A stretch of DNA of 63,440 nucleotides, the filler included, from Vannella sp. (lineage: Eukaryota): the NCBI GenBank assembly GCA_023345925.1. It is 7 parts of 7 records of this genome, joined end to end, with 100 filler letters (N's around TTAATTAATTAA, not from the genome) between each part and the next. Parts side by side here need not be neighbours in the genome. Positions count along the whole stretch, not along the records: positions 1 to 14,500 come from JAJQQN010000685.1; 6 more parts are not named here. The stretch is one strand, 5' to 3'. Made by a program: the position numbers and the translations under genes. The notes below the pieces were generated by a model. It saw only the letters and a program-made list of their open reading frames with translations. It was not told the origin of the DNA and did not search any database. Below, in pieces: positions 1 to 63,440 of this stretch; the stretch's first letter is position 1; every line of letters begins with the position of its first letter.

Positions 1-116
1 AATCTAAACCAACAAAGGACGTAGCCGCACCAGCCAACGAAAGGTCGTGCAAAATAAATTTCTTGGAAAGCCAAAACTCTAGAAATGGAAAGCCAATTTC
101 CTCTCGATTTCTACCG

Positions 117-3100
117 ATGGTGGTGGCGTTGAGGATGTCTTCTCTTTGGCTTTTACTCTGGCTGTTTAGTGGTGCCTTCGCACAATGTGCGGGGCTGCCG
201 TGGAAGGAAAGCTGTATCCTGAAGGAGACAATGGTGACCTATTCTGTTGGCGTCTACGCTGAGGCGTTCACGATGGAGGTGGAAGGATCCGTGCCCCCAG
301 AAACAGAATCAGCGGTTATGATTATCCAGATGCAAGGTGGGAAGTACAACTCGGAGAACTCACGTGCTTTTGGAGGCGCATTTCATGACAGGGAGGGCAA
401 CGGTTACGAGGCGTTGGGCGCTGGTCTCTACGAATTCAGTTATGTTATCAAATCAAGGTTTAATGGCTTGACTACAATCTTCTCCTTACTCTTGCCCGTC
501 ACCAACAGGTACTCCTTCAAAGAAGGGCGTTTCCAAGTCGTGTTCTTCCCCATTTGCACGTTCATGGAGGTGAAGGACTTCATCCCAACACCATGGAATG
601 GAAGGTTTGGCGGAGTACTCCCCATCATCGCCAAAGACATCTCCTTTGCGGCCAACATTTCGATGGACGGTTGCGGCTTCCGCGGAGGCTCCGCGTCCGT
701 TACGGATGGTCTTGAATCAAAGCCTGACGACTTTGCACGACAAGTTTCGACCAAAGGAGGTGGAGATGCCTACAAGGGCGAAGGCTTCCTCGGCTCCCCA
801 GAGATCCCGAATCAATCCACTTCTTCCTATTCTCAACAACTGGACTGCTCCAGAGGGTCCCCAGGTAACGCTGGAGGAGGTGGAATGGCAATATCCTCAG
901 GTGGAGGTGGAGGAGCGAGTGGAGGAAGCGGAGGAGACGGAGGAACATGGCCATTTGAGTCGACGCCACGTTCAGGTGGGATCGGAGGATTTCGAGTGGA
1001 CACTGGTAAAGATAGACTCCTACTTGGTAAGGAAGCTATTCGTTGGGTCTTGAGTGCTTACAACCCACAGGAGGTGGAGGAGGAGCTGGAGCCTGTTACA
1101 ACAAGGTGAGAACTGTGACTCAAGCAGGTGGCAACGGCGGAGGTATCATGTATGTCCACGCATTTGGTTGCATTTCTTTCTTGGATGGAGTGGTTTTGGC
1201 CTCTTCTGGTGAGCCTGGTGGAGATTCCGCTCAGGATTCCGAATGTGGAGGAGGCGGAGGTGAGCCAGCCTGATGAATGAAGATGGTGCTCCTAACAAAC
1301 CTGAGTAGGAGGTGGAGGCGGTACAATCCTTCTGGCTGCTGAATGCAACCTATTGCCCAACCTGACTCTCGTGGCAAGAGGTGGCAAGGGTGGCATTCCG
1401 TCAGTCAAATTCGGTGGAGGCGGAGGCGGAGGAGGAGGCGGAGGATCCCTCATTGGGCCTCCCTTCTTGGAGCGCCTCGTCGACTTTGGACCCAACTATG
1501 ACCCCAATTCCAAGTTACCGCCATCTGACGGTACGTTGCTCGACAAGGTCGATCTTCTTTCCTTGCGCCTCTCCTCCTGTGAAACGACGACGGAATCACT
1601 ATCCCCCTCTCTTTTGGTTTCTCCTTCGGATTCTACTTCGGTTACTCCTTCGGAAACTGTTTTAGTTACTCTTTTGGATTCTACTTCAGTTACTCCATCG
1701 GTTACTCCTTTGGTTACTCATTCAGTTACTCCTTTGGTTACTCATTCGGTTACTGTTTCAGTTACTCCTTTGGTTACTCATTCAGTTACTCCATCAGTTA
1801 CTCCTTTGGTTTCTCCTTCGGATTCTACTTCGATCACTGCTTCGGAAACTCCTTCAGATACTCCTTTGGGAACTGCTCCAGTTACTGCTTTGGTGACTCC
1901 TCCAGTTACTCCTTCGTTTACTCGTTTAGTTTCTCCTTCGGATTCTACTTCGAATACTGCTTCGGGTGCTCCTTCAGTTACTGCTTTGGTGACCACTACT
2001 TCGGATACTCCTTCAGTTACTCCTTTGGATACTCCTTCAGTTACTGCTTTGGTGACCACTACTTCGGATACTCCTTCAGTTACTCCTTTGGATGATCCTT
2101 CAGTTACTCCTTCAGTTACTCCTTTGGATGATCCTTCTGTTACTCCGACTGGATCCGCAGCTGCAAGTGGATCTGTTTCCCATTCTGTTACTGTAATTGA
2201 TTCGATCTCTGAAACATCTTTGGCCATTTCGGGATTCTCGCCGTCAACGATCCGCTCGTCTAATCTCTCCGGGTCCGAAAGTCCCTCCCTCTCTCTTTCT
2301 CCTTCGCAGGAAACCCCTATTCAGCTCAGGCCATTTGGTCCCTTCTCCGGAATAGAGTGCCGAGATTGCGTCGTTCGTGAACAATCATTTCAGCTTGAGT
2401 ATTCGCCCTCAGATCCCAGTCTAATCGAAGTCGTCCTTATCGGGCCGCAAGAAGAGCTATTGGCTGTCATCTACCTTCCGAAAAGTTACAGGAAAAGAAG
2501 AGTAGGACTCCAATTGGCTTTTGGGGACCATTTGCCGACCTTTAGGGGAGATCCTCGCACTCCGACTGATCTTGGTCTCGTTATGTTGGATCTTAACATG
2601 AACGATGCCTCCGGGAATTCAATCAAACAACTTCCAGAACCCATCAACATTTGCCTTCGGGAAATGCGTTCCCTCGAAAGTGTCAGTTTCCTTCTTCCGC
2701 CCTGAAAGTGACTTACCCAACCATAGCATGGATGCCTAAGCTATTACAGCGAACGAAAGGGAGAATGGATTTGCCAGGATCAATGCCTCCATCAGGTCGG
2801 GAAACATCCAGAAATGAAATGCGGCGAAACTGGTGAGATTTGGGTACCTGGGGAAGGGTGAAAAGCGCCTCATCTATTATCTAGACCATTTGACCAGCTT
2901 CGCCTTACTCCTTCAAGGGGGAAACAAGGAGAATGGGGATCCCTGCTCCTCTGTTTCCTCCAACAACACCTTATCGTGGCTTACCCTTGGCTTTGTCGCA
3001 GCTGCCATCTTCGTCGTGTTAATCAGCATTGTTCTAGTTGAAATCTTGTTCCGTTGGAAGATCTCCAAACGAGAGAGAGAGTTCACCAGGATGAGCAAAA

Positions 3101-3132
3101 CTGTTTCTGAGGCAGATCAAGAGGGAAAATGA
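117..3132 (+). CDS. Single-pass surface protein: signal peptide, Gly-rich AgmC-like head, Ser/Thr/Pro mucin stalk, GAIN/GPS-like domain, 1 TM, short cytoplasmic tail
   Basis: GT-AG introns 1027-1070, 1260-1308, 2682-2726 and 2833-2884 join the ORFs in frame; hydrophobic N-terminus; spliced CLSYYSERKGEWICQDQC...CGETDHLTSFALLL; TM WLTLGFVAAAIFVVLISIVLV; stop 3130-3132. Confidence 0.8.
1600..2150 (+). repeat. Coding degenerate tandem repeats (TCAGTTACTCCT-like units encoding SVTP/LVTH), mucin stalk
   Basis: Many 12/24-nt units plus a 60-nt direct duplication near 1971-2030/2031-2090. Confidence 0.85.
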
Positions 3133-3303
3133 GCAGTGTCCGAGGATCTCTTTCCATAACAAGTTAACTTGTGATTCTAAATACCTTGTACCCTCACTCA
3201 GACCCTTACAAAAGTGAAGGGAATCAAAAGTAAGACGTTAGTTTGTTTCGAATGATTATGATGCAAGTGAATGCGATGGATCTTTCCCGTTCCAGCAAAG
3301 GAA

Positions 3304-4222
3304 TTAGAGAGCCCCATCAGTGCGCAAAGGTGGCGAAATTGGTTCCTCAAAGAGAGACGTCTTGCCCCCCACGGGCTCGGCAGCGCGGCGAAGTCCAGTC
3401 TGTGGGCCCGGTTTTGGTCTTTCACCCCTGGAAATAGCCTCAATCACCTGTCGGGCTGTCTCTGGCGTGAGATCTTCCTAACCTACGGTGAGTGTTCTTC
3501 CGACCAAACTCAACCAGTTCCCTTCCTACATAGTAATCGTCGTTGACCGAAATCATTGGCGCATTGACGCACGCACCCAGGCATTCAAGTTCAAGCAAAG
3601 TGAACTTGCCATCGGGGGTGGTTTCTAGATGGGATTGCAGGTTCGAATCAGTTTCTCATCACCAGGAGGATCCCGTTCTTGAGGGCAAAGCTTACCTCCA
3701 AAGTGGATGCCTCCGAGCTGTTCAGAGACTGCCTTGTAGATCGACTCTGACTGGCATAGCATGCAAGGGGTCGTCATGCACACACCAACAACGTGTTTCC
3801 CCACAGGTTCGCGAAGGAACATCGAATAGAAGGTGGCTGTCTCGTACACTCTCATTTGAGGAACATCGAGTAACTTGGCAACCTTATTCATGGCTGCCAG
3901 AGGGAGCCATCCGTGTTGCTGTTGAGCAAGTTGCAACAAGGGGATGGTAGCCGCAGCCTTGTACTGCGAAGGGTATCGCCCCATGATCGCCTTCACCTCC
4001 TTCAAATTGTCCATTGTGAACTCAAATGGAGTACTCTCGTTGTTCTCGGGAGTGTATATGTGCTACGCGGATTGATCAACGGTGAGCTTCGACCATTGCT
4101 GTTTCCCTTCTTCTCACCTTCCTGATGCCAACACCCCCACCACCCAACCTGGGCGACGAAGAAAACGTTCGAGAGAAAGCAACAGTGCGAGAACAGACAG
4201 AAGAGCACGCTGGACGGAACAT
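3304..4222 (-). CDS. NDUFV2: NADH:ubiquinone oxidoreductase 24 kDa subunit
   Basis: Mitochondrial presequence MFRPACSS...; [34 protein letters not shown] and spliced [10 protein letters not shown] [2Fe-2S] ligands; 3 introns. Confidence 0.95.
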
Positions 4223-4327
4223 GGAGCCTTGCGGCAGTGCCTGAAGGAATAAGCGAGAACTCGCAGTTCCGAACAGCCAATGACTCCCCTTCAAAGACTA
4301 AATAGAGATTTTTTGACTTTAATATTT

Positions 4328-5023
4328 CTATTGGGTCAATTCCATGATAGCCCCAACCATGTCACCACCACACTTCTTGAGGGCTTCAATGGCTTGCTCG
4401 CGCGTGGCCTTAGTTTGGTCCATGATCGTGGTAATGTCAGCTTCGGAAGCCTCACCGTCAGCTGGTACATCAGCGGCACTGATCTCGTTGGCATCAACTA
4501 TTCAATTCGAGAGAATGAGTAGCCGTTTCTACAGAGGAAAGTTGGCAACGTACCTTCCTCCAATTGGGGAACGTCATCCTCATCAACATCCTGAGCGAGG
4601 GATGCAGCTGCCCGTTGAAGACCTTGTTGTTGGAAGTCCTCAATCTTGGCCTTCGAAAACAGTCAGTCGCCGTAAATCCTGGGATAATAAAGTATCACTA
4701 ACCTCTCCAAAGAGCACATAGGTATCAGTAGAGGGGCTCTTGTAGACGTCGGGCTTGGAGATGATGAACAGAACCTAGAAACCCAACTTAGAAATGGTGA
4801 AGCTTTTTTGTGAATCTCTTACGTTCTTGGACTTCTTGATGGCAGCACGAGTGATTCCGGGGACTGGACGGAGGCCCAGCTTGGAGAGCTGCTTGCGAGC
4901 CTTCTTTTCGCTCTTGCTTTGTTTATTGGCCTTGTCCTCCAAGATGCCTTCAGTGGTATCCTCGGTGGTGGCGTCCTCGATCCGAACCTCTTCGGTTACT
5001 TCGGTAATCTGTTCTTCGGCCAT
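4328..5023 (-). CDS. NACA: Nascent polypeptide-associated complex alpha subunit
   Basis: [46 protein letters not shown] and C-terminal UBA-like ...[11 protein letters not shown]; spliced. Confidence 0.93.
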
Positions 5024-5248
5024 GGCAAGCTTGCTTGGTGCGATCAAAAAGACCCAAACCGCCTCTGGCCGAAAATTTTCGTCAAAGCCCTCGGCAGGCT
5101 TGATTGAGGAGGACCCCTAATCAATTTATTCGTGCTATAGATTCTAACAATTTCAATCGGGAGTTCTTTCAGAGGGGAGGAAGCAATTTGGGATGGTTGT
5201 TTCGAGGAATCAGTCTTCTCTTCTCCCCAACGAACAACCACTCTGCCA

Positions 5249-7029
5249 ATGAACAACACCGTTCGCCCTCTTCGCGCGCTGATCCTTACTTCCGCAAGAT
5301 TGCGTTCAGTTGGGAATGATCGTAGACTTGCTTCATCTTTCTGCGTCTCCGGTTAGCGCTTGCAAACTTTCAGTCGCCTGTTGACTAACCGATCCTCAAA
5401 GGAGGACCGCTTTCATCTCGGATTCAATCAGATCAACGATTGAACTGCTCATCTTTCTCCTCTAGAGCATTTGCTTCTTCTGGTAAGTCCTCCGTGGTGA
5501 TCACGATCTTGGAGAGCCAAACTAAGCTCTCTTCCTCTTCCTCTCTTCCTCTCATATACTTATCATTGGAAATACAGCTGAGAAAGACTTCTACGAGGTA
5601 CTGGGAGTGTCCCGGGATGCCACGGAGAAGGACATTAAGAAGGCTTTCCGAAACGTAATATGAACCCTTCTTGGCTTCCAGGAGTTTCTCACTTCAACAA
5701 ACAGTTAGCAAAGGAGTACCATCCCGATCGGAACCCAGGCGACAAAGAGAAGGAGAAAATGTTCAAAACCTTCTCCGCTGCCTACGATGTCCTTTCGGAC
5801 CCGGAAAAGAAAAAGCAGTATGATATGATGGGCCACAAGGCATTTAGCGAGGGATACTCTGCTCAGAGTGCCCCTGACTTTGAGGACATCTTAAGCCAGT
5901 TCGGGTTTGGAGGAGGCGGTGGAGGAGGTTTTGGTGGTTTCGAAGACATCTTCTCAGGTTCCTTTGGAGGGGGACGCTCAAGGCAAACCTCCAGGGGTAA
6001 ACAGGGAGCGAATCTCGAGGTGGGTGAATCTCAACACACTCAAAAAGAACGGCTCTGACTGTTCTATGGAATCCAGATGACCCAAACCATCAGCTTCATG
6101 GACTCGATCAAAGGAGTCAAGAAGGAAGTCTCTTATTCCACCAAGGTTGGGTGCGAACCATGCAAGGGGTTTGGTACAAAGGATGGAAAGAAACCTCCCA
6201 CTTGTTCGACTTGCGGTGGGTCAGGAACTGTAAGTGGTCAACAACACCCCAGTGGATTATTGTTATCTTGCTGACCTAAAAATGTTCCTTTAGGTGACAA
6301 GCTCCCAAGGAGGCCTCTTTTTTGTCCAGCAGGCGTGTAGCGCTTGCAGAGGATCGGGAGAGAAGGTCACTGACAGTTGCTCATCTTGTGGAGGAAGAGG
6401 AACGATAGGCAAACTTGCCAATTTAGAAGTTTCCCTGCCAGCTGGTAAGATCCTCTCTCACATTCACCAACAACATCTGACATCCTGCAACCAGGTATCA
6501 GCGATGGGGATACTGTCCGAGTTCCCAGGAAGGGATGTGCAGGAGAAAAGGGTGGCCCAGCAGGTGACCTATTTATCACGGTCAAGGTGAGTCCTCATTC
6601 AGATTGACGTTTGAGATGGAAGAATCATCTGATCTTCTGGTCACAGGTCCAACCACACTCGTACTTTAAGAGGAACAACAACGACATTCATCTCGAAGTC
6701 CCTCTATCTCTCACTCAAGCTATCTTCGGGACTTCTGTTAAAGTACCAACTGTCGAGGGAAAGGTACTCGAGGTTACCGTACGTTAAGAGATGGAGATGA
6801 GTACTTTGCTCACAAATGGAGGCAGATCAAACCAGGGACTCAATCAGGCGACCAAAGCATCCTCCGAGGCAAAGGAGTATCAAGAAAGGGGCGCTTTGAT
6901 GTTGGCAATCAGATCTTGACTCTGAAAGTGCATATCCCCTCTGCGACGGTGTTGCCAGATGCCCAAAAAGAGCTCTTCCAGAAGATTCAGGAAGGGGAGT
7001 CCATCCCAAACCCCTTCCAGTTGGAGTAA
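5249..7029 (+). CDS. Mitochondrial class A DnaJ/Hsp40 (Mdj1/DNAJA3-like)
   Basis: Arg/Ser-rich presequence, J domain with HPD, G/F region, four CxxCxGxG motifs, C-terminal domain; multiple short introns; TAA 7027-7029. Confidence 0.9.
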
Positions 7030-7216
7030 GAGGTTCTTCCTGCCATAAACCCTCTCTCTTGAAGTAGAAGAAGGTCCACCAAGGTTACTGGGTGGGAAAG
7101 AACGCTCCCAATTGCGCACCAAGTACAAAACCCGTGTATTGAGCGAAGTTTGTGGAGTCACTGGAAGAAAACCACTCTCTTGACCACATTGAATCCACAA
7201 AAGGAAAAAAAGGAAC

Positions 7217-8030
7217 TCAATACTCCAGGATGGGTCCGGCACTGGAATCCACGTTCTTGTCAAGAGTACAATTCAGCTCAAACACTTTGCTCAGGCAGAT
7301 CTTGAAGATGTTCTGGATGTTGATGGGGCCTGAGGCGGAGCAATACACTAAAGGTGCCTTCATTGCGCGAGCGAACTTCCGCGCCTGTATTTGTAAGAAG
7401 GGAACTTATCTCACCGTGCTGATACTCACTGAAAGGGTGGTCTCTGCCTTGACCTCGGGTTCTAGTTGCTCAAAAAGATCATATTTTGTTCCTATGAGGA
7501 TCGCCTTGGCGGTCTGGCTCATTGTCAGATCTCTGAGATACGTTGATCTTCTGTGAGATGGATAAGAAGTGATGCTTCCTTACCTTGTTGATGGCACGGG
7601 CTTGGCGATACCAGTCCTTGACAGACACCAAGGTGGCGCTGCGTGTCAAATCAAACATGAAGAGGATGGCCAGTGCATCGTTGCAGACGAGAGGGAGCAT
7701 ATTCAAGAACTCCTTTTGACCTCCCAAGTCCCAGATGGAGAAGGTAATCTCAGTCCCCTTCACAGAGACGGTCTTGTCCATGAAGTTGACACCTTTAGCA
7801 CCCCCCGCATTAGTTCTATGACAAAGGAGTTCCTCCGAGTGGTTCAAAAGGAATCAATAGTCGACAGACGTACCCAGTGTTTGGATGTAATCCTCATCAA
7901 AGGAACCATCCACATACTTGACCATGAGGCTGGTCTTACCCACTTGAGAGTCTCCCACCATCCCCACCTTCACAGTGACCTGCTTGGCACTTCCTTTTGC
8001 AGAACCAGACTTTGCATACTCCTTGGACAT
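7217..8030 (-). CDS. SPG1: Spg1/Tem1 small GTPase (septation initiation/mitotic exit)
   Basis: [54 protein letters not shown]-terminal GPILEY; spliced. Confidence 0.92.
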
Positions 8031-8206
8031 GCCGACGCAGCGAAGGGCGGCGAGGAAGAGAAGTGCCAACACCGGCCAATTAGAAGCGCTTTTGGACCTT
8101 CTTGAATTGCTTCTGAATTGGAGATGCTGTCCAATGGGTCCATCCAAGGAGGAGGGAACTGCAACTCAGAGGTTTATCAAAGGATCGTTCCTCTCGAAGA
8201 GGGAGC

Positions 8207-9635
8207 TTAGAAGGCGAACAGAATGCAGCAGAGAAGAAGAGCAGCTGCGAAGGATTGGGTAGTGGCACTGTTGCCTTCTCCGAAGGGGTTGGGAGTGCTG
8301 GTGGGTGAGGGAACGGGACAATCCGCGAAAGAAAAGTCGTTGTTGATGGAGATGGGAGGAGAAGGAATCACAAAGCTGTCAGCGACAACTCCGATCACAC
8401 AAGTAGCATAGCGGCTTCCGCTGTTCCCCGCTTGGTCACAGTTGATCCCATCGCCATGATCGAACGTGGCGTGGACCACCATTCCATGGCCAGCCAAAGA
8501 GGACAGTGAAGGAATCAGCTCATTGTCAAGCTGATACCAAGCCACACCATCACGATCGTAGGTCTGAATGTCGCCAAGGTCGCCCGCGTGTCTGTTGCGA
8601 GATGGAGGGAGACCGTGAGTCTTTCCTTCTGGGTTCCAGTGCGATCCGAGAGTGACTCCAGAGTCTCTATCAGAGATATCTCCGTATTGGTGGATGTGGA
8701 TACCATGGATGGAGTCTTTCACCAGGCCTCGAACCTGCCCGACGACGCGAATGAGGTTTCCTTCTCCCTTCTCAAAGTAGACGGTTCCTTCACACTCAGG
8801 GCAGTTGCTCGTCCCTTCCAGCGTGCAAGCAAGCTTTGTGACATCACCATCTTGAGAAGCCTTGTTGTTGGGGTCCTGTGCAAGTCCAATGACGCCAAAC
8901 CCAATCCGGGCACCAGTGTTCGACTAAACGAAGAGGGTGAGCCACAATGGGCCACGCTACTATCTAAGAAGCACGCACGCCATCACAAGGATCCTTAATG
9001 TTGTGAAGAATGATGCCACGGCCCAGGACGGACGTGTTGCCCGAGAGGGTGATGAGGTCGAGCGTCTTCTCTTCAGAGATAATGCCGTTGGTCACACTCC
9101 AGGAGCCCTGTAGCTGGGTTAGACTCTAATGAAAGAGAGCAAAGGGTTCTTCTGACCATATCGCCCTCGTGGCGCTCCTTCGAAGGGGGGCAGCCGTGAG
9201 AAGTCGAACCTGCTCCGACCCAGTGGGGTCCTTGGGATGATCCAGTGGCATTGGTGAGATCTCCATACTAAGAGAAGAGTGAGTGGAACGTCTACGTAGG
9301 ATGGGAGTAGCAGACAGTGTGGAGGTGAAGGCCCAATTTGGAGGGGAGGTCAGCACCGAGACCAGAGATTCGCACTTGCACAACCACCTTTCCCCCCTGT
9401 TACATACAGCCCAACACATCATATGTCATATCCCACTCACTCCGTTGGAAGACTCTGTAAAGGTCACAGTCCCGCTCAACGAGCTTTTAGCATTCGAGGT
9501 GGCTTGAAGATAAGCAATAGCAGACCCTGCCCAAGCCCTATCAGTCACAGGCCATCCCCAGATGCCTATAGACGTACGCTGCGCTGCTACACAATGGAGA
9601 AGCCCAACAAGAAGGGCAAACAGAAGGAGTTTCAT
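8207..9635 (-). CDS. Secreted, probably GPI-anchored protein with two tandem Cu/Zn superoxide dismutase domains
   Basis: Signal MKLLLFALLVGLLHCVAA; domain 1 (spliced) HLH/GPHW/SHG/RHEGD/ILH/GAR; domain 2 HIH/GSHW/THG/RHAGD/VVH/GSR; hydrophobic C-terminus after NSA. Confidence 0.88.
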
Positions 9636-9766
9636 CTGAGACAGTCCCTTCAAGCAGGGCTAAGCGAAATGAAGCCATTGGATGGTCGAAAGGAAAGTTT
9701 GCGACCTACCGATGAAAGAGGAGGGAAAGGGATCATCGAAAAAGGCTCATTTGGGGTCACTTTGTC

Positions 9767-11438
9767 ATGCAGCCTTATGGCTCCGCGGGGGAGTACTGGA
9801 ACAACGATAGTCCCGTTGAGTACCATTCGGGGGGATACTCTAACCACTCAAGGCAAATCAGCGCTTACCCACCGGTATCCACAGTGCTACGACCCGACCA
9901 GCACTCGGAACGCGATCCGCCTCCTTCGTTGGCTTGGCACGGCTTGAATCTCTCAGGGCACCAGCTTCGCACCTTATCACCCGCTCTGGGACAGTTCAGT
10001 CACATTACCGAGTTGTATCTACTCAACAACCAGCTACGGGAGCTCCCCAAAGCGCTCTTTACGGGGTTGCTCAACTTGACCCGTTTAGACGTGTCCCAGA
10101 ACCAGTTGGTCGTCCTCCCCGTTGAGATAGAGAACCTCCAACGACTGAAACACCTCCTCCTCGAAAAGAACTGCCTCACCTCCCTACCAATGGAGTTGGG
10201 AAGATTATGGCGGTACGCGATGGCTCCTTCCTCCTTCCCTTTTCGCTAAGCCCCGTGGGTTGGGTAGACTGGAAGAACTAGGACTAGAAGGGAACAACCT
10301 CAGCTCTCCCCCTCAAAGCATTCTAGCTATTGGTGCACGGAACATCGTCCGTTACCTTCGGGACCGAGTCAGTGAAGTTCAGGCCCCCCTGGAGCGGAAG
10401 TGGGAAAGGGCAACAAGAGAGACGACCCCCACTTCATATCCTTTCAAGATCATGACGTACAACATCCTCGCAGAGACCTACGCCACTGAGGACCAACATC
10501 CCTACACACCGACTCACTTCCGCAAGTGGGAGTACCGCCGTGAGAAGATCCTGGAAGAGATCCTTACTGCAGATGCGGACATCATCTGTCTGCAAGAGGT
10601 GGAGGACCTCCAATTCAGAGAGTTCTTTGTCCCGCGATTGCGAGCGCGCGGCTACGAGGGACAGCACAAGCTCAAGACACGTGCCAAGAACGTGGCTCAC
10701 TCAGACGCAGTAGACGGGTGTGCGACCTTCTATCGGAGGGAGAAGTTCCAGAAAGAAGCGAGCTTCGAGGTGGAGTACCAAACCTTGGCCATCGAGATCA
10801 TCCCCACTGGACCCGGCCTGGACCGCACGATTCGTCGCGATAACATTGCCCTCCTACTGGTTCTGCAAATGCATTCCAACGGAGGAAGCACCAAGGGCCG
10901 AGGACCCAGGGCCACAAAGCGAATCCTCGTTTGTAACACACACATTCACTGGGCCCCTGCAGAGGCTGACGTGAAGCTGATGCAAGTCCAACTCCTTCTA
11001 AGGGAAGTACAGAAGGTCTGTCGCCAGTTTGAGGACCCGCACATGCCCCTTCTGATCACAGGAGACTTCAACTCGGAGCCATCAAACGCAGTCTACCAAC
11101 TCTTGAAGAACGGGCGGGTGGGAAAAGAGCATGCGGATTGGAACAGCGATGTCAACTACGGTGTATTCTCCGCTGAAGGATGCTCGCATCCATTCCACTT
11201 GCGCGACTGTTTTGATGGCATTTGCGAGCCGACATTCTCCAACTTCAACGGAGACTTTATGGCCATTTTGGATTACATTTGGTACAGTAGTGACTCGATC
11301 ACCTGCTTGGGAACAGCAGCGACACCAACAAAGCAAGAGATTGCCCTCCAAAAGTCGCCCTTGCCCAACAGTCACTACCCCTCGGACCACATCTTCCTCC
11401 TTGCCGAGATGGAACTGCAGTCAAAGCGGCGCACTTAG
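9767..11438 (+). CDS. CNOT6: CCR4/CNOT6 deadenylase (LRR + EEP nuclease)
   Basis: LRRs (LYLLNNQLRELP), MTYNILA, ICLQEVE, GDFNS, LDYIWY, PSDH; intron ~10213-10267. Confidence 0.93.
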
Positions 11439-11574
11439 TCGAACAGTTGGCCTCCTTCCGAATAAAACCAAGTCATCAAGACACTCCACGGGAAAGGCCC
11501 CTGAAGATGAATTGGCCTCCTTGACGCCATACAGAGACCACTTGGGGGTTGTAAAAGGGCTGTTTAGAAGTCAC

Positions 11575-12702
11575 TCAGAGGGCAGACGCCAGCCAGTCCA
11601 ATCCTCGGCACACATCCGTCACGTTTGCAACGCACATGATTCGCCAAGCGCGTTGTTTCTCTTGTAAAGCATCCTTTCCTTCTAATAGGAGAGTTTGCGC
11701 CAGTTCGCAGGGTAAGCGGGTCTTCAGAAGGAGGGGATCCTCCCTTTGGTCTTCGCCCATTTCCTCCTCTTCGCTCTGGAGGCCAACAGTGCAGCAGAGA
11801 ATCAAGACAGGTGTTCCTGGGTTACATTGGCGGGCTTCTATAAGCTCTTGACTTGCCCTGGCTAAGCGCACATCGCTAATGAGGGCATCAATCACGTAAA
11901 CAAGAGCGTGGGCTGTCTCAAAGAACACTCTTCCATGGCGCAAAGGCTCTTCTCGATAGAAGGCAGCCAAGTTAAAGCGCTTCCTATTCACAGTGAATCC
12001 CACGCCAGAGCCCACGCCTCCAAGACCGGGATAGAGCCCCGTCACAAAAAGGGGAGACTCTTGGGACCACATCAGCTGATAGAGGAGGCCACTTGCGGAC
12101 GAGTTCAAGCCTTGCCCGAAGATAGGAATGCAGAAGATAGGTTCTCCGTTCCTGTCATGAGTCCGGCTCCGGCGCTGAACAGAGCGGGACAGACCAAAGG
12201 GAAGGCGGAAACGGCTTCTTGCGGAGGGTTCGGAGGTCATTCTAGTGAGCGCCCGAGAGGGGCTCATAAAGCACTTTCCATTGGCCAGATGCTGTAGCAA
12301 GTAGCGTTCCCTCCAGTTGGCTAACTGATCACACCGCGCGGCTTGACCTTGATGGTGGGTGTGGAGGCGGAGAACCACTCGCGGGTCGACAGAGTACACT
12401 TGCCATGAGGCTTGGTCTTCTTGGAAGCGGCGATGCCAGCTCTGCTCGTCCTGCGCCAACCGTCGCCACTCTCGACAAACGGAAGGGAGGATCGTCGCCA
12501 AGTCTTCGGCGGGAAGCCATGAGAAGATCAGGAGCTTCAGCTCATACGGAAGTGTATGAAACAAAGGGCACGGCTTGGTCTTCAGCAATCCCATACGAAC
12601 CTGCGACAGAGGTGCAGCAGTCAGACGGTCCTCCCTCGCATCCACTTGGTCAATCCAATCGTCCAAAGCATTCACCAACGAAGCTTCACTCCACCACGCC
12701 AT
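11575..12702 (-). CDS. FBXO4: FBXO4-like F-box protein with C-terminal small-GTPase-like fold
   Basis: F-box LPYELKLLIFSWLPAEDL...VCREW; FGQGL, GVGSGVGF, PVLILCC, LPCELAQTL and GLDWL resemble motifs of vertebrate FBXO4. Confidence 0.75.
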   Translation of the reverse strand: MAWWSEASLVNALDDWIDQVDAREDRLTAAPLSQVRMGLLKTKPCPLFHTLPYELKLLIFSWLPAEDLATILPSVCREWRRLAQDEQSWHRRFQEDQASWQVYSVDPRVVLRLHTHHQGQAARCDQLANWRERYLLQHLANGKCFMSPSRALTRMTSEPSARSRFRLPFGLSRSVQRRSRTHDRNGEPIFCIPIFGQGLNSSASGLLYQLMWSQESPLFVTGLYPGLGGVGSGVGFTVNRKRFNLAAFYREEPLRHGRVFFETAHALVYVIDALISDVRLARASQELIEARQCNPGTPVLILCCTVGLQSEEEEMGEDQREDPLLLKTRLPCELAQTLLLEGKDALQEKQRAWRIMCVANVTDVCRGLDWLASAL

Positions 12703-12940
12703 CCAATAGAAGACCTTTCAATGCCCTCCTCCTCTCCACAACGAAAGCTCCCTCCACAAAGGCTGACTCAGCACTGCTGACGCCAGCAAGAGCGCGTAAG
12801 CATGGAGGAAGGGCCGAGGGGAAATGAGGCCAAAATGGGCAATCACCAGTCAGGTTCGTAAAGGAAAGCGTTGGTTGGTGTGGGTAAAGCGAAAGGAAAG
12901 GAAATGACCGGACGGGGCCATTTATTGGGCCATTCGGTTG

Positions 12941-14371
12941 ATGTCCGCTTCGGAGGCGGAGGACGCGAGGAAGCCCAGGAAACACGCGAAGCGGAAAGAC
13001 TCCAAATACTACGCCTCACTGCCGGGTGGACTCCCGTCTTCTTTGACGCCTCCTCCGACTTTGCAGGTGCCTCAGGACACCAGCGAGGACGCTGCGGTTG
13101 AAGTCTCGGTGGAGAAGAAGAAGAAGAAGCCCTCGCGGAGCGACTCTGTCAGCTCGACACGCAAATCCCGACACACGATATGCTTGGATGGTCCTCTCGA
13201 TTGGCAGAGCTCACCCTCCACAAGGCGCCGTGCTGAGTCTCTCAGCTCTGGTACTAGCGACACAGAGGGAGATGCAAGCGAGAGTGAAGAGTCCTCTGGG
13301 GGTGGCACTAGAAGTGGAAGGGTGGCTCGCCGTAAGAAGGGAAACACGAGCAGTCTCCTCAGCACGGTTGTGACGGTCGGCTCCTCAGGCTCTGCGGGTA
13401 TGATCCCAAGTAACGGCTCTCCTTCAATACTGACATCAATGGACGGGCTAGTCGAACGGAGTGACAATGAAATGCAAGTGATGGTTGGGGTGCGCCTCAG
13501 TGGAAGCTCGTACGAGCTCACCAGTTCTCCTTCTCGCGATGAACTGAAGCGAGGAGAGAGAGTGCGTCAGAGATCCTCTGTCAACCTATCCAAGTGGCTC
13601 CTGGGCAAGGGGAAGGCAAAAAAGTGTGCCACTGGAGTGTTTGGAGCGTGCATCGCTGACCTGGTGTCTGAACCGAGTGGGAATGAGATTCCCATCATCA
13701 TTCGTCAGTGTGTGGACTACCTAGTGACCCGTGATGGTAAGAAAGCGTTCGTTTGTGGGTTCATCCGCCTCATTCTCTTCAGCCCACCTGCTGGAAGGGA
13801 TCTTTCGCAAGTCTGGACGAACAGAAGTGATCGATCGACTCAAAAGCCTCTATGACTCTCCTTCAGGTGAGCCCTTCCGTCTCCTGGAAGAGAAAATGCT
13901 CACCCAGCCCAGCGGAGCCCGACCTGGACACCTGCACAGACCCCCATTGCGTCGCCAGCTTGCTGAAAACCTTTCTGGGAGCCATGTCAGAGCCGGTCAT
14001 CCCCTTCTCCGAGTACGAACGGGTCATTCAGAACTTCAGTGAGTCCCCATCCCCTCTCTCTGACACTTTCAGTGCCCTGACAAGGAGCAGACCACTTCAA
14101 AGAGACGAATGAAAAGAGTGGCGTCGTGCGAAACCTTGTGAGCACGCTGCCAGCCCCCAATCGCAGCGTGCTCCAGTACATGATGCGCTTCTTAGTGCGC
14201 GTGAGCAATAACAGCGACCTCAACTTGATGAGCAGCAAGAACCTCGGCGTTGTCTTTGGCCCCAACTTACTGCGGCCCCTCGAACACACCCCCGCCACCC
14301 TCATGGACCTCACAAACACTCAAATCATCGCCCACATGATCGATCATTCCTCTTCCGTCTTCCAGCGCTGA
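12941..14371 (+). CDS. RhoGAP domain protein with Ser-rich N-terminus
   Basis: IPIIIRQCVDYL, EGIFRKSG (arginine finger), VASLLKTFL, NLMSSKNLGVVFGPNLL; spliced. Confidence 0.9.
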
Positions 14372-14500
14372 GATGGAGAGAAGGACGGAGAAGGGAGTCT
14401 CGCCATCTCCCAACATCCCTCTGGGTTGCACTTAAAATGTATTTTATTACCAAACGGTCATCGCCACTATCATCACCATCATCATCATTATCGTGGCATT

Positions 14501-14600
14501 NNNNNNNNNNNNNNNNNNNNNNNNNNNNNNNNNNNNNNNNNNNNTTAATTAATTAANNNNNNNNNNNNNNNNNNNNNNNNNNNNNNNNNNNNNNNNNNNN
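14501..14600. other. Artificial contig spacer
   Basis: N44-TTAATTAATTAA-N44 (stops in all six frames). Confidence 0.99.
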
Positions 14601-15242
14601 GCGCTCCTGAGCCAGAAATGATGCTGCCATTGTTGAGAGTACCGCTTATTCCTTCAAATATGGCAGTGGAGTAACTCAGCACAAACAGCCCGCTAGAAAG
14701 ACGGGTTCCATTGGTGAGGGTGATCTTCGCATCAGAAGAAACTAAGATTTGTCCTGTCCCAGAAAGGATAGCCGTGGGTCCAATCACCATTTCATCGTCC
14801 ACAATGAGATTGCCAGCTCCTCCAAGCCTGCCGAGAAGAGTCAAGCGCTTCAGACGTAGGTGTTCAGTCAGATTCAGAGTAGCAGTAGAACTTATCGAAA
14901 CATTCAGAAGCTCGAAGAAGGTGACGTTATTCACGAAAGTAACCGCTTGAGCATCAAGATGAAAGCTTTGCGTGGTGTTCGCTCCGGTCAAGGTGAGGAC
15001 GGTAGCTGTGGAGTTCCCCACGACGATCGCCTTATCCTGCTTCCCAGGGGTGTCTCCAGGATAGGTGCGGTTTGGGTAGTTCCAGCTCGACGAAGCGTAG
15101 AACCGATCTGTCGCGCGTCAGCCCTCTTCCAAGCTTTCAAATGGATCCTCTTACCTCCCGTTTTCTTCCAAACGAATGGTTGAGAGAAGACTACACCACA
15201 AAGAAGAGCCATCGAGACCACGAAGAGAGCGAGGCCTCTCAT
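14601..15242 (-). CDS. 5' part of a secreted beta-helix/autotransporter-passenger-like protein, cut by the contig edge
   Basis: Signal MRGLALFVVSMALLCGVVFS; intron ~15108-15154; WNYPNRTYPG...D then beta-strand repeats (LGGAGNLIV, LSGTGQILV). Confidence 0.7.
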
Positions 15243-15374
15243 CCCAGAACCCAGAAAAAGTTGTCCTAAGCGACCAACGGACTTGGGAAGCTAAACCCAA
15301 ATTGATTGGGTTCATCCCCCAAAATAAAATGCAATCTCGTTTAACTCAAGCTACCTAGTTGATAAACCAAATAA

Positions 15375-15427
15375 CATAAAAAGTTTATTGGTAAAGGTTC
15401 TGATCGAATTTAGAGGCACTTTTCAAC
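15375..15427 (+). mobile_element. Fragment of the MITE-like repeat
   Basis: 53 nt matching 41498-41550 with 4 mismatches, all C/T. Confidence 0.75.
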
Positions 15428-16249
15428 TTGGCTGGTTTGGTGGGGAACATTCATCCATCATGCAGAGTCATACAAGGGAATCAGAACTCTGGATTGAAAG
15501 CGGCAAGTGATTGTCTCTTGAGTTCTTCACTCTGGATGACTCTGCAAGTACCTCCACGCGCATTCTTCTCACGAGGAGGATTGAATCTGATCCCGAAACC
15601 AAGTGTCAAGGACACCTGCAGAACTCTGAGAACCGAGAATACACGAAGTTGGGCATACTCCAAGATGAGGCAGAAGTTCAGAGCCTTCTGATCCGGGGTG
15701 AAGGCGCCTACAACCAGGACCTCCAAAAAAGGATCCAACAAGCGAGTGGGAATGAGATTGCATAAGTTCAGCGTCTCAACTCTCTCGTCCAATGAGCGAT
15801 CCAACAACGACGGTGAATCTCGTGAGAGGGAGCAGTTGAGGATGCAAGGGTAGAAACCTACCGCAATCATGATCAGAGGCCGCTGTCTGTCGGTGCTACA
15901 GGATAATTGAGCTGCTTTCCCTCAAAAGTAGTCTGATTAGGCACTCCAGCATTGCTTGCAAATGTGACGGAACCTCTGCTTCCTCAATCTGCGGTTGAGT
16001 GGAGTCAGCACTCTCGTAATGTACTCGTTTTGAATGAGGAGCTAGATCCAGAGAGCGACGCGTGGGCTCTCGCAGATCCCCGCGATCACTTCTTCCTTCC
16101 GTCAAGCAGAGGACCATGCTTTGGGGGCCCGCAAGATACACCAAATAGCTTACAAAAGCTTACTAGAGCTACGTTACTTGCCTTCTCTAGAGCCTGAGGG
16201 ATCCATCAGGGCAATGCCACCCAACAAGTGATCATTTGTTGTGCGAGTG

Positions 16250-16395
16250 CTTCGAGACGATGGACCCAACAGGAGTGGTTAGTGCGGTTGATAGAGACGT
16301 TGGTAGAATACAGTTGTAGCTTCCCTCTGGTGCTCCGAAAAGTCCAAACACTCGTCTAAGAGCGTCAAGACCCTCTCACTTTCAAAAGCCTGGCT
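16250..16395 (-). pseudogene. Decayed remnant of a paralog of the 17531-20418 beta-helix gene
   Basis: Nucleotide similarity to ~18235-18400 (TGGACCCA..AGGAGTGGT.AGTGCG; exact TTTCAAAAGCCTGGCT) with frameshifting indels. Confidence 0.75.
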
Positions 16396-16447
16396 CAGTC
16401 ATGATTGAAGAAGGGTCAATTGAGTCCACTCTATTGAGGAAGTTGAG

Positions 16448-17297
16448 TTAAGTTGAGTTCTGGTGGAGTAGTTCCAATCGCCGCATGGAGGCGCTGTCTT
16501 TAGCGTTTGTGGCTGTTTCCTCCGCTTCACGACCTGAAAGAGCGGGAGAGAAGGCGGGGAGACAGACCACAATGTACTCAGTAGCACATGGCCAGATCCA
16601 CTTGACTCGCAAGTCCTTCGGCAATAGAATACCTTGGCCAGCTTCGACCTTCATTCGCTTTCCTTCGCTGCTTTGAAACTCAATCGCTCCAACCGTACAA
16701 ACCACGTACTGCCCCGCCAATCACCATCAATCAGCCGTTTCAGCTACGATGATCGGACATGATACGTACCTCATCGAACCCTGGAGCTTGCCATGCCTCT
16801 TCTGATGCAGCCTTGACCTTGGCGATGGCGAAGGAGACCTCCTTTTGCTGGCTGGCCACTCCACCGAAGTACTCTGTGATGGTGATACCAGGGGCATTCA
16901 CTACATCTACAGGTCTGATCACTCGAGGGCAGGCTCCAGCAACTACAAACGACTTGTCAGTGGAAAGCAGATCCATCGAGAAGGCTGGTAGGCAGAGCGC
17001 GATGTAGTGAACCTCTTCAGGCCAGTTCCACTGCACATCACATCCTTTAGGGATCAATAGACCCTCGCCAGGACCTGCCGTCAGGAAGGATCCATCGGGG
17101 AGGTTGACGTTGAGTTGACCTTGCTTGCAAACCACGTATTCGGAGAACAAAGCCACTCGAAATGGATCAGCTGGTCCTGCTGCTCTTCGGATGATAGCAA
17201 GGGAAAGCGCTTCGTTGTGTGTTGCTGCCAACCCGAAGAACTCTTCAATCCCTTCCCCCAAGAGTGTCCCCGAGAGTGCCATATGAACTATCCTCAT
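16448..17297 (-). CDS. Protein with two tandem EutQ-like cupin domains
   Basis: Repeated IEEFFG/ITEYFG...EYVVC..G...AG.G.L.PK...V.W.WP...YI..CLPAFS; intron 16709-16769. Confidence 0.8.
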
Positions 17298-17530
17298 TAA
17301 AACGATGAGAGATCAGTCATGCATGAATTAATACATCTTAGCTAAATTTCCCCCTTGTCCTCGAAAATGCTTGAGAAGGAAAGAGGGAGTTTTACTCTTG
17401 TTTGGTGAGCTTGCCAGATGAGCTCATCTCTTCAGGATAACTAGTTTCAGTTCTTCTTGACAGCTTCATTGACTCGAATGACCCATTATCTTAACTAGAG
17501 GGCAGCGCAGGGTGAGATAAGAATGAATGT

Positions 17531-20418
17531 TTATTGGTTAGCCCGCTTCGCCACTTCCAACAATTGAGAGACTCGGTCGTCGCGACGCTCTTTGTGCCTG
17601 GTTGCTTGTTCCTTTTTTCGGAGGCGTTGTTCGATTATCAGCGCCCCTCCAAAGAATACAATCAAGAGGAGGATGATGGTAACGGCGACAGGGAAATGGA
17701 CATACCAAGGAGGGGAGATTCGCTTGGTCAAGTCGTCACTTCCACAAGAACCGAGGAGAATGGCAAAGTTGACTCCTCCATAACTCGCTCCTGGTTTGCA
17801 AGAGCGGTCGTACGATGCCACAGACTTGGCATTGCGAATGGGGCATTCGTCTTTGCAGTTGAACAGTACTTCTTCAAAGCGACCCAAACGCTTGGTCTGA
17901 GAGAGAATCAGCTCAAATCGGTCTCCTTCCTCGAAATTTCCATCGGGATTGAGGCAAACGCAAGCTCGACCTCCTTCGAGATTGACGTCGTCCCCTGCTG
18001 AGATGAAAGTGAGCGCGTTCGGGTCGGTTTGGTTGCGGGATTGAATGTTGAAGATCATTGTGCCAATGCTTCTGAATTGGCCTGAAACATGCAAACGAGT
18101 GGGCTGGTTCTCTCCGAAGCCCTGAATGGTGGCCTCTTTGCCATTGAGTAGATTTCCTTGGATGGAGCCAGTTCCTGCCAGAGAACCCTCACTGACCAAT
18201 GAGCTTCCGTTCATTAGGATGTGAGATTGCTCCAAAGCGATGGACCCATTAGGAGTGGTAAGTGCGCGGTTGATAGTAACGTTGGTAGAGTACAGCTGCA
18301 GCTTCCCGCTGTGCTCCAAATAGTCCAAACAAGCAATCAGGGTCTGGAAGCGTGCAGTTCGGCCCAGGGTCAAGATGCCCTGATTTTCAAAAGCCTGGCT
18401 GTCGGTGGAGCCGCAGTTCACCTTAAAGTCATGATCTGCCTCCATCACTCCCAAGTTTGTCAGAGATGCTCCAGCAGGGGCTCTGATACGGCCTGGGGCA
18501 ACCAATCGGCCCTTATTTAGGAATACAGATGTCTGGTCAACATCGATTGCAGAGAGAGCATCCATCTGTACTTGGCCAGTGATCAAAAATGAGGATTCTT
18601 CCCGCAACGCCAACCGAGCACTTCCTGTAAGGGTGAAATTAGCCTCAACTAGAGCATTAGAGGATCGCATGATCAATTGAACATTCTCTTGTAGCTTCAT
18701 GTTCCCTCCAGAACCAGAACCAGCCGAGATTAAAAGCTCTGAGTCAATCAGAGACAGTGAATTGAGGAAAGGAGTTGGATTAAAGGCGATAAAATCGCCC
18801 CCTGAAACGACCAATCGAGATCCCTGCATTACAAAGGTACTTTGGTCAGTGACACGAAGATCTCCTTGCTTCATTAGCACAGATGTGCGGTCAAAGGAGA
18901 GTTTTGATGAGTCTCCAGCTTGCAAAGAGCCTCCATCGATCTCCAGATTACTCTGTTTGATGGAAACCCTGGATCTGTCTTTGATGCTAAAATCCCCAGC
19001 AGTAATCGAAACACTGGAAGACTCAAAAAGGGCGTCTGATGATCCAGAGCAGCCGAGATGCCCTGAAACTTTGATCTCCGCACCTCGGAACACACCAGAA
19101 GCTTGTTTCTCAAAATTCATATCTCCCTGAACATTTACCTTGGTGGAAGTCAAGGTGACTTGCGACTCATCGTTGAAATTGATACTTCCTGCTTCGATTA
19201 GAAGTTCTCCTTCAGCAATCTGTGCCTCGCTTTGGTCCGAGAAGTGGAGGTCTCCACCAGAAACCAAAATTTGTGATTCATCGAAATTGGCAATGGAGGC
19301 TCCTTTGGTGGTCAAGTCTCCTTTGAGAATGAGAAGTTTTGACTGGGTACAGACCAGGAGCGCATTACCAGAGAATTCTACGGAACCTCCATTCACAGAG
19401 AATTGGGACTGGTCGATAGTGGAAGTCACTTGACCGGAGAAGGTTGCATTTCCACTGAACACTTCGATGTTTCCTTCATTGCGCAAAACCAAGCGGGTGG
19501 AATTGAGTGCTGTAAAAGACCCACCATCAACAATCACTCTTGAGGCATCAACAACGAGATTGGAACCATCTTGAGCAAACAGTGAGCCGCTGGTAATTCT
19601 AAGTGAGCTCTGACCACCGAGTACAACGTTACTATGGTCAGATAACACAGCATTCCCGCCAGATATATTCCAGCAAGATGTTGACAGCGAGATGACGCTA
19701 ATTCCACCGTAGTTGACAGACCCTTGCTTCAACTCAAAGCAAGATTCATCAGTCAAGGAAAGATTTGAGATGCCAGCCGCATCAATTGAACCACCAGTAA
19801 CCTTGTAATTGGAGCCTTGTGAAAGGGATACAGAACTACTTCCTCCTAAAAAGAGGTTTCCTCCGGAGACACTGAACACAGAATCTTGAATGTCGACGCT
19901 AGAGGACCCTTCGTAAGAGGTTTGACCCCCAGTAATAGAGTACGAAGATGACTGGATGTCCATCTCCAAAAGCCCGACGAAAGGAATGATCCGCTTTGGA
20001 TGGTGATGTCGGAAGAGCGAATGCGAATTGAAGTGTTTTCAGTTACTCCCAAAGTTCCTGAGCCAGAAAGGATTATTGAAGAATATTGGAATAAATTGGA
20101 GGAAGCAGAACCAAATTGAATGTTTCCATCACCAGACACGCTTAGACTTGAACGCAGCCAAGTTGCCTCTCCCCCAAAGAAACGGGCGTTTCCTCTTGTG
20201 ACAAAAGCTGAGGATTCTTCAATTATGAATGAACCCTGACTGATGACGGAAAGATCTCCTCCCTCCACATGGATTGCGTCCTTGTCATTGAAGGTAGTAA
20301 CGCTCTGTCCGGAAATTGTGAGCGAACCAGACTTAATACTCACTGCAGAGCGGGTAAATTGGTGGGAAGAAGTATCACCAAAGTTCAAATTTCCACCTTC
20401 AACAGTGATGCTCGAGTC
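17531..20418 (-). CDS. Large beta-helix (22-23 aa repeat) single-pass surface protein, 5'-truncated, with a 1-nt frameshift at 19968-19971
   Basis: Regular VxGGx(L/F) repeats; autotransporter-like GSLAGTGSIQGNL and GDRFELI...GRFEEV; TM VAVTIILLLIVFFGGALII; two ORFs in different frames. Confidence 0.8.
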
Positions 20419-20518
20419 NNNNNNNNNNNNNNNNNNNNNNNNNNNNNNNNNNNNNNNNNNNNTTAATTAATTAANNNNNNNNNNNNNNNNNNNNNNNNNN
20501 NNNNNNNNNNNNNNNNNN
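20419..20518. other. Artificial contig spacer
   Basis: N44-TTAATTAATTAA-N44. Confidence 0.99.
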
Positions 20519-20702
20519 CCAGCATCTCCTCCAACACATGGCTCTCTCTCTGCGTAGCCCTCTGCGAGAGACTCCACAGCGAAGCCCGCCGACAACCCAA
20601 CCTCGCGCCTCGGATCATCCAGAAAGTGATTCCTTGGCTCGGTGGGCGCTTTGAATGGATCAGTGGGAAGCTATTTGATTGCTCTCCATTGAGGAAGGGC
20701 TG

Positions 20703-21302
20703 ATGGAGCGAGGGGGCGACCACCCGCTGAGTGTGGCTCAAAAGTGTTCGCGGGGAGGGGCTTTCGTTGCGTTCCTGCTGCTGTTCTGCTTGTGGGATCT
20801 TGCAGCGGTTCTGTTGCAGTTCCTTCTACTGCGGTGGGTGTGGGTACCTACGTTTATCATCGGGTTAAGCGTGGGTGTTGGTCTTCTTTCCCTCGTTCTC
20901 TTTGTGTGTGTCTTCCGGTACTCTCTCTTTCCTTTAGCTATGTTACGGTTGGCTGCTTTAACAGCTATCCTTGTTGTTTGGTCGTGGAACATCCTCCGCT
21001 GGTACAGCCAGAACCGTTCCCCTGGTTGGGCGAACGGTATGGACACTCTGTGGACTGACACTCAAGCTCTGGGATACAACTACATTGCTCTGTTCGTCTG
21101 GGCCACTGTTGCAGGTCTGCTCCTCTTCTTAGCCCTCTTTGCGCACTATCTTCCTCGCATGGGACTCTTCCACCTCCTCCTCAATCAGTACACTCGCCTG
21201 GCCCCTCAATACACCGAGGATGTGGGTGAAGAACTACCAGAAATCAACAATGAACTTCAAGAGACCGACCCTGACGATCTCAGCGAACAAGGTCAGCCTT
21301 GA
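20703..21302 (+). CDS. Hypothetical multi-pass (about 4 TM) membrane protein
   Basis: Uninterrupted ORF with several hydrophobic segments and an acidic tail. Confidence 0.65.
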   Translation: MERGGDHPLSVAQKCSRGGAFVAFLLLFCLWDLAAVLLQFLLLRWVWVPTFIIGLSVGVGLLSLVLFVCVFRYSLFPLAMLRLAALTAILVVWSWNILRWYSQNRSPGWANGMDTLWTDTQALGYNYIALFVWATVAGLLLFLALFAHYLPRMGLFHLLLNQYTRLAPQYTEDVGEELPEINNELQETDPDDLSEQGQP

Positions 21303-21394
21303 CCTTGGTCACGTGACCTTCCACAACCCTTTTGCTCTCTGCGACTCTGTTCTTGTTTGAATTACATGATAAAAAGTTATTTCTTTGTTGGCTG

Positions 21395-24300
21395 ATGGGC
21401 GGGAACGCCAAGAAGAAGAGAATGATCGCTGCGACACGCGCGAACGCGAAAGAGAAGGCGGCTACGGTAAAGGCGGGACCAGCGACAAAGGTGGAGCCGG
21501 AGGTGATTAGAAAGAAGCCGGTGGAGCCACCTGCAGGAGTGGCGGATGTGCCTGTGCAGAAAGCGAGAAGTTCTTGGACTGGCAAGTCGCCTCTGGACCT
21601 GCTGCATGAGCACTTGCAGAAGAACAAGTGGTCAAGAGCTAACTGGAGTGAACAACCAGTCACACAAGACACTCGTGGTCGTCCTGTGTATGCCTTTAGG
21701 GTCACTTTCTTCAATCCCAAGACAGAGGAGCGGCTCCGCTTCCGGACAGTGATCTTCTCCGATTCTTTGGATCCAGAAGACAAGACAGAGCAAACGTGGG
21801 AGTGGCAGGCTGGAGCGAAGCAGAACTGCGCCCTCGTAGCGCTTGGACACTTCTTTCCTACCCAACCACTTCATCAACACATTGCTCCTGAGTACCGTTC
21901 TGTTTGGCTACATCTCAGAGAGTTACAGAAGGTGAAGCAGGAACAACAACAGGACCGCGAGACCAAGCAAGAGCAACGAGAAGAGAAAAAAAAGAGACGA
22001 GAGGAGCAGGAAGAGTTCAATCAGCTCACTCGCATGCATATTTCCATGACAGAACGTACTAGAAGAGCCTGCAATTCCATTTTCGATCAGTTGAGCCCTT
22101 CTATTACGCCTGGGTCTCAAGTTGAAGTTTCCCCTAAAGTGATTAAGTCACTTATTGGAATGGGCTTCCCTGCCTCCACCATCCAAGAGTATCAACATTT
22201 AGCGCCAATTAAGGACACTCACACTGAAGTGGAGCAAAAGAAGATACTCTTTGAGACTTTGCTTTTGCAGATGCCTGAAAGCAACCTTCCACCCGCATTT
22301 CGGCCATCAGCGGGTAACTTTGAGGTCGTTCATGTCCCCTTTACTCCTTCTCCTGAGGAACAAAATTCTTCGTTGAATCCAGCTTCACAAGAGGCTAAAA
22401 CAAACGCTTTGGAAGGGTACAGTGCGTCAGATCAGCAGATTATCCAATCCATTTGCCATCTGGGGTTTGCACCCGAACAGGTATCCTCCTACTTGGATCA
22501 AAATGGGTTATGCGTTGTTTCCGGAGGGAGTAAGAAGCTTTCCAATGGACTGTCACCTTCTACGGTTGGATACCGTTTGTACCAAACCCACTGTCTACTT
22601 CAGGCTTCGGAAGATTCAAATTTGGATCGATCAGCGCTAAGAGAGCTTCTCGAAGAAGAAAAGGAGACTCTGATGGCTGTCTTCGATCAGGACTTTCATG
22701 AGGAAGAGCTGCAACTTGGTTCTGAGAAATTATTATCGTGGCGCATCCCTGTGGAGTGGGAAGGAGGGTCTCTGGGAAGCTTATCACTTCTTCATTGTAA
22801 TAGTTGCCTGTATCCACACGTTGCTCCCTGGATCAAGCTGGATCTTCCAGGTGTAGGAAACAGAGAGTCACAGTTTATTATTCAGGTTTTAGTGAATCAC
22901 TTCAGTGATCCATTGGAGAGCACGTTCCCGGTCACTCAACCATCTGAGAGTGGCTCATTAAAAGAGACAATGGGAGGGATTCCAATGCTGTTCTCTATTC
23001 AATCGTGGCTTACTCAATACGCTCCCCTCCTACTCCAGCGCTTTGATTCAAACCAAAGCTCTGAACCCAAATCTGACATTGCTGTATCGAATGTCGAAAC
23101 GCTAGAAGCGAAGAGAACTACTCCGCTTGCAAAGGCTCCGACAAGGGGATTCCAAGAGAGACTCCCTACCCTAAAGTCTATTAGTCAGTTGGAAAAGCTC
23201 TCTCAAGACCTCTACACTCAAGAGAACAAGAATAAGGCATCCCCTCAAGTAAAGCAGATGTTAAGTGCTCGAAAGAAGCTCCCCGCAGATAAGTTCCGCG
23301 AAGAAATCGTCGCATTGTACCAAAGTAACGATGTTATTGTGATCTCGGGGGAGACTGGATGTGGCAAGACCACTCAAATCCCTCAGTTCCTTCTGGAACA
23401 TTTCATTGAATCTCGACAAGGTGGATTCTGCAACATGATCTGCACGCAGCCTCGACGTCTTTCTGCAATAGGAGTTGCTAGTCGAGTTGCTAAAGAGAGA
23501 AATGAGAGGATGGAGCAGAGCAGCAGTCTAGTTGGATACCAAGTCCGCCTTCAAAAACAAATCAGCCCAATGTGCCGTCTTGTCTTCTGCACGGTTGGTA
23601 TTCTTCTCCGTCGTCTCCAACAGCTCGCCCAAGACTCTCAAGAGCCGTCAGCTCGCAAGCGGAAAGAGAATCTGATGAACACATACCTGAGCTCTCTTTC
23701 TTGCATTATTATTGACGAAGTCCACGAGCGCTCTCTGGACTGCGACTTCTTATTAATCATTTTGAAGCAGTATTTGTTGCGCCGACCACCTCCTTCTCCA
23801 GGGGTTCCACCATTGAAGATTATCCTGATGAGTGCAACGATATCAACGACGAGTTTCATCGCTTATTTTCAGGAGAAAGATATCAAGGTGGCTTCGTTTC
23901 ACATTCCTGGCTTTACATACCCAGTAGAGCAATATTTCCTCCCCGACATTGTCAAACGCATCAGCTATCGCCCGCCAGTTCGTAAGTTCTTAAAAGAAGA
24001 AGCCCAAGCGGAGCTGGAGAGGGAGAATCCAACGGCGGATTCTAATACGCTGGTTGCTTTGGCAAGTATTAATCCCCAGAAGATCGATTATCACTTGCTC
24101 AAAGAGCTGATTTCTTTTATCATTGAGAACGAATGTGCACTGTCAAGTGTCCAAGAGCCAATTGGGTCCATTTTAGTGTTCCTCCCAGGCATGGCAGAGA
24201 TTTCAAAACTTCGAGATGGCTTGCTGCACAGTAACATCGCCTCGAGATGTGAGATTCATGCTCTGCATAGTTCAATTCCTCTTGATAAGCAACAAATGGT

Positions 24301-25790
24301 CTTCGATAGCCCCTCCCAAGGGAAGACAAAGGTTGTCTTATCTACTAATATCGCAGAAACCTCAGTCACTATCCCAGATGCCGTCTTTGTGATAGACACT
24401 GGGAAGGTCAAGCAAATGCAATACGATCCAACCACTCAGATTAGTGCACTTCAAGAGACCTTTATCTCTCGGTCCTCCGCTAATCAGAGGTCAGGACGGG
24501 CTGGAAGAGTCAGAAAAGGCCAGTGTTATAAGCTGTACTCGGAGCCTTTCTTTTCTGGAAAGATGGCGCCATTTGATACGCCAGAGATCTTCCGGGTGCC
24601 CCTTCATCAGGTGTACCTTCTGACTTGTATATTCCTTGCCTCTCATTCGGCTGTTCCTGTAGAACGCGTCCAGCGCTTCCTGAGTTCGGCCATTGAATCA
24701 CCTTCTTCAGTTCAGCTTGAAGAAGCTCAAAGGTACTTGGTTGACGTTGGTGCACTGCAGCTGGTGGACCAATCCAATATCGTATTGACTCCTCTTGGAA
24801 GTCACATTAGTAAGCTCCCGATGGATGTCCGAATGGCTAAGATGTTGATTTTTTCGAGTATTCTTCGTTGCGTTGATCCAATGCTGACTATTTGTGCTGT
24901 TCTGTCCTATCAATCACCATTTATGAGTCTCCCTGAAAACAGAGAGGCTGCTAGAGCAGCGCAAATGGTCTTCCGTCGCTGCAAGAGCGACCATATAAGT
25001 TATTACCTTGCTTATGATGGATATCTAAAGGCAAAGCAACAGGGAAACGCGCACCGCTTCTGCAAAGATCACTTTCTGTCTTCCTCCACCATGATTATGA
25101 TTACTCAACTTCGCAAGCAGTTCTCAGAGCTCCTGGCTGACATCGGCTTCATAGCTTACAACAAGAATAAGCCTCAAATCAGTGGTTCCATCGCGAATGA
25201 GCAGAGTCACAACATGAAAGTGATTCAGGCTTGTTTGTGTGCCGGATTGTACCCGAATGTTCTCAAGATCCAGCCTCCCAAGAAGACCTTTACTAAGCTA
25301 GCTGAAGGAGGCACTGTTGAGAAAGCCACAAAAGTAAAGGAGTTGAAGTTCTTTACATCCTCCAATGGATCCCAGAATCGCGCATTCCTGCATCCCAGCT
25401 CTTTCAATTTTCAAGAAGGCACTTATGAGAGTGTCTGGATGGTCTATCTCCGTATTATGCAGACATCGCGCGTGTTTGTGCACGACACGACAATGGTGTA
25501 TCCCTATCCTTTGTTACTCTTTGGGAGCAACGACATTCAGGTGGACACTGAACGTGGATTCATTATTGTAAGTCCCTTCATCTCCTAATACCACCTCTCT
25601 TACCACCTACGTGTAGGTGGACCATTGGATGTACTTTGAAGCAGACATCCGCGTTGCCATAATCATCCGGAAGCTTCGAGAAGAACTCGATAAGACTCTG
25701 GCAGCGCACATTTCCCTCCCTCATTTCGAGTTGGATTCGCCCCTTTTTGCTCTCATCATCAAAATCATTCAATGTGACGGCCTATTCTAA
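21395..25790 (+). CDS. DHX57: DEAH-box RNA helicase, DHX57/YLR419W-like
   Basis: WTGKSPLDLLHEH N-terminal domain, RWD-like YPHVAP, GETGCGKTTQ, DEVH, SAT, QRSGRAGR, HA2/OB region; terminal intron ~25568-25616, TAA 25788-25790. Confidence 0.85.
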
Positions 25791-25889
25791 TCCAAGCTAG
25801 AATGAACATCCAAAAGCTTCCTCTTCCCTGATTGGACGATTTGCGTCCCTTCAAGGAAAGGTCAAGAAGAGTCATTATCCTGTTGGGAG

Positions 25890-26567
25890 ATGAGGAGGGC
25901 CACCTGGTACGGAACCAAGTGGGCAGGTTCACCCCAGAAGCTACAGAACACGACGCTGAAGCAGATTAAGAGAGATGGGCATCTGTTGGAGGATGATCCT
26001 CTGATGCTGCAAAGTAGCATCCTTTATGGGTGGTACTTGGACTGTCCTACTTGCGGCACGGAAGGTGTAAACGTCGACGGAGACAAGTATATGATTCAGT
26101 GCGACGTGTGCCAAGTGTGGGAACACTGCAAGTGCAACGGGATCCCATCCAAGCCGCTTGAGCGACATCACTGCTTGGGGAAGCACAGCGTCTGGGTGTG
26201 TCAGTCATGCAAGAAGGGAAACTACCGTTATCGTTCAGAGCATTGGAAGCTCCCCCCAGATCCCGAAATGGAGCCCAGCGACAAGGAAAATGGATCTCCA
26301 AGAGAACTCACGATAGAAGTGGATGATACGGAGCGAAGGCGCGTGTGGTTCACCAGCGAAAAACACCTCAAAACGTTTACGCGCCATTCTACTGAAGTAG
26401 AAGTCCCTAAAGGACCTCCAGAAGGACCGAAAGGACCGAGCTGTCTCCGAAGGTCCGCCCTCTTCTCAGAAGGTCGCCCGCTCCCCACTGTTCTCGACAA
26501 GCTAGAAGCCTCCCTGTGTTCCCACTCCCCTTTAGCCTCAAGTCCGATAGAGATCCCACCCACATAA
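25890..26567 (+). CDS. PHD-finger protein
   Basis: CPTC...MIQCDVCQVWEHCKC...WVCQSC. Confidence 0.7.
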   Translation: MRRATWYGTKWAGSPQKLQNTTLKQIKRDGHLLEDDPLMLQSSILYGWYLDCPTCGTEGVNVDGDKYMIQCDVCQVWEHCKCNGIPSKPLERHHCLGKHSVWVCQSCKKGNYRYRSEHWKLPPDPEMEPSDKENGSPRELTIEVDDTERRRVWFTSEKHLKTFTRHSTEVEVPKGPPEGPKGPSCLRRSALFSEGRPLPTVLDKLEASLCSHSPLASSPIEIPPT

Positions 26568-27167
26568 TGTAAACTGTATATTTCTCCTTCTTCTTCGCAC
26601 CAACCGACTTGTGCACCTGTGTAGGAGCAGGTCGAAGGGCTTCTCACATCGCTTGAGAACGGCTCTTGCTCTCGGCTTGCTATCAAAGCTGCCTGCACAG
26701 TTTTGGGATCACGCGTTCATCCAAACGAGAAAAGTCACGTTCGCTCGACGAGGATTTCTTCAAAAAATAAAAATAATAAAAAAAAATGAAAAAAGAATCA
26801 TCAAGACACGGATAATCAAAAAATATTGAAGTCTTTTAATAATAAACAAGTTGATTATAAGAATCAGGGATGGTTAAGAATATGAATTGAACAGAACATC
26901 AGATCCCTCGCAAACAGCCTTTCATCCAGTCACTGTGGAGCAGTGCGAGTTCCAGAACATATCTGAGAACGCTACCATTGTACGAGGTATCAATTGAGAC
27001 TGGTCGCTGCATGAAGGACTGTGAAGGAGGTCTTGTTTATGCGAGAGGAGCGGATGATGGCTCCACAGTGGTCCATATTGCGAACTGCTCCCTTACAGAA
27101 TGCAATGGATTGACTTTGGTTCGTCTGACATTGACGATGGAAGACTCTCTCTTCCACACAATAACAA

Positions 27168-27267
27168 NNNNNNNNNNNNNNNNNNNNNNNNNNNNNNNNN
27201 NNNNNNNNNNNTTAATTAATTAANNNNNNNNNNNNNNNNNNNNNNNNNNNNNNNNNNNNNNNNNNNN
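27168..27267. other. Artificial contig spacer
   Basis: N44-TTAATTAATTAA-N44. Confidence 0.99.
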
Positions 27268-27471
27268 GCTCTGCCCCTCTTCATGACCGCCCCAAGAAGT
27301 GGCATTCTGGCCTTATTTGTTGTATCTTCTTTCGCTCTCCGCTCCTTCGATTCCACTTTGCGTCTGGTGAAATCTGTCCCGCTTTAGTCAGATTCGTTCT
27401 ACTCAACATTAATGTCGTTTATGACAAAGTAACTTTCCTTTCCACTGCTGATGGCTGTTGACTCACAATAA

Positions 27472-30400
27472 CTAAACACCTGTGGCAGGAGTGTGCATGG
27501 GAGGGGCACGACCAGTAATACTTTGGTGTCCTGCTTCGGGATTGTTCATCAAATCGACTGCTCCAAACAAGTTGGCGATTGTCCGACGTAGTCCCCGCCT
27601 CTCCGACTGCAGAGAGGCTTGTTCTGAGCTCGAAGAACGGGCTACGACCGGGCTTGTAGAATCGTTGTTCTGTCGAGCAACCACAACTGCCGCAACCACA
27701 ACAGCAGCAACAATAACACCAGTAACCCCGAGAATAAGGACGCCGCCACCAACTGATCCAACCACGATTCCAGCGATAGATCCTCCGCTCAAACCGCCTC
27801 CACCGCCACCACCTCCTGCGGCTCCTGCAGAAATGGATCCTCCAACGCTACCTGCATCGATGACACCAGGAGCGGTCAGAATGGAAGAGGGAAGACCTGC
27901 TGCGAGTGCTCCTTGGCTTCCAGCAACTACTCCAGTGGAAGTAATACCAAGCGCAACACCTTCTGGACCGGCTGCTGCGCTTGCAAATGCCTCCGCAATG
28001 GTCTCTACCGGAACGCCGAACGATTGAACAACGAATGAGAATCCACTAACAAGACCCTTTGCGTGAATGGCGCCCTTACAATTGGCATCCTGCTGCGAAG
28101 GACGCACTTGGACGGCAGTTGTGGCGGGATTGGCCTTTGTCAAGGAGTAGAACAAAGCTTTCCAATCCGCGTCATTGATGCACACACTCAAGGTGACACT
28201 GAGAGTAGTAGAAGTGGCCAACTTCAGATTGGTAATGACTGACGTTGGGCTTGAAGAGAAGAAAAAGGACATACTTCCCAATGATGGATAGAGATTTCCA
28301 CTGATGTGGGATGAATACTCAGAAATGCTGTTGCTGCTGTTCAGTTTCAGACCTAAGAGGATTCTTTCGTTGCTGTCATCCCATCCCATTGTGGTGGTGA
28401 CTTCCAATCCTCCTGCAGAAGGGAACGAGATGGTCCCAAGATCGTTACAAAGGAGAGTGCCTTGACTGACCAAGCAAGAACGGAGAGTCGCGCTAGCACC
28501 ATTAATGTTAGTGAGACGCCATTCTAGACGGTCATTAACACGCGAGGAACCAGCTTGTCCAGTGCGGCACGCAAAAGCAACGGTTCCGGAAGAGACTTTG
28601 AGGTTGAAGCTCTGTGAAGTGGTGTACTTGTTGACTACGAGGGCTGATTTATCCCAGCGAACCAGAAAGTCTCCATTCTGAACAATGGACAGAGACTGCC
28701 CACTGACAACGTATCCAATGGGTGAGACAGGAGAGAGCTGGCTGAAGTCTAAAGCGTAGTTAGGGATTCCAGATGTCCCGTTGGTGACGCATTGTCCGTT
28801 GTAAAGCAGGGTTCCAAGGGGGCATGAGCACTTGTTAGCAGAGCAGACTTTACCAGAGCTACAAGTGCCACAATTGACAATGATTCCACACAAGGCAGCG
28901 TTCCCGCAGTCAAATCCATTCGTGATGCATTGCTGCGGAGCGTTACATTGCATTGAAGACGAAGGTGAAGGTGCCACTGGAGACTTCGAGGCTGAAGCAA
29001 TCGAACTGGCCGATGCAATACTTGACGGAGACGCTACCTGCGATGCCACCTGGGATGTTGGTGTGATGAGCGGATCGTCGCCTTGAATGAGAGGTTCGTA
29101 GACCACATTAGGTACACGACTTTTAGATCTCGTGGGTGACTGAGAACCGTTTGGCGGAGATGACAAAGAGATCGAGCGGGATGGGGACGCGGCTGGCGAG
29201 GCACTGACGACAGAAGAAGCTGACGGCGCCCCAGATTTGGAAGGGGAACTAGAAGGGCTATTGGCAGGAGTACTTGTGGCGGTCGGAGTGGAGGGAGGTG
29301 CAGCAATAGGGATACATTGGGACTGAATGTTGCAAACCTCAGCACTGGTACATGTACCACAAACTCCACCACACCCATTGGGACCACACTTCCGATTACC
29401 ACAGGCAGGGGTGCATGTGAAAGGGCCAGTCATTTTCAAGTTGGTGACGATTGTCCCTCGGGCATTGGCCTTTCCACCAACGATAATGGTGTAAATGGAT
29501 CCTGTGACGACATTGAAAGTGACAGCAGAGGTTTTGACCGAGGCAGAGACGTCATCATTGAAGCCGCTCGGAGCACAGAGGTTCTTTGTTCCGGTGCAAT
29601 CAGTCGAGCTCAAAACACTCAGGATTGTGTCCACTGAGCTTCCTTCTGTCGTCAATTTGGCTGTCCCTGTTGCGCTTGCCTTAAAGTAGTACCAAAGTCC
29701 TCCTGGGGTCTTCTGAGCCGGATCTTTGCCACGGTCAGTATCACAGAATGGGCGAGAGTACGCACTTACCGCATGAGAATGGGTTGTTGACGACACCATT
29801 GTTGTCCTTGGATACGGTGTAGCCAGCAGTTGATTGTGTGAGACCCTCAGCAGATGGACAATCGGTGTTCTGAGGGATTGTAGATCGGCAAACACCGTCA
29901 CCACCACATACAGCGAGCGTAGCACATGCTCCACAAGTTCCTCCGCAACCATCTGGTCCACAGGTCTTGCCAAAGCAGTCATACGAGGTACAAGAAGATG
30001 CCAGAGCTGGACTGGTTCCCAGAGAGTATCGAGAACTACTGGGGTTGAGCAAGAATCCACGCATGAGAGAGGCCTGTTGCTTAGTGAAGTATTGTCTACA
30101 CTGTGGGCGGTTGTAATCCATCAGATTGCGGACCATAACAGGGTTTCCACAGCGAACAAAGGCTGTGGGACTGTCTTGAATGTTACAGGGGTCAGCAAGA
30201 GTGACCCATTTGGAGCCAGCTGAGTCTGTGCTAGGTGTGTCAGCAATACCATCACCCAAACTGCACGAATCTCCTTGAAAAGTGTGGAGCAGCCCAAGCC
30301 AATGGCCAGACTCGTGCGCCAAAGTGTTTCCAGAGTAAAGGGAATCGCCCAAGATAGAGTAGTCCATCACACAGCCGTCGGTGTCATAAGGGCCAGAGCT

Positions 30401-30991
30401 AGGAGAGTAGGCAAAGCCTGCAGCATTGGAGATCTTGCAAGTGTACACGTTGTAGTACTTGCTTGAATCCCAGATGTCTGCTCCTCCTTGAGACGTGAAG
30501 AAGTTGGCAGTTTCTCCAATAGAGCAGGACTCTGCTAAAGCACTGGTAACGTAACGCACGCCGTCAAAGGGATTGCCGAGAGGATCCTTTGTGGCCAGCT
30601 CGAAGCGGATTTTGAGATCGTCCGTGCCAGCAACAACGGAAGAGAACATGTCAGACTTGTTGTAGTACTTGTTCTTGCCAGCGAACCAGTCATTGAGCCA
30701 GCCCATCTCCGTAACGATCTTGTCTCGGCTCACGTAGTTGGTGGGACTGTTGGTGAGAACATGCCAGACGACAGGGATGCGCAAGACCGTGTTGGCTCTC
30801 GCAAACAGGTGCTCGTTCGACGTTATCTCTTCAGCAAGACGCTCGATAGAAGCAGAATGCTCGAGAAACCAAGGTGTCTTCCTGAGACCATCAAATCCGC
30901 ATGAGTCCGGGGAGTGGGAAGGATGGAGCTCCTTCTCGTGACACTCAGAGAACACCACAAAGAGAAACAAGAGGGATACCAGAGCTTGCAT
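27472..30991 (-). CDS. Membrane-anchored M43 (pappalysin/ulilysin-like) metzincin with Cys-rich repeats, beta-sandwich domain, Ser/Pro stalk and 1 TM
   Basis: Signal MQALVSLLFLFVVFSEC; propeptide CG; IPVVWHV; HESGHWLGLLH; Met-turn NLMDY; intron 29724-29769 joins the two long ORFs; TM IAGIVVGSVGGGVLILGV... Confidence 0.88.
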
Positions 30992-31951
30992 CTGCAGAAG
31001 AGGGAGAAAAGTAAACAGAATCCTAAAAATCGAGATTCCCTTTCCCGCAAACGGCAGGTTCAAGGAATTTTCCGGACGCTGGCAAGTCACGTGATCTGTA
31101 TCTTGCTGCAGCGGGTGGACAGATCCCAAAGCCTGGCCCCAGAGAGAGTAGGTCCACCTAATGGAGTGAGGGTGCATGCAAATGTTGTTCAGGAGCCCTC
31201 CCCACCTAGAATGAGTTGTTTCCGATGGTCAGTGAGTGTCCGAGGAATGTGTACCTGTTTTGGCTCTCATTCCTTATCGCAAACACTCCTTCATTGTTAA
31301 CAACATGCCCAAGCCTTTGGAGACACAGGTAGACTCAGTCTTAGCTTGCTGAGGGAAGCCTATTCTGCTCGCGAAGGGGAAATGGTCGCCTACAACCTTA
31401 AGGCTCGCAGCTTGGAAGAGCCATAATATAGTGGAGGAAAGCAGAGCCTCTCGCTAGCCTCTCAGGCTGCCAAAAATGCCCAAAGCCAACCCAAACCTTC
31501 ACAGAGGACAAATCCTCCTTCTCGCAGAACCACTGGAGGTTATCGTTATCTCGTCTGCCTGAGCCCTTGCTCGCACTCCCAGGACTTACTGCGATCATCT
31601 CCACCCAAAGCTGAAGGTGTATCTGCAAGCCACAAGGAGTGCTAGTCAGACGAATGGTCGTTGGTTGGAGCCAGTACGGAAGATGTGAAACGTGGATCGG
31701 TCTCCTCCTTCTTTGAACTGCGAGATGTCCTCCTTCTCAGAGTCGGCGCCAGGCGACCACTTTCGCAACGACCTTCAAAAAAGGCCCCAAACTCGATGGC
31801 GAGTGGTTGGAATCGTATTTATATATGTTTTTAGGTTTTCACTTTCTGTGTCCAACTGCGCGATCGAGTGTCTTCAATCACCCGCACCCCCTTCAACTCT
31901 TTTTGTGTCCACAGAAAAGGAAAATTCTCCATTTTGTTGGATTATTTAGGG

Positions 31952-33263
31952 ATGGCGTTGAAGGGGGTGCGGGTGATTGAACTGGCAGGACTGGCGCCAA
32001 CTCCTTTCTGTGGGATGATGCTCGCGGATTTGGGCGCGAATGTGGTTCGAGTAGACCGCACGACGAGTGTTGGATCTACAGACATGCTTTCACGCCACAA
32101 GCGCTCCATCCAGATCGATTTGAAGAGCGCAGACGGGAAGGACGCTCTCCGTCGGCTCCTCTCTCGAGCAGATGTTCTTCTGGAAGGGTACAGACCCGGA
32201 GTACTCGAGTCTCTTGGCATGTCTCCTGATGTACTGCTCCAAATCAATCCTCGTCTGGTTATCGCAAGGCTCTCTGGCTTTGGGCAGACCGGCCCTCTCT
32301 CTCTTGTGGCTGGACACGACCTGAACTATGCAGGCATATCAGGAGTGTTGGACTTTGTTGGCCCAGCTCATCAAGCTCCAGTCTTCCCAACGAACCTCCT
32401 CGCTGACTTTGCGGGGGGCTCCTTCCTCTGCACTTTGGGGATTGTCTCCGCTTTGCTCCATCGGGAGAGAACAGGATGTGGTCAGGTGGTAGATAGCGGA
32501 ATGGCAGATGGAGCTAACTATCTCAACTCCTTCTCTTTGACTGGTAGGAGCAGTATCTTCGCCGGACCACGCGGGACAAACCTTCTTGATGGTGGAGGTA
32601 CGTTGTGAGTGACTCCTGCGCGCTCTAAACTTTTCCAGCACCATTCTACTCTATGTATGAGACAAAAGACGGGAAGTGGATGACTGTAGGAGCCCTAGAG
32701 CCTCAGTTCTACAGTCTAATGATTGACTTATTGGACTTTTCCAAGGATGAGCGAAGCTCTCTTCCTCATCAAATGGATATGAATCAGTGGGAAACGTTAA
32801 GGTCAATCTTTTCTCGCAAGTTTAAGGAGAAAACGCAAGCGGAATGGAGCGGGGTAAGGAGGGAATCCTCCAAATGTTGCTCAGAAAGTCCTCATCTGCT
32901 GGCATTCGCAGATTTTCCAGTTTACGGATGCTTGTGTGCAACCAGCGTTAGAGAGAGATGACTTTCAGTACCATCCACATGTTATTGAGAGGGGAATGCT
33001 CTCGATTCAAGCGGATGGAACGCGGGTTCCAACTCCCTCTCCTCGGTTCAGCGTCACTCCGTCATTAGTAAGTCTCCTATCACTTCAAATCACTCCTTTT
33101 GATACTAAGGCGGTCACAGGATCCTTCGGGAAGTCACCTACCTGAAGTTGGGGAGCATTCAATGAGTGTCTTGGAGGAATACGGGTTCGAACCGACCTTG
33201 ATTGAGTCCCTTTTCTCCACTGGTGCAGTCTCTGGCAATGAGAGACCACGATCTTGCCTCTGA
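31952..33263 (+). CDS. AMACR: Alpha-methylacyl-CoA racemase (CoA-transferase family III)
   Basis: ALKGVRVIELAGLAP, GHDLNY, NLLADFAGG, NLLDGG, YETKDGKWMTVGALEPQFY; 3 introns; spliced C-terminus SCL (PTS1-like). Confidence 0.92.
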
Positions 33264-33311
33264 ATCAATCAAAAGAGTCTTATTCTGCTCATTTCCTGAC
33301 GTCCCGCCGCA

Positions 33312-34568
33312 ATGGCAGATGAGGCTGGAGACTCGATCTTCCTGTTTCCCTCTTGCGCTATCAACGACTCTCTTTCTGACTACAAACTGTTACAAGGAAC
33401 GTTTTTAGTGGAAGAGCCTTACTGTAGGGCCTCTCAGAAGGCCAAGAAGGAGAAGGGAGGGAGATCTTGCCCTCATCATGACCCAATCGTTGATCTTGTG
33501 AGGCGGGAGATCACAGAAGAGAAGCAAAAGCTGTACTCTATGCTCTCCTCTTTGAAACAGCCTATCATCTTGCCCCTTCTGGGCAAACGGGAGCGAGAAA
33601 AAGCTGTGATTGAGTGCCCGATCTCCTTTTCAGAGTCCTGCTCCACCTTGGCGTCGATGTCATCCAAGTTTGGACTGTTAGAAGATAGAGACGAGCTTAT
33701 TCTAAACAATGGCGACAGTCTTGAGCTGGATCAGCTGATTGGGACTGTTTGTCGCTCTTCCCAAGGAAAAGAGATTCTCCTCTCTCTTGGAGGTCACCGC
33801 TTTCTCCTTCCGCCTCAATCTACATTCCTAGCATCTGACTATAGCATGCTACAACCCTTGATTCAACATGGTGAGCACCTCCTTCCTATCTGCCGAGAAT
33901 GCACTAATTCACTTTCAGCGGAGAATGTTGGAGGCTTCCAGTGCATTGTTATGGATCCTCCCTGGGAAAACAAGAGTGCACAAAGGAAGAGAGAGTACGG
34001 TACTTTCTATATGAAGCGGCTACTGCAACTTCCCATGGTCTCATTGCTTCCTAAGGGAACAGAATCAATCGGGTTCGTTGGAATTTGGGTCACAAACGAC
34101 CCAAAGATCACTTCCTTTGTCATTCACAAGCTATTAAAGCACTGGAATCTATCCTGTGTTACCAAATGGCACTGGCTAAAGTGTACAACGACAGGAGAAC
34201 CAGTTTGCCCGTTGGATAGTTCTCACAGAAAGCCTTACGAATCCTTACTGCTTTGTCTACACAATCCTGGGAACCTTTCCTTGCCAGAGCATTCTCTTTT
34301 GTCTCCTAAGGTGATCTTCTGCTGCCCATCTCCGTCACAGCATTCGAGAAAGCCTTCGCTTCAACCAATGTTGGACCAGCTGTTGGTTGCAGTTGGCTAT
34401 CCTCTTCCCCAGCAACGCAGATTGGAACTGTTTGCCAGAAATATAACCAGCGGGTGGACATCGTGGGGAAACGAGGTGCTAAAGCACCAGTACATTGACT
34501 ACTTCACTCCTCTGGAGAATGTTGGACCTAATTGGCCTCCTTCACAGGTTGCTGAGACTTTCTTGTGA
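33312..34568 (+). CDS. METTL4: MT-A70 family N6-adenine methyltransferase, METTL4-like
   Basis: MDPPWENKS, IWVTN, WHWLKCTTTGEP, HRKPYE, HSRKP, LELFARN..GWTSWGNEVL; probable in-frame 48-nt intron 33871-33918. Confidence 0.88.
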   Translation: MADEAGDSIFLFPSCAINDSLSDYKLLQGTFLVEEPYCRASQKAKKEKGGRSCPHHDPIVDLVRREITEEKQKLYSMLSSLKQPIILPLLGKREREKAVIECPISFSESCSTLASMSSKFGLLEDRDELILNNGDSLELDQLIGTVCRSSQGKEILLSLGGHRFLLPPQSTFLASDYSMLQPLIQHGEHLLPICRECTNSLSAENVGGFQCIVMDPPWENKSAQRKREYGTFYMKRLLQLPMVSLLPKGTESIGFVGIWVTNDPKITSFVIHKLLKHWNLSCVTKWHWLKCTTTGEPVCPLDSSHRKPYESLLLCLHNPGNLSLPEHSLLSPKVIFCCPSPSQHSRKPSLQPMLDQLLVAVGYPLPQQRRLELFARNITSGWTSWGNEVLKHQYIDYFTPLENVGPNWPPSQVAETFL

Positions 34569-34702
34569 TAAAGTCAAAGTACTGTGCTTTGTGTTCTTCT
34601 GGCAAGAAAGATTGGAAGTTCTCTAGAAGGAATCGGGACTCTAAGTCCCCGAGAAGGTCAAATATGGACTGAGATAGATCCTGAATCTCCAATTCGTTCT
34701 TC

Positions 34703-37700
34703 TTAAAAGCCAATAGAAGTTGGCGGAACTGTTTGTACTGTGGCTTTGACAGAGAACTCTGAGCCTGTTCGAAAGGGTGAGAAAGAAGAGGACATTGGCG
34801 AAGAGGCTCTCACCTTTTCCATGTATTCCTTAGCGATGGCCTGTTCGTCAGTTTCTGTGTTCGATAAAGAGTCCTCGTTGGAAGGTTCTTCAGTTGCCGA
34901 AACCTCTTCCACTGGAGCAGTCTGGAGGACCTGTGCTTCTCCGAGTAGAGAATCTGAACAATTTTCAACAGGGACACTCTGTCCAGCAATCACAAGCTCC
35001 CGGTCAGTCGATTCCTCTTCTTGAGATTCTCCATTGAAATTGGAGTCTCCCTCAGCTTCCCGTTTGAGCTCCTGTGATCCGTCAAGGTCCTCGCTTTTCT
35101 CTGATATTGGAAGAGGCTGGATTTCTGCTGATGGGAACTCACTGCTGGGATCTTGACTTGAAGTCTCCCCAGCTTCAGAACCAACCGAGCGCCCTAAAGC
35201 GCTGGGAACTCCCTTTGCTCGCTTCTCTTTCCCGCGAGACTCTGCGCCAGGTTTCTTCTTCTTCTTTTTCTTTTCTTTCTTTTCTGCGGCAGCGTCCCGA
35301 CCAATAGCCTTCATCAAAGCGGTCACATAGCTGCTGACATGCTCAGGTGCGCTGGCACCAAAAGCAAGGCACAGCATTGCAGCTTGAGAGTGTCCATGCG
35401 AAGCAGCCACTTGCAAAGGAGTCACTCCATCCTCATTCTCTGGGTCCAAAGAAGCTCCATAAAGCATGAGCCGTGTCATACACTCCACGTGACCAGCAGC
35501 AGCAGCTTCGTGCATTGGGGTCGAGCCTCGTTGGTCAGGAGTATTCGGAAGTGCTCCAGATTCCAAGAGGAGTTCCAAAGCATCAATACGATTGGAGCCA
35601 GCAGCATCCAGTAGCGGTGTGACTCCCGACGTAGTCTGATGGTTTGGATTGGCTCCAGCCGTCAATAAGATCTCCACCACTTCAGAGTGTCCAGAACTAA
35701 CAGCGCGCAACAAAGGGGTCGATTTCCAGCGGTCCTCGTAGTCCACTTGAGCTCCACAATCTAAAAGGAGCTTCACAATTGGCTTGTCTCCGTGCGCAGC
35801 GGCGACAAAGAGTGGAGTGACTCCAGCCACAGCTTCATTACAGTCAGCACCCTTCTCTAACAAGAGAGCAGTAATGTCCAAGCTCCCGACATCCACTGCG
35901 ATACTAAGAGGTGACTCCTTGGCGAGATTACGAATCTGAATGTCTGCAGCATTGTCAATTAAGATTGAAACGCAATGGAACGCATCTGCTCGGATCGCAG
36001 TGAGTAGAGGACTGTTCCCTGACTCTTCAATGGCCTCAATATTCGCCTTGTTTGCAATCAACAAGCGCAGGACCTCCGGATTCTCTCTTCGGCATGCTTC
36101 ATGCACAGCCGTTAGATTCTGGTGCACTCTCAGGTTAACACTAGCACCTGCCCCTAAGAGCTTCTCAACACACTTAACGCTCCCGCTGTGAGCGGCCAAA
36201 AAGAGTGGAGTGAGATCATCCTGGGCTTTGCAGTTGATGTCAGCGCCAGGCGCTTTCAAAAGGAGATCTAAACACTCCGGCTGGTTATGAAAGCAAGCAG
36301 CGTGGAGTGGCGTGAACTGGCTCTGGTCCTTTGCCAAAACGCATCCGCGCTGGAGAAGCTCTTCCACTGTTTCAGAGCGGCCTGAACTGGCTGCATAGTG
36401 AAGAGGAGTCTTTTCAAAGTGATCTCGGTCGTTAATGTCACTTTTCAAGTCTGCCAGAATCCTGAGGACGTCGCAAGAGCCCGAAGAGGCGGCATAATGA
36501 AGAGGAGACCTCTGCAAGTCATCTCTGAGGATTGCTGGCCCCTCTGACAAGCCAAGCAAGTAGCTCAAAGTTTCCTTCTGGTTAAAAGAAGCTGCCACGT
36601 GAAGTAGGGACACCCTGCAGCCGGCAATCTCGGAAGGATTGTAGGTCGCGACCAATGCCTGTTTGTCACCATTAAGAGCAGCCAAGTGGTAGTTAGTCCA
36701 CTGGGTAGAGTTCTTCTTAATCTCTTCTGTGATGAGAGCACAAGCGCTGTCCTTGTGGCCCATGAAAACGGCAGCGTAAGTTGCACTTCGACCGTTGCAA
36801 TCCGACAGTGAAAGGTCCACCTTGGGCTGTTCCAGAAGCACTTTCAGGATCTCCATAGACCCTTGAGAGGTAGCGATATGGATAGGACTCGTCCCACTGG
36901 CGTCCTGGACGTTAACCGAGGCTCCTTGGCTAAGCAAGTCACGAACAGTTTGAAGGTCGCCGCGCCCTACGGCGGCATGGAGACTCGTACGAGAGTGTTC
37001 TCCATCATTGGACCAGTTCACGTTGACTCCAATCTGTATCAAAGCCTTGACAGCGCCAACGTTTCCCATGGAGACGGCGCGGTAAAGTTCCTTGGCCTTT
37101 TGCTCCTCATTGGCGTTCATTTGGTCGTCTTCTAAGGGCTGAACATCCTCGTCACTGTCTTCATCGTCGTTGTCGAAGTTAGAGAGCCCACGCAGCCCCA
37201 GTTCGCTCGGGAGGCGGACGACAGTGGCCCTTCTCCCTGGCATCATGGTGGCGCGGCGACTGTCAGCTCTGAGTATGTCCCTGGAAGCATTCTTAGTGGA
37301 GGTGGGGTTCTCAAGGTCAACAGAGTCCTTCTTGGGGAGAGCTGCTTGGTGAGGAACTTCCTTTGCGTTGTGAGCGAGAGCTCTGGTGCCTACACCAGCA
37401 TTGCGGTACTCCTCAAGTGTAGAAGTAATAGCAGCAATCCATTCGTGCATCTGCTCGTCTACAAAAGGGGTGAGAACGGCAAAGGAAGGGCGGAAGTTCG
37501 CTCACCATCCGTAGCAGCGATAAGGAAGGCACCACCAGACCTCCCATCACTCACGTTGATGCGAAAGTGACTCCTCTTTGCTACCTTCTTGTCCCAGTCC
37601 GGTGCAGGCGAAGCCGAGCTGACAATGGAGAAAGTGATGCGACCAACAGGCTCCTTCAAAGGATCCTTGTGGTAAGCGATGTGATTGTTCCTCAACACAA

Positions 37701-37836
37701 ACCAGCGCTTCCGCCACGTCTTATACTGGCCCCCTTGCTTCGTCAACCATCCCTCTTTCACCACAAACTGGCTCGCAGTCGGCGGAGTCGCCACTCCCTC
37801 CTCTTTGGGGAGGTTCACAGACGCTCGGGATGCCAT
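34703..37836 (-). CDS. PH domain + long ankyrin-repeat protein with acidic tail
   Basis: KEGWLTKQGGQYKTWRKRWFVL; intron 37459-37505 restores DEQMHEW; many TPLH/TPLF ankyrin repeats. Confidence 0.88.
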
Positions 37837-37861
37837 CAAACTGATCCTTTCTTCCGCTATT

Positions 37862-37998
37862 TTGATCGGGAGCTAAACCAATGAACTTTTTATGTGTTTT
37901 GGTTGAGGTGCTTTTTGGGCTCATTTCTATTTCATCCCTCCAAACAAGGAAAAGCAGCCCTCTTTAAAACATATAAAATCATCATTTGTATCGGTGCC
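37862..37998 (-). repeat. Diverged copy of the internal segment of the MITE-like element
   Basis: Colinear with the reverse complement of 41393-41528 (GATCGGGA..ACCAATG.ACTTTTTATG..GGCTCATTT..CATCCCTCCAAAC..ATCATTTG.ATCGGTGCC). Confidence 0.8.
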
Positions 37999-38322
37999 GT
38001 GAAATATCTCGGGAGGGACATTTTTTTCCAGTTCGATTCTGGGTCACTCAAAAAGTGGGAAAATAAAATCAGCCCAAAAGCTTATCCTGAAGAGATGGAG
38101 GTCATCGGGATAACCTTCGCAAACACAAGTTTTAGGACCCTCTTCCCCTTGGCTCCCCAAAGTGTCTGGGCTTCCCTCACAACATCTTATGCTCATCTCC
38201 TTATGAGGAATCTAGAAGGGACGAAGGCATCCAGGAACTGTGATGGAAGTTGGTTCCAACAGTGGATTCCAGGCTCGTTCTCACCCCATCATGCGAAGCT
38301 CAGTGATGATGTGCTCTGGCTT

Positions 38323-38422
38323 NNNNNNNNNNNNNNNNNNNNNNNNNNNNNNNNNNNNNNNNNNNNTTAATTAATTAANNNNNNNNNNNNNNNNNNNNNN
38401 NNNNNNNNNNNNNNNNNNNNNN
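38323..38422. other. Artificial contig spacer
   Basis: N44-TTAATTAATTAA-N44. Confidence 0.99.
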
Positions 38423-39166
38423 TGTGATGCCTCGGCGATGCATGAAGTTCTGGATGACGCCACGTGAGGCGCCAGTCAGGTGCTCCTCTTGGAAGACAAA
38501 GAAAGAGAATGGCTTCTCAGGCTTACAAATGACGCTCCACTCTCTGGCAGAGACCTGGGACTCACGGATGAGGTCGGAAGAGCGCAAAGACCTGCTCTTA
38601 TCGAAGAAGTAGCTGATCTCAAGCTCATAGCTATCGATAACGCTTGGTTCAGCCAAAGGATGGGCTGGGGCTTTGTAGATCAGGCTTGCTTCGGTAGCTT
38701 TGTGAAGGAAAGAGCGCCGTTTGAAGTAGATGGCCAGGCAAGAGGCGGCCCAACCAACGATGATGCATATAACCCATCTCTGCAGCGTGTCCTGCACGAC
38801 TATGTCATTTGCAAGCTCGGAATCGGGATCAGGAACGGGTATGAAGCGATCGATGTACGATTGGGGAATGGGAAAGAGCTCTTGTAAAGGAGTGACGATG
38901 TAGGCCACTGCAAGAGAGGTAATGGCCACTTGGACCTTCAGAAGTCTGTACACAAGACGGTCTAAGCGGTGATGGGGCTTCGAATACAACAGAACCCTCT
39001 CTGGAAGCGGAGCACTTTCCGCCCGCCGCTCCTTTGTCGCCCTCATCCTTCTCTCCTTACTCAACAGCTTCCCCTGGTTCTGCACCTCCTTTGCCTGTGC
39101 AGCAAACCGCCTTCCAGCCAAGCCAAACGGGGTTCGGATCGACCCCACCAACACCCCTCGCCACAT
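38423..39166 (-). CDS. Probable mitochondrial 2-TM membrane protein (TMEM223/TMEM70-like), 3' end at the contig edge
   Basis: Arg-rich presequence MWRGVLVGSIRTPFGLAGRRF, VLLYS followed by two hydrophobic segments. Confidence 0.5.
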
Positions 39167-39380
39167 CCAATAAAATGGCCAATGAACCTTTTGGTCAGCA
39201 GTTGGAGTTACAGCTGGCACTCCAGTAGACTCCGTGGCCAGGGGCTCACAATGAACGAACGAAAATCACCGTTAGATCAGTTAGAACAACACCCTGATCA
39301 GTGCATGTGAAGAGCCTCTGTTATCCCGAAGGATCAAAATCCTCACTTGAAAGACACAAAGAATCTCCTCTCTAGCCCCG

Positions 39381-41029
39381 ATGACCGAGCAACCAGCCTC
39401 CTGCAAGCGTCACCGAGAGAAAACCACTTCTCCACTAATGACGAGCAAACCGTCACTTGGCATTGACAAGACAGGTTCCCGTCTTGTCCCATCCCTTGTC
39501 ATCTTCTTCTCGCCTCGGTTTGGTCCCCGCCGTCAGAAATAAATTATATTCCTTCCTTCTTCTTCTTCTAAGTGGTTGGTTAAAGGATACACAGCTCCAG
39601 TGACGAGTGAGTGACAGGCTGAGCCGATCTCGCGCTTACACATTTTCGTTCTTCCAGCAAATGAGGGCGTATCGAGGAGACGATTTCGGTGCAATCACAG
39701 AGGGCGATATCGTTCTCCAAGAGCAAGAAGCGAGAAGCCATCAACTCATCCAAGCGTTTTGCGAGACTTTACCGGAATTAGCCGTTCCTCCTCCTCCCTT
39801 TCAGCCCTCCGAGGATGAGCCTCAACGGCCTTTCAGCTCAGCGATTCGACAAGTAAGCATCAGCGGCTGTCGCTTCACCTCTGACTCACTCCATATCGAC
39901 AGTTTCGACAAGTTTTCGGGTCGCACCAAACTCTTCGCTTGGCGGAGCTTATGAGGAAGTTGGATGTCCAGAGTGACTACCTTCTATACAATGGACTCCA
40001 CGAAGCTGTTGCACTTCCGAGGACGGCTGAACTCTTTGATCCAGCACCGCTGTTCCTGGATCGAAGTCCGCTTCCCACTTGGGAGCAGTTACAGCCGCCT
40101 TCTTTGACAACTACGGAAGTGCTAACCGAAGGAGATGTCTCTCCAAGTCCTGTGCCGTTGCTGGTGCCCATAGTCAAGAGCTGGACGAAGAGAGAGAGGC
40201 CGTCGATTGGTTCTCGGATTCGCAACGAAGCCAATCGATGGAGTACTGTAAGCTTCTGATGTCCTTTACCAAACCACTTGACTCACCAATCAGTTATGTA
40301 TGTAGGAAGAGAGCACACTCCTCGTCACACTCGTCGAAACAGAGACAGGGAAACACCCCAAGTGGAAAGATCTAGCTGAAGCCGTCAATGCTCAATGTGG
40401 AGGTAGTAAGACCGGTCCTTCAGCAGGTGAGTCCCCCAAACGCGTCTTGTAGAGTCTAAAAAGGGCCCAGCACAGCACTACAACAGAGTGGCAGCGAAGA
40501 AAGAGTCCACGGACGAGTGGACCATCCGTAAGTTGCCTTCCTCACCACTCCAGTACCATCCTAATGTCCATACTACAGATGAAGAGGAGGTTCTGTTGGC
40601 TCACGTGGAGGATAGGGGATCGCGCTGCTGGAAGCAACTCAGTTTGCTTGTGAACAAGAACGGTGAGCTCTCTATCCTCTGTTTGGTTCTCTACATGCGT
40701 ACTAACAGCGGTTACTGAAAGAAACCCAGTGCAGCAGCTTCCACAGGAAGTTCTACCGTGGAAGAGGAAGTGCAACAGAACAGGAGGTAACGCGAGCACG
40801 TTGGCCAAGCACATTAGTGCTAACGAACGTGTAGATGTGGAACGCAGCACAAATAGACACGCTAAACGACTTTCCAAGCCATAGCTGGGAGGACATCAGC
40901 AAGCTCGTCAACCGGAGGAACAGTAGCGAATGGCGCCATTCGGCCCTCCAATGCAAGAACAAGTTCTTTTCCTTGAAGGGATTGCGCCCTGCAACTCTGC
41001 CAAAGTTAATTCAGTCCCCATCACTCTGA
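39381..41029 (+). CDS. Myb/SANT-like repeat protein (multi-exon; start uncertain)
   Basis: Trp-spaced repeats RWST...KWKDLAEAV, DEEEVLLAHVEDRGSRCWKQLS, WNAAQ...SWEDISKLV...ALQCKNKF; several GT-AG introns. Confidence 0.65.
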
Positions 41030-41334
41030 GAGACCTCGATAAAGCAAAGTAGAGTCTCTTTGGTCCACCATCCTTGCCAGAAGCTCATCCATGAGGGGAA
41101 CTTCCCGAAGGTGCGAGGAAGGGGCATTGGTTTCATGAAGCAGGGAGAGATAGAACAGCAGTTGCTGTGGTGCTCCCTGTTGTAGCAAGGGGAAGACACG
41201 ACAAGAGGCTGAACTCGACATCTCCTTTCCTCTTTCTCCATGTGAGTACTGAGTGATTGCACTTTTCTGAACGAAGAGGTCCTCCCTCTGGCCTTTGTAG
41301 AGCGTTTCCTGACAAAATGCCTTCCACTCGCAAG

Positions 41335-41587
41335 GAGAGAGTTCACGGCCCCTGTGGGGTGGCCTCCGTTGAAAGTGCTTCTACATTCGACTGGCACCGA
41401 TCCAAATGATGTATTTGTATGTTTTTAAGAGGGTTACTTTTCCCTCGTTTGGAGGGATGGTCAAATAAATGAGCCTCAAAAGAACCCCAACTAAACCCAT
41501 AAAAAGTCCATTGGTAAAGGTCCCGATCGAATTTAGAGGCACTTTTCAACCAGGGCCAGCGGGTTTAGTGGCGCCGTGGACTCTCTC
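41335..41587. mobile_element. MITE-like non-autonomous element with imperfect ~55-bp terminal inverted repeats
   Basis: Left end GAGAGAGTTCACGGC...GTTGAAAGTGCTTCTACATTCGA vs reverse-complemented right end GAGAGAGTCCACGGC...GTTGAAAAGTGCCTCTAAATTCGA; AAG on both flanks; AT-rich interior; related sequence at 15375 and 37862. Confidence 0.72.
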
Positions 41588-41691
41588 AAGCCTTCTCCCA
41601 GTCAGTCGAATGAAAGAAAGAATGAAGGCATTTATACAGATGAATAATAGTATGGATATATGTGTGCATAGACTTAGTGAGAGTCGGTATT

Positions 41692-42183
41692 CTACAGAAT
41701 GCTGCGGAAGAGACCTTTTTGAAGAGCACGAGAAGCATTTCTTGATTTGTTCTGCTTGGCCACTTGAAGAGGTGTCAGGCCTTCGTCATTTGTGATGCTT
41801 TGTGATAAGAGTCCGCCGTACTTCATCAGAAGGAGGATGACCTTGCCGTGGTTGTACTCGGCTGCCCAGTGCATGGGTGTGTTTCCCTCAGAGTCCAGTG
41901 CATTGGGAGATGCCTTGCTATGGAGAAGGAGGTTGATGATGTGGGTGTTGCCTTCTTTGCATGCCCAATGGAGGGCTGACTCGCGGTAAACGTTGACAGC
42001 GTTCACATTGGCGCCGCACGCCACAAGGTGCCTCACAGTGTGCTCGTTGCCGCCCACTACGGCATAATGTAAGGGCGTGGAGCGCATGCATGAGACCAGA
42101 TTGAGGTCGGCGGGTGAGCAATGATCGAGAGAGTCCTTTCGGTAAAGACCGCAGGCGGCAAGTCGGAAGATAGTGATGTTCAT
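41692..42183 (-). CDS. Small ankyrin-repeat protein
   Basis: TPLHYA, SALHWA, TPMHWA, TPLQVA. Confidence 0.85.
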   Translation of the reverse strand: MNITIFRLAACGLYRKDSLDHCSPADLNLVSCMRSTPLHYAVVGGNEHTVRHLVACGANVNAVNVYRESALHWACKEGNTHIINLLLHSKASPNALDSEGNTPMHWAAEYNHGKVILLLMKYGGLLSQSITNDEGLTPLQVAKQNKSRNASRALQKGLFRSIL

Positions 42184-43038
42184 GGACAGGGGAGAGGATA
42201 GAATGATGGGCTGAGACTATCAAGGTGCGGAGGCCGGCAGCTCCCAAGGCGGAGAGTCGGCCAATTGAAGCAAAACATAGTCCCCAAAGTGGAAACTCCG
42301 GCGGAGCTTCTCCTGAAACGAATCTCGGCATCGGCATTCTAGAAGGTCGGCCGTAGAAAGATCGGGCTCCCGATTCGGCCGTAAGGTTCCGAGAAGGCTT
42401 TGTGGGGCGCAAAGCATGAACAACAGCACTCAGAAGTTGGCTTACACTACTCACACTGACATCGTGAGAATCCATGAGCCTGGGCGACGGATAGCGCATT
42501 GGACGCAGAAAGTTGGTCCTGGTTGTGGGGTCTCCATGAAATAGCAGCTTGGGGACTGGGTGCTTCACCACGACGGATGGTGGCAAAGAAAGAGTCCAAG
42601 GAACCTGTTGTCTTTCAAGCTTGATAGCTGGGAGCTTCTTCATCCTGAATGGGAGCTTCTTCATCTTATAGCGCTCAGGACTGCGCGTGAGGGGTTTCCA
42701 GGCTCCCAACGTTGCATGCACATCGCTTTACCCGCCTCGTGATCTCCAATCGAGATCCCGTAGCACCGCTGAGGGACTGATTCAAGAGTTACCCCTCCTC
42801 CTAGTCCTCGAGTGAGTGTTCTTCTCGCACAGGCGAGCGAAGTGTCGCCGTTTGCCGGTGACTTTAAGCTTGCCCTAGTCTTAGCTTCCAGAGGTGGCCA
42901 GAGGAGGCAGAATGAGCTTTAAGAGCGCCAAACCCGACGCCACAGGAGGACGAGAGAAAATGATTGCCACCTCTGGCCTTCTCCTCTTGTGGAAGTGGAG
43001 AGAAACGATTTCCCTGGTGTTATCAATCATTCAGGTGG

Positions 43039-43191
43039 ATGGAAGAGAGGGCAGAGGCGGATGCGATGGTGGAGGAGGAAGAGGAGGGATCTCCCAGCTT
43101 GGGGTGGGAGGAGGAGGATCGGTTCCTTTCGAAACGCAGGTTGAGATTGATTGTGATGTTGGGAGTGCTGTTGATTGGGGTGCTGGGGTTG
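43039..43191 (+). CDS. Possible N-terminus of a type II membrane protein, cut by the contig edge
   Basis: Acidic N-terminus, KRRLR then LIVMLGVLLIGVLGL. Confidence 0.35.
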
Positions 43192-43291
43192 NNNNNNNNN
43201 NNNNNNNNNNNNNNNNNNNNNNNNNNNNNNNNNNNTTAATTAATTAANNNNNNNNNNNNNNNNNNNNNNNNNNNNNNNNNNNNNNNNNNNN
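43192..43291. other. Artificial contig spacer
   Basis: N44-TTAATTAATTAA-N44. Confidence 0.99.
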
Positions 43292-44999
43292 AGACACGTG
43301 ATCTGGGATCCTTCCAAGAGTATCCAGTAAAGTGTCGGAAGCCAACTCGGTGGCTCAGTTCGTCGCCTTCTTGGGGTCCGCGAGATCCGTATTCGTAGGG
43401 AATGGGTTGAATCTGACTCTCTTCAATCTGGTGCAGAACGGGAGTGAAGATCTTCCAAGCTTGGTCCAATTCATCGGAACGGACAAACTGAGATTGGTCA
43501 CCTTTCAACACATCGAACAGGAGCCGTTCGTAAGCCTCTGGCATTCGCCCATTGACGAACCGAGAAGGATAATGCAAGTCTAACTCCGTCTGTTGAGTGC
43601 CAAAGGCCATCCCAGGAGGTTTCACTTGAATCTTCATGTAAGCTGCCTCTTCCGGTTGGATTCGGATGACCAATTCGTTTCGTGCCGCGTCTTGAAAGAG
43701 TTGCCCTGGTACTTCATTGAATTGGAGCCGAATCTCCGCCTTTCTTTCATTGAGAGCTGCGCCATTGTATCAGGAATGTCTCGCACTTTCGTTTCTGTGA
43801 GAACTCTCACCCTTGCCACACTTCAAGATGAAAGGGACACCAGCCCAACGCTCATTTTCGATGTAAAGAACGGCTGCGGCGTACTAAAGAAGGTGAGATT
43901 CCGTTTCCCAACTACCTTGTGGATCTTACAGTGGCACAACGAGAGTCTTTGGGGACTCCTTCATCATCAGTGTAAGCAGCATACTTCCCTTCTTTGTCAG
44001 AAATGTACTGGCCGAGTACAATGTCCTCCAGCTGAATGTTTGGAATGGCCTTCAGAACCTTCACCTTCTCATCTCGAATGTCATTGGCACTTAGACTGCA
44101 AGGTCGCTCCATGGCAACAAGGCTTAGTACTTGAAGCAAGTGGTTCTGCATGACATCGCGGATGATGCCAACATCGTTAAAGTAACCTCCTCGACCCTCC
44201 GTCCCAAAGTCCTCCTTGAAAGTGATGGTCACGTTGTTGATGACCTGACGAGACCAAAGTGGCTGAAAAGCAAGGTTAGAGAACCGTAGGACCAGCAAGT
44301 TCTGGACCATCTCCTTGCCCAAGTAATGGTCAATGCGGTACTGCTCCTCCTCGGGAAGATACTGTGCCAGCCCCCGCACCAGCTCGCGAGAGCTCTCGAG
44401 ATCCTGGCCGAAAGGCTTCTCAACAACCACACGGTTCCAGCCACTCTCAGACCGGCAAATGGGGTAGAACGAGGAAACGGCGGGGACGAACACGGAAGGG
44501 GGAAGGGCCAGGTAGAACAGGCGGTTGCTAGTCTTCCCTTCTATGCGTTTCATATGCTCTAGAAGTGCATAGAAGCCTACCTTTTCGTCGTAGGGGCCAG
44601 CCACGTACGAGCAGCGAGCAAAGAAGCTCTTCAACTTCTCCTCGTTGCTATCAATCTTAGCACAAGCGCCCTTGATGTTGTTGATCAACTGCTCCATAGT
44701 CAGGTTACTTCGTGCGTATCCTACGATCTTCGTGGTCGAGGGAAGCAGCTCGGTGCAGTGAAGGCCGTACAACGCGGGGAAAGTCTTCTTCTTTGCCAGG
44801 TCTCCCGACGCACCCAACACCTGAGACCACTCCTCTGTAAGCTACTTCATATCTTCCTTCTCAGGGTACTTACCACGACGGTCAAAGAGTCCTCTTCGAG
44901 CTGTTCAATCAAGTGGCCTTCGGTACTCAAGCAAAGGTCCCGCGCTGTGAACGACGGCTGTTGCTGGCTCTTCTTGGACACTTTGAGGCTCTTGTCCAT
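43292..44999 (-). CDS. G6PD: Glucose-6-phosphate 1-dehydrogenase
   Basis: [48 protein letters not shown]; spliced; last codon(s) at the contig edge. Confidence 0.96.
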
Positions 45000-45148
45000 G
45001 TCTACCTTCTCGCCACTGTCAGCCAATCCACCCTCGTCCACTCGCTGCCTTCCTCACAAGAACGCGAAAGAATGTCCTTTTTGCCCACTCAGGAGGCCCA
45101 TGCGAGGGGTATGGGGTTGTTCTTACCTCTTGTGAAGACCATTCGCTC

Positions 45149-46282
45149 ATGTCGGAGCAAGGGGAAGGGCTGGAGAGGCTTCTCTTTACATTCCTTTGGT
45201 CCGCTCTGGCCTCGCACAAGAGGGGGTCTCTGGTGCATCGTACAGACTGTCCTGATTCATTCATAGACGAGTCTACCCAGGAGGTTAACGTTGAGGCGAT
45301 GGTACGCGTGAAAGGGAGTGAAACTACTCTGTTTGTGACTCGACTGTCTTCTTTAGCTTCAGGAAGTGCGTGGCTTCCCCTCTTTGGAATCTAAACGACA
45401 GAATCTTCTTCCTGGGGAACTTCTGTCTCATTCAATACCGCAGTTAACGCTTCTAACTGCCAAACAAGTCGATCTCCTCTCATGGCTGACTGTTTGTCCT
45501 GACGAGAGTCGACTTCAGCCTTGTTCCTTTGAAGAGGTGAGTCCTAACATCATTGATCAGCGCAGATGGTACTCACACGCCTGTTGTACGCAGTTCGCAC
45601 GAGAATACCCTTCTCAATCTCTCATCCTCTCCCAATCTCACTCCAGACCCTCTCTGATACTCCGTATCGTTCATCAACGTGCAGACCTACGTAAGGAGAA
45701 GCTCTTTAGGTTCGTAGCAGCACGAAAGGACTCTCCCTTACCTCATCTAGTCGTTTTGGAGCTCTTTTAGGCTTTCACGGAACGGGAGTTGAGAACCTCC
45801 ACTCCATACTTCGTCACGGCTTCCAAGAGAAGTACATCAAAGTGGACCAGGGCCTCTTTGGCGACGGGATCTACTTGAGCACCGATCCTTCAGTTGCTAG
45901 GGGCTTTATACAGTACTGGCCAGTCCCTGAAGCTCTGAAAGACAAGCTTGGGCATCAATACGTGCTAAAGTACTTAGGAGAGCGACTAGGAGGGGTTATG
46001 GTGAGCGAAGTGGCGAAGGATCCATCTTTGGTTCGGTTTGCTGCGGATAATCGTTCGTCAAGCTATCTGGGGCTCTCTGGAGAAGGTTCTATAGCTAAGC
46101 ACTATGTACTAGCATCGTCTAATCAAGTAATCCGCCACAAATTCCTCTTCCTCTACGCGCAAGCGCCATCCCCTCGATCGCGCCTTCCGTGGCTCGTCCT
46201 GGCTTACATCCTTCTCCTCTGTCTCATCGTAGGAGCAAAGTCAAAGACCTTAAAGCGTACCTTTGCGTGGATAATCGACTAA
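45149..46282 (+). CDS. PARP16: PARP16-like tail-anchored mono-ADP-ribosyltransferase
   Basis: SALASHKRGS N-domain; spliced FHGTGVENLHSILRHG, LFGDGIYLSTD, HYVLASSNQVIRHKFLFLY (H-Y-Y triad); C-terminal TM. Confidence 0.85.
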
Positions 46283-46327
46283 AGAGCCTTCTGCATCTCA
46301 TTCCTTGTTGTCCTCGTCCAACGACCA

Positions 46328-48482
46328 ATGGAAGTCCCGAAGGGCCAGGTCTTGACGGAGGAGCAGCTGAACATTTTCTCTACGAGCTACTGCGATGCTC
46401 GCACGAATCATGACCACAAGCAGTGCCTCTTCTGGCACCCACGCGTGTCTCCTCATCTTTCCTCGGAGGAGGTCGAATTACAGCATTTGAGAAGAGCTCC
46501 TATTCGGTACACTCAAATGGGAAAGGAGATAGTCTACGGAGATACATCTTGCCAGTTTGAAGGGCGCAAGAACTGCCCTAGAGGAGATGAATGTGAACAT
46601 GTAAGCTTCCTCTTCCCTGTTTGCGTGACCAGGAGACTCTACTCGGATCAGAACTAACACAGAAGATCGCCGATTCTTAGTTCCATAATGAGAAGGAGTT
46701 CATGTACCATCCTTTCGTTTACATGACAAAAGAGTGCCGACATCCTCTTTCTACGTGCCCCAATCGTACCTGCGCCTTCTTCCACAACAAGGAGCAGCAA
46801 GATCTAGCAGAAGTATATCGTAGACAACTCATACGGGACCTTCAAGCCACCCAAAACCGAAAGGAGGAGTCCAACCGCGAGCCGATTCAAGTGGACCTCT
46901 CCTCTTCCAACGAGTTCCCCAGTCTGGGAGGGAAGGAAACCCTGTCTTATGTGTCCACACCAGTAGCTTGGTCTGATGCAAACCATCACCGGATAGCTTC
47001 TATGAACTCCACCAAAGCCCCCACCGCAGTCGCTCCTTCCTCCTCTGGATCCATCAACGGGGCTTCGTTTGATACTTATGGAACGCTTACAGACTCTTTG
47101 TCGCTCTCGGTGGGGAGAAGCATGCAGATGCCAATGGCGACGACAGTGGGAGCGATCCCACCGGAAACTGGGCTCTTTGGACACACCACAGAGTCCCCCT
47201 TTACTCACCGAGGACCTCAAATAGGTATGGGAGGTAGCGGTAGCCTCTTCGCAAACCCCTGGGATAGCTTGGAAGCAGAACCCTCGCGACGCTTCTTCGC
47301 TCATGTGGCAGAGTTCGAATCTCTGACTGAATCCCTTGAAATAGTAAGAACAGACTACACTACAACGGATTGCGGCCGTCGATATCGTGGCCAGTATCGA
47401 GATAACGGCATTCTAAGGGCCGTTCGAGTGCTAGAAGTGGATGTGCTTCCGGCTTTCTTGCCTCAATGGACAGAAAGTGCCAAGATTTGTCAAGCACTTA
47501 CTCATTCAGGACTTGCGAGGGTGGTTCTGATGCAGGGTCTCCGAGGGGAGGTGTACCTCGTATCTGATAGTCATTCCTTGTCTCTTCAGAGATACTGTGA
47601 GAGCAATCAGAAGGCACTGGTTGATCAAAACCGCCAGCCAACCCCCATGTTCCATTCTATAACACGCCAACTCCTTCAAGTGTTGTGTTACCTCCAAAAG
47701 CATGACGTAGTGCATTGCAACTTCAAGGTGAGCCCTTCTCCTATATGTTTGATGTGAACTAGGTAACTGAGTCTGCTTAGTGGGACAATATATTTATCGA
47801 GACCGTGGAGGAGGGCCTTCGTGTGACTGTGGGCGAGACAGAATCCTATATGTCTCCCATGTCTCGCTTGGGGCCTGGCTCTTGGTCTTCTCCAAAGAAT
47901 AACCTGCGAGATCTTGGGAGTGTCTTGAGGAGTCTTCTCCCTGTGAATGCTTCGCATGGCTCTGTCTCAACGCCAACTCGTTATTGGGAATATTTTATCC
48001 GTTTTCTCTTACAGGTAGAACCAACCTTATCTATTGACCCATTACAAGTCTACAGTCATCCATTGTTTTGGATGAATGAATGGAGTCGCTGCTATACTTT
48101 CCTCTCCAACAGTATCACAGGATGCCGCTTGCTCGACAGCCTTTGTGATCGTTTGCCTATTCAAGAATGGGTTGGCACTGACTCTTGGAAATCTTCTTTG
48201 CCTCATGAGCTTTCATACGTTGTCAGAGACTACGCTAAATACCGTGGTGACCGAGTGGGAGACCTCCTCCGGGTGATAATCTTGACGATTCAACAGATCG
48301 CCAGTTCCACCAGTAACCCGCACTTGGAATCTCTACGGAAAGCGTTTCCTGGTCTCAAGCTAGTCCAGTTCCTCTTGCAAGCCTTCCCTAACCTTATCCC
48401 TACCCTTTGGGAGATGTTATTCACTCATTACTTGGGTCACAACTCTCGTGTAGCCGCTCTTCAAGCGACTATTTTTGCATAG
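46328..48482 (+). CDS. Tandem CHCH/CCCH zinc fingers + pseudokinase + IRE1/RNase L-type KEN domain
   Basis: Introns 46601-46680 and 47728-47780; C-x5-H-x4-C-x3-H, C-x7-C-x5-C-x3-H, C-x6-C-x4-C-x3-H; HCNFKWDN; HPLFW...W...AKYRGDRVGDLLRVI...AFPNLI. Confidence 0.75.
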
Positions 48483-48508
48483 AAAGGCTCTATTTCCACT
48501 ACTACACT

Positions 48509-50722
48509 TCATTTTGCAGTTTTTGGTTCAAATGCGCGGGCGAACTGATCTGCCAGGCAGCGGGAGAGTTGGTAATACAGTCGCAGGCACAACATTGGGT
48601 CCTTGGCCAAGAGGCGCTTCTTGATGAAGTCCGTGTTGATGAAGAGAATTCTGACGTCCTTCTCGCTGCTCTGTATGGTGGTGGACTGTTTCCCACCAAG
48701 GAAGAACTCGGCTAAGCCGCCCACATCGTTTGTTCCCATTTCATCGAGGAATCTGAACTCTGGGTTGGTTTGGAAGACACTGCAAGAGCCGTGCATGATT
48801 GTGCTTATCACGTGGACGTGAACGCCCTGTCGGACGATGAGATCTCCTTGGGCAAATTTCGCGGCGAACATGAAACATTCTTCTTCGGCAGTGGGACTGG
48901 TGAAAGTGTCCCAATCTTTCAGATTAAAGGAAGGCGACCAATTGGTGGCTTCCTTTTCAATTCCGGATTCTGCCAAGACTTTTGAGCTCGATTCCAAACT
49001 TTGGAATAACCGGACGAGGCTGTCTCGCTTCTCTTTCGTGTCCAGATACAGAACAATCTTCTTCGCCTTTGACTTGGTAGTAAAGACGAGAGTCGGCTTC
49101 AGAGGCGATTGCGTTTTGGGATAGATCAAGTCAGACATGGCAAATGATCCTTGGGTGCCTTCACCAGAATAGTGCAACTCTTCTGAGGTTAAGGCAAGTT
49201 TCACTGGCAACTCACACTTTCTCACTTTGCCTTTTTCTAACTTGGCCTCAAATTCTAGAACAATCAGAGTGAGAAGAAGCGCTTCCAATGTAGGGACCTA
49301 CTAACCTGTAATGATAGGTGATGATCCAAGCTCAAGGAACTTGTCGTCATCTTGTTTACATCCAGAGGCAGAACGGTCTTCTTCGGTTCTGAGTTTGGAA
49401 ACTTCATGTTGGGGTTCAATTAGAATGGCAGGAGTTTCTGCGATGATGAAATCACTGTCCTCTGAAGAGTTGTAGAAGGAATAAAGCATCAAAGATATCC
49501 TCTGGCAAATCATTCGGAAGAGACGAACACCTTGGGCTGGATGGACATGCATGTAAGAGAATAAGAATGGCATGGATATCTGGTAGATGACAGCTTCATC
49601 AGAGTCCACCGTTACATTAAGAATATTCCTCTGAGAGGACCGGAAAGCGGTCAAGTCGCCAAACAGTGTTCCCCCGTCGGATACAATCCATTGGTGATCT
49701 CCCACGACGAAGCATCGCAAGGTCCCGCTATCCAGAATGTACAGAGAAGTTTGTCTCCCTCCTTTTTGAGAGATAACGTGCCCCTTCTTGTGGATAACGC
49801 GCTCTGCACCCGCCAGAATGGCGCTCCATTCCCCAGGGGTTAAATCAACCGATGTTAGGTCTTTGAACTTGGACAAACGACTAATCGTCACACTCTGAAA
49901 CCGTTGTTGTGTCTGAAGCCTTGAAATCCCCGAACAGTAAGAAATGGACGAGTTGGAGGGGGAATGGGACACACGCTTCCACATAGAGAGGGTCTTTCAG
50001 GTATCTGCCCACGTTGTTGGTGTTGATGATGTCTCTTACTTCCTCTTGAATGCCATGGAACAGTCCAATGGTAATGTACTCGCTTTGCTGCCCCAAAGGA
50101 ACTTTCTTTGCTCTTTCGAGAGCCTCTTTGACCTCCGACCTGCTCTCAGAGAGGAGACTTACAGCTTGAGGGGAGCATGGCTCGATGAAGGTCTCATAGA
50201 TGCGTGTGGCTAAGCTGGGAGGCTGTAAGCAGGCGAGAATGAGCTTTTCTTGCGAGGAACTTACCGGTAGGGCGACTTGAGGTGGCCATGGCGGGTCTGG
50301 TACATCTCAATAGAGTGCCAAAGGTTGTAGTTCTCTTCACATTTGCGCTCTTCCATGAAGCGAAGGAGCCCACTGGACAAGAAAGGATCCTGGAGGATGT
50401 GTTCCACAGAGTTCACTGAAGGCTCCACTACCGCGATAGGTGACTCTTTGGTAGACTTCCTGAAGGACTCTGTAATCTGTAAAAGAGATCTGCGGTCCCT
50501 GGGCTTGCCAGCAGGAGGAACAAGAAGGGGCAAGGGGCTTGTCGTTGCGCGGATCGACTGAGGAGGCGCATGGCGCGCGAGGAGAGGAGCCAAGAGTACA
50601 TAAGCACTCTCCAGTAGTTCAGGCGACGACTCTGCAGACGCTAAAATAGTTGCAACAATGACATCTCGATCCGCCGCTCCCAAAACCCGTTTCAAGCGTC
50701 CCAGCGTGTTCCCGTGCCACAT
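48509..50722 (-). CDS. RGS domain + two cyclic-nucleotide-binding-like domains separated by a PH/GRAM-like domain
   Basis: ILQDP...FMEERKCEENYNLW, IYETFI, GRYLKDPLY (RGS); KGHVISQKG...LYILDSG...FGD and QGDLIVRQG...IMHG (cNMP folds); spliced; start uncertain. Confidence 0.75.
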
Positions 50723-50902
50723 CCCCACACAAAGTGATCGAAATGCGACGCTTGACCCTGCTTCTTCCAGACGGCCCTTTGGGACGACAAAAATCTGTGC
50801 CTCATTTGAGAATGCCGTTTTGTGATGGATCCAGAATAGGGCTCAGAAATGATTGGTTTGTGGGGGAAATGGATTTTTATATGATTTTAGGGGTTCCCAT
50901 TT

Positions 50903-51782
50903 TTAGGGGGTTTTGGGAATTATGATTGTTGTGATGTCTTTGGGTTGGCCGTGGATGTCTTTGGGGGAGAAGCCGAGGGTGATGTGGAAGGTGGCAGGGG
51001 GAAGGTGGAGGTCCTCGCGGAACTGGTTGGCGGAGGGCCAGGAGAGAACGCGAAAGTAGGTTTCGTCGTCATCTTTCTTTAGGTAGCCGAGACCTTGGTC
51101 TTCCCAGTCGTCCTTGACCTTCTACTGAGATGTTAGTCTACTGAGCTTTGCAAGTGAAGCTCTCTAGTACCTTGCCAAGCTCTGTCAGCAGCTGCGGCGC
51201 CCCAATCTGTTTCTTCTTCAGTTCGCTGACTTCCTTCCTTGCTAAGAGAGTGATATGATGTTGTGCACCATCTCTTTGTTCTCTTTCAGCTCTGAATGAC
51301 TCCGGCACTTGGTCCAGATTGAATGCAGCGCTCATCTCAACGCAAGGACCTCTCAAACTGATGTACCCCGAGAATGTGAAGTGTTCAGTGACTTGGATAG
51401 TGTCTGAGGGCTCCTCTGAAAGGTGTGAGTAACTACTGAGAGCTGGAAGAGGCGTACCGGGCTTGGTTATGACGAGAACTCGCTTGTTCTTTGCCCCATG
51501 GGACTCCGATTCAAGGCCAAACTGGCTCGCAATGTCGTGCAGTTGAGCGCGTTGAGGAGGCGACAGATCAGGAAAGCGGATCTCTGTTTCGCTTGAACTA
51601 AAGCGCATCAGTAAGGTCAGACCGGGTCACTTGAAGAGGCAAACTCACTTGTGGGCGAACTCTTGAAGCTCCGCCACCTCTTTCGCACCCGCTGCGATCA
51701 GCTTCTCCACCTTTTGCTTGCAAACATCTTCAAAGATCGCCCTTGAACATACTCGCCTCAACAACACATTCCCAACGGGCAT
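50903..51782 (-). CDS. R3H domain + 2H phosphoesterase
   Basis: LSPPQRAQLHDIASQFGLESESHG (R3H); two HxT motifs RDGAQHHITL and FHITLGF...DIHG; 2 introns. Confidence 0.8.
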
Positions 51783-51935
51783 GCCACCAGCTCCAGACGA
51801 AGGGGAAATGTCCGAAGGAAAAGGTGAAATGCTCTTCCTAATGACCTTTCGTGGGATGATACTCTCACAGTAGAGGCTAGATGGTATTATGATCATGTTT
51901 CAGTGGCACTTCTTTGAAGGGACTTCATTTCAAGG

Positions 51936-54797
51936 TTACTTTTGCTCCCAAATCCTTTTGAGGCTGGAAACGGTCCCTGAACGGACGGTTCGTTGGACTT
52001 CAGCGATGTACACGTTATTGTAGGCTGGCTTGAGGGTGCCAATCTCATCTTCATCTTCTTTTGGATGAGACTCTTGAGCTTGGTCGGCCTTTACTTGTTG
52101 TTCGGGTGAATTTGGTTGGGCTTCTGTTTCTGAAGCTTTGGTGCTCTTCTCCTTTTCAAGTCTTTTAGCTTCTTCGGAAGCTTGCAGTCTCTCCTCAGCT
52201 ATTTTAGCTTCCCTCTTTGCTTGTTCGGCCTCTTCGCGCTGTTTGTTGGATATTTGTTCTGCTAGTCTGGCCGATTCCGAAGCGCGTTTACTTTCTTCCT
52301 CTGCTAGTTGGGCTTCCTTCGCTCGATTGTTTTCCTCTTCAAGTTTTTTTGCTTCTTCTGAAGCTATTTTAGCGTCCTCCGCAGCTCGTTCAGCTGCAGC
52401 CTTTTCTTCTGCTTGTTTAGCTTTCTCCAGAGCCTCTTGGGCAGCCTTCACTCGTTTAGTTTCCTCTTCCAGTCTTTTGGCTTCTTGTTCTGCTTCCTCA
52501 GCCTGTTTAGCTGCAGCCTCTTCAGCGCGTCTCGATTCTTCAATGCGTTGTTTAGCCTCTTCTGAAGCTTGCTTCTCTTTCTCTGCTCGTTCAGCTTCCT
52601 CCTGAGATCGTCTGGAGGTTTCTTCTACTCGCTCAGCTTCCTCTTGAGCTTGTCTTGAGGTTTCTGCTGCTCGCTCAGCTTCCTCCTGAGCTTGTCTTGA
52701 GGTTTCTGCTACTCGCTCAGCTTCCTCCTGAGCTTGTCTTGAGGTTTTTGCTACTCGCTCAGCTTCCTCTTGAGCTTGTCTAGAGGTTTCTGCTGCTCGC
52801 TCAGCTTCCTCCTGAGCTTGTCTAGAGGCTTCTTCAGCTCGTCTCGCTTCGGCCTCTGTATGCTTTGCAGCTGCCTCCAAACGCTCCGCTTCTTCCTCTA
52901 ATTTCTTGGCTTCAGCCTCAGCTCTGTCAGCTTCTTTTTCAGCTTTGAAAGCTTCTTCTTCAGCTTTAACAGCTTCTTTTTCAGCTTTGACAGCTTCGTC
53001 CTCCATTTGCTTTGGCTTGAGATCTCGGAGTTGTGTCGATTCGTCTCGAGAACCATTTTGGGAAGCTGGAGCTTCTTGTTGAATATCCGCTCCTTTCAAG
53101 TCTTCGTCACCCCATGAGTCGTTAGGATCCTGATCTTGAGGAACAATGTCTCTTGTGCCCCCATTGGACTCGGTAAGGGAGTCCTCTTCTTTGGAGGATT
53201 TCGATTTCTTGTGTTTGGACTTGGAAGATCTCGACTTTCCGGAAGGATCTTTTCGCAACTTCTTCTTGCTTGATGAAGTTGAGGTCTCGCTTGTGCTGGT
53301 CTCTTCCTGAGAGGTAATCTTCGAGCGTTTTGACTTCTTTTCCTTCTTCTCCTTCACGGAAGAATCTTTGCTGGGCTTTTTACTCCCTTTTGAACTCTTT
53401 CGCTTCCGTTCGGCTTTGTCCTGTGTTGAGCTTGGCTCTTCAGTCGAGGTACCACCAACAGGAACTATTGCAGGCTCGGGAGTATCGCTTATTGCATTTG
53501 TTTCGATCAAATCAAAGGATTCAGTCACGGGAACTGCTTCTCTCTCGGTAATGTGCTCTTCTCTCTGTGTCTCAAGCATCTCCAATTCTCTCTTTTTCTG
53601 GTCTTCGACTGCTTCAAGAAGTGCCAGCTTCTGTTGGATCTTCTCAATCGCGATTTGATGATCCTGGCCACTGGACGTGAGAGCTCTTGGAGCTTCCTCG
53701 CTCGTCTGTGGAGGTTCGGGGTCTGAATTGGGCGTCATATGGTCAGAGGCATTCTCTTCAACCCATTCTATCTCCGAAGAATCGTCCCAGGCTCCTTCAT
53801 AAGAAGGAATATCGGAATTCACTTCGTTCCCACGGTCCAACGGCTCTGGGTCAAGTAGATCTTCGAGGTTGTCTGATGGAGCGGTCTTTTGTTCCTCTTC
53901 ATCGACGAATTCAAACTCTGTGATGGTCCCCAGCATTAGCAAAGAGCCCACACCAACGAGAAGGGCCGAACCTGTCGAATTCTCAACGTTTGCAAGCTCG
54001 TCCACGAGGCCGCAGATACTGGAAAGCCACAGCGCCATCTCCTTTTGATCTTCTGCCTGTTGGGAGAGTCAGAGGGGCATGAGTGGCAACAAACAGGAGT
54101 GCTAGCTCACCTTGAAGTGGAGTGGCGTACAGGAGGAGGAGAACTGGAAGATGCTGGCATGATCTTCACCTTCTTGCGCTCGTGATGAGCTTGCAAAGGT
54201 ATCTGTTGTCACAGGAAAGCTCTTGATGGGCTTTGGGTTCTCGCGTGTGCGTGAGTATGAGAAGGTGGCCGTTGTAAGCTTCACATAGCGCTTAAGCCAA
54301 GTAACTTTCGTGCCAGACTGCTTCTGGAGCCTCAAGTATCCCTCCATCATCACTGGAGCGTCCTCTTTGGGCGTAGAAGCAGCAGCAGCCTCGACTTCTT
54401 CCACTTGGCGGTTGGCTTCTCGTTGCATTGCACCAGGGAGGGCTGAGCCCTTCAATCTGATGGTCCCTTGGCGTTTGATAGGCTCGTGGGAAGGAGGGGA
54501 CTCGAAAAAGTCGAAGGTCTGAGGAAAAGGGTGAGCGCTCTGTTGAAAGGGGGCGAGTTGGGAGAGCTCACTTCATCTTCGGTAGCAGGGTCAGCAAGGG
54601 GCTTCACTTCAGGAGCGGAAGGGTCCAATCCAATGAGATGAACGTGAGTGTGCCAACTGATACTCAACCCAGCGCGCTCCGCTCTCGCCTTCTCACCCGG
54701 CGAGCGCTACCAAACCACCAACAACGATGAGGAACCGCATACCAGCGACTCCAAGTCCACTCACCAAGATGGAAAGCAAAGGGGAGGTCTCCGCCAT
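51936..54797 (-). CDS. PH domain protein with long Glu/Ala/Lys/Arg-rich helical repeat region
   Basis: MEGYLRLQKQSGTKVTWLKRYVKL...EMALWLSSI (spliced PH); EAERA repeats; upstream exons reach an ATG at 54797. Confidence 0.75.
52583..52826 (-). repeat. Coding 42-nt minisatellite, about 6 near-identical copies (RQAQEEAERxAETS)
   Basis: Repeated CTCGCTCAGCTTCCTC(C/T)TGAGCTTGTCT(T/A)GAGGTTT on the + strand. Confidence 0.9.
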
Positions 54798-54806
54798 CGG
54801 ACCGTC

Positions 54807-54906
54807 NNNNNNNNNNNNNNNNNNNNNNNNNNNNNNNNNNNNNNNNNNNNTTAATTAATTAANNNNNNNNNNNNNNNNNNNNNNNNNNNNNNNNNNNNNN
54901 NNNNNN
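54807..54906. other. Artificial contig spacer
   Basis: N44-TTAATTAATTAA-N44. Confidence 0.99.
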
Positions 54907-55083
54907 ACAGAGATCGTCTTCTGAAGGTCTCGTCCAGTAATTAAATGAAAACATCAATAATTATGATTTTGATCAGAATGGGATTCTTGCCACGCTATCA
55001 TAATCGCGTGATAATGGGGAATGTGCGGGTTGTCCTCCGCTTTCATTGTTCGTTCTCGTCCTTGATCGGGTTGTGGAGTGAGG

Positions 55084-58000
55084 ATGATCAAAGAACGGTA
55101 TGAAGGACGGAACATCCTCATCACAGGAGTGACAGGCTTCTTGGGGAAGATCATCCTCGAGAAGATTTTGCGCTCTTTGCCGCTCGTGGGCCAGATCTAC
55201 TTGCTTATTCGTCCCAAGAAGGACACAGACCCCTTGTCTCGCCTTCAAGGACTCGTACGATCGCGCGTGTTCAATCGTCTGCGCTCTGAACGACCTGAGT
55301 TTGAGGCTTGGGCGTTGGAGAAGCTCGTGTTGGTGGCGGGGGATGTCTCTCGTGACCGTTTGGGCATGAGCGAGGAGGACATTGCCCTTATTCAACGTGA
55401 GATCCACATCTTCATCCACTCTGCTGCCACAGTGAACTTCACAGAGCGTCTGCCCGACGCTGTGGCTCTTAACGTGTTGGGATCGTTGCGGTTGTTCGAG
55501 ATTGCGAAGAACTCTCGTCATTGCGAGGCCTTCTGTCATATTAGCACTGCTTACGTCAACTGTAACAAGCGTGGGGCTATTGAAGAGATCCTCTATCCAC
55601 TGGACTTTGAACCCGCAGCGAAACTGCGAGAACTCCTTGCGATGGACCCTAATCAGATGGAGGCTATCGAAGACAAGTTGATCACTGGATTCCCTAACAC
55701 ATACGCCTTTACGAAGAGCCTCACCGAGCACCTTCTGGTAGAACAACGAGGAAACGTTCCTCTTTTGATCTACCGACCGACCATTATCGGCTCCTGCTAC
55801 AAAGAGCCGACCCCTGGATGGCTTGATACTGTCTCTGCAGCATCAGCTCTCTATGTGACAGCAGGAATGGGCATTATGAAGTTCATGCTGGCTCATCGGC
55901 CCTCCCGCATTGGCGATCAAGTTCCAGCTGATCTCGTAACCAACTCGCTGCTGTGCGCCACTGCGGATATTGCAGGAGAGAACCGGTTGAATATCATTCA
56001 AGTGGGCACCAGCAAGGACAAGCCACTCACCTGGCAGTTCGTGAAGAAGACCGCTTTGCCCTATCTGCTCCGCCGCCCTCCCAAGCGCACCTTCTCCCGA
56101 CCTGGCTTCATGTTTGTCACGTCAGATAGGGTGTACGACTCTCTGTACTTCCTCCAGTACCGCGTGCCCATCGCAGGGTACAGTTTGTATGCTCGATTCT
56201 TGGGCACAGAGAAGCAGCTCGAACAGGCGCAGCTTTGGGGTTCCTTTGAACGTCGTGTGCGCAAGATGGTCAGTAACTTTAGCTACTTTGTCAACAACGA
56301 GTGGATCTTTGACACTGCCAACACGTATGTCGTTTGGGACAAAATGACGGAGGACGAGAAGGAGGAGTTTCCTTTTGACATGTCCACCATCGACTGGGAG
56401 GAGTATCTCCTGTCGTTCTGCTATGGGATGAAGCTGAACATCTTGAGGGAGGCGGATGCCATCTATCCGACCGATGACCGGCACTGTCCAGTGAATCTTC
56501 ATCGCGACATTGGCGCTGACTTTTCGTGGGCCTTTTTGGGGGCACAGGGAATCAATGACATCTACAAGGTGAACCCTCCAGAGGAGATGATTCCGATGAT
56601 TTTAGACTCTCCTGCTGTTCGCCAAGCCATTGCTCTGGAGGCTGAGACGGAAGGAATGGCTTTGGCTGATGTCGAGTGGCGTGCGAAGGAGATTATGGAC
56701 ATGATGGCTGGGTCGATGAACTTTGCTCTGTTGCGCACGCAAGGGTTCTTCTTCCGTAAGTTCTACCGTACCATGTACCAAGGTATCTTTGTGGACGAAA
56801 TGGGCATGCGAAGGGTGGCTGAGGCTGCTAAACGTGGTCCCATCATCATCATGCCCACTCACCGCTCTTACGTGGACTTCCTTTTGACCTCGTTTGTGTT
56901 CTACGACCACAACTTGCCTTTGCCCCGGATTGCTGCAGGCGATGACTTCCTCAATATGGCCGTTGTCTCTTGGATGTTCAGAAACTCCGGTGCGTTCTTC
57001 ATGCGTCGGTCCAATGGGAAGGACGAGCTGTACCGCCAGATCTTCAACGAATACGTGAAGGGAGTTATCTGTTCTGGGCATCCTCTTGAATTCTTTATTG
57101 AAGGAACTCGCTCTCGCACTGGCAAGTCCATGCCGCCAAAGATGGGACTTCTATCCAATATCGTCCACGCTTCTCTCGGTGATTCTCCCGAGTTGGAGAA
57201 CCTTTGTGTCTGCCCAATGACCTACTCTTATGAGCGCATCATTGAGGAGGCTACTCACGCTCATGAATTGGCAGGACAGCCCAAAGAGAAGCCCACAACA
57301 GCGGCCTTAATCAAGGCATCGCTAAGCAAGCTGCTACTTCAAAACTACGGGCGCATTAACGTCCAATTCGCTGCACCAATTCCTGTGAAACAGTTTATTG
57401 CCAACTTTGGAGCACAGGCTGAAGGTGTGTTCGACCCTTTGGAGAATCCGGATGACTTGTGGAGTGCCACGAAGAGTTTGGGGAATGCCGTTATCGATGC
57501 CTTCCATGAGGAGATGGTCATGATGCCCACTTATCTGGTGGCTGCTGTTGTTATGGTCCATCGAGGAGGCATCAGCCTGGATCAGTTGGCTGTCCAATTT
57601 GGATGGCTTCGGGACCAGCTGCTCCGTCGTGGCCGCCGTGTCGACCCTATTGAAGGGAGCAACGAAGAGATTGTCGCTCACTGCCATCCTCTGTTGAAGG
57701 GGCTTTACACTCTCAAGCGCAACATTGTCCAGGTTGACATTGTACTCGGGCAAACCAACATCCACGTTCTACAGCTTGCCATGTACCGGAATGGTATCCT
57801 CCACGCACTACAAAGAGAGGGTTTGGTCGCATTGACGTTATCCTCCTTTGGAGAACAAGCCTGGGCCTCTGCAGGAGAAGGCATTCGAATGGAAGAGTTC
57901 CTTGAGGCTCATCAATTCCTGAACGACCTCCTTGTGGACGAATTTGTCGACCATCGCCGTCATGAGTGCGTTGCCGAGACTCTCCAACAGATGGAAGAGC

Positions 58001-58452
58001 TTGGTTTGATCAGCATTGAACGCCGCAACTTTGAATTCATTCAGATTCTTCCCGCTCGCAGCCGCAGCGATGACATGTTCAGCTTCCTCTGTGAACTCTT
58101 CTGGCCTTTCGTTGAGTCTCTTTGGTTGACAAGCTCCGTTGTGGTCTCACTGGAGGAGCATCCTCATGGAATGCAGGAGCGCCTGCTCGTAGAACGCATC
58201 CAATGGCTGGGAGAGAAATGCTACTTTGAACGAGTCTCTCCTTACTATGATGCCACCGCCAAAGAGTCTATCCGCTTCGCCCTTAAGCTGTTCCACAAGC
58301 TTGGCCTGATTGAATCAGACTCCACCAGCACTCTGGCTCTTTCAGAGAGCGTCAAAGCCAACCCCACCGCCCTCTTTGACTTTGTAGAACGCATCGCCGC
58401 CTTCCGCAATCCCTCCGCTGGTGTTCTTCCCGCATCTCTTGCCAAGTTGTAA
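55084..58452 (+). CDS. FARAT: Peroxisomal fatty acyl-CoA reductase / DHAP acyltransferase fusion (ether-lipid synthesis)
   Basis: TGVTGFLGK, HSAATVNF, YAFTK (FAR); HRSYVD, FFIEGTRSRTGK (acyltransferase); C-terminal AKL PTS1. Confidence 0.93.
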   Translation: MIKERYEGRNILITGVTGFLGKIILEKILRSLPLVGQIYLLIRPKKDTDPLSRLQGLVRSRVFNRLRSERPEFEAWALEKLVLVAGDVSRDRLGMSEEDIALIQREIHIFIHSAATVNFTERLPDAVALNVLGSLRLFEIAKNSRHCEAFCHISTAYVNCNKRGAIEEILYPLDFEPAAKLRELLAMDPNQMEAIEDKLITGFPNTYAFTKSLTEHLLVEQRGNVPLLIYRPTIIGSCYKEPTPGWLDTVSAASALYVTAGMGIMKFMLAHRPSRIGDQVPADLVTNSLLCATADIAGENRLNIIQVGTSKDKPLTWQFVKKTALPYLLRRPPKRTFSRPGFMFVTSDRVYDSLYFLQYRVPIAGYSLYARFLGTEKQLEQAQLWGSFERRVRKMVSNFSYFVNNEWIFDTANTYVVWDKMTEDEKEEFPFDMSTIDWEEYLLSFCYGMKLNILREADAIYPTDDRHCPVNLHRDIGADFSWAFLGAQGINDIYKVNPPEEMIPMILDSPAVRQAIALEAETEGMALADVEWRAKEIMDMMAGSMNFALLRTQGFFFRKFYRTMYQGIFVDEMGMRRVAEAAKRGPIIIMPTHRSYVDFLLTSFVFYDHNLPLPRIAAGDDFLNMAVVSWMFRNSGAFFMRRSNGKDELYRQIFNEYVKGVICSGHPLEFFIEGTRSRTGKSMPPKMGLLSNIVHASLGDSPELENLCVCPMTYSYERIIEEATHAHELAGQPKEKPTTAALIKASLSKLLLQNYGRINVQFAAPIPVKQFIANFGAQAEGVFDPLENPDDLWSATKSLGNAVIDAFHEEMVMMPTYLVAAVVMVHRGGISLDQLAVQFGWLRDQLLRRGRRVDPIEGSNEEIVAHCHPLLKGLYTLKRNIVQVDIVLGQTNIHVLQLAMYRNGILHALQREGLVALTLSSFGEQAWASAGEGIRMEEFLEAHQFLNDLLVDEFVDHRRHECVAETLQQMEELGLISIERRNFEFIQILPARSRSDDMFSFLCELFWPFVESLWLTSSVVVSLEEHPHGMQERLLVERIQWLGEKCYFERVSPYYDATAKESIRFALKLFHKLGLIESDSTSTLALSESVKANPTALFDFVERIAAFRNPSAGVLPASLAKL

Positions 58453-58584
58453 GTCAACCCTTAACTAGTCTCCCTTTCTCATATAAACTTGTTCCTCCCA
58501 TCTCTTCTCCTCAAGAATGCCAAAGAAAGCGCCGGGAACCTTCAAAACTGGTTTTATGGTTCTTCAGGTTGGACTAAACAGTCT

Positions 58585-61066
58585 TCAGACGCGAACTTTC
58601 TCCTTCTCGGCCTCTTCAGCGTCTTCACTATCTTCCACAGTAACTCTGAAGCTATCGAATCGTTGCCGTAGTCGGAGATAACGCTGTTCGTCTCGAACAG
58701 AAACGGAGGGACCAATCTTTGAGAGGGCGCGGTCAAAGTGGCGTTGGTGCACAAAAACGTCTCCGTCAGGACTATCAGCCTTCAAGTACTCACGTAGACA
58801 CTCTTGGCTTGCTTCTCGAACAAGAGAAGAGAGATCAGCACCACTGAATCGCTCACAGCGAGAGTCAGTCGCCACTTGGAGCATCTGAACAGAATTGTGG
58901 AGCGGCCTGCTCTTAGTGAGGGTATCTAAGATGTCTTTTCTCTCAGAGGCAGTAGGAAGCGGTACATAAATGAGCTTGTCCAGTCTTCCAGGTCTCAGCA
59001 TGGCGGGGTCAATGATATCTGGACGATTAGTCGCAGCCACCACATACACGTTCTTCCGCTCTTCCAGTCCATCCATTTCAGTCAACAGCATATTCACTAC
59101 GCGCTCTGATGAATGGTTACCCGAAGAACCCGAATCAGCCGAGCGTTTGGGACAAAGAGCGTCCAATTCATCAAAGAACACAATACATGGTGCTGATGCC
59201 CTCGCTCGTTGGAACACTGCTCGCACAGCTCTTTCACTCTCTCCCACATACTTATTTAACAGCTCTGGCCCCTTCACAGAGATGAAATTGGCGTTGGCAT
59301 CGTTGGCAATGGCTTTGGCCAAAAGTGTTTTTCCGCATCCTGGTGGGCCGTAGAGGAGGACCCCGGCAGGGTCAGTGAGACCAAGCCGTCGGAAGATGGC
59401 TGATTGTTTGATGTTCTCGACAATGGTCAGATTCAACTCCTCCCGAATGGCGACCAAAGCGCCGACATCGTCCCAAGTGACATTCGGCACCGTTGCGAAG
59501 CCTTCTCGCTTGGCTGAGGGCTGAACGCGCTTAACAGCTTTGAGGACATCATCCATTGTAATCGAGAGCGGGGCCAGAGCCTCTTCAGACAAAGGCTCAC
59601 CCTTATCTCGAAGTCGGTCGCTCACAATATTGCGGCTCTCCACGCTGCCTTCCTCAAGTGCCACATTCTCTCCCTCTGGTGCCCCAATGATCTGGATCAC
59701 GGACTGTACCGAATGGAAGACCCTGTGGATGGCCACAACCGCAGACTCTTTGGTCAGAGCAGCGAGATCGGCACCGACATAACCAGGCGTGAGGCGCGAG
59801 ATGGCGGCAAAGTCGAACTCTCCTGCTACTCGTAGCTTGCGATAGAGCACTTGGAGGATCTTCTCCCGAGCAGCCACGTTCGGAACTCCCAATGAGAGCT
59901 CACGATCGAACCGCCCCGCTCGTCGGAGGGCTGTATCGAGCACCTGAGGCCGATTGGTAGCACCAATGACCATGACAGGTCCCTTGCTTGCTGCAGCTGC
60001 ACTGATCTCGTCCATACAAGAGAACAACTGAGCGACAATCCGCTTCTCCATCTCCCTTTGCGATGTTTCACGCTTTGGTGCGATCGTGTCGATCTCATCA
60101 ATGAAGATGATGGAAGGCGCAGTCGTTAGAGCGGCTGCAAAGAGCGCGCGGAGCTTTGCTTCGCTCTCCCCGCTCATTCCCGAGACGATCTCTGGCGCTG
60201 AGATCTTGTAGAAGGGTCTGCCGAGCTCTCCACCGATTGCTTGTGCTAAGAGGGTCTTGCCACATCCTGGAGGGCCATGGAGGAGCACACCAACTGGAGG
60301 AGTGACGCCGAGATGAGCATAGATCTCGGGATGCATCAACGGCCACTCGATCAGCTCTCGGATGTCTGCTAACAGCTCGTCTATGCCTCCCAGGTCACTG
60401 TATCGCTCCTCTGGGAGTGAATAGGTGTGGGACATGTCCACAGCAGCCCCCGTGCGGTTGCTCGCGGCTGTGGAAGGTCTGGCGGTCTTCTCTGGGTTCA
60501 GCCCTTCCTTTAGAGTCGGTAGATAGTTGTATATGATTGAAGGGTACTCACTTGGTCTCTTTGCAGCGACGGGAGCGTCAGGATCAGGGAGAGCCTTCCG
60601 CTTTTTCAGGTTGGAAGGTGTTGGCGATCCCACGTCGGGTTGTTGGTCTGTTTGCTTGCTGGCTTCTTGATAAGAGGAGTAAAGAGAGGCATTGAGAAGG
60701 TTATGGTTCTTGTACTCCACCAAAGGAGTGTCATCCAAGTCCTCATCATCCGAACTTTGCATTTTCGCATCCTCTGAGGGCTCCAGAGTCCCCAAGACTG
60801 ACCAACAAGTTAGCAAAACATACAAAGACGATACTGTACGCACCTTGAGCCACCTGAGAGAGGATCCGATCGCGAGGGCCGTGATATTTGTCCTGATGAC
60901 GCATTAACAGCACATCACAGACCGCCTGAGCCGCTTCCTCCCCATCCACAGGTAGAGGAGCCAACTCCCCAGCGATAGAAGAGACATGCTTGAGCAGCAA
61001 GCGCTGCTGGAGAGAGCCTGGCGTCCCCGGACGATGGCGAGGACGGTTGCCCCCATTGCGTCCCAT
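58585..61066 (-). CDS. NVL: NVL/Rix7 type II AAA-ATPase (60S biogenesis)
   Basis: Two GPPGCGKT modules, EIVSGMSGESE, QPSAKREGFATVP, ELLNKYVGESERAVR; 5' intron ~60798-60843. Confidence 0.92.
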
Positions 61067-61092
61067 TGCGGCGCGGATAACAATGAGCCGCT

Positions 61093-62352
61093 TTATACAG
61101 CTGGAGTAGGAGGGTATGAACGTCGAGAGACTACGACATGGCGTTGGGAGCCAGCTCCTTCCGAGTTGTGGTCGAGATCGTGCTTCTCGGCCCAATCGTG
61201 AGCTTCTTTGCGCTGTTTGGGGGAGAGAGTCGCTGGTAGGTGGAGTACGGACTCACTGTCTTTGAGGAGGAAGGCAGAGAGCGTCTCTTCGATGGGGAAG
61301 CTCTCATCTTCTGACTTCTTCCACCAATCGGGGGAAGGAAGCGTGCATTGGCCTGTGACGCACAAGGGAGCCGTTTCTCCAGCATCCTTCCAAAACTCTA
61401 AGCCACTGGCATGCTCGAGAGTCTCTTGAGAGACCAGGAAGTCGCTCAGGGGCTGAGAGGCTTTGATCGGTCGGTTGGGGAGGATGAAAGAAGCTGATCG
61501 GAGGACAGCCATCTCACCCTCTGCCTTGGGTTGGGTGACGAGGATGGTCTTGTAGAAGTGAGTGGGTACAGATACATTGGGAGGGCTTCCAATGACCTGG
61601 TATCGAGTAAAGTACTTTCCCTCCTCTTCGTTCTTCTCGGGGAGATACAAGGGGCCAGTACAGATGTAAACGTTCTCATAGTGCTCAAGTAAGGATCGAC
61701 AGAAAGCCTCTAAACGAGCCCAATAGTGACGATTGAACCCATTGCCGACCTGCGGGCTGATGTTGCTGAGAAGGAACGTCTCGTTCATGGCTTCTTGGGA
61801 GAACTTGACGTTCCCAGCTGGTACCAAATGGCCGCGGTCGAAGCCACTTCGAGAGTAGTCCTCCAGACGCGCTCGGAAGCGCTCAGGGACGGTTCGGTCC
61901 TCTTGGAAGTTGCTGTGCTGCCGGTCGACCTCAGCTCCTGTTGATTGAGGCGTAAGGTGTTCACAGCTCCATAGCGCTGTACGATTTCGTCGGTCATAGG
62001 CCGAAACGTAGCCTTGGTGGAACTTGACGTGCTCCGTCGAGGGCAAACCGTATCGGACGATGTGCTGGCAATGAGGAGGCACTTCAATGCCTCCTTTGAG
62101 TCTAGAGACTCTCTCTACGAGTGTATCAAACGCTCGCTCACGGAGTTTCAGCTCTCCCTGCAAACGCTCGGTGGCTTGTCGCAAAACGGAAGCTTCCTGT
62201 TGGTGCGCCACTGCCAGTGCCCTCTGGTTTGCCTGCGCTTCACTTGCAGCGGTGGTAAGTGTCTGGTCGAGTTTGCTGCTCCATTGACTCTCCCGAAAGT
62301 ACACCGCGCCTGCCACAGCGGCGGCAGACGCCACCCAAACGCCTCGCCGCAT
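61093..62352 (-). CDS. ENDOG: Mitochondrial endonuclease G/Nuc1 with extra coiled coil and C-terminal R3H domain
   Basis: DYSRSGFDRGHL, FLLSNISPQVGNGFNRHYW, VPTHFYK; tail LSPKQRKEAHDWAEKHDLDHNSEG. Confidence 0.9.
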   Translation of the reverse strand: MRRGVWVASAAAVAGAVYFRESQWSSKLDQTLTTAASEAQANQRALAVAHQQEASVLRQATERLQGELKLRERAFDTLVERVSRLKGGIEVPPHCQHIVRYGLPSTEHVKFHQGYVSAYDRRNRTALWSCEHLTPQSTGAEVDRQHSNFQEDRTVPERFRARLEDYSRSGFDRGHLVPAGNVKFSQEAMNETFLLSNISPQVGNGFNRHYWARLEAFCRSLLEHYENVYICTGPLYLPEKNEEEGKYFTRYQVIGSPPNVSVPTHFYKTILVTQPKAEGEMAVLRSASFILPNRPIKASQPLSDFLVSQETLEHASGLEFWKDAGETAPLCVTGQCTLPSPDWWKKSEDESFPIEETLSAFLLKDSESVLHLPATLSPKQRKEAHDWAEKHDLDHNSEGAGSQRHVVVSRRSYPPTPAV

Positions 62353-62504
62353 TAAAATGGACCATTATCGAAACAATCTGTCTTCTGTCATCGTCGTGGT
62401 AAAATTGATGGCCCGAAATGATGACCGATTTGGAAGAAATACGGGAAAAGCCTCCGATTGATCGGATTCTCAGAAAAACGGAAGAACGGAAGCATTGATC
62501 ATCG

Positions 62505-63158
62505 ATGATTATGAGAAGGGTTACACTCCGTACAATTTTTGATCCGATCGTACGCTTTCGTCTAACCATTCTCTTCTGGTCCGTCGTGATGAGCCCTGAG
62601 TTTGCCGCTGCTTTGAAGAAGTTCGAGACACACATTGAAGGTTGTGAGAGGATGCTGCAACCACCAAAGACTCCATCGGAGGGAACGTTCCTCCGAATAA
62701 TGGAGCCTCTTCGGGTCAAGCACATCCCTTGTGGAGACCTGTGGCGCTGGAACCAAGCCAAGAGAAGGGAAGAAGTCCCACTCTCGGAGAGCCCCTTCAT
62801 CCTCCGAATCAGCAAACTTATCCTCCGTCCAAAGAAGGGAGTGCACGAGATCCCCCCTACCGCTAAAATCTGGGCTTTTGAGAAGCGCCACCCTTCACGA
62901 TCGACCCCTATCTGCTGTGCAGTGTGGTATCAAAGGTTCTGCGAAGAGGAGATGGATCCCCGAAGGCCCGTCCCTCCCGCACCCCTTCCTGACGCAAGCT
63001 GCGCCGCCTCTTGGATCTCCATTCGGCCTGCCAGTTCGCATCAACCATGTGATGAGAGTTCCTTTGACGTACCAATCGACCTCTCCTCCGAGATGTGGCA
63101 CCATTTCGAAGACTTCCTCGAGGATTACCCGCTTTCTTCCCTCCCCGATTTCGGATGA
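62505..63158 (+). CDS. Hypothetical protein (start may be 62589)
   Basis: Uninterrupted ORF with a basic/aromatic globular-looking core and an acidic tail. Confidence 0.5.
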   Translation: MIMRRVTLRTIFDPIVRFRLTILFWSVVMSPEFAAALKKFETHIEGCERMLQPPKTPSEGTFLRIMEPLRVKHIPCGDLWRWNQAKRREEVPLSESPFILRISKLILRPKKGVHEIPPTAKIWAFEKRHPSRSTPICCAVWYQRFCEEEMDPRRPVPPAPLPDASCAASWISIRPASSHQPCDESSFDVPIDLSSEMWHHFEDFLEDYPLSSLPDFG

Positions 63159-63440
63159 TAGCAACGTTGCATCCCTGCTCCTATTTATGTTTGTCACAGG
63201 TTTTTGAGAGTACGTCCACCACTGCACCTGTGCAGGATTACGTCCGATCCGTCCGCTCTTGTGCACACCAAAGAAAGGAATTTTCTTCTTTTGCTGTTAA
63301 AATCCTCTTCGACCGCAAATTGTTCATTTCTTAGCCGGACAACGGGTCAAGGGACGGCTGTGCGAGAAAAGTCACTCAGCAAGGGCATTGGGACGGATGT
63401 CATCAGGGCAAGCAGTTTCTTCCAATTGGTGATACTTTGC

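Follow-up and report, generated by a model that had tools for sequence, protein, structure and literature searches.

The locus at the start of the analyzed window (a 63,440-nucleotide stretch of Vannella sp. DNA) raises the question of whether an autoproteolysis site of the GPS type can stand directly in front of a single transmembrane helix, and what such a joint would be for in a protein that is devoid of a multi-pass unit.

Gene structure and genomic context

The gene lies on the first of the joined contigs (1-14500) and consists of five exons on the + strand, running from the ATG at 117 to the stop codon at 3130-3132, with the spliced model providing an open frame of 941 aa. The predicted protein comprises, in order, a signal peptide, an AgmC-N-like head, a Ser/Thr/Pro stalk, a compact GAIN-B domain, the HL↓T site (the arrow marking the bond), one helix and a 26-aa tail (Table 1). 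The initial annotation had arrived at the site only after removing two introns, 2682-2726 and 2833-2884, and both predicted introns are well supported: their boundaries are GT-AG; three natural proteins recovered with the last exon alone as query (P0001-3) align co-linearly through the two junctions at 39-48% identity; and the pair comes out on top of 495 open splice models of at least 200 aa (124.4 bits with the P0001-3 profile vs 117.6 for the next). The intron immediately 5' of the His codon is found at an identical position and phase in the genomic loci L062 and L084. Introns this short, with GT-AG ends, suggest a microbial eukaryote. Contigs from a single RNA run (share 0.05) match the neighboring genes at 3839-4034 and 6006-6283, and not the exons in 2560-3132.

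On the spliced protein, the predicted HL↓T site falls at His861-Leu862↓Thr863 (codons 2887-2895), followed, as had also been proposed, by one helix, a short tail and a stop, with a tail of 26 aa where about 28 aa had been given. The expected absence of further transmembrane exons is likewise upheld: no 19-residue window in the + strand frames of 3040-4330 has a hydropathy above 1.4, and the next gene is on the opposite strand. This organization departs from that of the adhesion GPCRs, in which seven helices follow the GPS, and from that of the PKD1/REJ proteins, as the upstream exon frames matched no Pfam family, including no REJ domain, and the 26-aa tail leaves room for neither a PLAT domain nor further helices downstream. 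The six frames of the whole window held no second copy of the motif with the same context.

The window itself is a composite of seven contigs joined by artificial N-padded linkers (14501-14600, 20419-20518, 27168-27267, 38323-38422, 43192-43291 and 54807-54906), and neighborhood across these linkers is therefore meaningless. Other genes in it include a predicted Cu/Zn superoxide dismutase (8207-8923, - strand) with a Ser/Thr/Pro spacer and a hydrophobic C-terminus, resembling a GPI-anchored surface enzyme; two single-pass surface proteins without a Pfam match (17531-20038 and 27472-30120, both - strand), one repetitive and beta-helix-like and the other bearing a Ser/Pro stalk; a frame for an M43 peptidase at 29741-31228; and a single open frame (55066-58452, + strand) in which a fatty acyl-CoA reductase (NAD_binding_4, Sterile) is fused to a glycerol-phosphate-type acyltransferase.

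Table 1. Features of the predicted surface protein gene, in window coordinates.
Feature	Position	Strand	Basis
Predicted signal peptide, aa 1-22	117..182	+	hydrophobic N-terminus in model, by inspection
Gly-rich head, homologous to N-terminal domain of myxobacterial AgmC, exons 1-3	183..1484	+	NF047640 match
Intron 1, GT-AG, 44 nt	1027..1070	+	AgmC-N profile co-linear across junction
Intron 2, GT-AG, 49 nt	1260..1308	+	AgmC-N profile match on either side
Ser/Thr/Pro-rich mucin-like stalk, aa ~455-705, 56% S/T/P	1572..2324	+	composition
Minimal GAIN, aa 714-870: one CxxC helix and subdomain-B-like beta-sandwich, two introns inside	2349..2916	+	P0047 model
Intron 3, GT-AG, 45 nt	2682..2726	+	homologue alignment, splice-model score
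Cys844, N-terminal to the site, with Cys880 as predicted partner	2784..2786	+	family co-occurrence
Intron 4, GT-AG, 52 nt	2833..2884	+	splice-model score; position and phase shared with L062, L084
Putative autoproteolysis site His861-Leu862↓Thr863 and last strand, tethered-agonist-like	2887..2913	+	His, Thr in 103/103
Cys880, C-terminal to the site, in the membrane-bound piece	2944..2946	+	family co-occurrence, spacing
Single transmembrane helix, conserved Glu912 at inner end	2977..3051	+	Glu in 95/103 rows
Basic cytoplasmic tail, 26 aa, and stop codon	3052..3132	+	gene model

The head and the stalk

What the head shares with the N-terminal domain of AgmC is a co-linear match that covers 77-391 of the 412 profile positions, made up of three exon pieces matching NF047640 at 77-283 (E 1.9e-18), 294-349 and 348-391. 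What sets it apart are its scores (66.7, 20.9 and 9.5 bits, with the exon pieces scanned apart), which are far under the cut-off of 275 bits, its two introns, and its fusion to a eukaryotic-type stalk and anchor. All 30 of its Atlas look-alikes are without a Pfam family, the three rows shown being bacterial, and when 151 genomes were sampled from the phylum to which a Myxococcales MAG belongs, three had a relative at approximately 33% identity. A tblastn search of the head against L102-L104 gave no alignment among the matches listed, though the genome search had scored those loci; a full-text literature search found no paper on AgmC. Together, the AgmC-N-like match and the stretch with 56% S/T/P are consistent with the earlier description of an adhesin-like head on a mucin-like stalk. 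A binding function for this head is assumed from its position in the protein.

A minimal GAIN-B-like domain

Evidence for the fold comes from the homologue P0047, which is 37.5% identical to the window model over 216 aa and was modeled with AlphaFold using an alignment of 103 rows, all shorter non-repeat members of the family. The model (mean pLDDT 80; mostly >84 within the domain) has a single helix (residues 60-68) ahead of the first strand, preceded by a low-confidence stalk and followed by a sandwich closing with the post-site strand and by one long helix. The structural ranking (VIA) has four GAIN chains on top (Z 11.5, 10.9, 10.7 and 10.5), among them CELSR1 (Z 11.5, rmsd 3.2, 147 aligned), CD97 (Z 10.9) and BAI3 (Z 10.5), with the ankyrin-B ZU5 domain at Z 10.0; the top 16 rows are GAIN, ZU5 or FIIND chains and three unnamed axonemal chains. 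Foldseek likewise matches the model to CD97 (E 2.2e-6). This model replaced an earlier one with three alignment rows and a pLDDT of 63, for which the CD97 GAIN (Z 7.4) and the ankyrin ZU5 (Z 7.3) were about equal. Since the best structural matches of P0047 are GAIN chains, the domain appears to belong, as a GAIN-B-like form, to the ZU5/GAIN superfamily, with which it shares the sandwich and, as in the wider ZU5/GAIN/Nup98 assemblage, the H-x-[ST] motif before the last strand. Its subdomain A, which has 2-6 helices in GAIN domains, is reduced to one in the model, and its sandwich has about 9-11 strands as against 13-14.

Sequence searches gave a fainter picture. Pfam GPS (PF01825, cut-off 22.5 bits) matched neither the exon frames nor P0001-3, and reached only 4 of 42 relatives weakly, the best (22.4 bits) being under the cut-off. 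A three-sequence profile found no GAIN among the PDB sequences. The exon-3 piece, which is without the GPS motif, gave no match in a word-seeded search; its best Atlas family match is a GPS cluster (score 0.84), which serves as a lead only. Weak sequence links to adhesion GPCRs are seen with ADGRG3 (E 0.0012) and cod ADGRG4 (E 6.5e-6). The beta-sandwich predicted by the initial annotation is thus recovered on homologue models, and the name GAIN fits as regards this B-like sandwich and the intact site; the domain is nevertheless not canonical, in light of its one-helix subdomain A, the absence of the canonical Cys pairs, its failure to reach Pfam GPS and its closest sequence relatives being bacterial ZU5-type repeats. 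The window protein also has a furin-type tetrabasic site, RKRR (aa 761-764, window 2490-2501, + strand), within a domain loop; this site is not conserved across the family and could be a second cut.

A family of single-pass proteins with a shared anchor

The family was collected with a three-sequence profile from among 1.84 billion representatives, giving 728 clusters at E<=0.001 (384 at 1e-10), the best 150 of which were analyzed. Among these 150, a single hydrophobic segment follows the site in 129, no member has two or more, and 21 lack any, namely 18 repeat-type proteins, two ending early and one in which the pattern picked a wrong motif; the H-[LF]-T motif was picked in 149, and the median tail is 21 aa. 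The absence of a multi-pass unit, as claimed at the outset for the window protein, thus extends to the best 150 of the 728 clusters. A metagenome scan added 70 loci with 43 distinct C-terminal readings, most of them ending in one helix and a stop, and no relative with the pattern used was seen in viral contigs. Two intron-bearing loci and one record from a eukaryote transcriptome set suggest that the single-pass members are eukaryotic.

Long members present a head, stalk, domain, helix and short tail in that order. Their heads differ, with CUB, Calx-beta, FG-GAP and tail-collar domains in 4 of the 24 single-pass members scanned and most being without a Pfam match, such that the domain-helix-tail unit behaves as a shared anchor carrying unrelated heads.

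In the 103-row alignment, the His, Thr, Phe and Leu of the site are unchanged in all rows while the adjacent positions vary, and His, Thr, Phe, four Cys and one Gly are listed as invariant; this conservation is somewhat inflated because the site was part of the collecting profile and the rows stem from the best 150 of 728 clusters. The helix has an acidic residue at its end in 119 of 121 scorable single-pass members. A second helix/tail class (L027, L031, L040, L042, L050, L053, L063 and L067-L070) is without the Glu and has a YG-x-EG-x-R-like motif after the helix, which suggests two different intracellular partners.

Rewired cysteines and a predicted disulfide across the site

The canonical GAIN Cys wiring is absent in this family, since the position two before the site His is Thr or Ser in 103/103 rows and the Cys is found five before it; by comparison, latrophilin-1 is reported to have the disulfides C801-C832 and C820-C834 around His836 (PMC3321182). 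Instead, the presence/absence pattern of the cysteines suggests three pairs, 815-856, 827-840 and 844-880, with Cys827 and Cys840 being jointly lost in five rows where 815 and 856 remain. The third of these pairs spans the site. Of 181 domain copies found, two were unscorable; in the other 179, the Cys before and the Cys after the site are both present in 163 and both missing in 12, with the later alone kept in three and the earlier alone in one. Where both are present, the His-to-Cys distance is 15-21 in 158 of 163 copies, and the linker is 32% Gly with a narrow length range. Joint retention and loss of this kind predict, from sequence, a disulfide between Cys844 and Cys880 that would join the two products of cleavage.

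The phylogenetic strength of this pattern was gauged on a separate set of 186 rows. On inspection of nearest neighbors, the 12 double losses fall in about 10 groups, seven with a nearest neighbor that keeps both Cys, and on the best tree the losses of the two Cys need 12 and 11 changes. A tree-based independent-pairs test on the two Cys was underpowered, with only two pairs on well-supported branches (p 0.5), and Fisher p-values for their co-occurrence take no account of kinship among the copies.

Bacterial ZU5-type relatives

The 18 helix-less repeat-type proteins each have 2-5 scored copies in tandem, and many of these proteins start with a signal-like or lipoprotein-like segment. Pfam ZU5 (PF00791) matches 16 of these 18, 12 of them at or above the cut-off, as opposed to none of the 24 scanned single-pass members. 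Scanning of species genomes yielded 22 loci, and most of the strongest come from MAGs with Myxococcota groups in their titles; the myxobacterial loci have bacterial neighbor genes, such as a sigma-54 activator, and the domain is patchy in the Myxococcota (5 of 401 genomes, one being the center of the search). In a FastTree phylogeny (198 rows, 138 columns, with a long-branch outgroup, and silent on which way any transfer went), 70 bacterial or repeat-type rows are united in one branch with a support of 98, while two Sandaracinaceae copies from one long contig (L009:4812-5783 and L012:4902-5342) are placed among the single-pass rows (support 91, unstarred). A Deltaproteobacteria MAG also codes for a protein (L005:2214-5411) that has numerous teneurin-like EGF repeats and a single, terminal copy of the domain.

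Discussion

We posit, with slightly better than even confidence, that the gene product, a surface protein with one membrane pass and likely an adhesin, probably undergoes self-cleavage at His861-Leu862↓Thr863 in its membrane-proximal mini-GAIN, and that the predicted Cys844-Cys880 disulfide would keep it joined to its stub, so that the head and stalk would be shed only after reduction. Here, self-cleavage would accompany folding in the ER, on the model of adhesion GPCRs; the cut domain would be held whole by its last strand together with the predicted disulfide; the AgmC-N-like head on its O-glycosylated stalk would mediate adhesion; and reduction combined with a pull would release both, with the outer part being freed only once the bond is reduced. 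The Glu-bearing helix and the basic tail, in turn, might bind a conserved partner. A point against cleavage in this account is that deletion of subdomain A is reported to abolish it in latrophilin-1 (PMC3321182), and here only one helix of that subdomain is left.

The same point favors a reading in which there is no cleavage, with the domain being a stable structural foot between stalk and membrane and the H-x-T motif being kept for folding. The single-helix subdomain A of the model would fit this, as would the lack of the canonical disulfides described as holding the kink in latrophilin-1 (PMC3321182) and the account of canonical Unc5 ZU5 domains that do not self-cleave (PMC10084454). However, His and Thr are invariant while the residues adjacent to them vary, GAINs with 2-3 helices are reported to cleave still (PMC13197933), and the Unc5CL ZU5 domain is described as cleaving without a subdomain A (PMC10084454); we regard this reading as unlikely. 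The initial annotation had instead suggested a force-release or shedding anchor. In the plain force-release form, the domain would be cleaved with its halves held by the last strand only, and a pull would shed the head as in the MUC1 SEA domain or the GAIN of adhesion GPCRs, with Cys844 and Cys880 pairing otherwise or not at all. In its favor, a stalk, a juxtamembrane autoproteolytic domain and one helix make up the layout reported for MUC1 and RsgI (PMC10327162). Plain force release is doubtful, as the co-loss of the two Cys predicts a disulfide joining both products. Both are kept in 163 of the 179 copies and in the window protein, and where they are lost they mostly go together, at scattered points of the tree; against this, the 12 copies that lack both keep the site, and that subset could work by force alone, and the independent-pairs test was not significant. 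We consider this reading, too, to be improbable for the window protein.

A further alternative would make the protein the sensing half of a split receptor, with the last strand or the Glu-bearing helix signaling through a separate multi-pass partner or intramembrane proteolysis, in the manner of Cirl-1TM with Cirl-7TM, which it is reported to bind (bioRxiv 2023.01.11.521585). The last strand does fit the published tethered-agonist consensus TxFAVLM (PMC12716839), and the near-constant acidic residue at the helix end is in keeping with this reading. Yet the last strand is also conserved in the bacterial repeats that have no membrane helix, on account of which it is more readily seen as being kept for the fold, and a disulfide lock would hinder its exposure. 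This seems to us the least likely of the alternatives, and quite improbable.

The single helix after a GPS is itself already published: the sea urchin SpREJ1, 8 and 9 are described as having a GPS followed by one predicted helix (PMC1934368), and Drosophila Cirl-1TM a GPS followed by one helix (bioRxiv 2023.01.11.521585; PMC13197933). Hence, the observation of a GAIN/GPS without a multi-pass unit stands for this protein and is not a first. The former are PKD1-family REJ proteins and the latter is a splice form of a 7TM gene, whereas the window family is single-pass as a rule, with no REJ domain matched. Both Dictyostelium and Tetrahymena have also been recorded as having GAIN (PMC3321182), and non-holozoans are reported to have it in genes other than 7TM ones (PMC12716839). 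The novelty lies in the family, in how its cysteines are rewired and in the counterparts it has in bacteria; our full-text literature search found no paper describing this family, the repeats in myxobacteria or a disulfide across the site of a GAIN. With the GAIN domains of adhesion GPCRs (CELSR1, CD97/ADGRE5, BAI3, ADGRG3) the window family shares the subdomain-B sandwich (Z 10.5-11.5), the H-L↓T/S site, the hydrophobic last strand and the place just before the first helix. It differs from them in having one helix instead of seven, a one-helix subdomain A, and Cys at His-5, Thr at His-2 and an extra Cys after the site, where they have Cys at His-4 and His-2.

Disulfide-linked halves as such have precedents, being retained in other self-cleaving families such as RGM and the GDPH mucins. 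Extracellular ZU5-like domains, too, were reportedly noted in the single-pass FAM171 proteins by Liao and coworkers in 2014. The MUC1 SEA and bacterial RsgI SEAL domains are functional analogues with a long disordered stalk, a juxtamembrane self-cleaving domain and one helix (PMC10327162), which differ in their unrelated fold and in having halves that are held non-covalently. Homology between ZU5, GPS and Nup98 has been published (PMC3482391), and ZU5 domains of bacterial surface proteins are documented (PMC3482391, PMC10084454). The ZU5 superfamily, including these bacterial versions, appears to be of the same fold class in the structural models; the single-pass members are set apart from it by being extracellular and Cys-rich, and by a site that in nearly all copies reads HLT/HFT instead of HFS.

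Taken at its widest, and only as a tentative possibility that we would rate below even chance, this might be a widespread, undescribed family of protist adhesins in which a minimal GAIN-B, self-cut and then disulfide-locked, acts as a redox-gated breakaway joint, with the same cysteine-wired domain (ZU5-type in front, GPS-type at the back) forming the tandem secreted repeats of a few myxobacteria, and thus a living ZU5-GAIN intermediate exchanged between myxobacteria and protists. The reason for GAIN self-cleavage is still described as open (PMC13197933). With a domain of about 150 residues that has neither a subdomain A nor a 7TM unit, the family lets cleavage be studied alone, and its natural variants include some that have the predicted cross-site disulfide and some that lack it. 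The myxobacterial repeats provide a sequence-level bridge between ZU5 and GPS, along with a GAIN-like domain that has no membrane helix after it. Should the lock prove real, it would be a mode of shedding control that has no description for GAIN in the literature searched.
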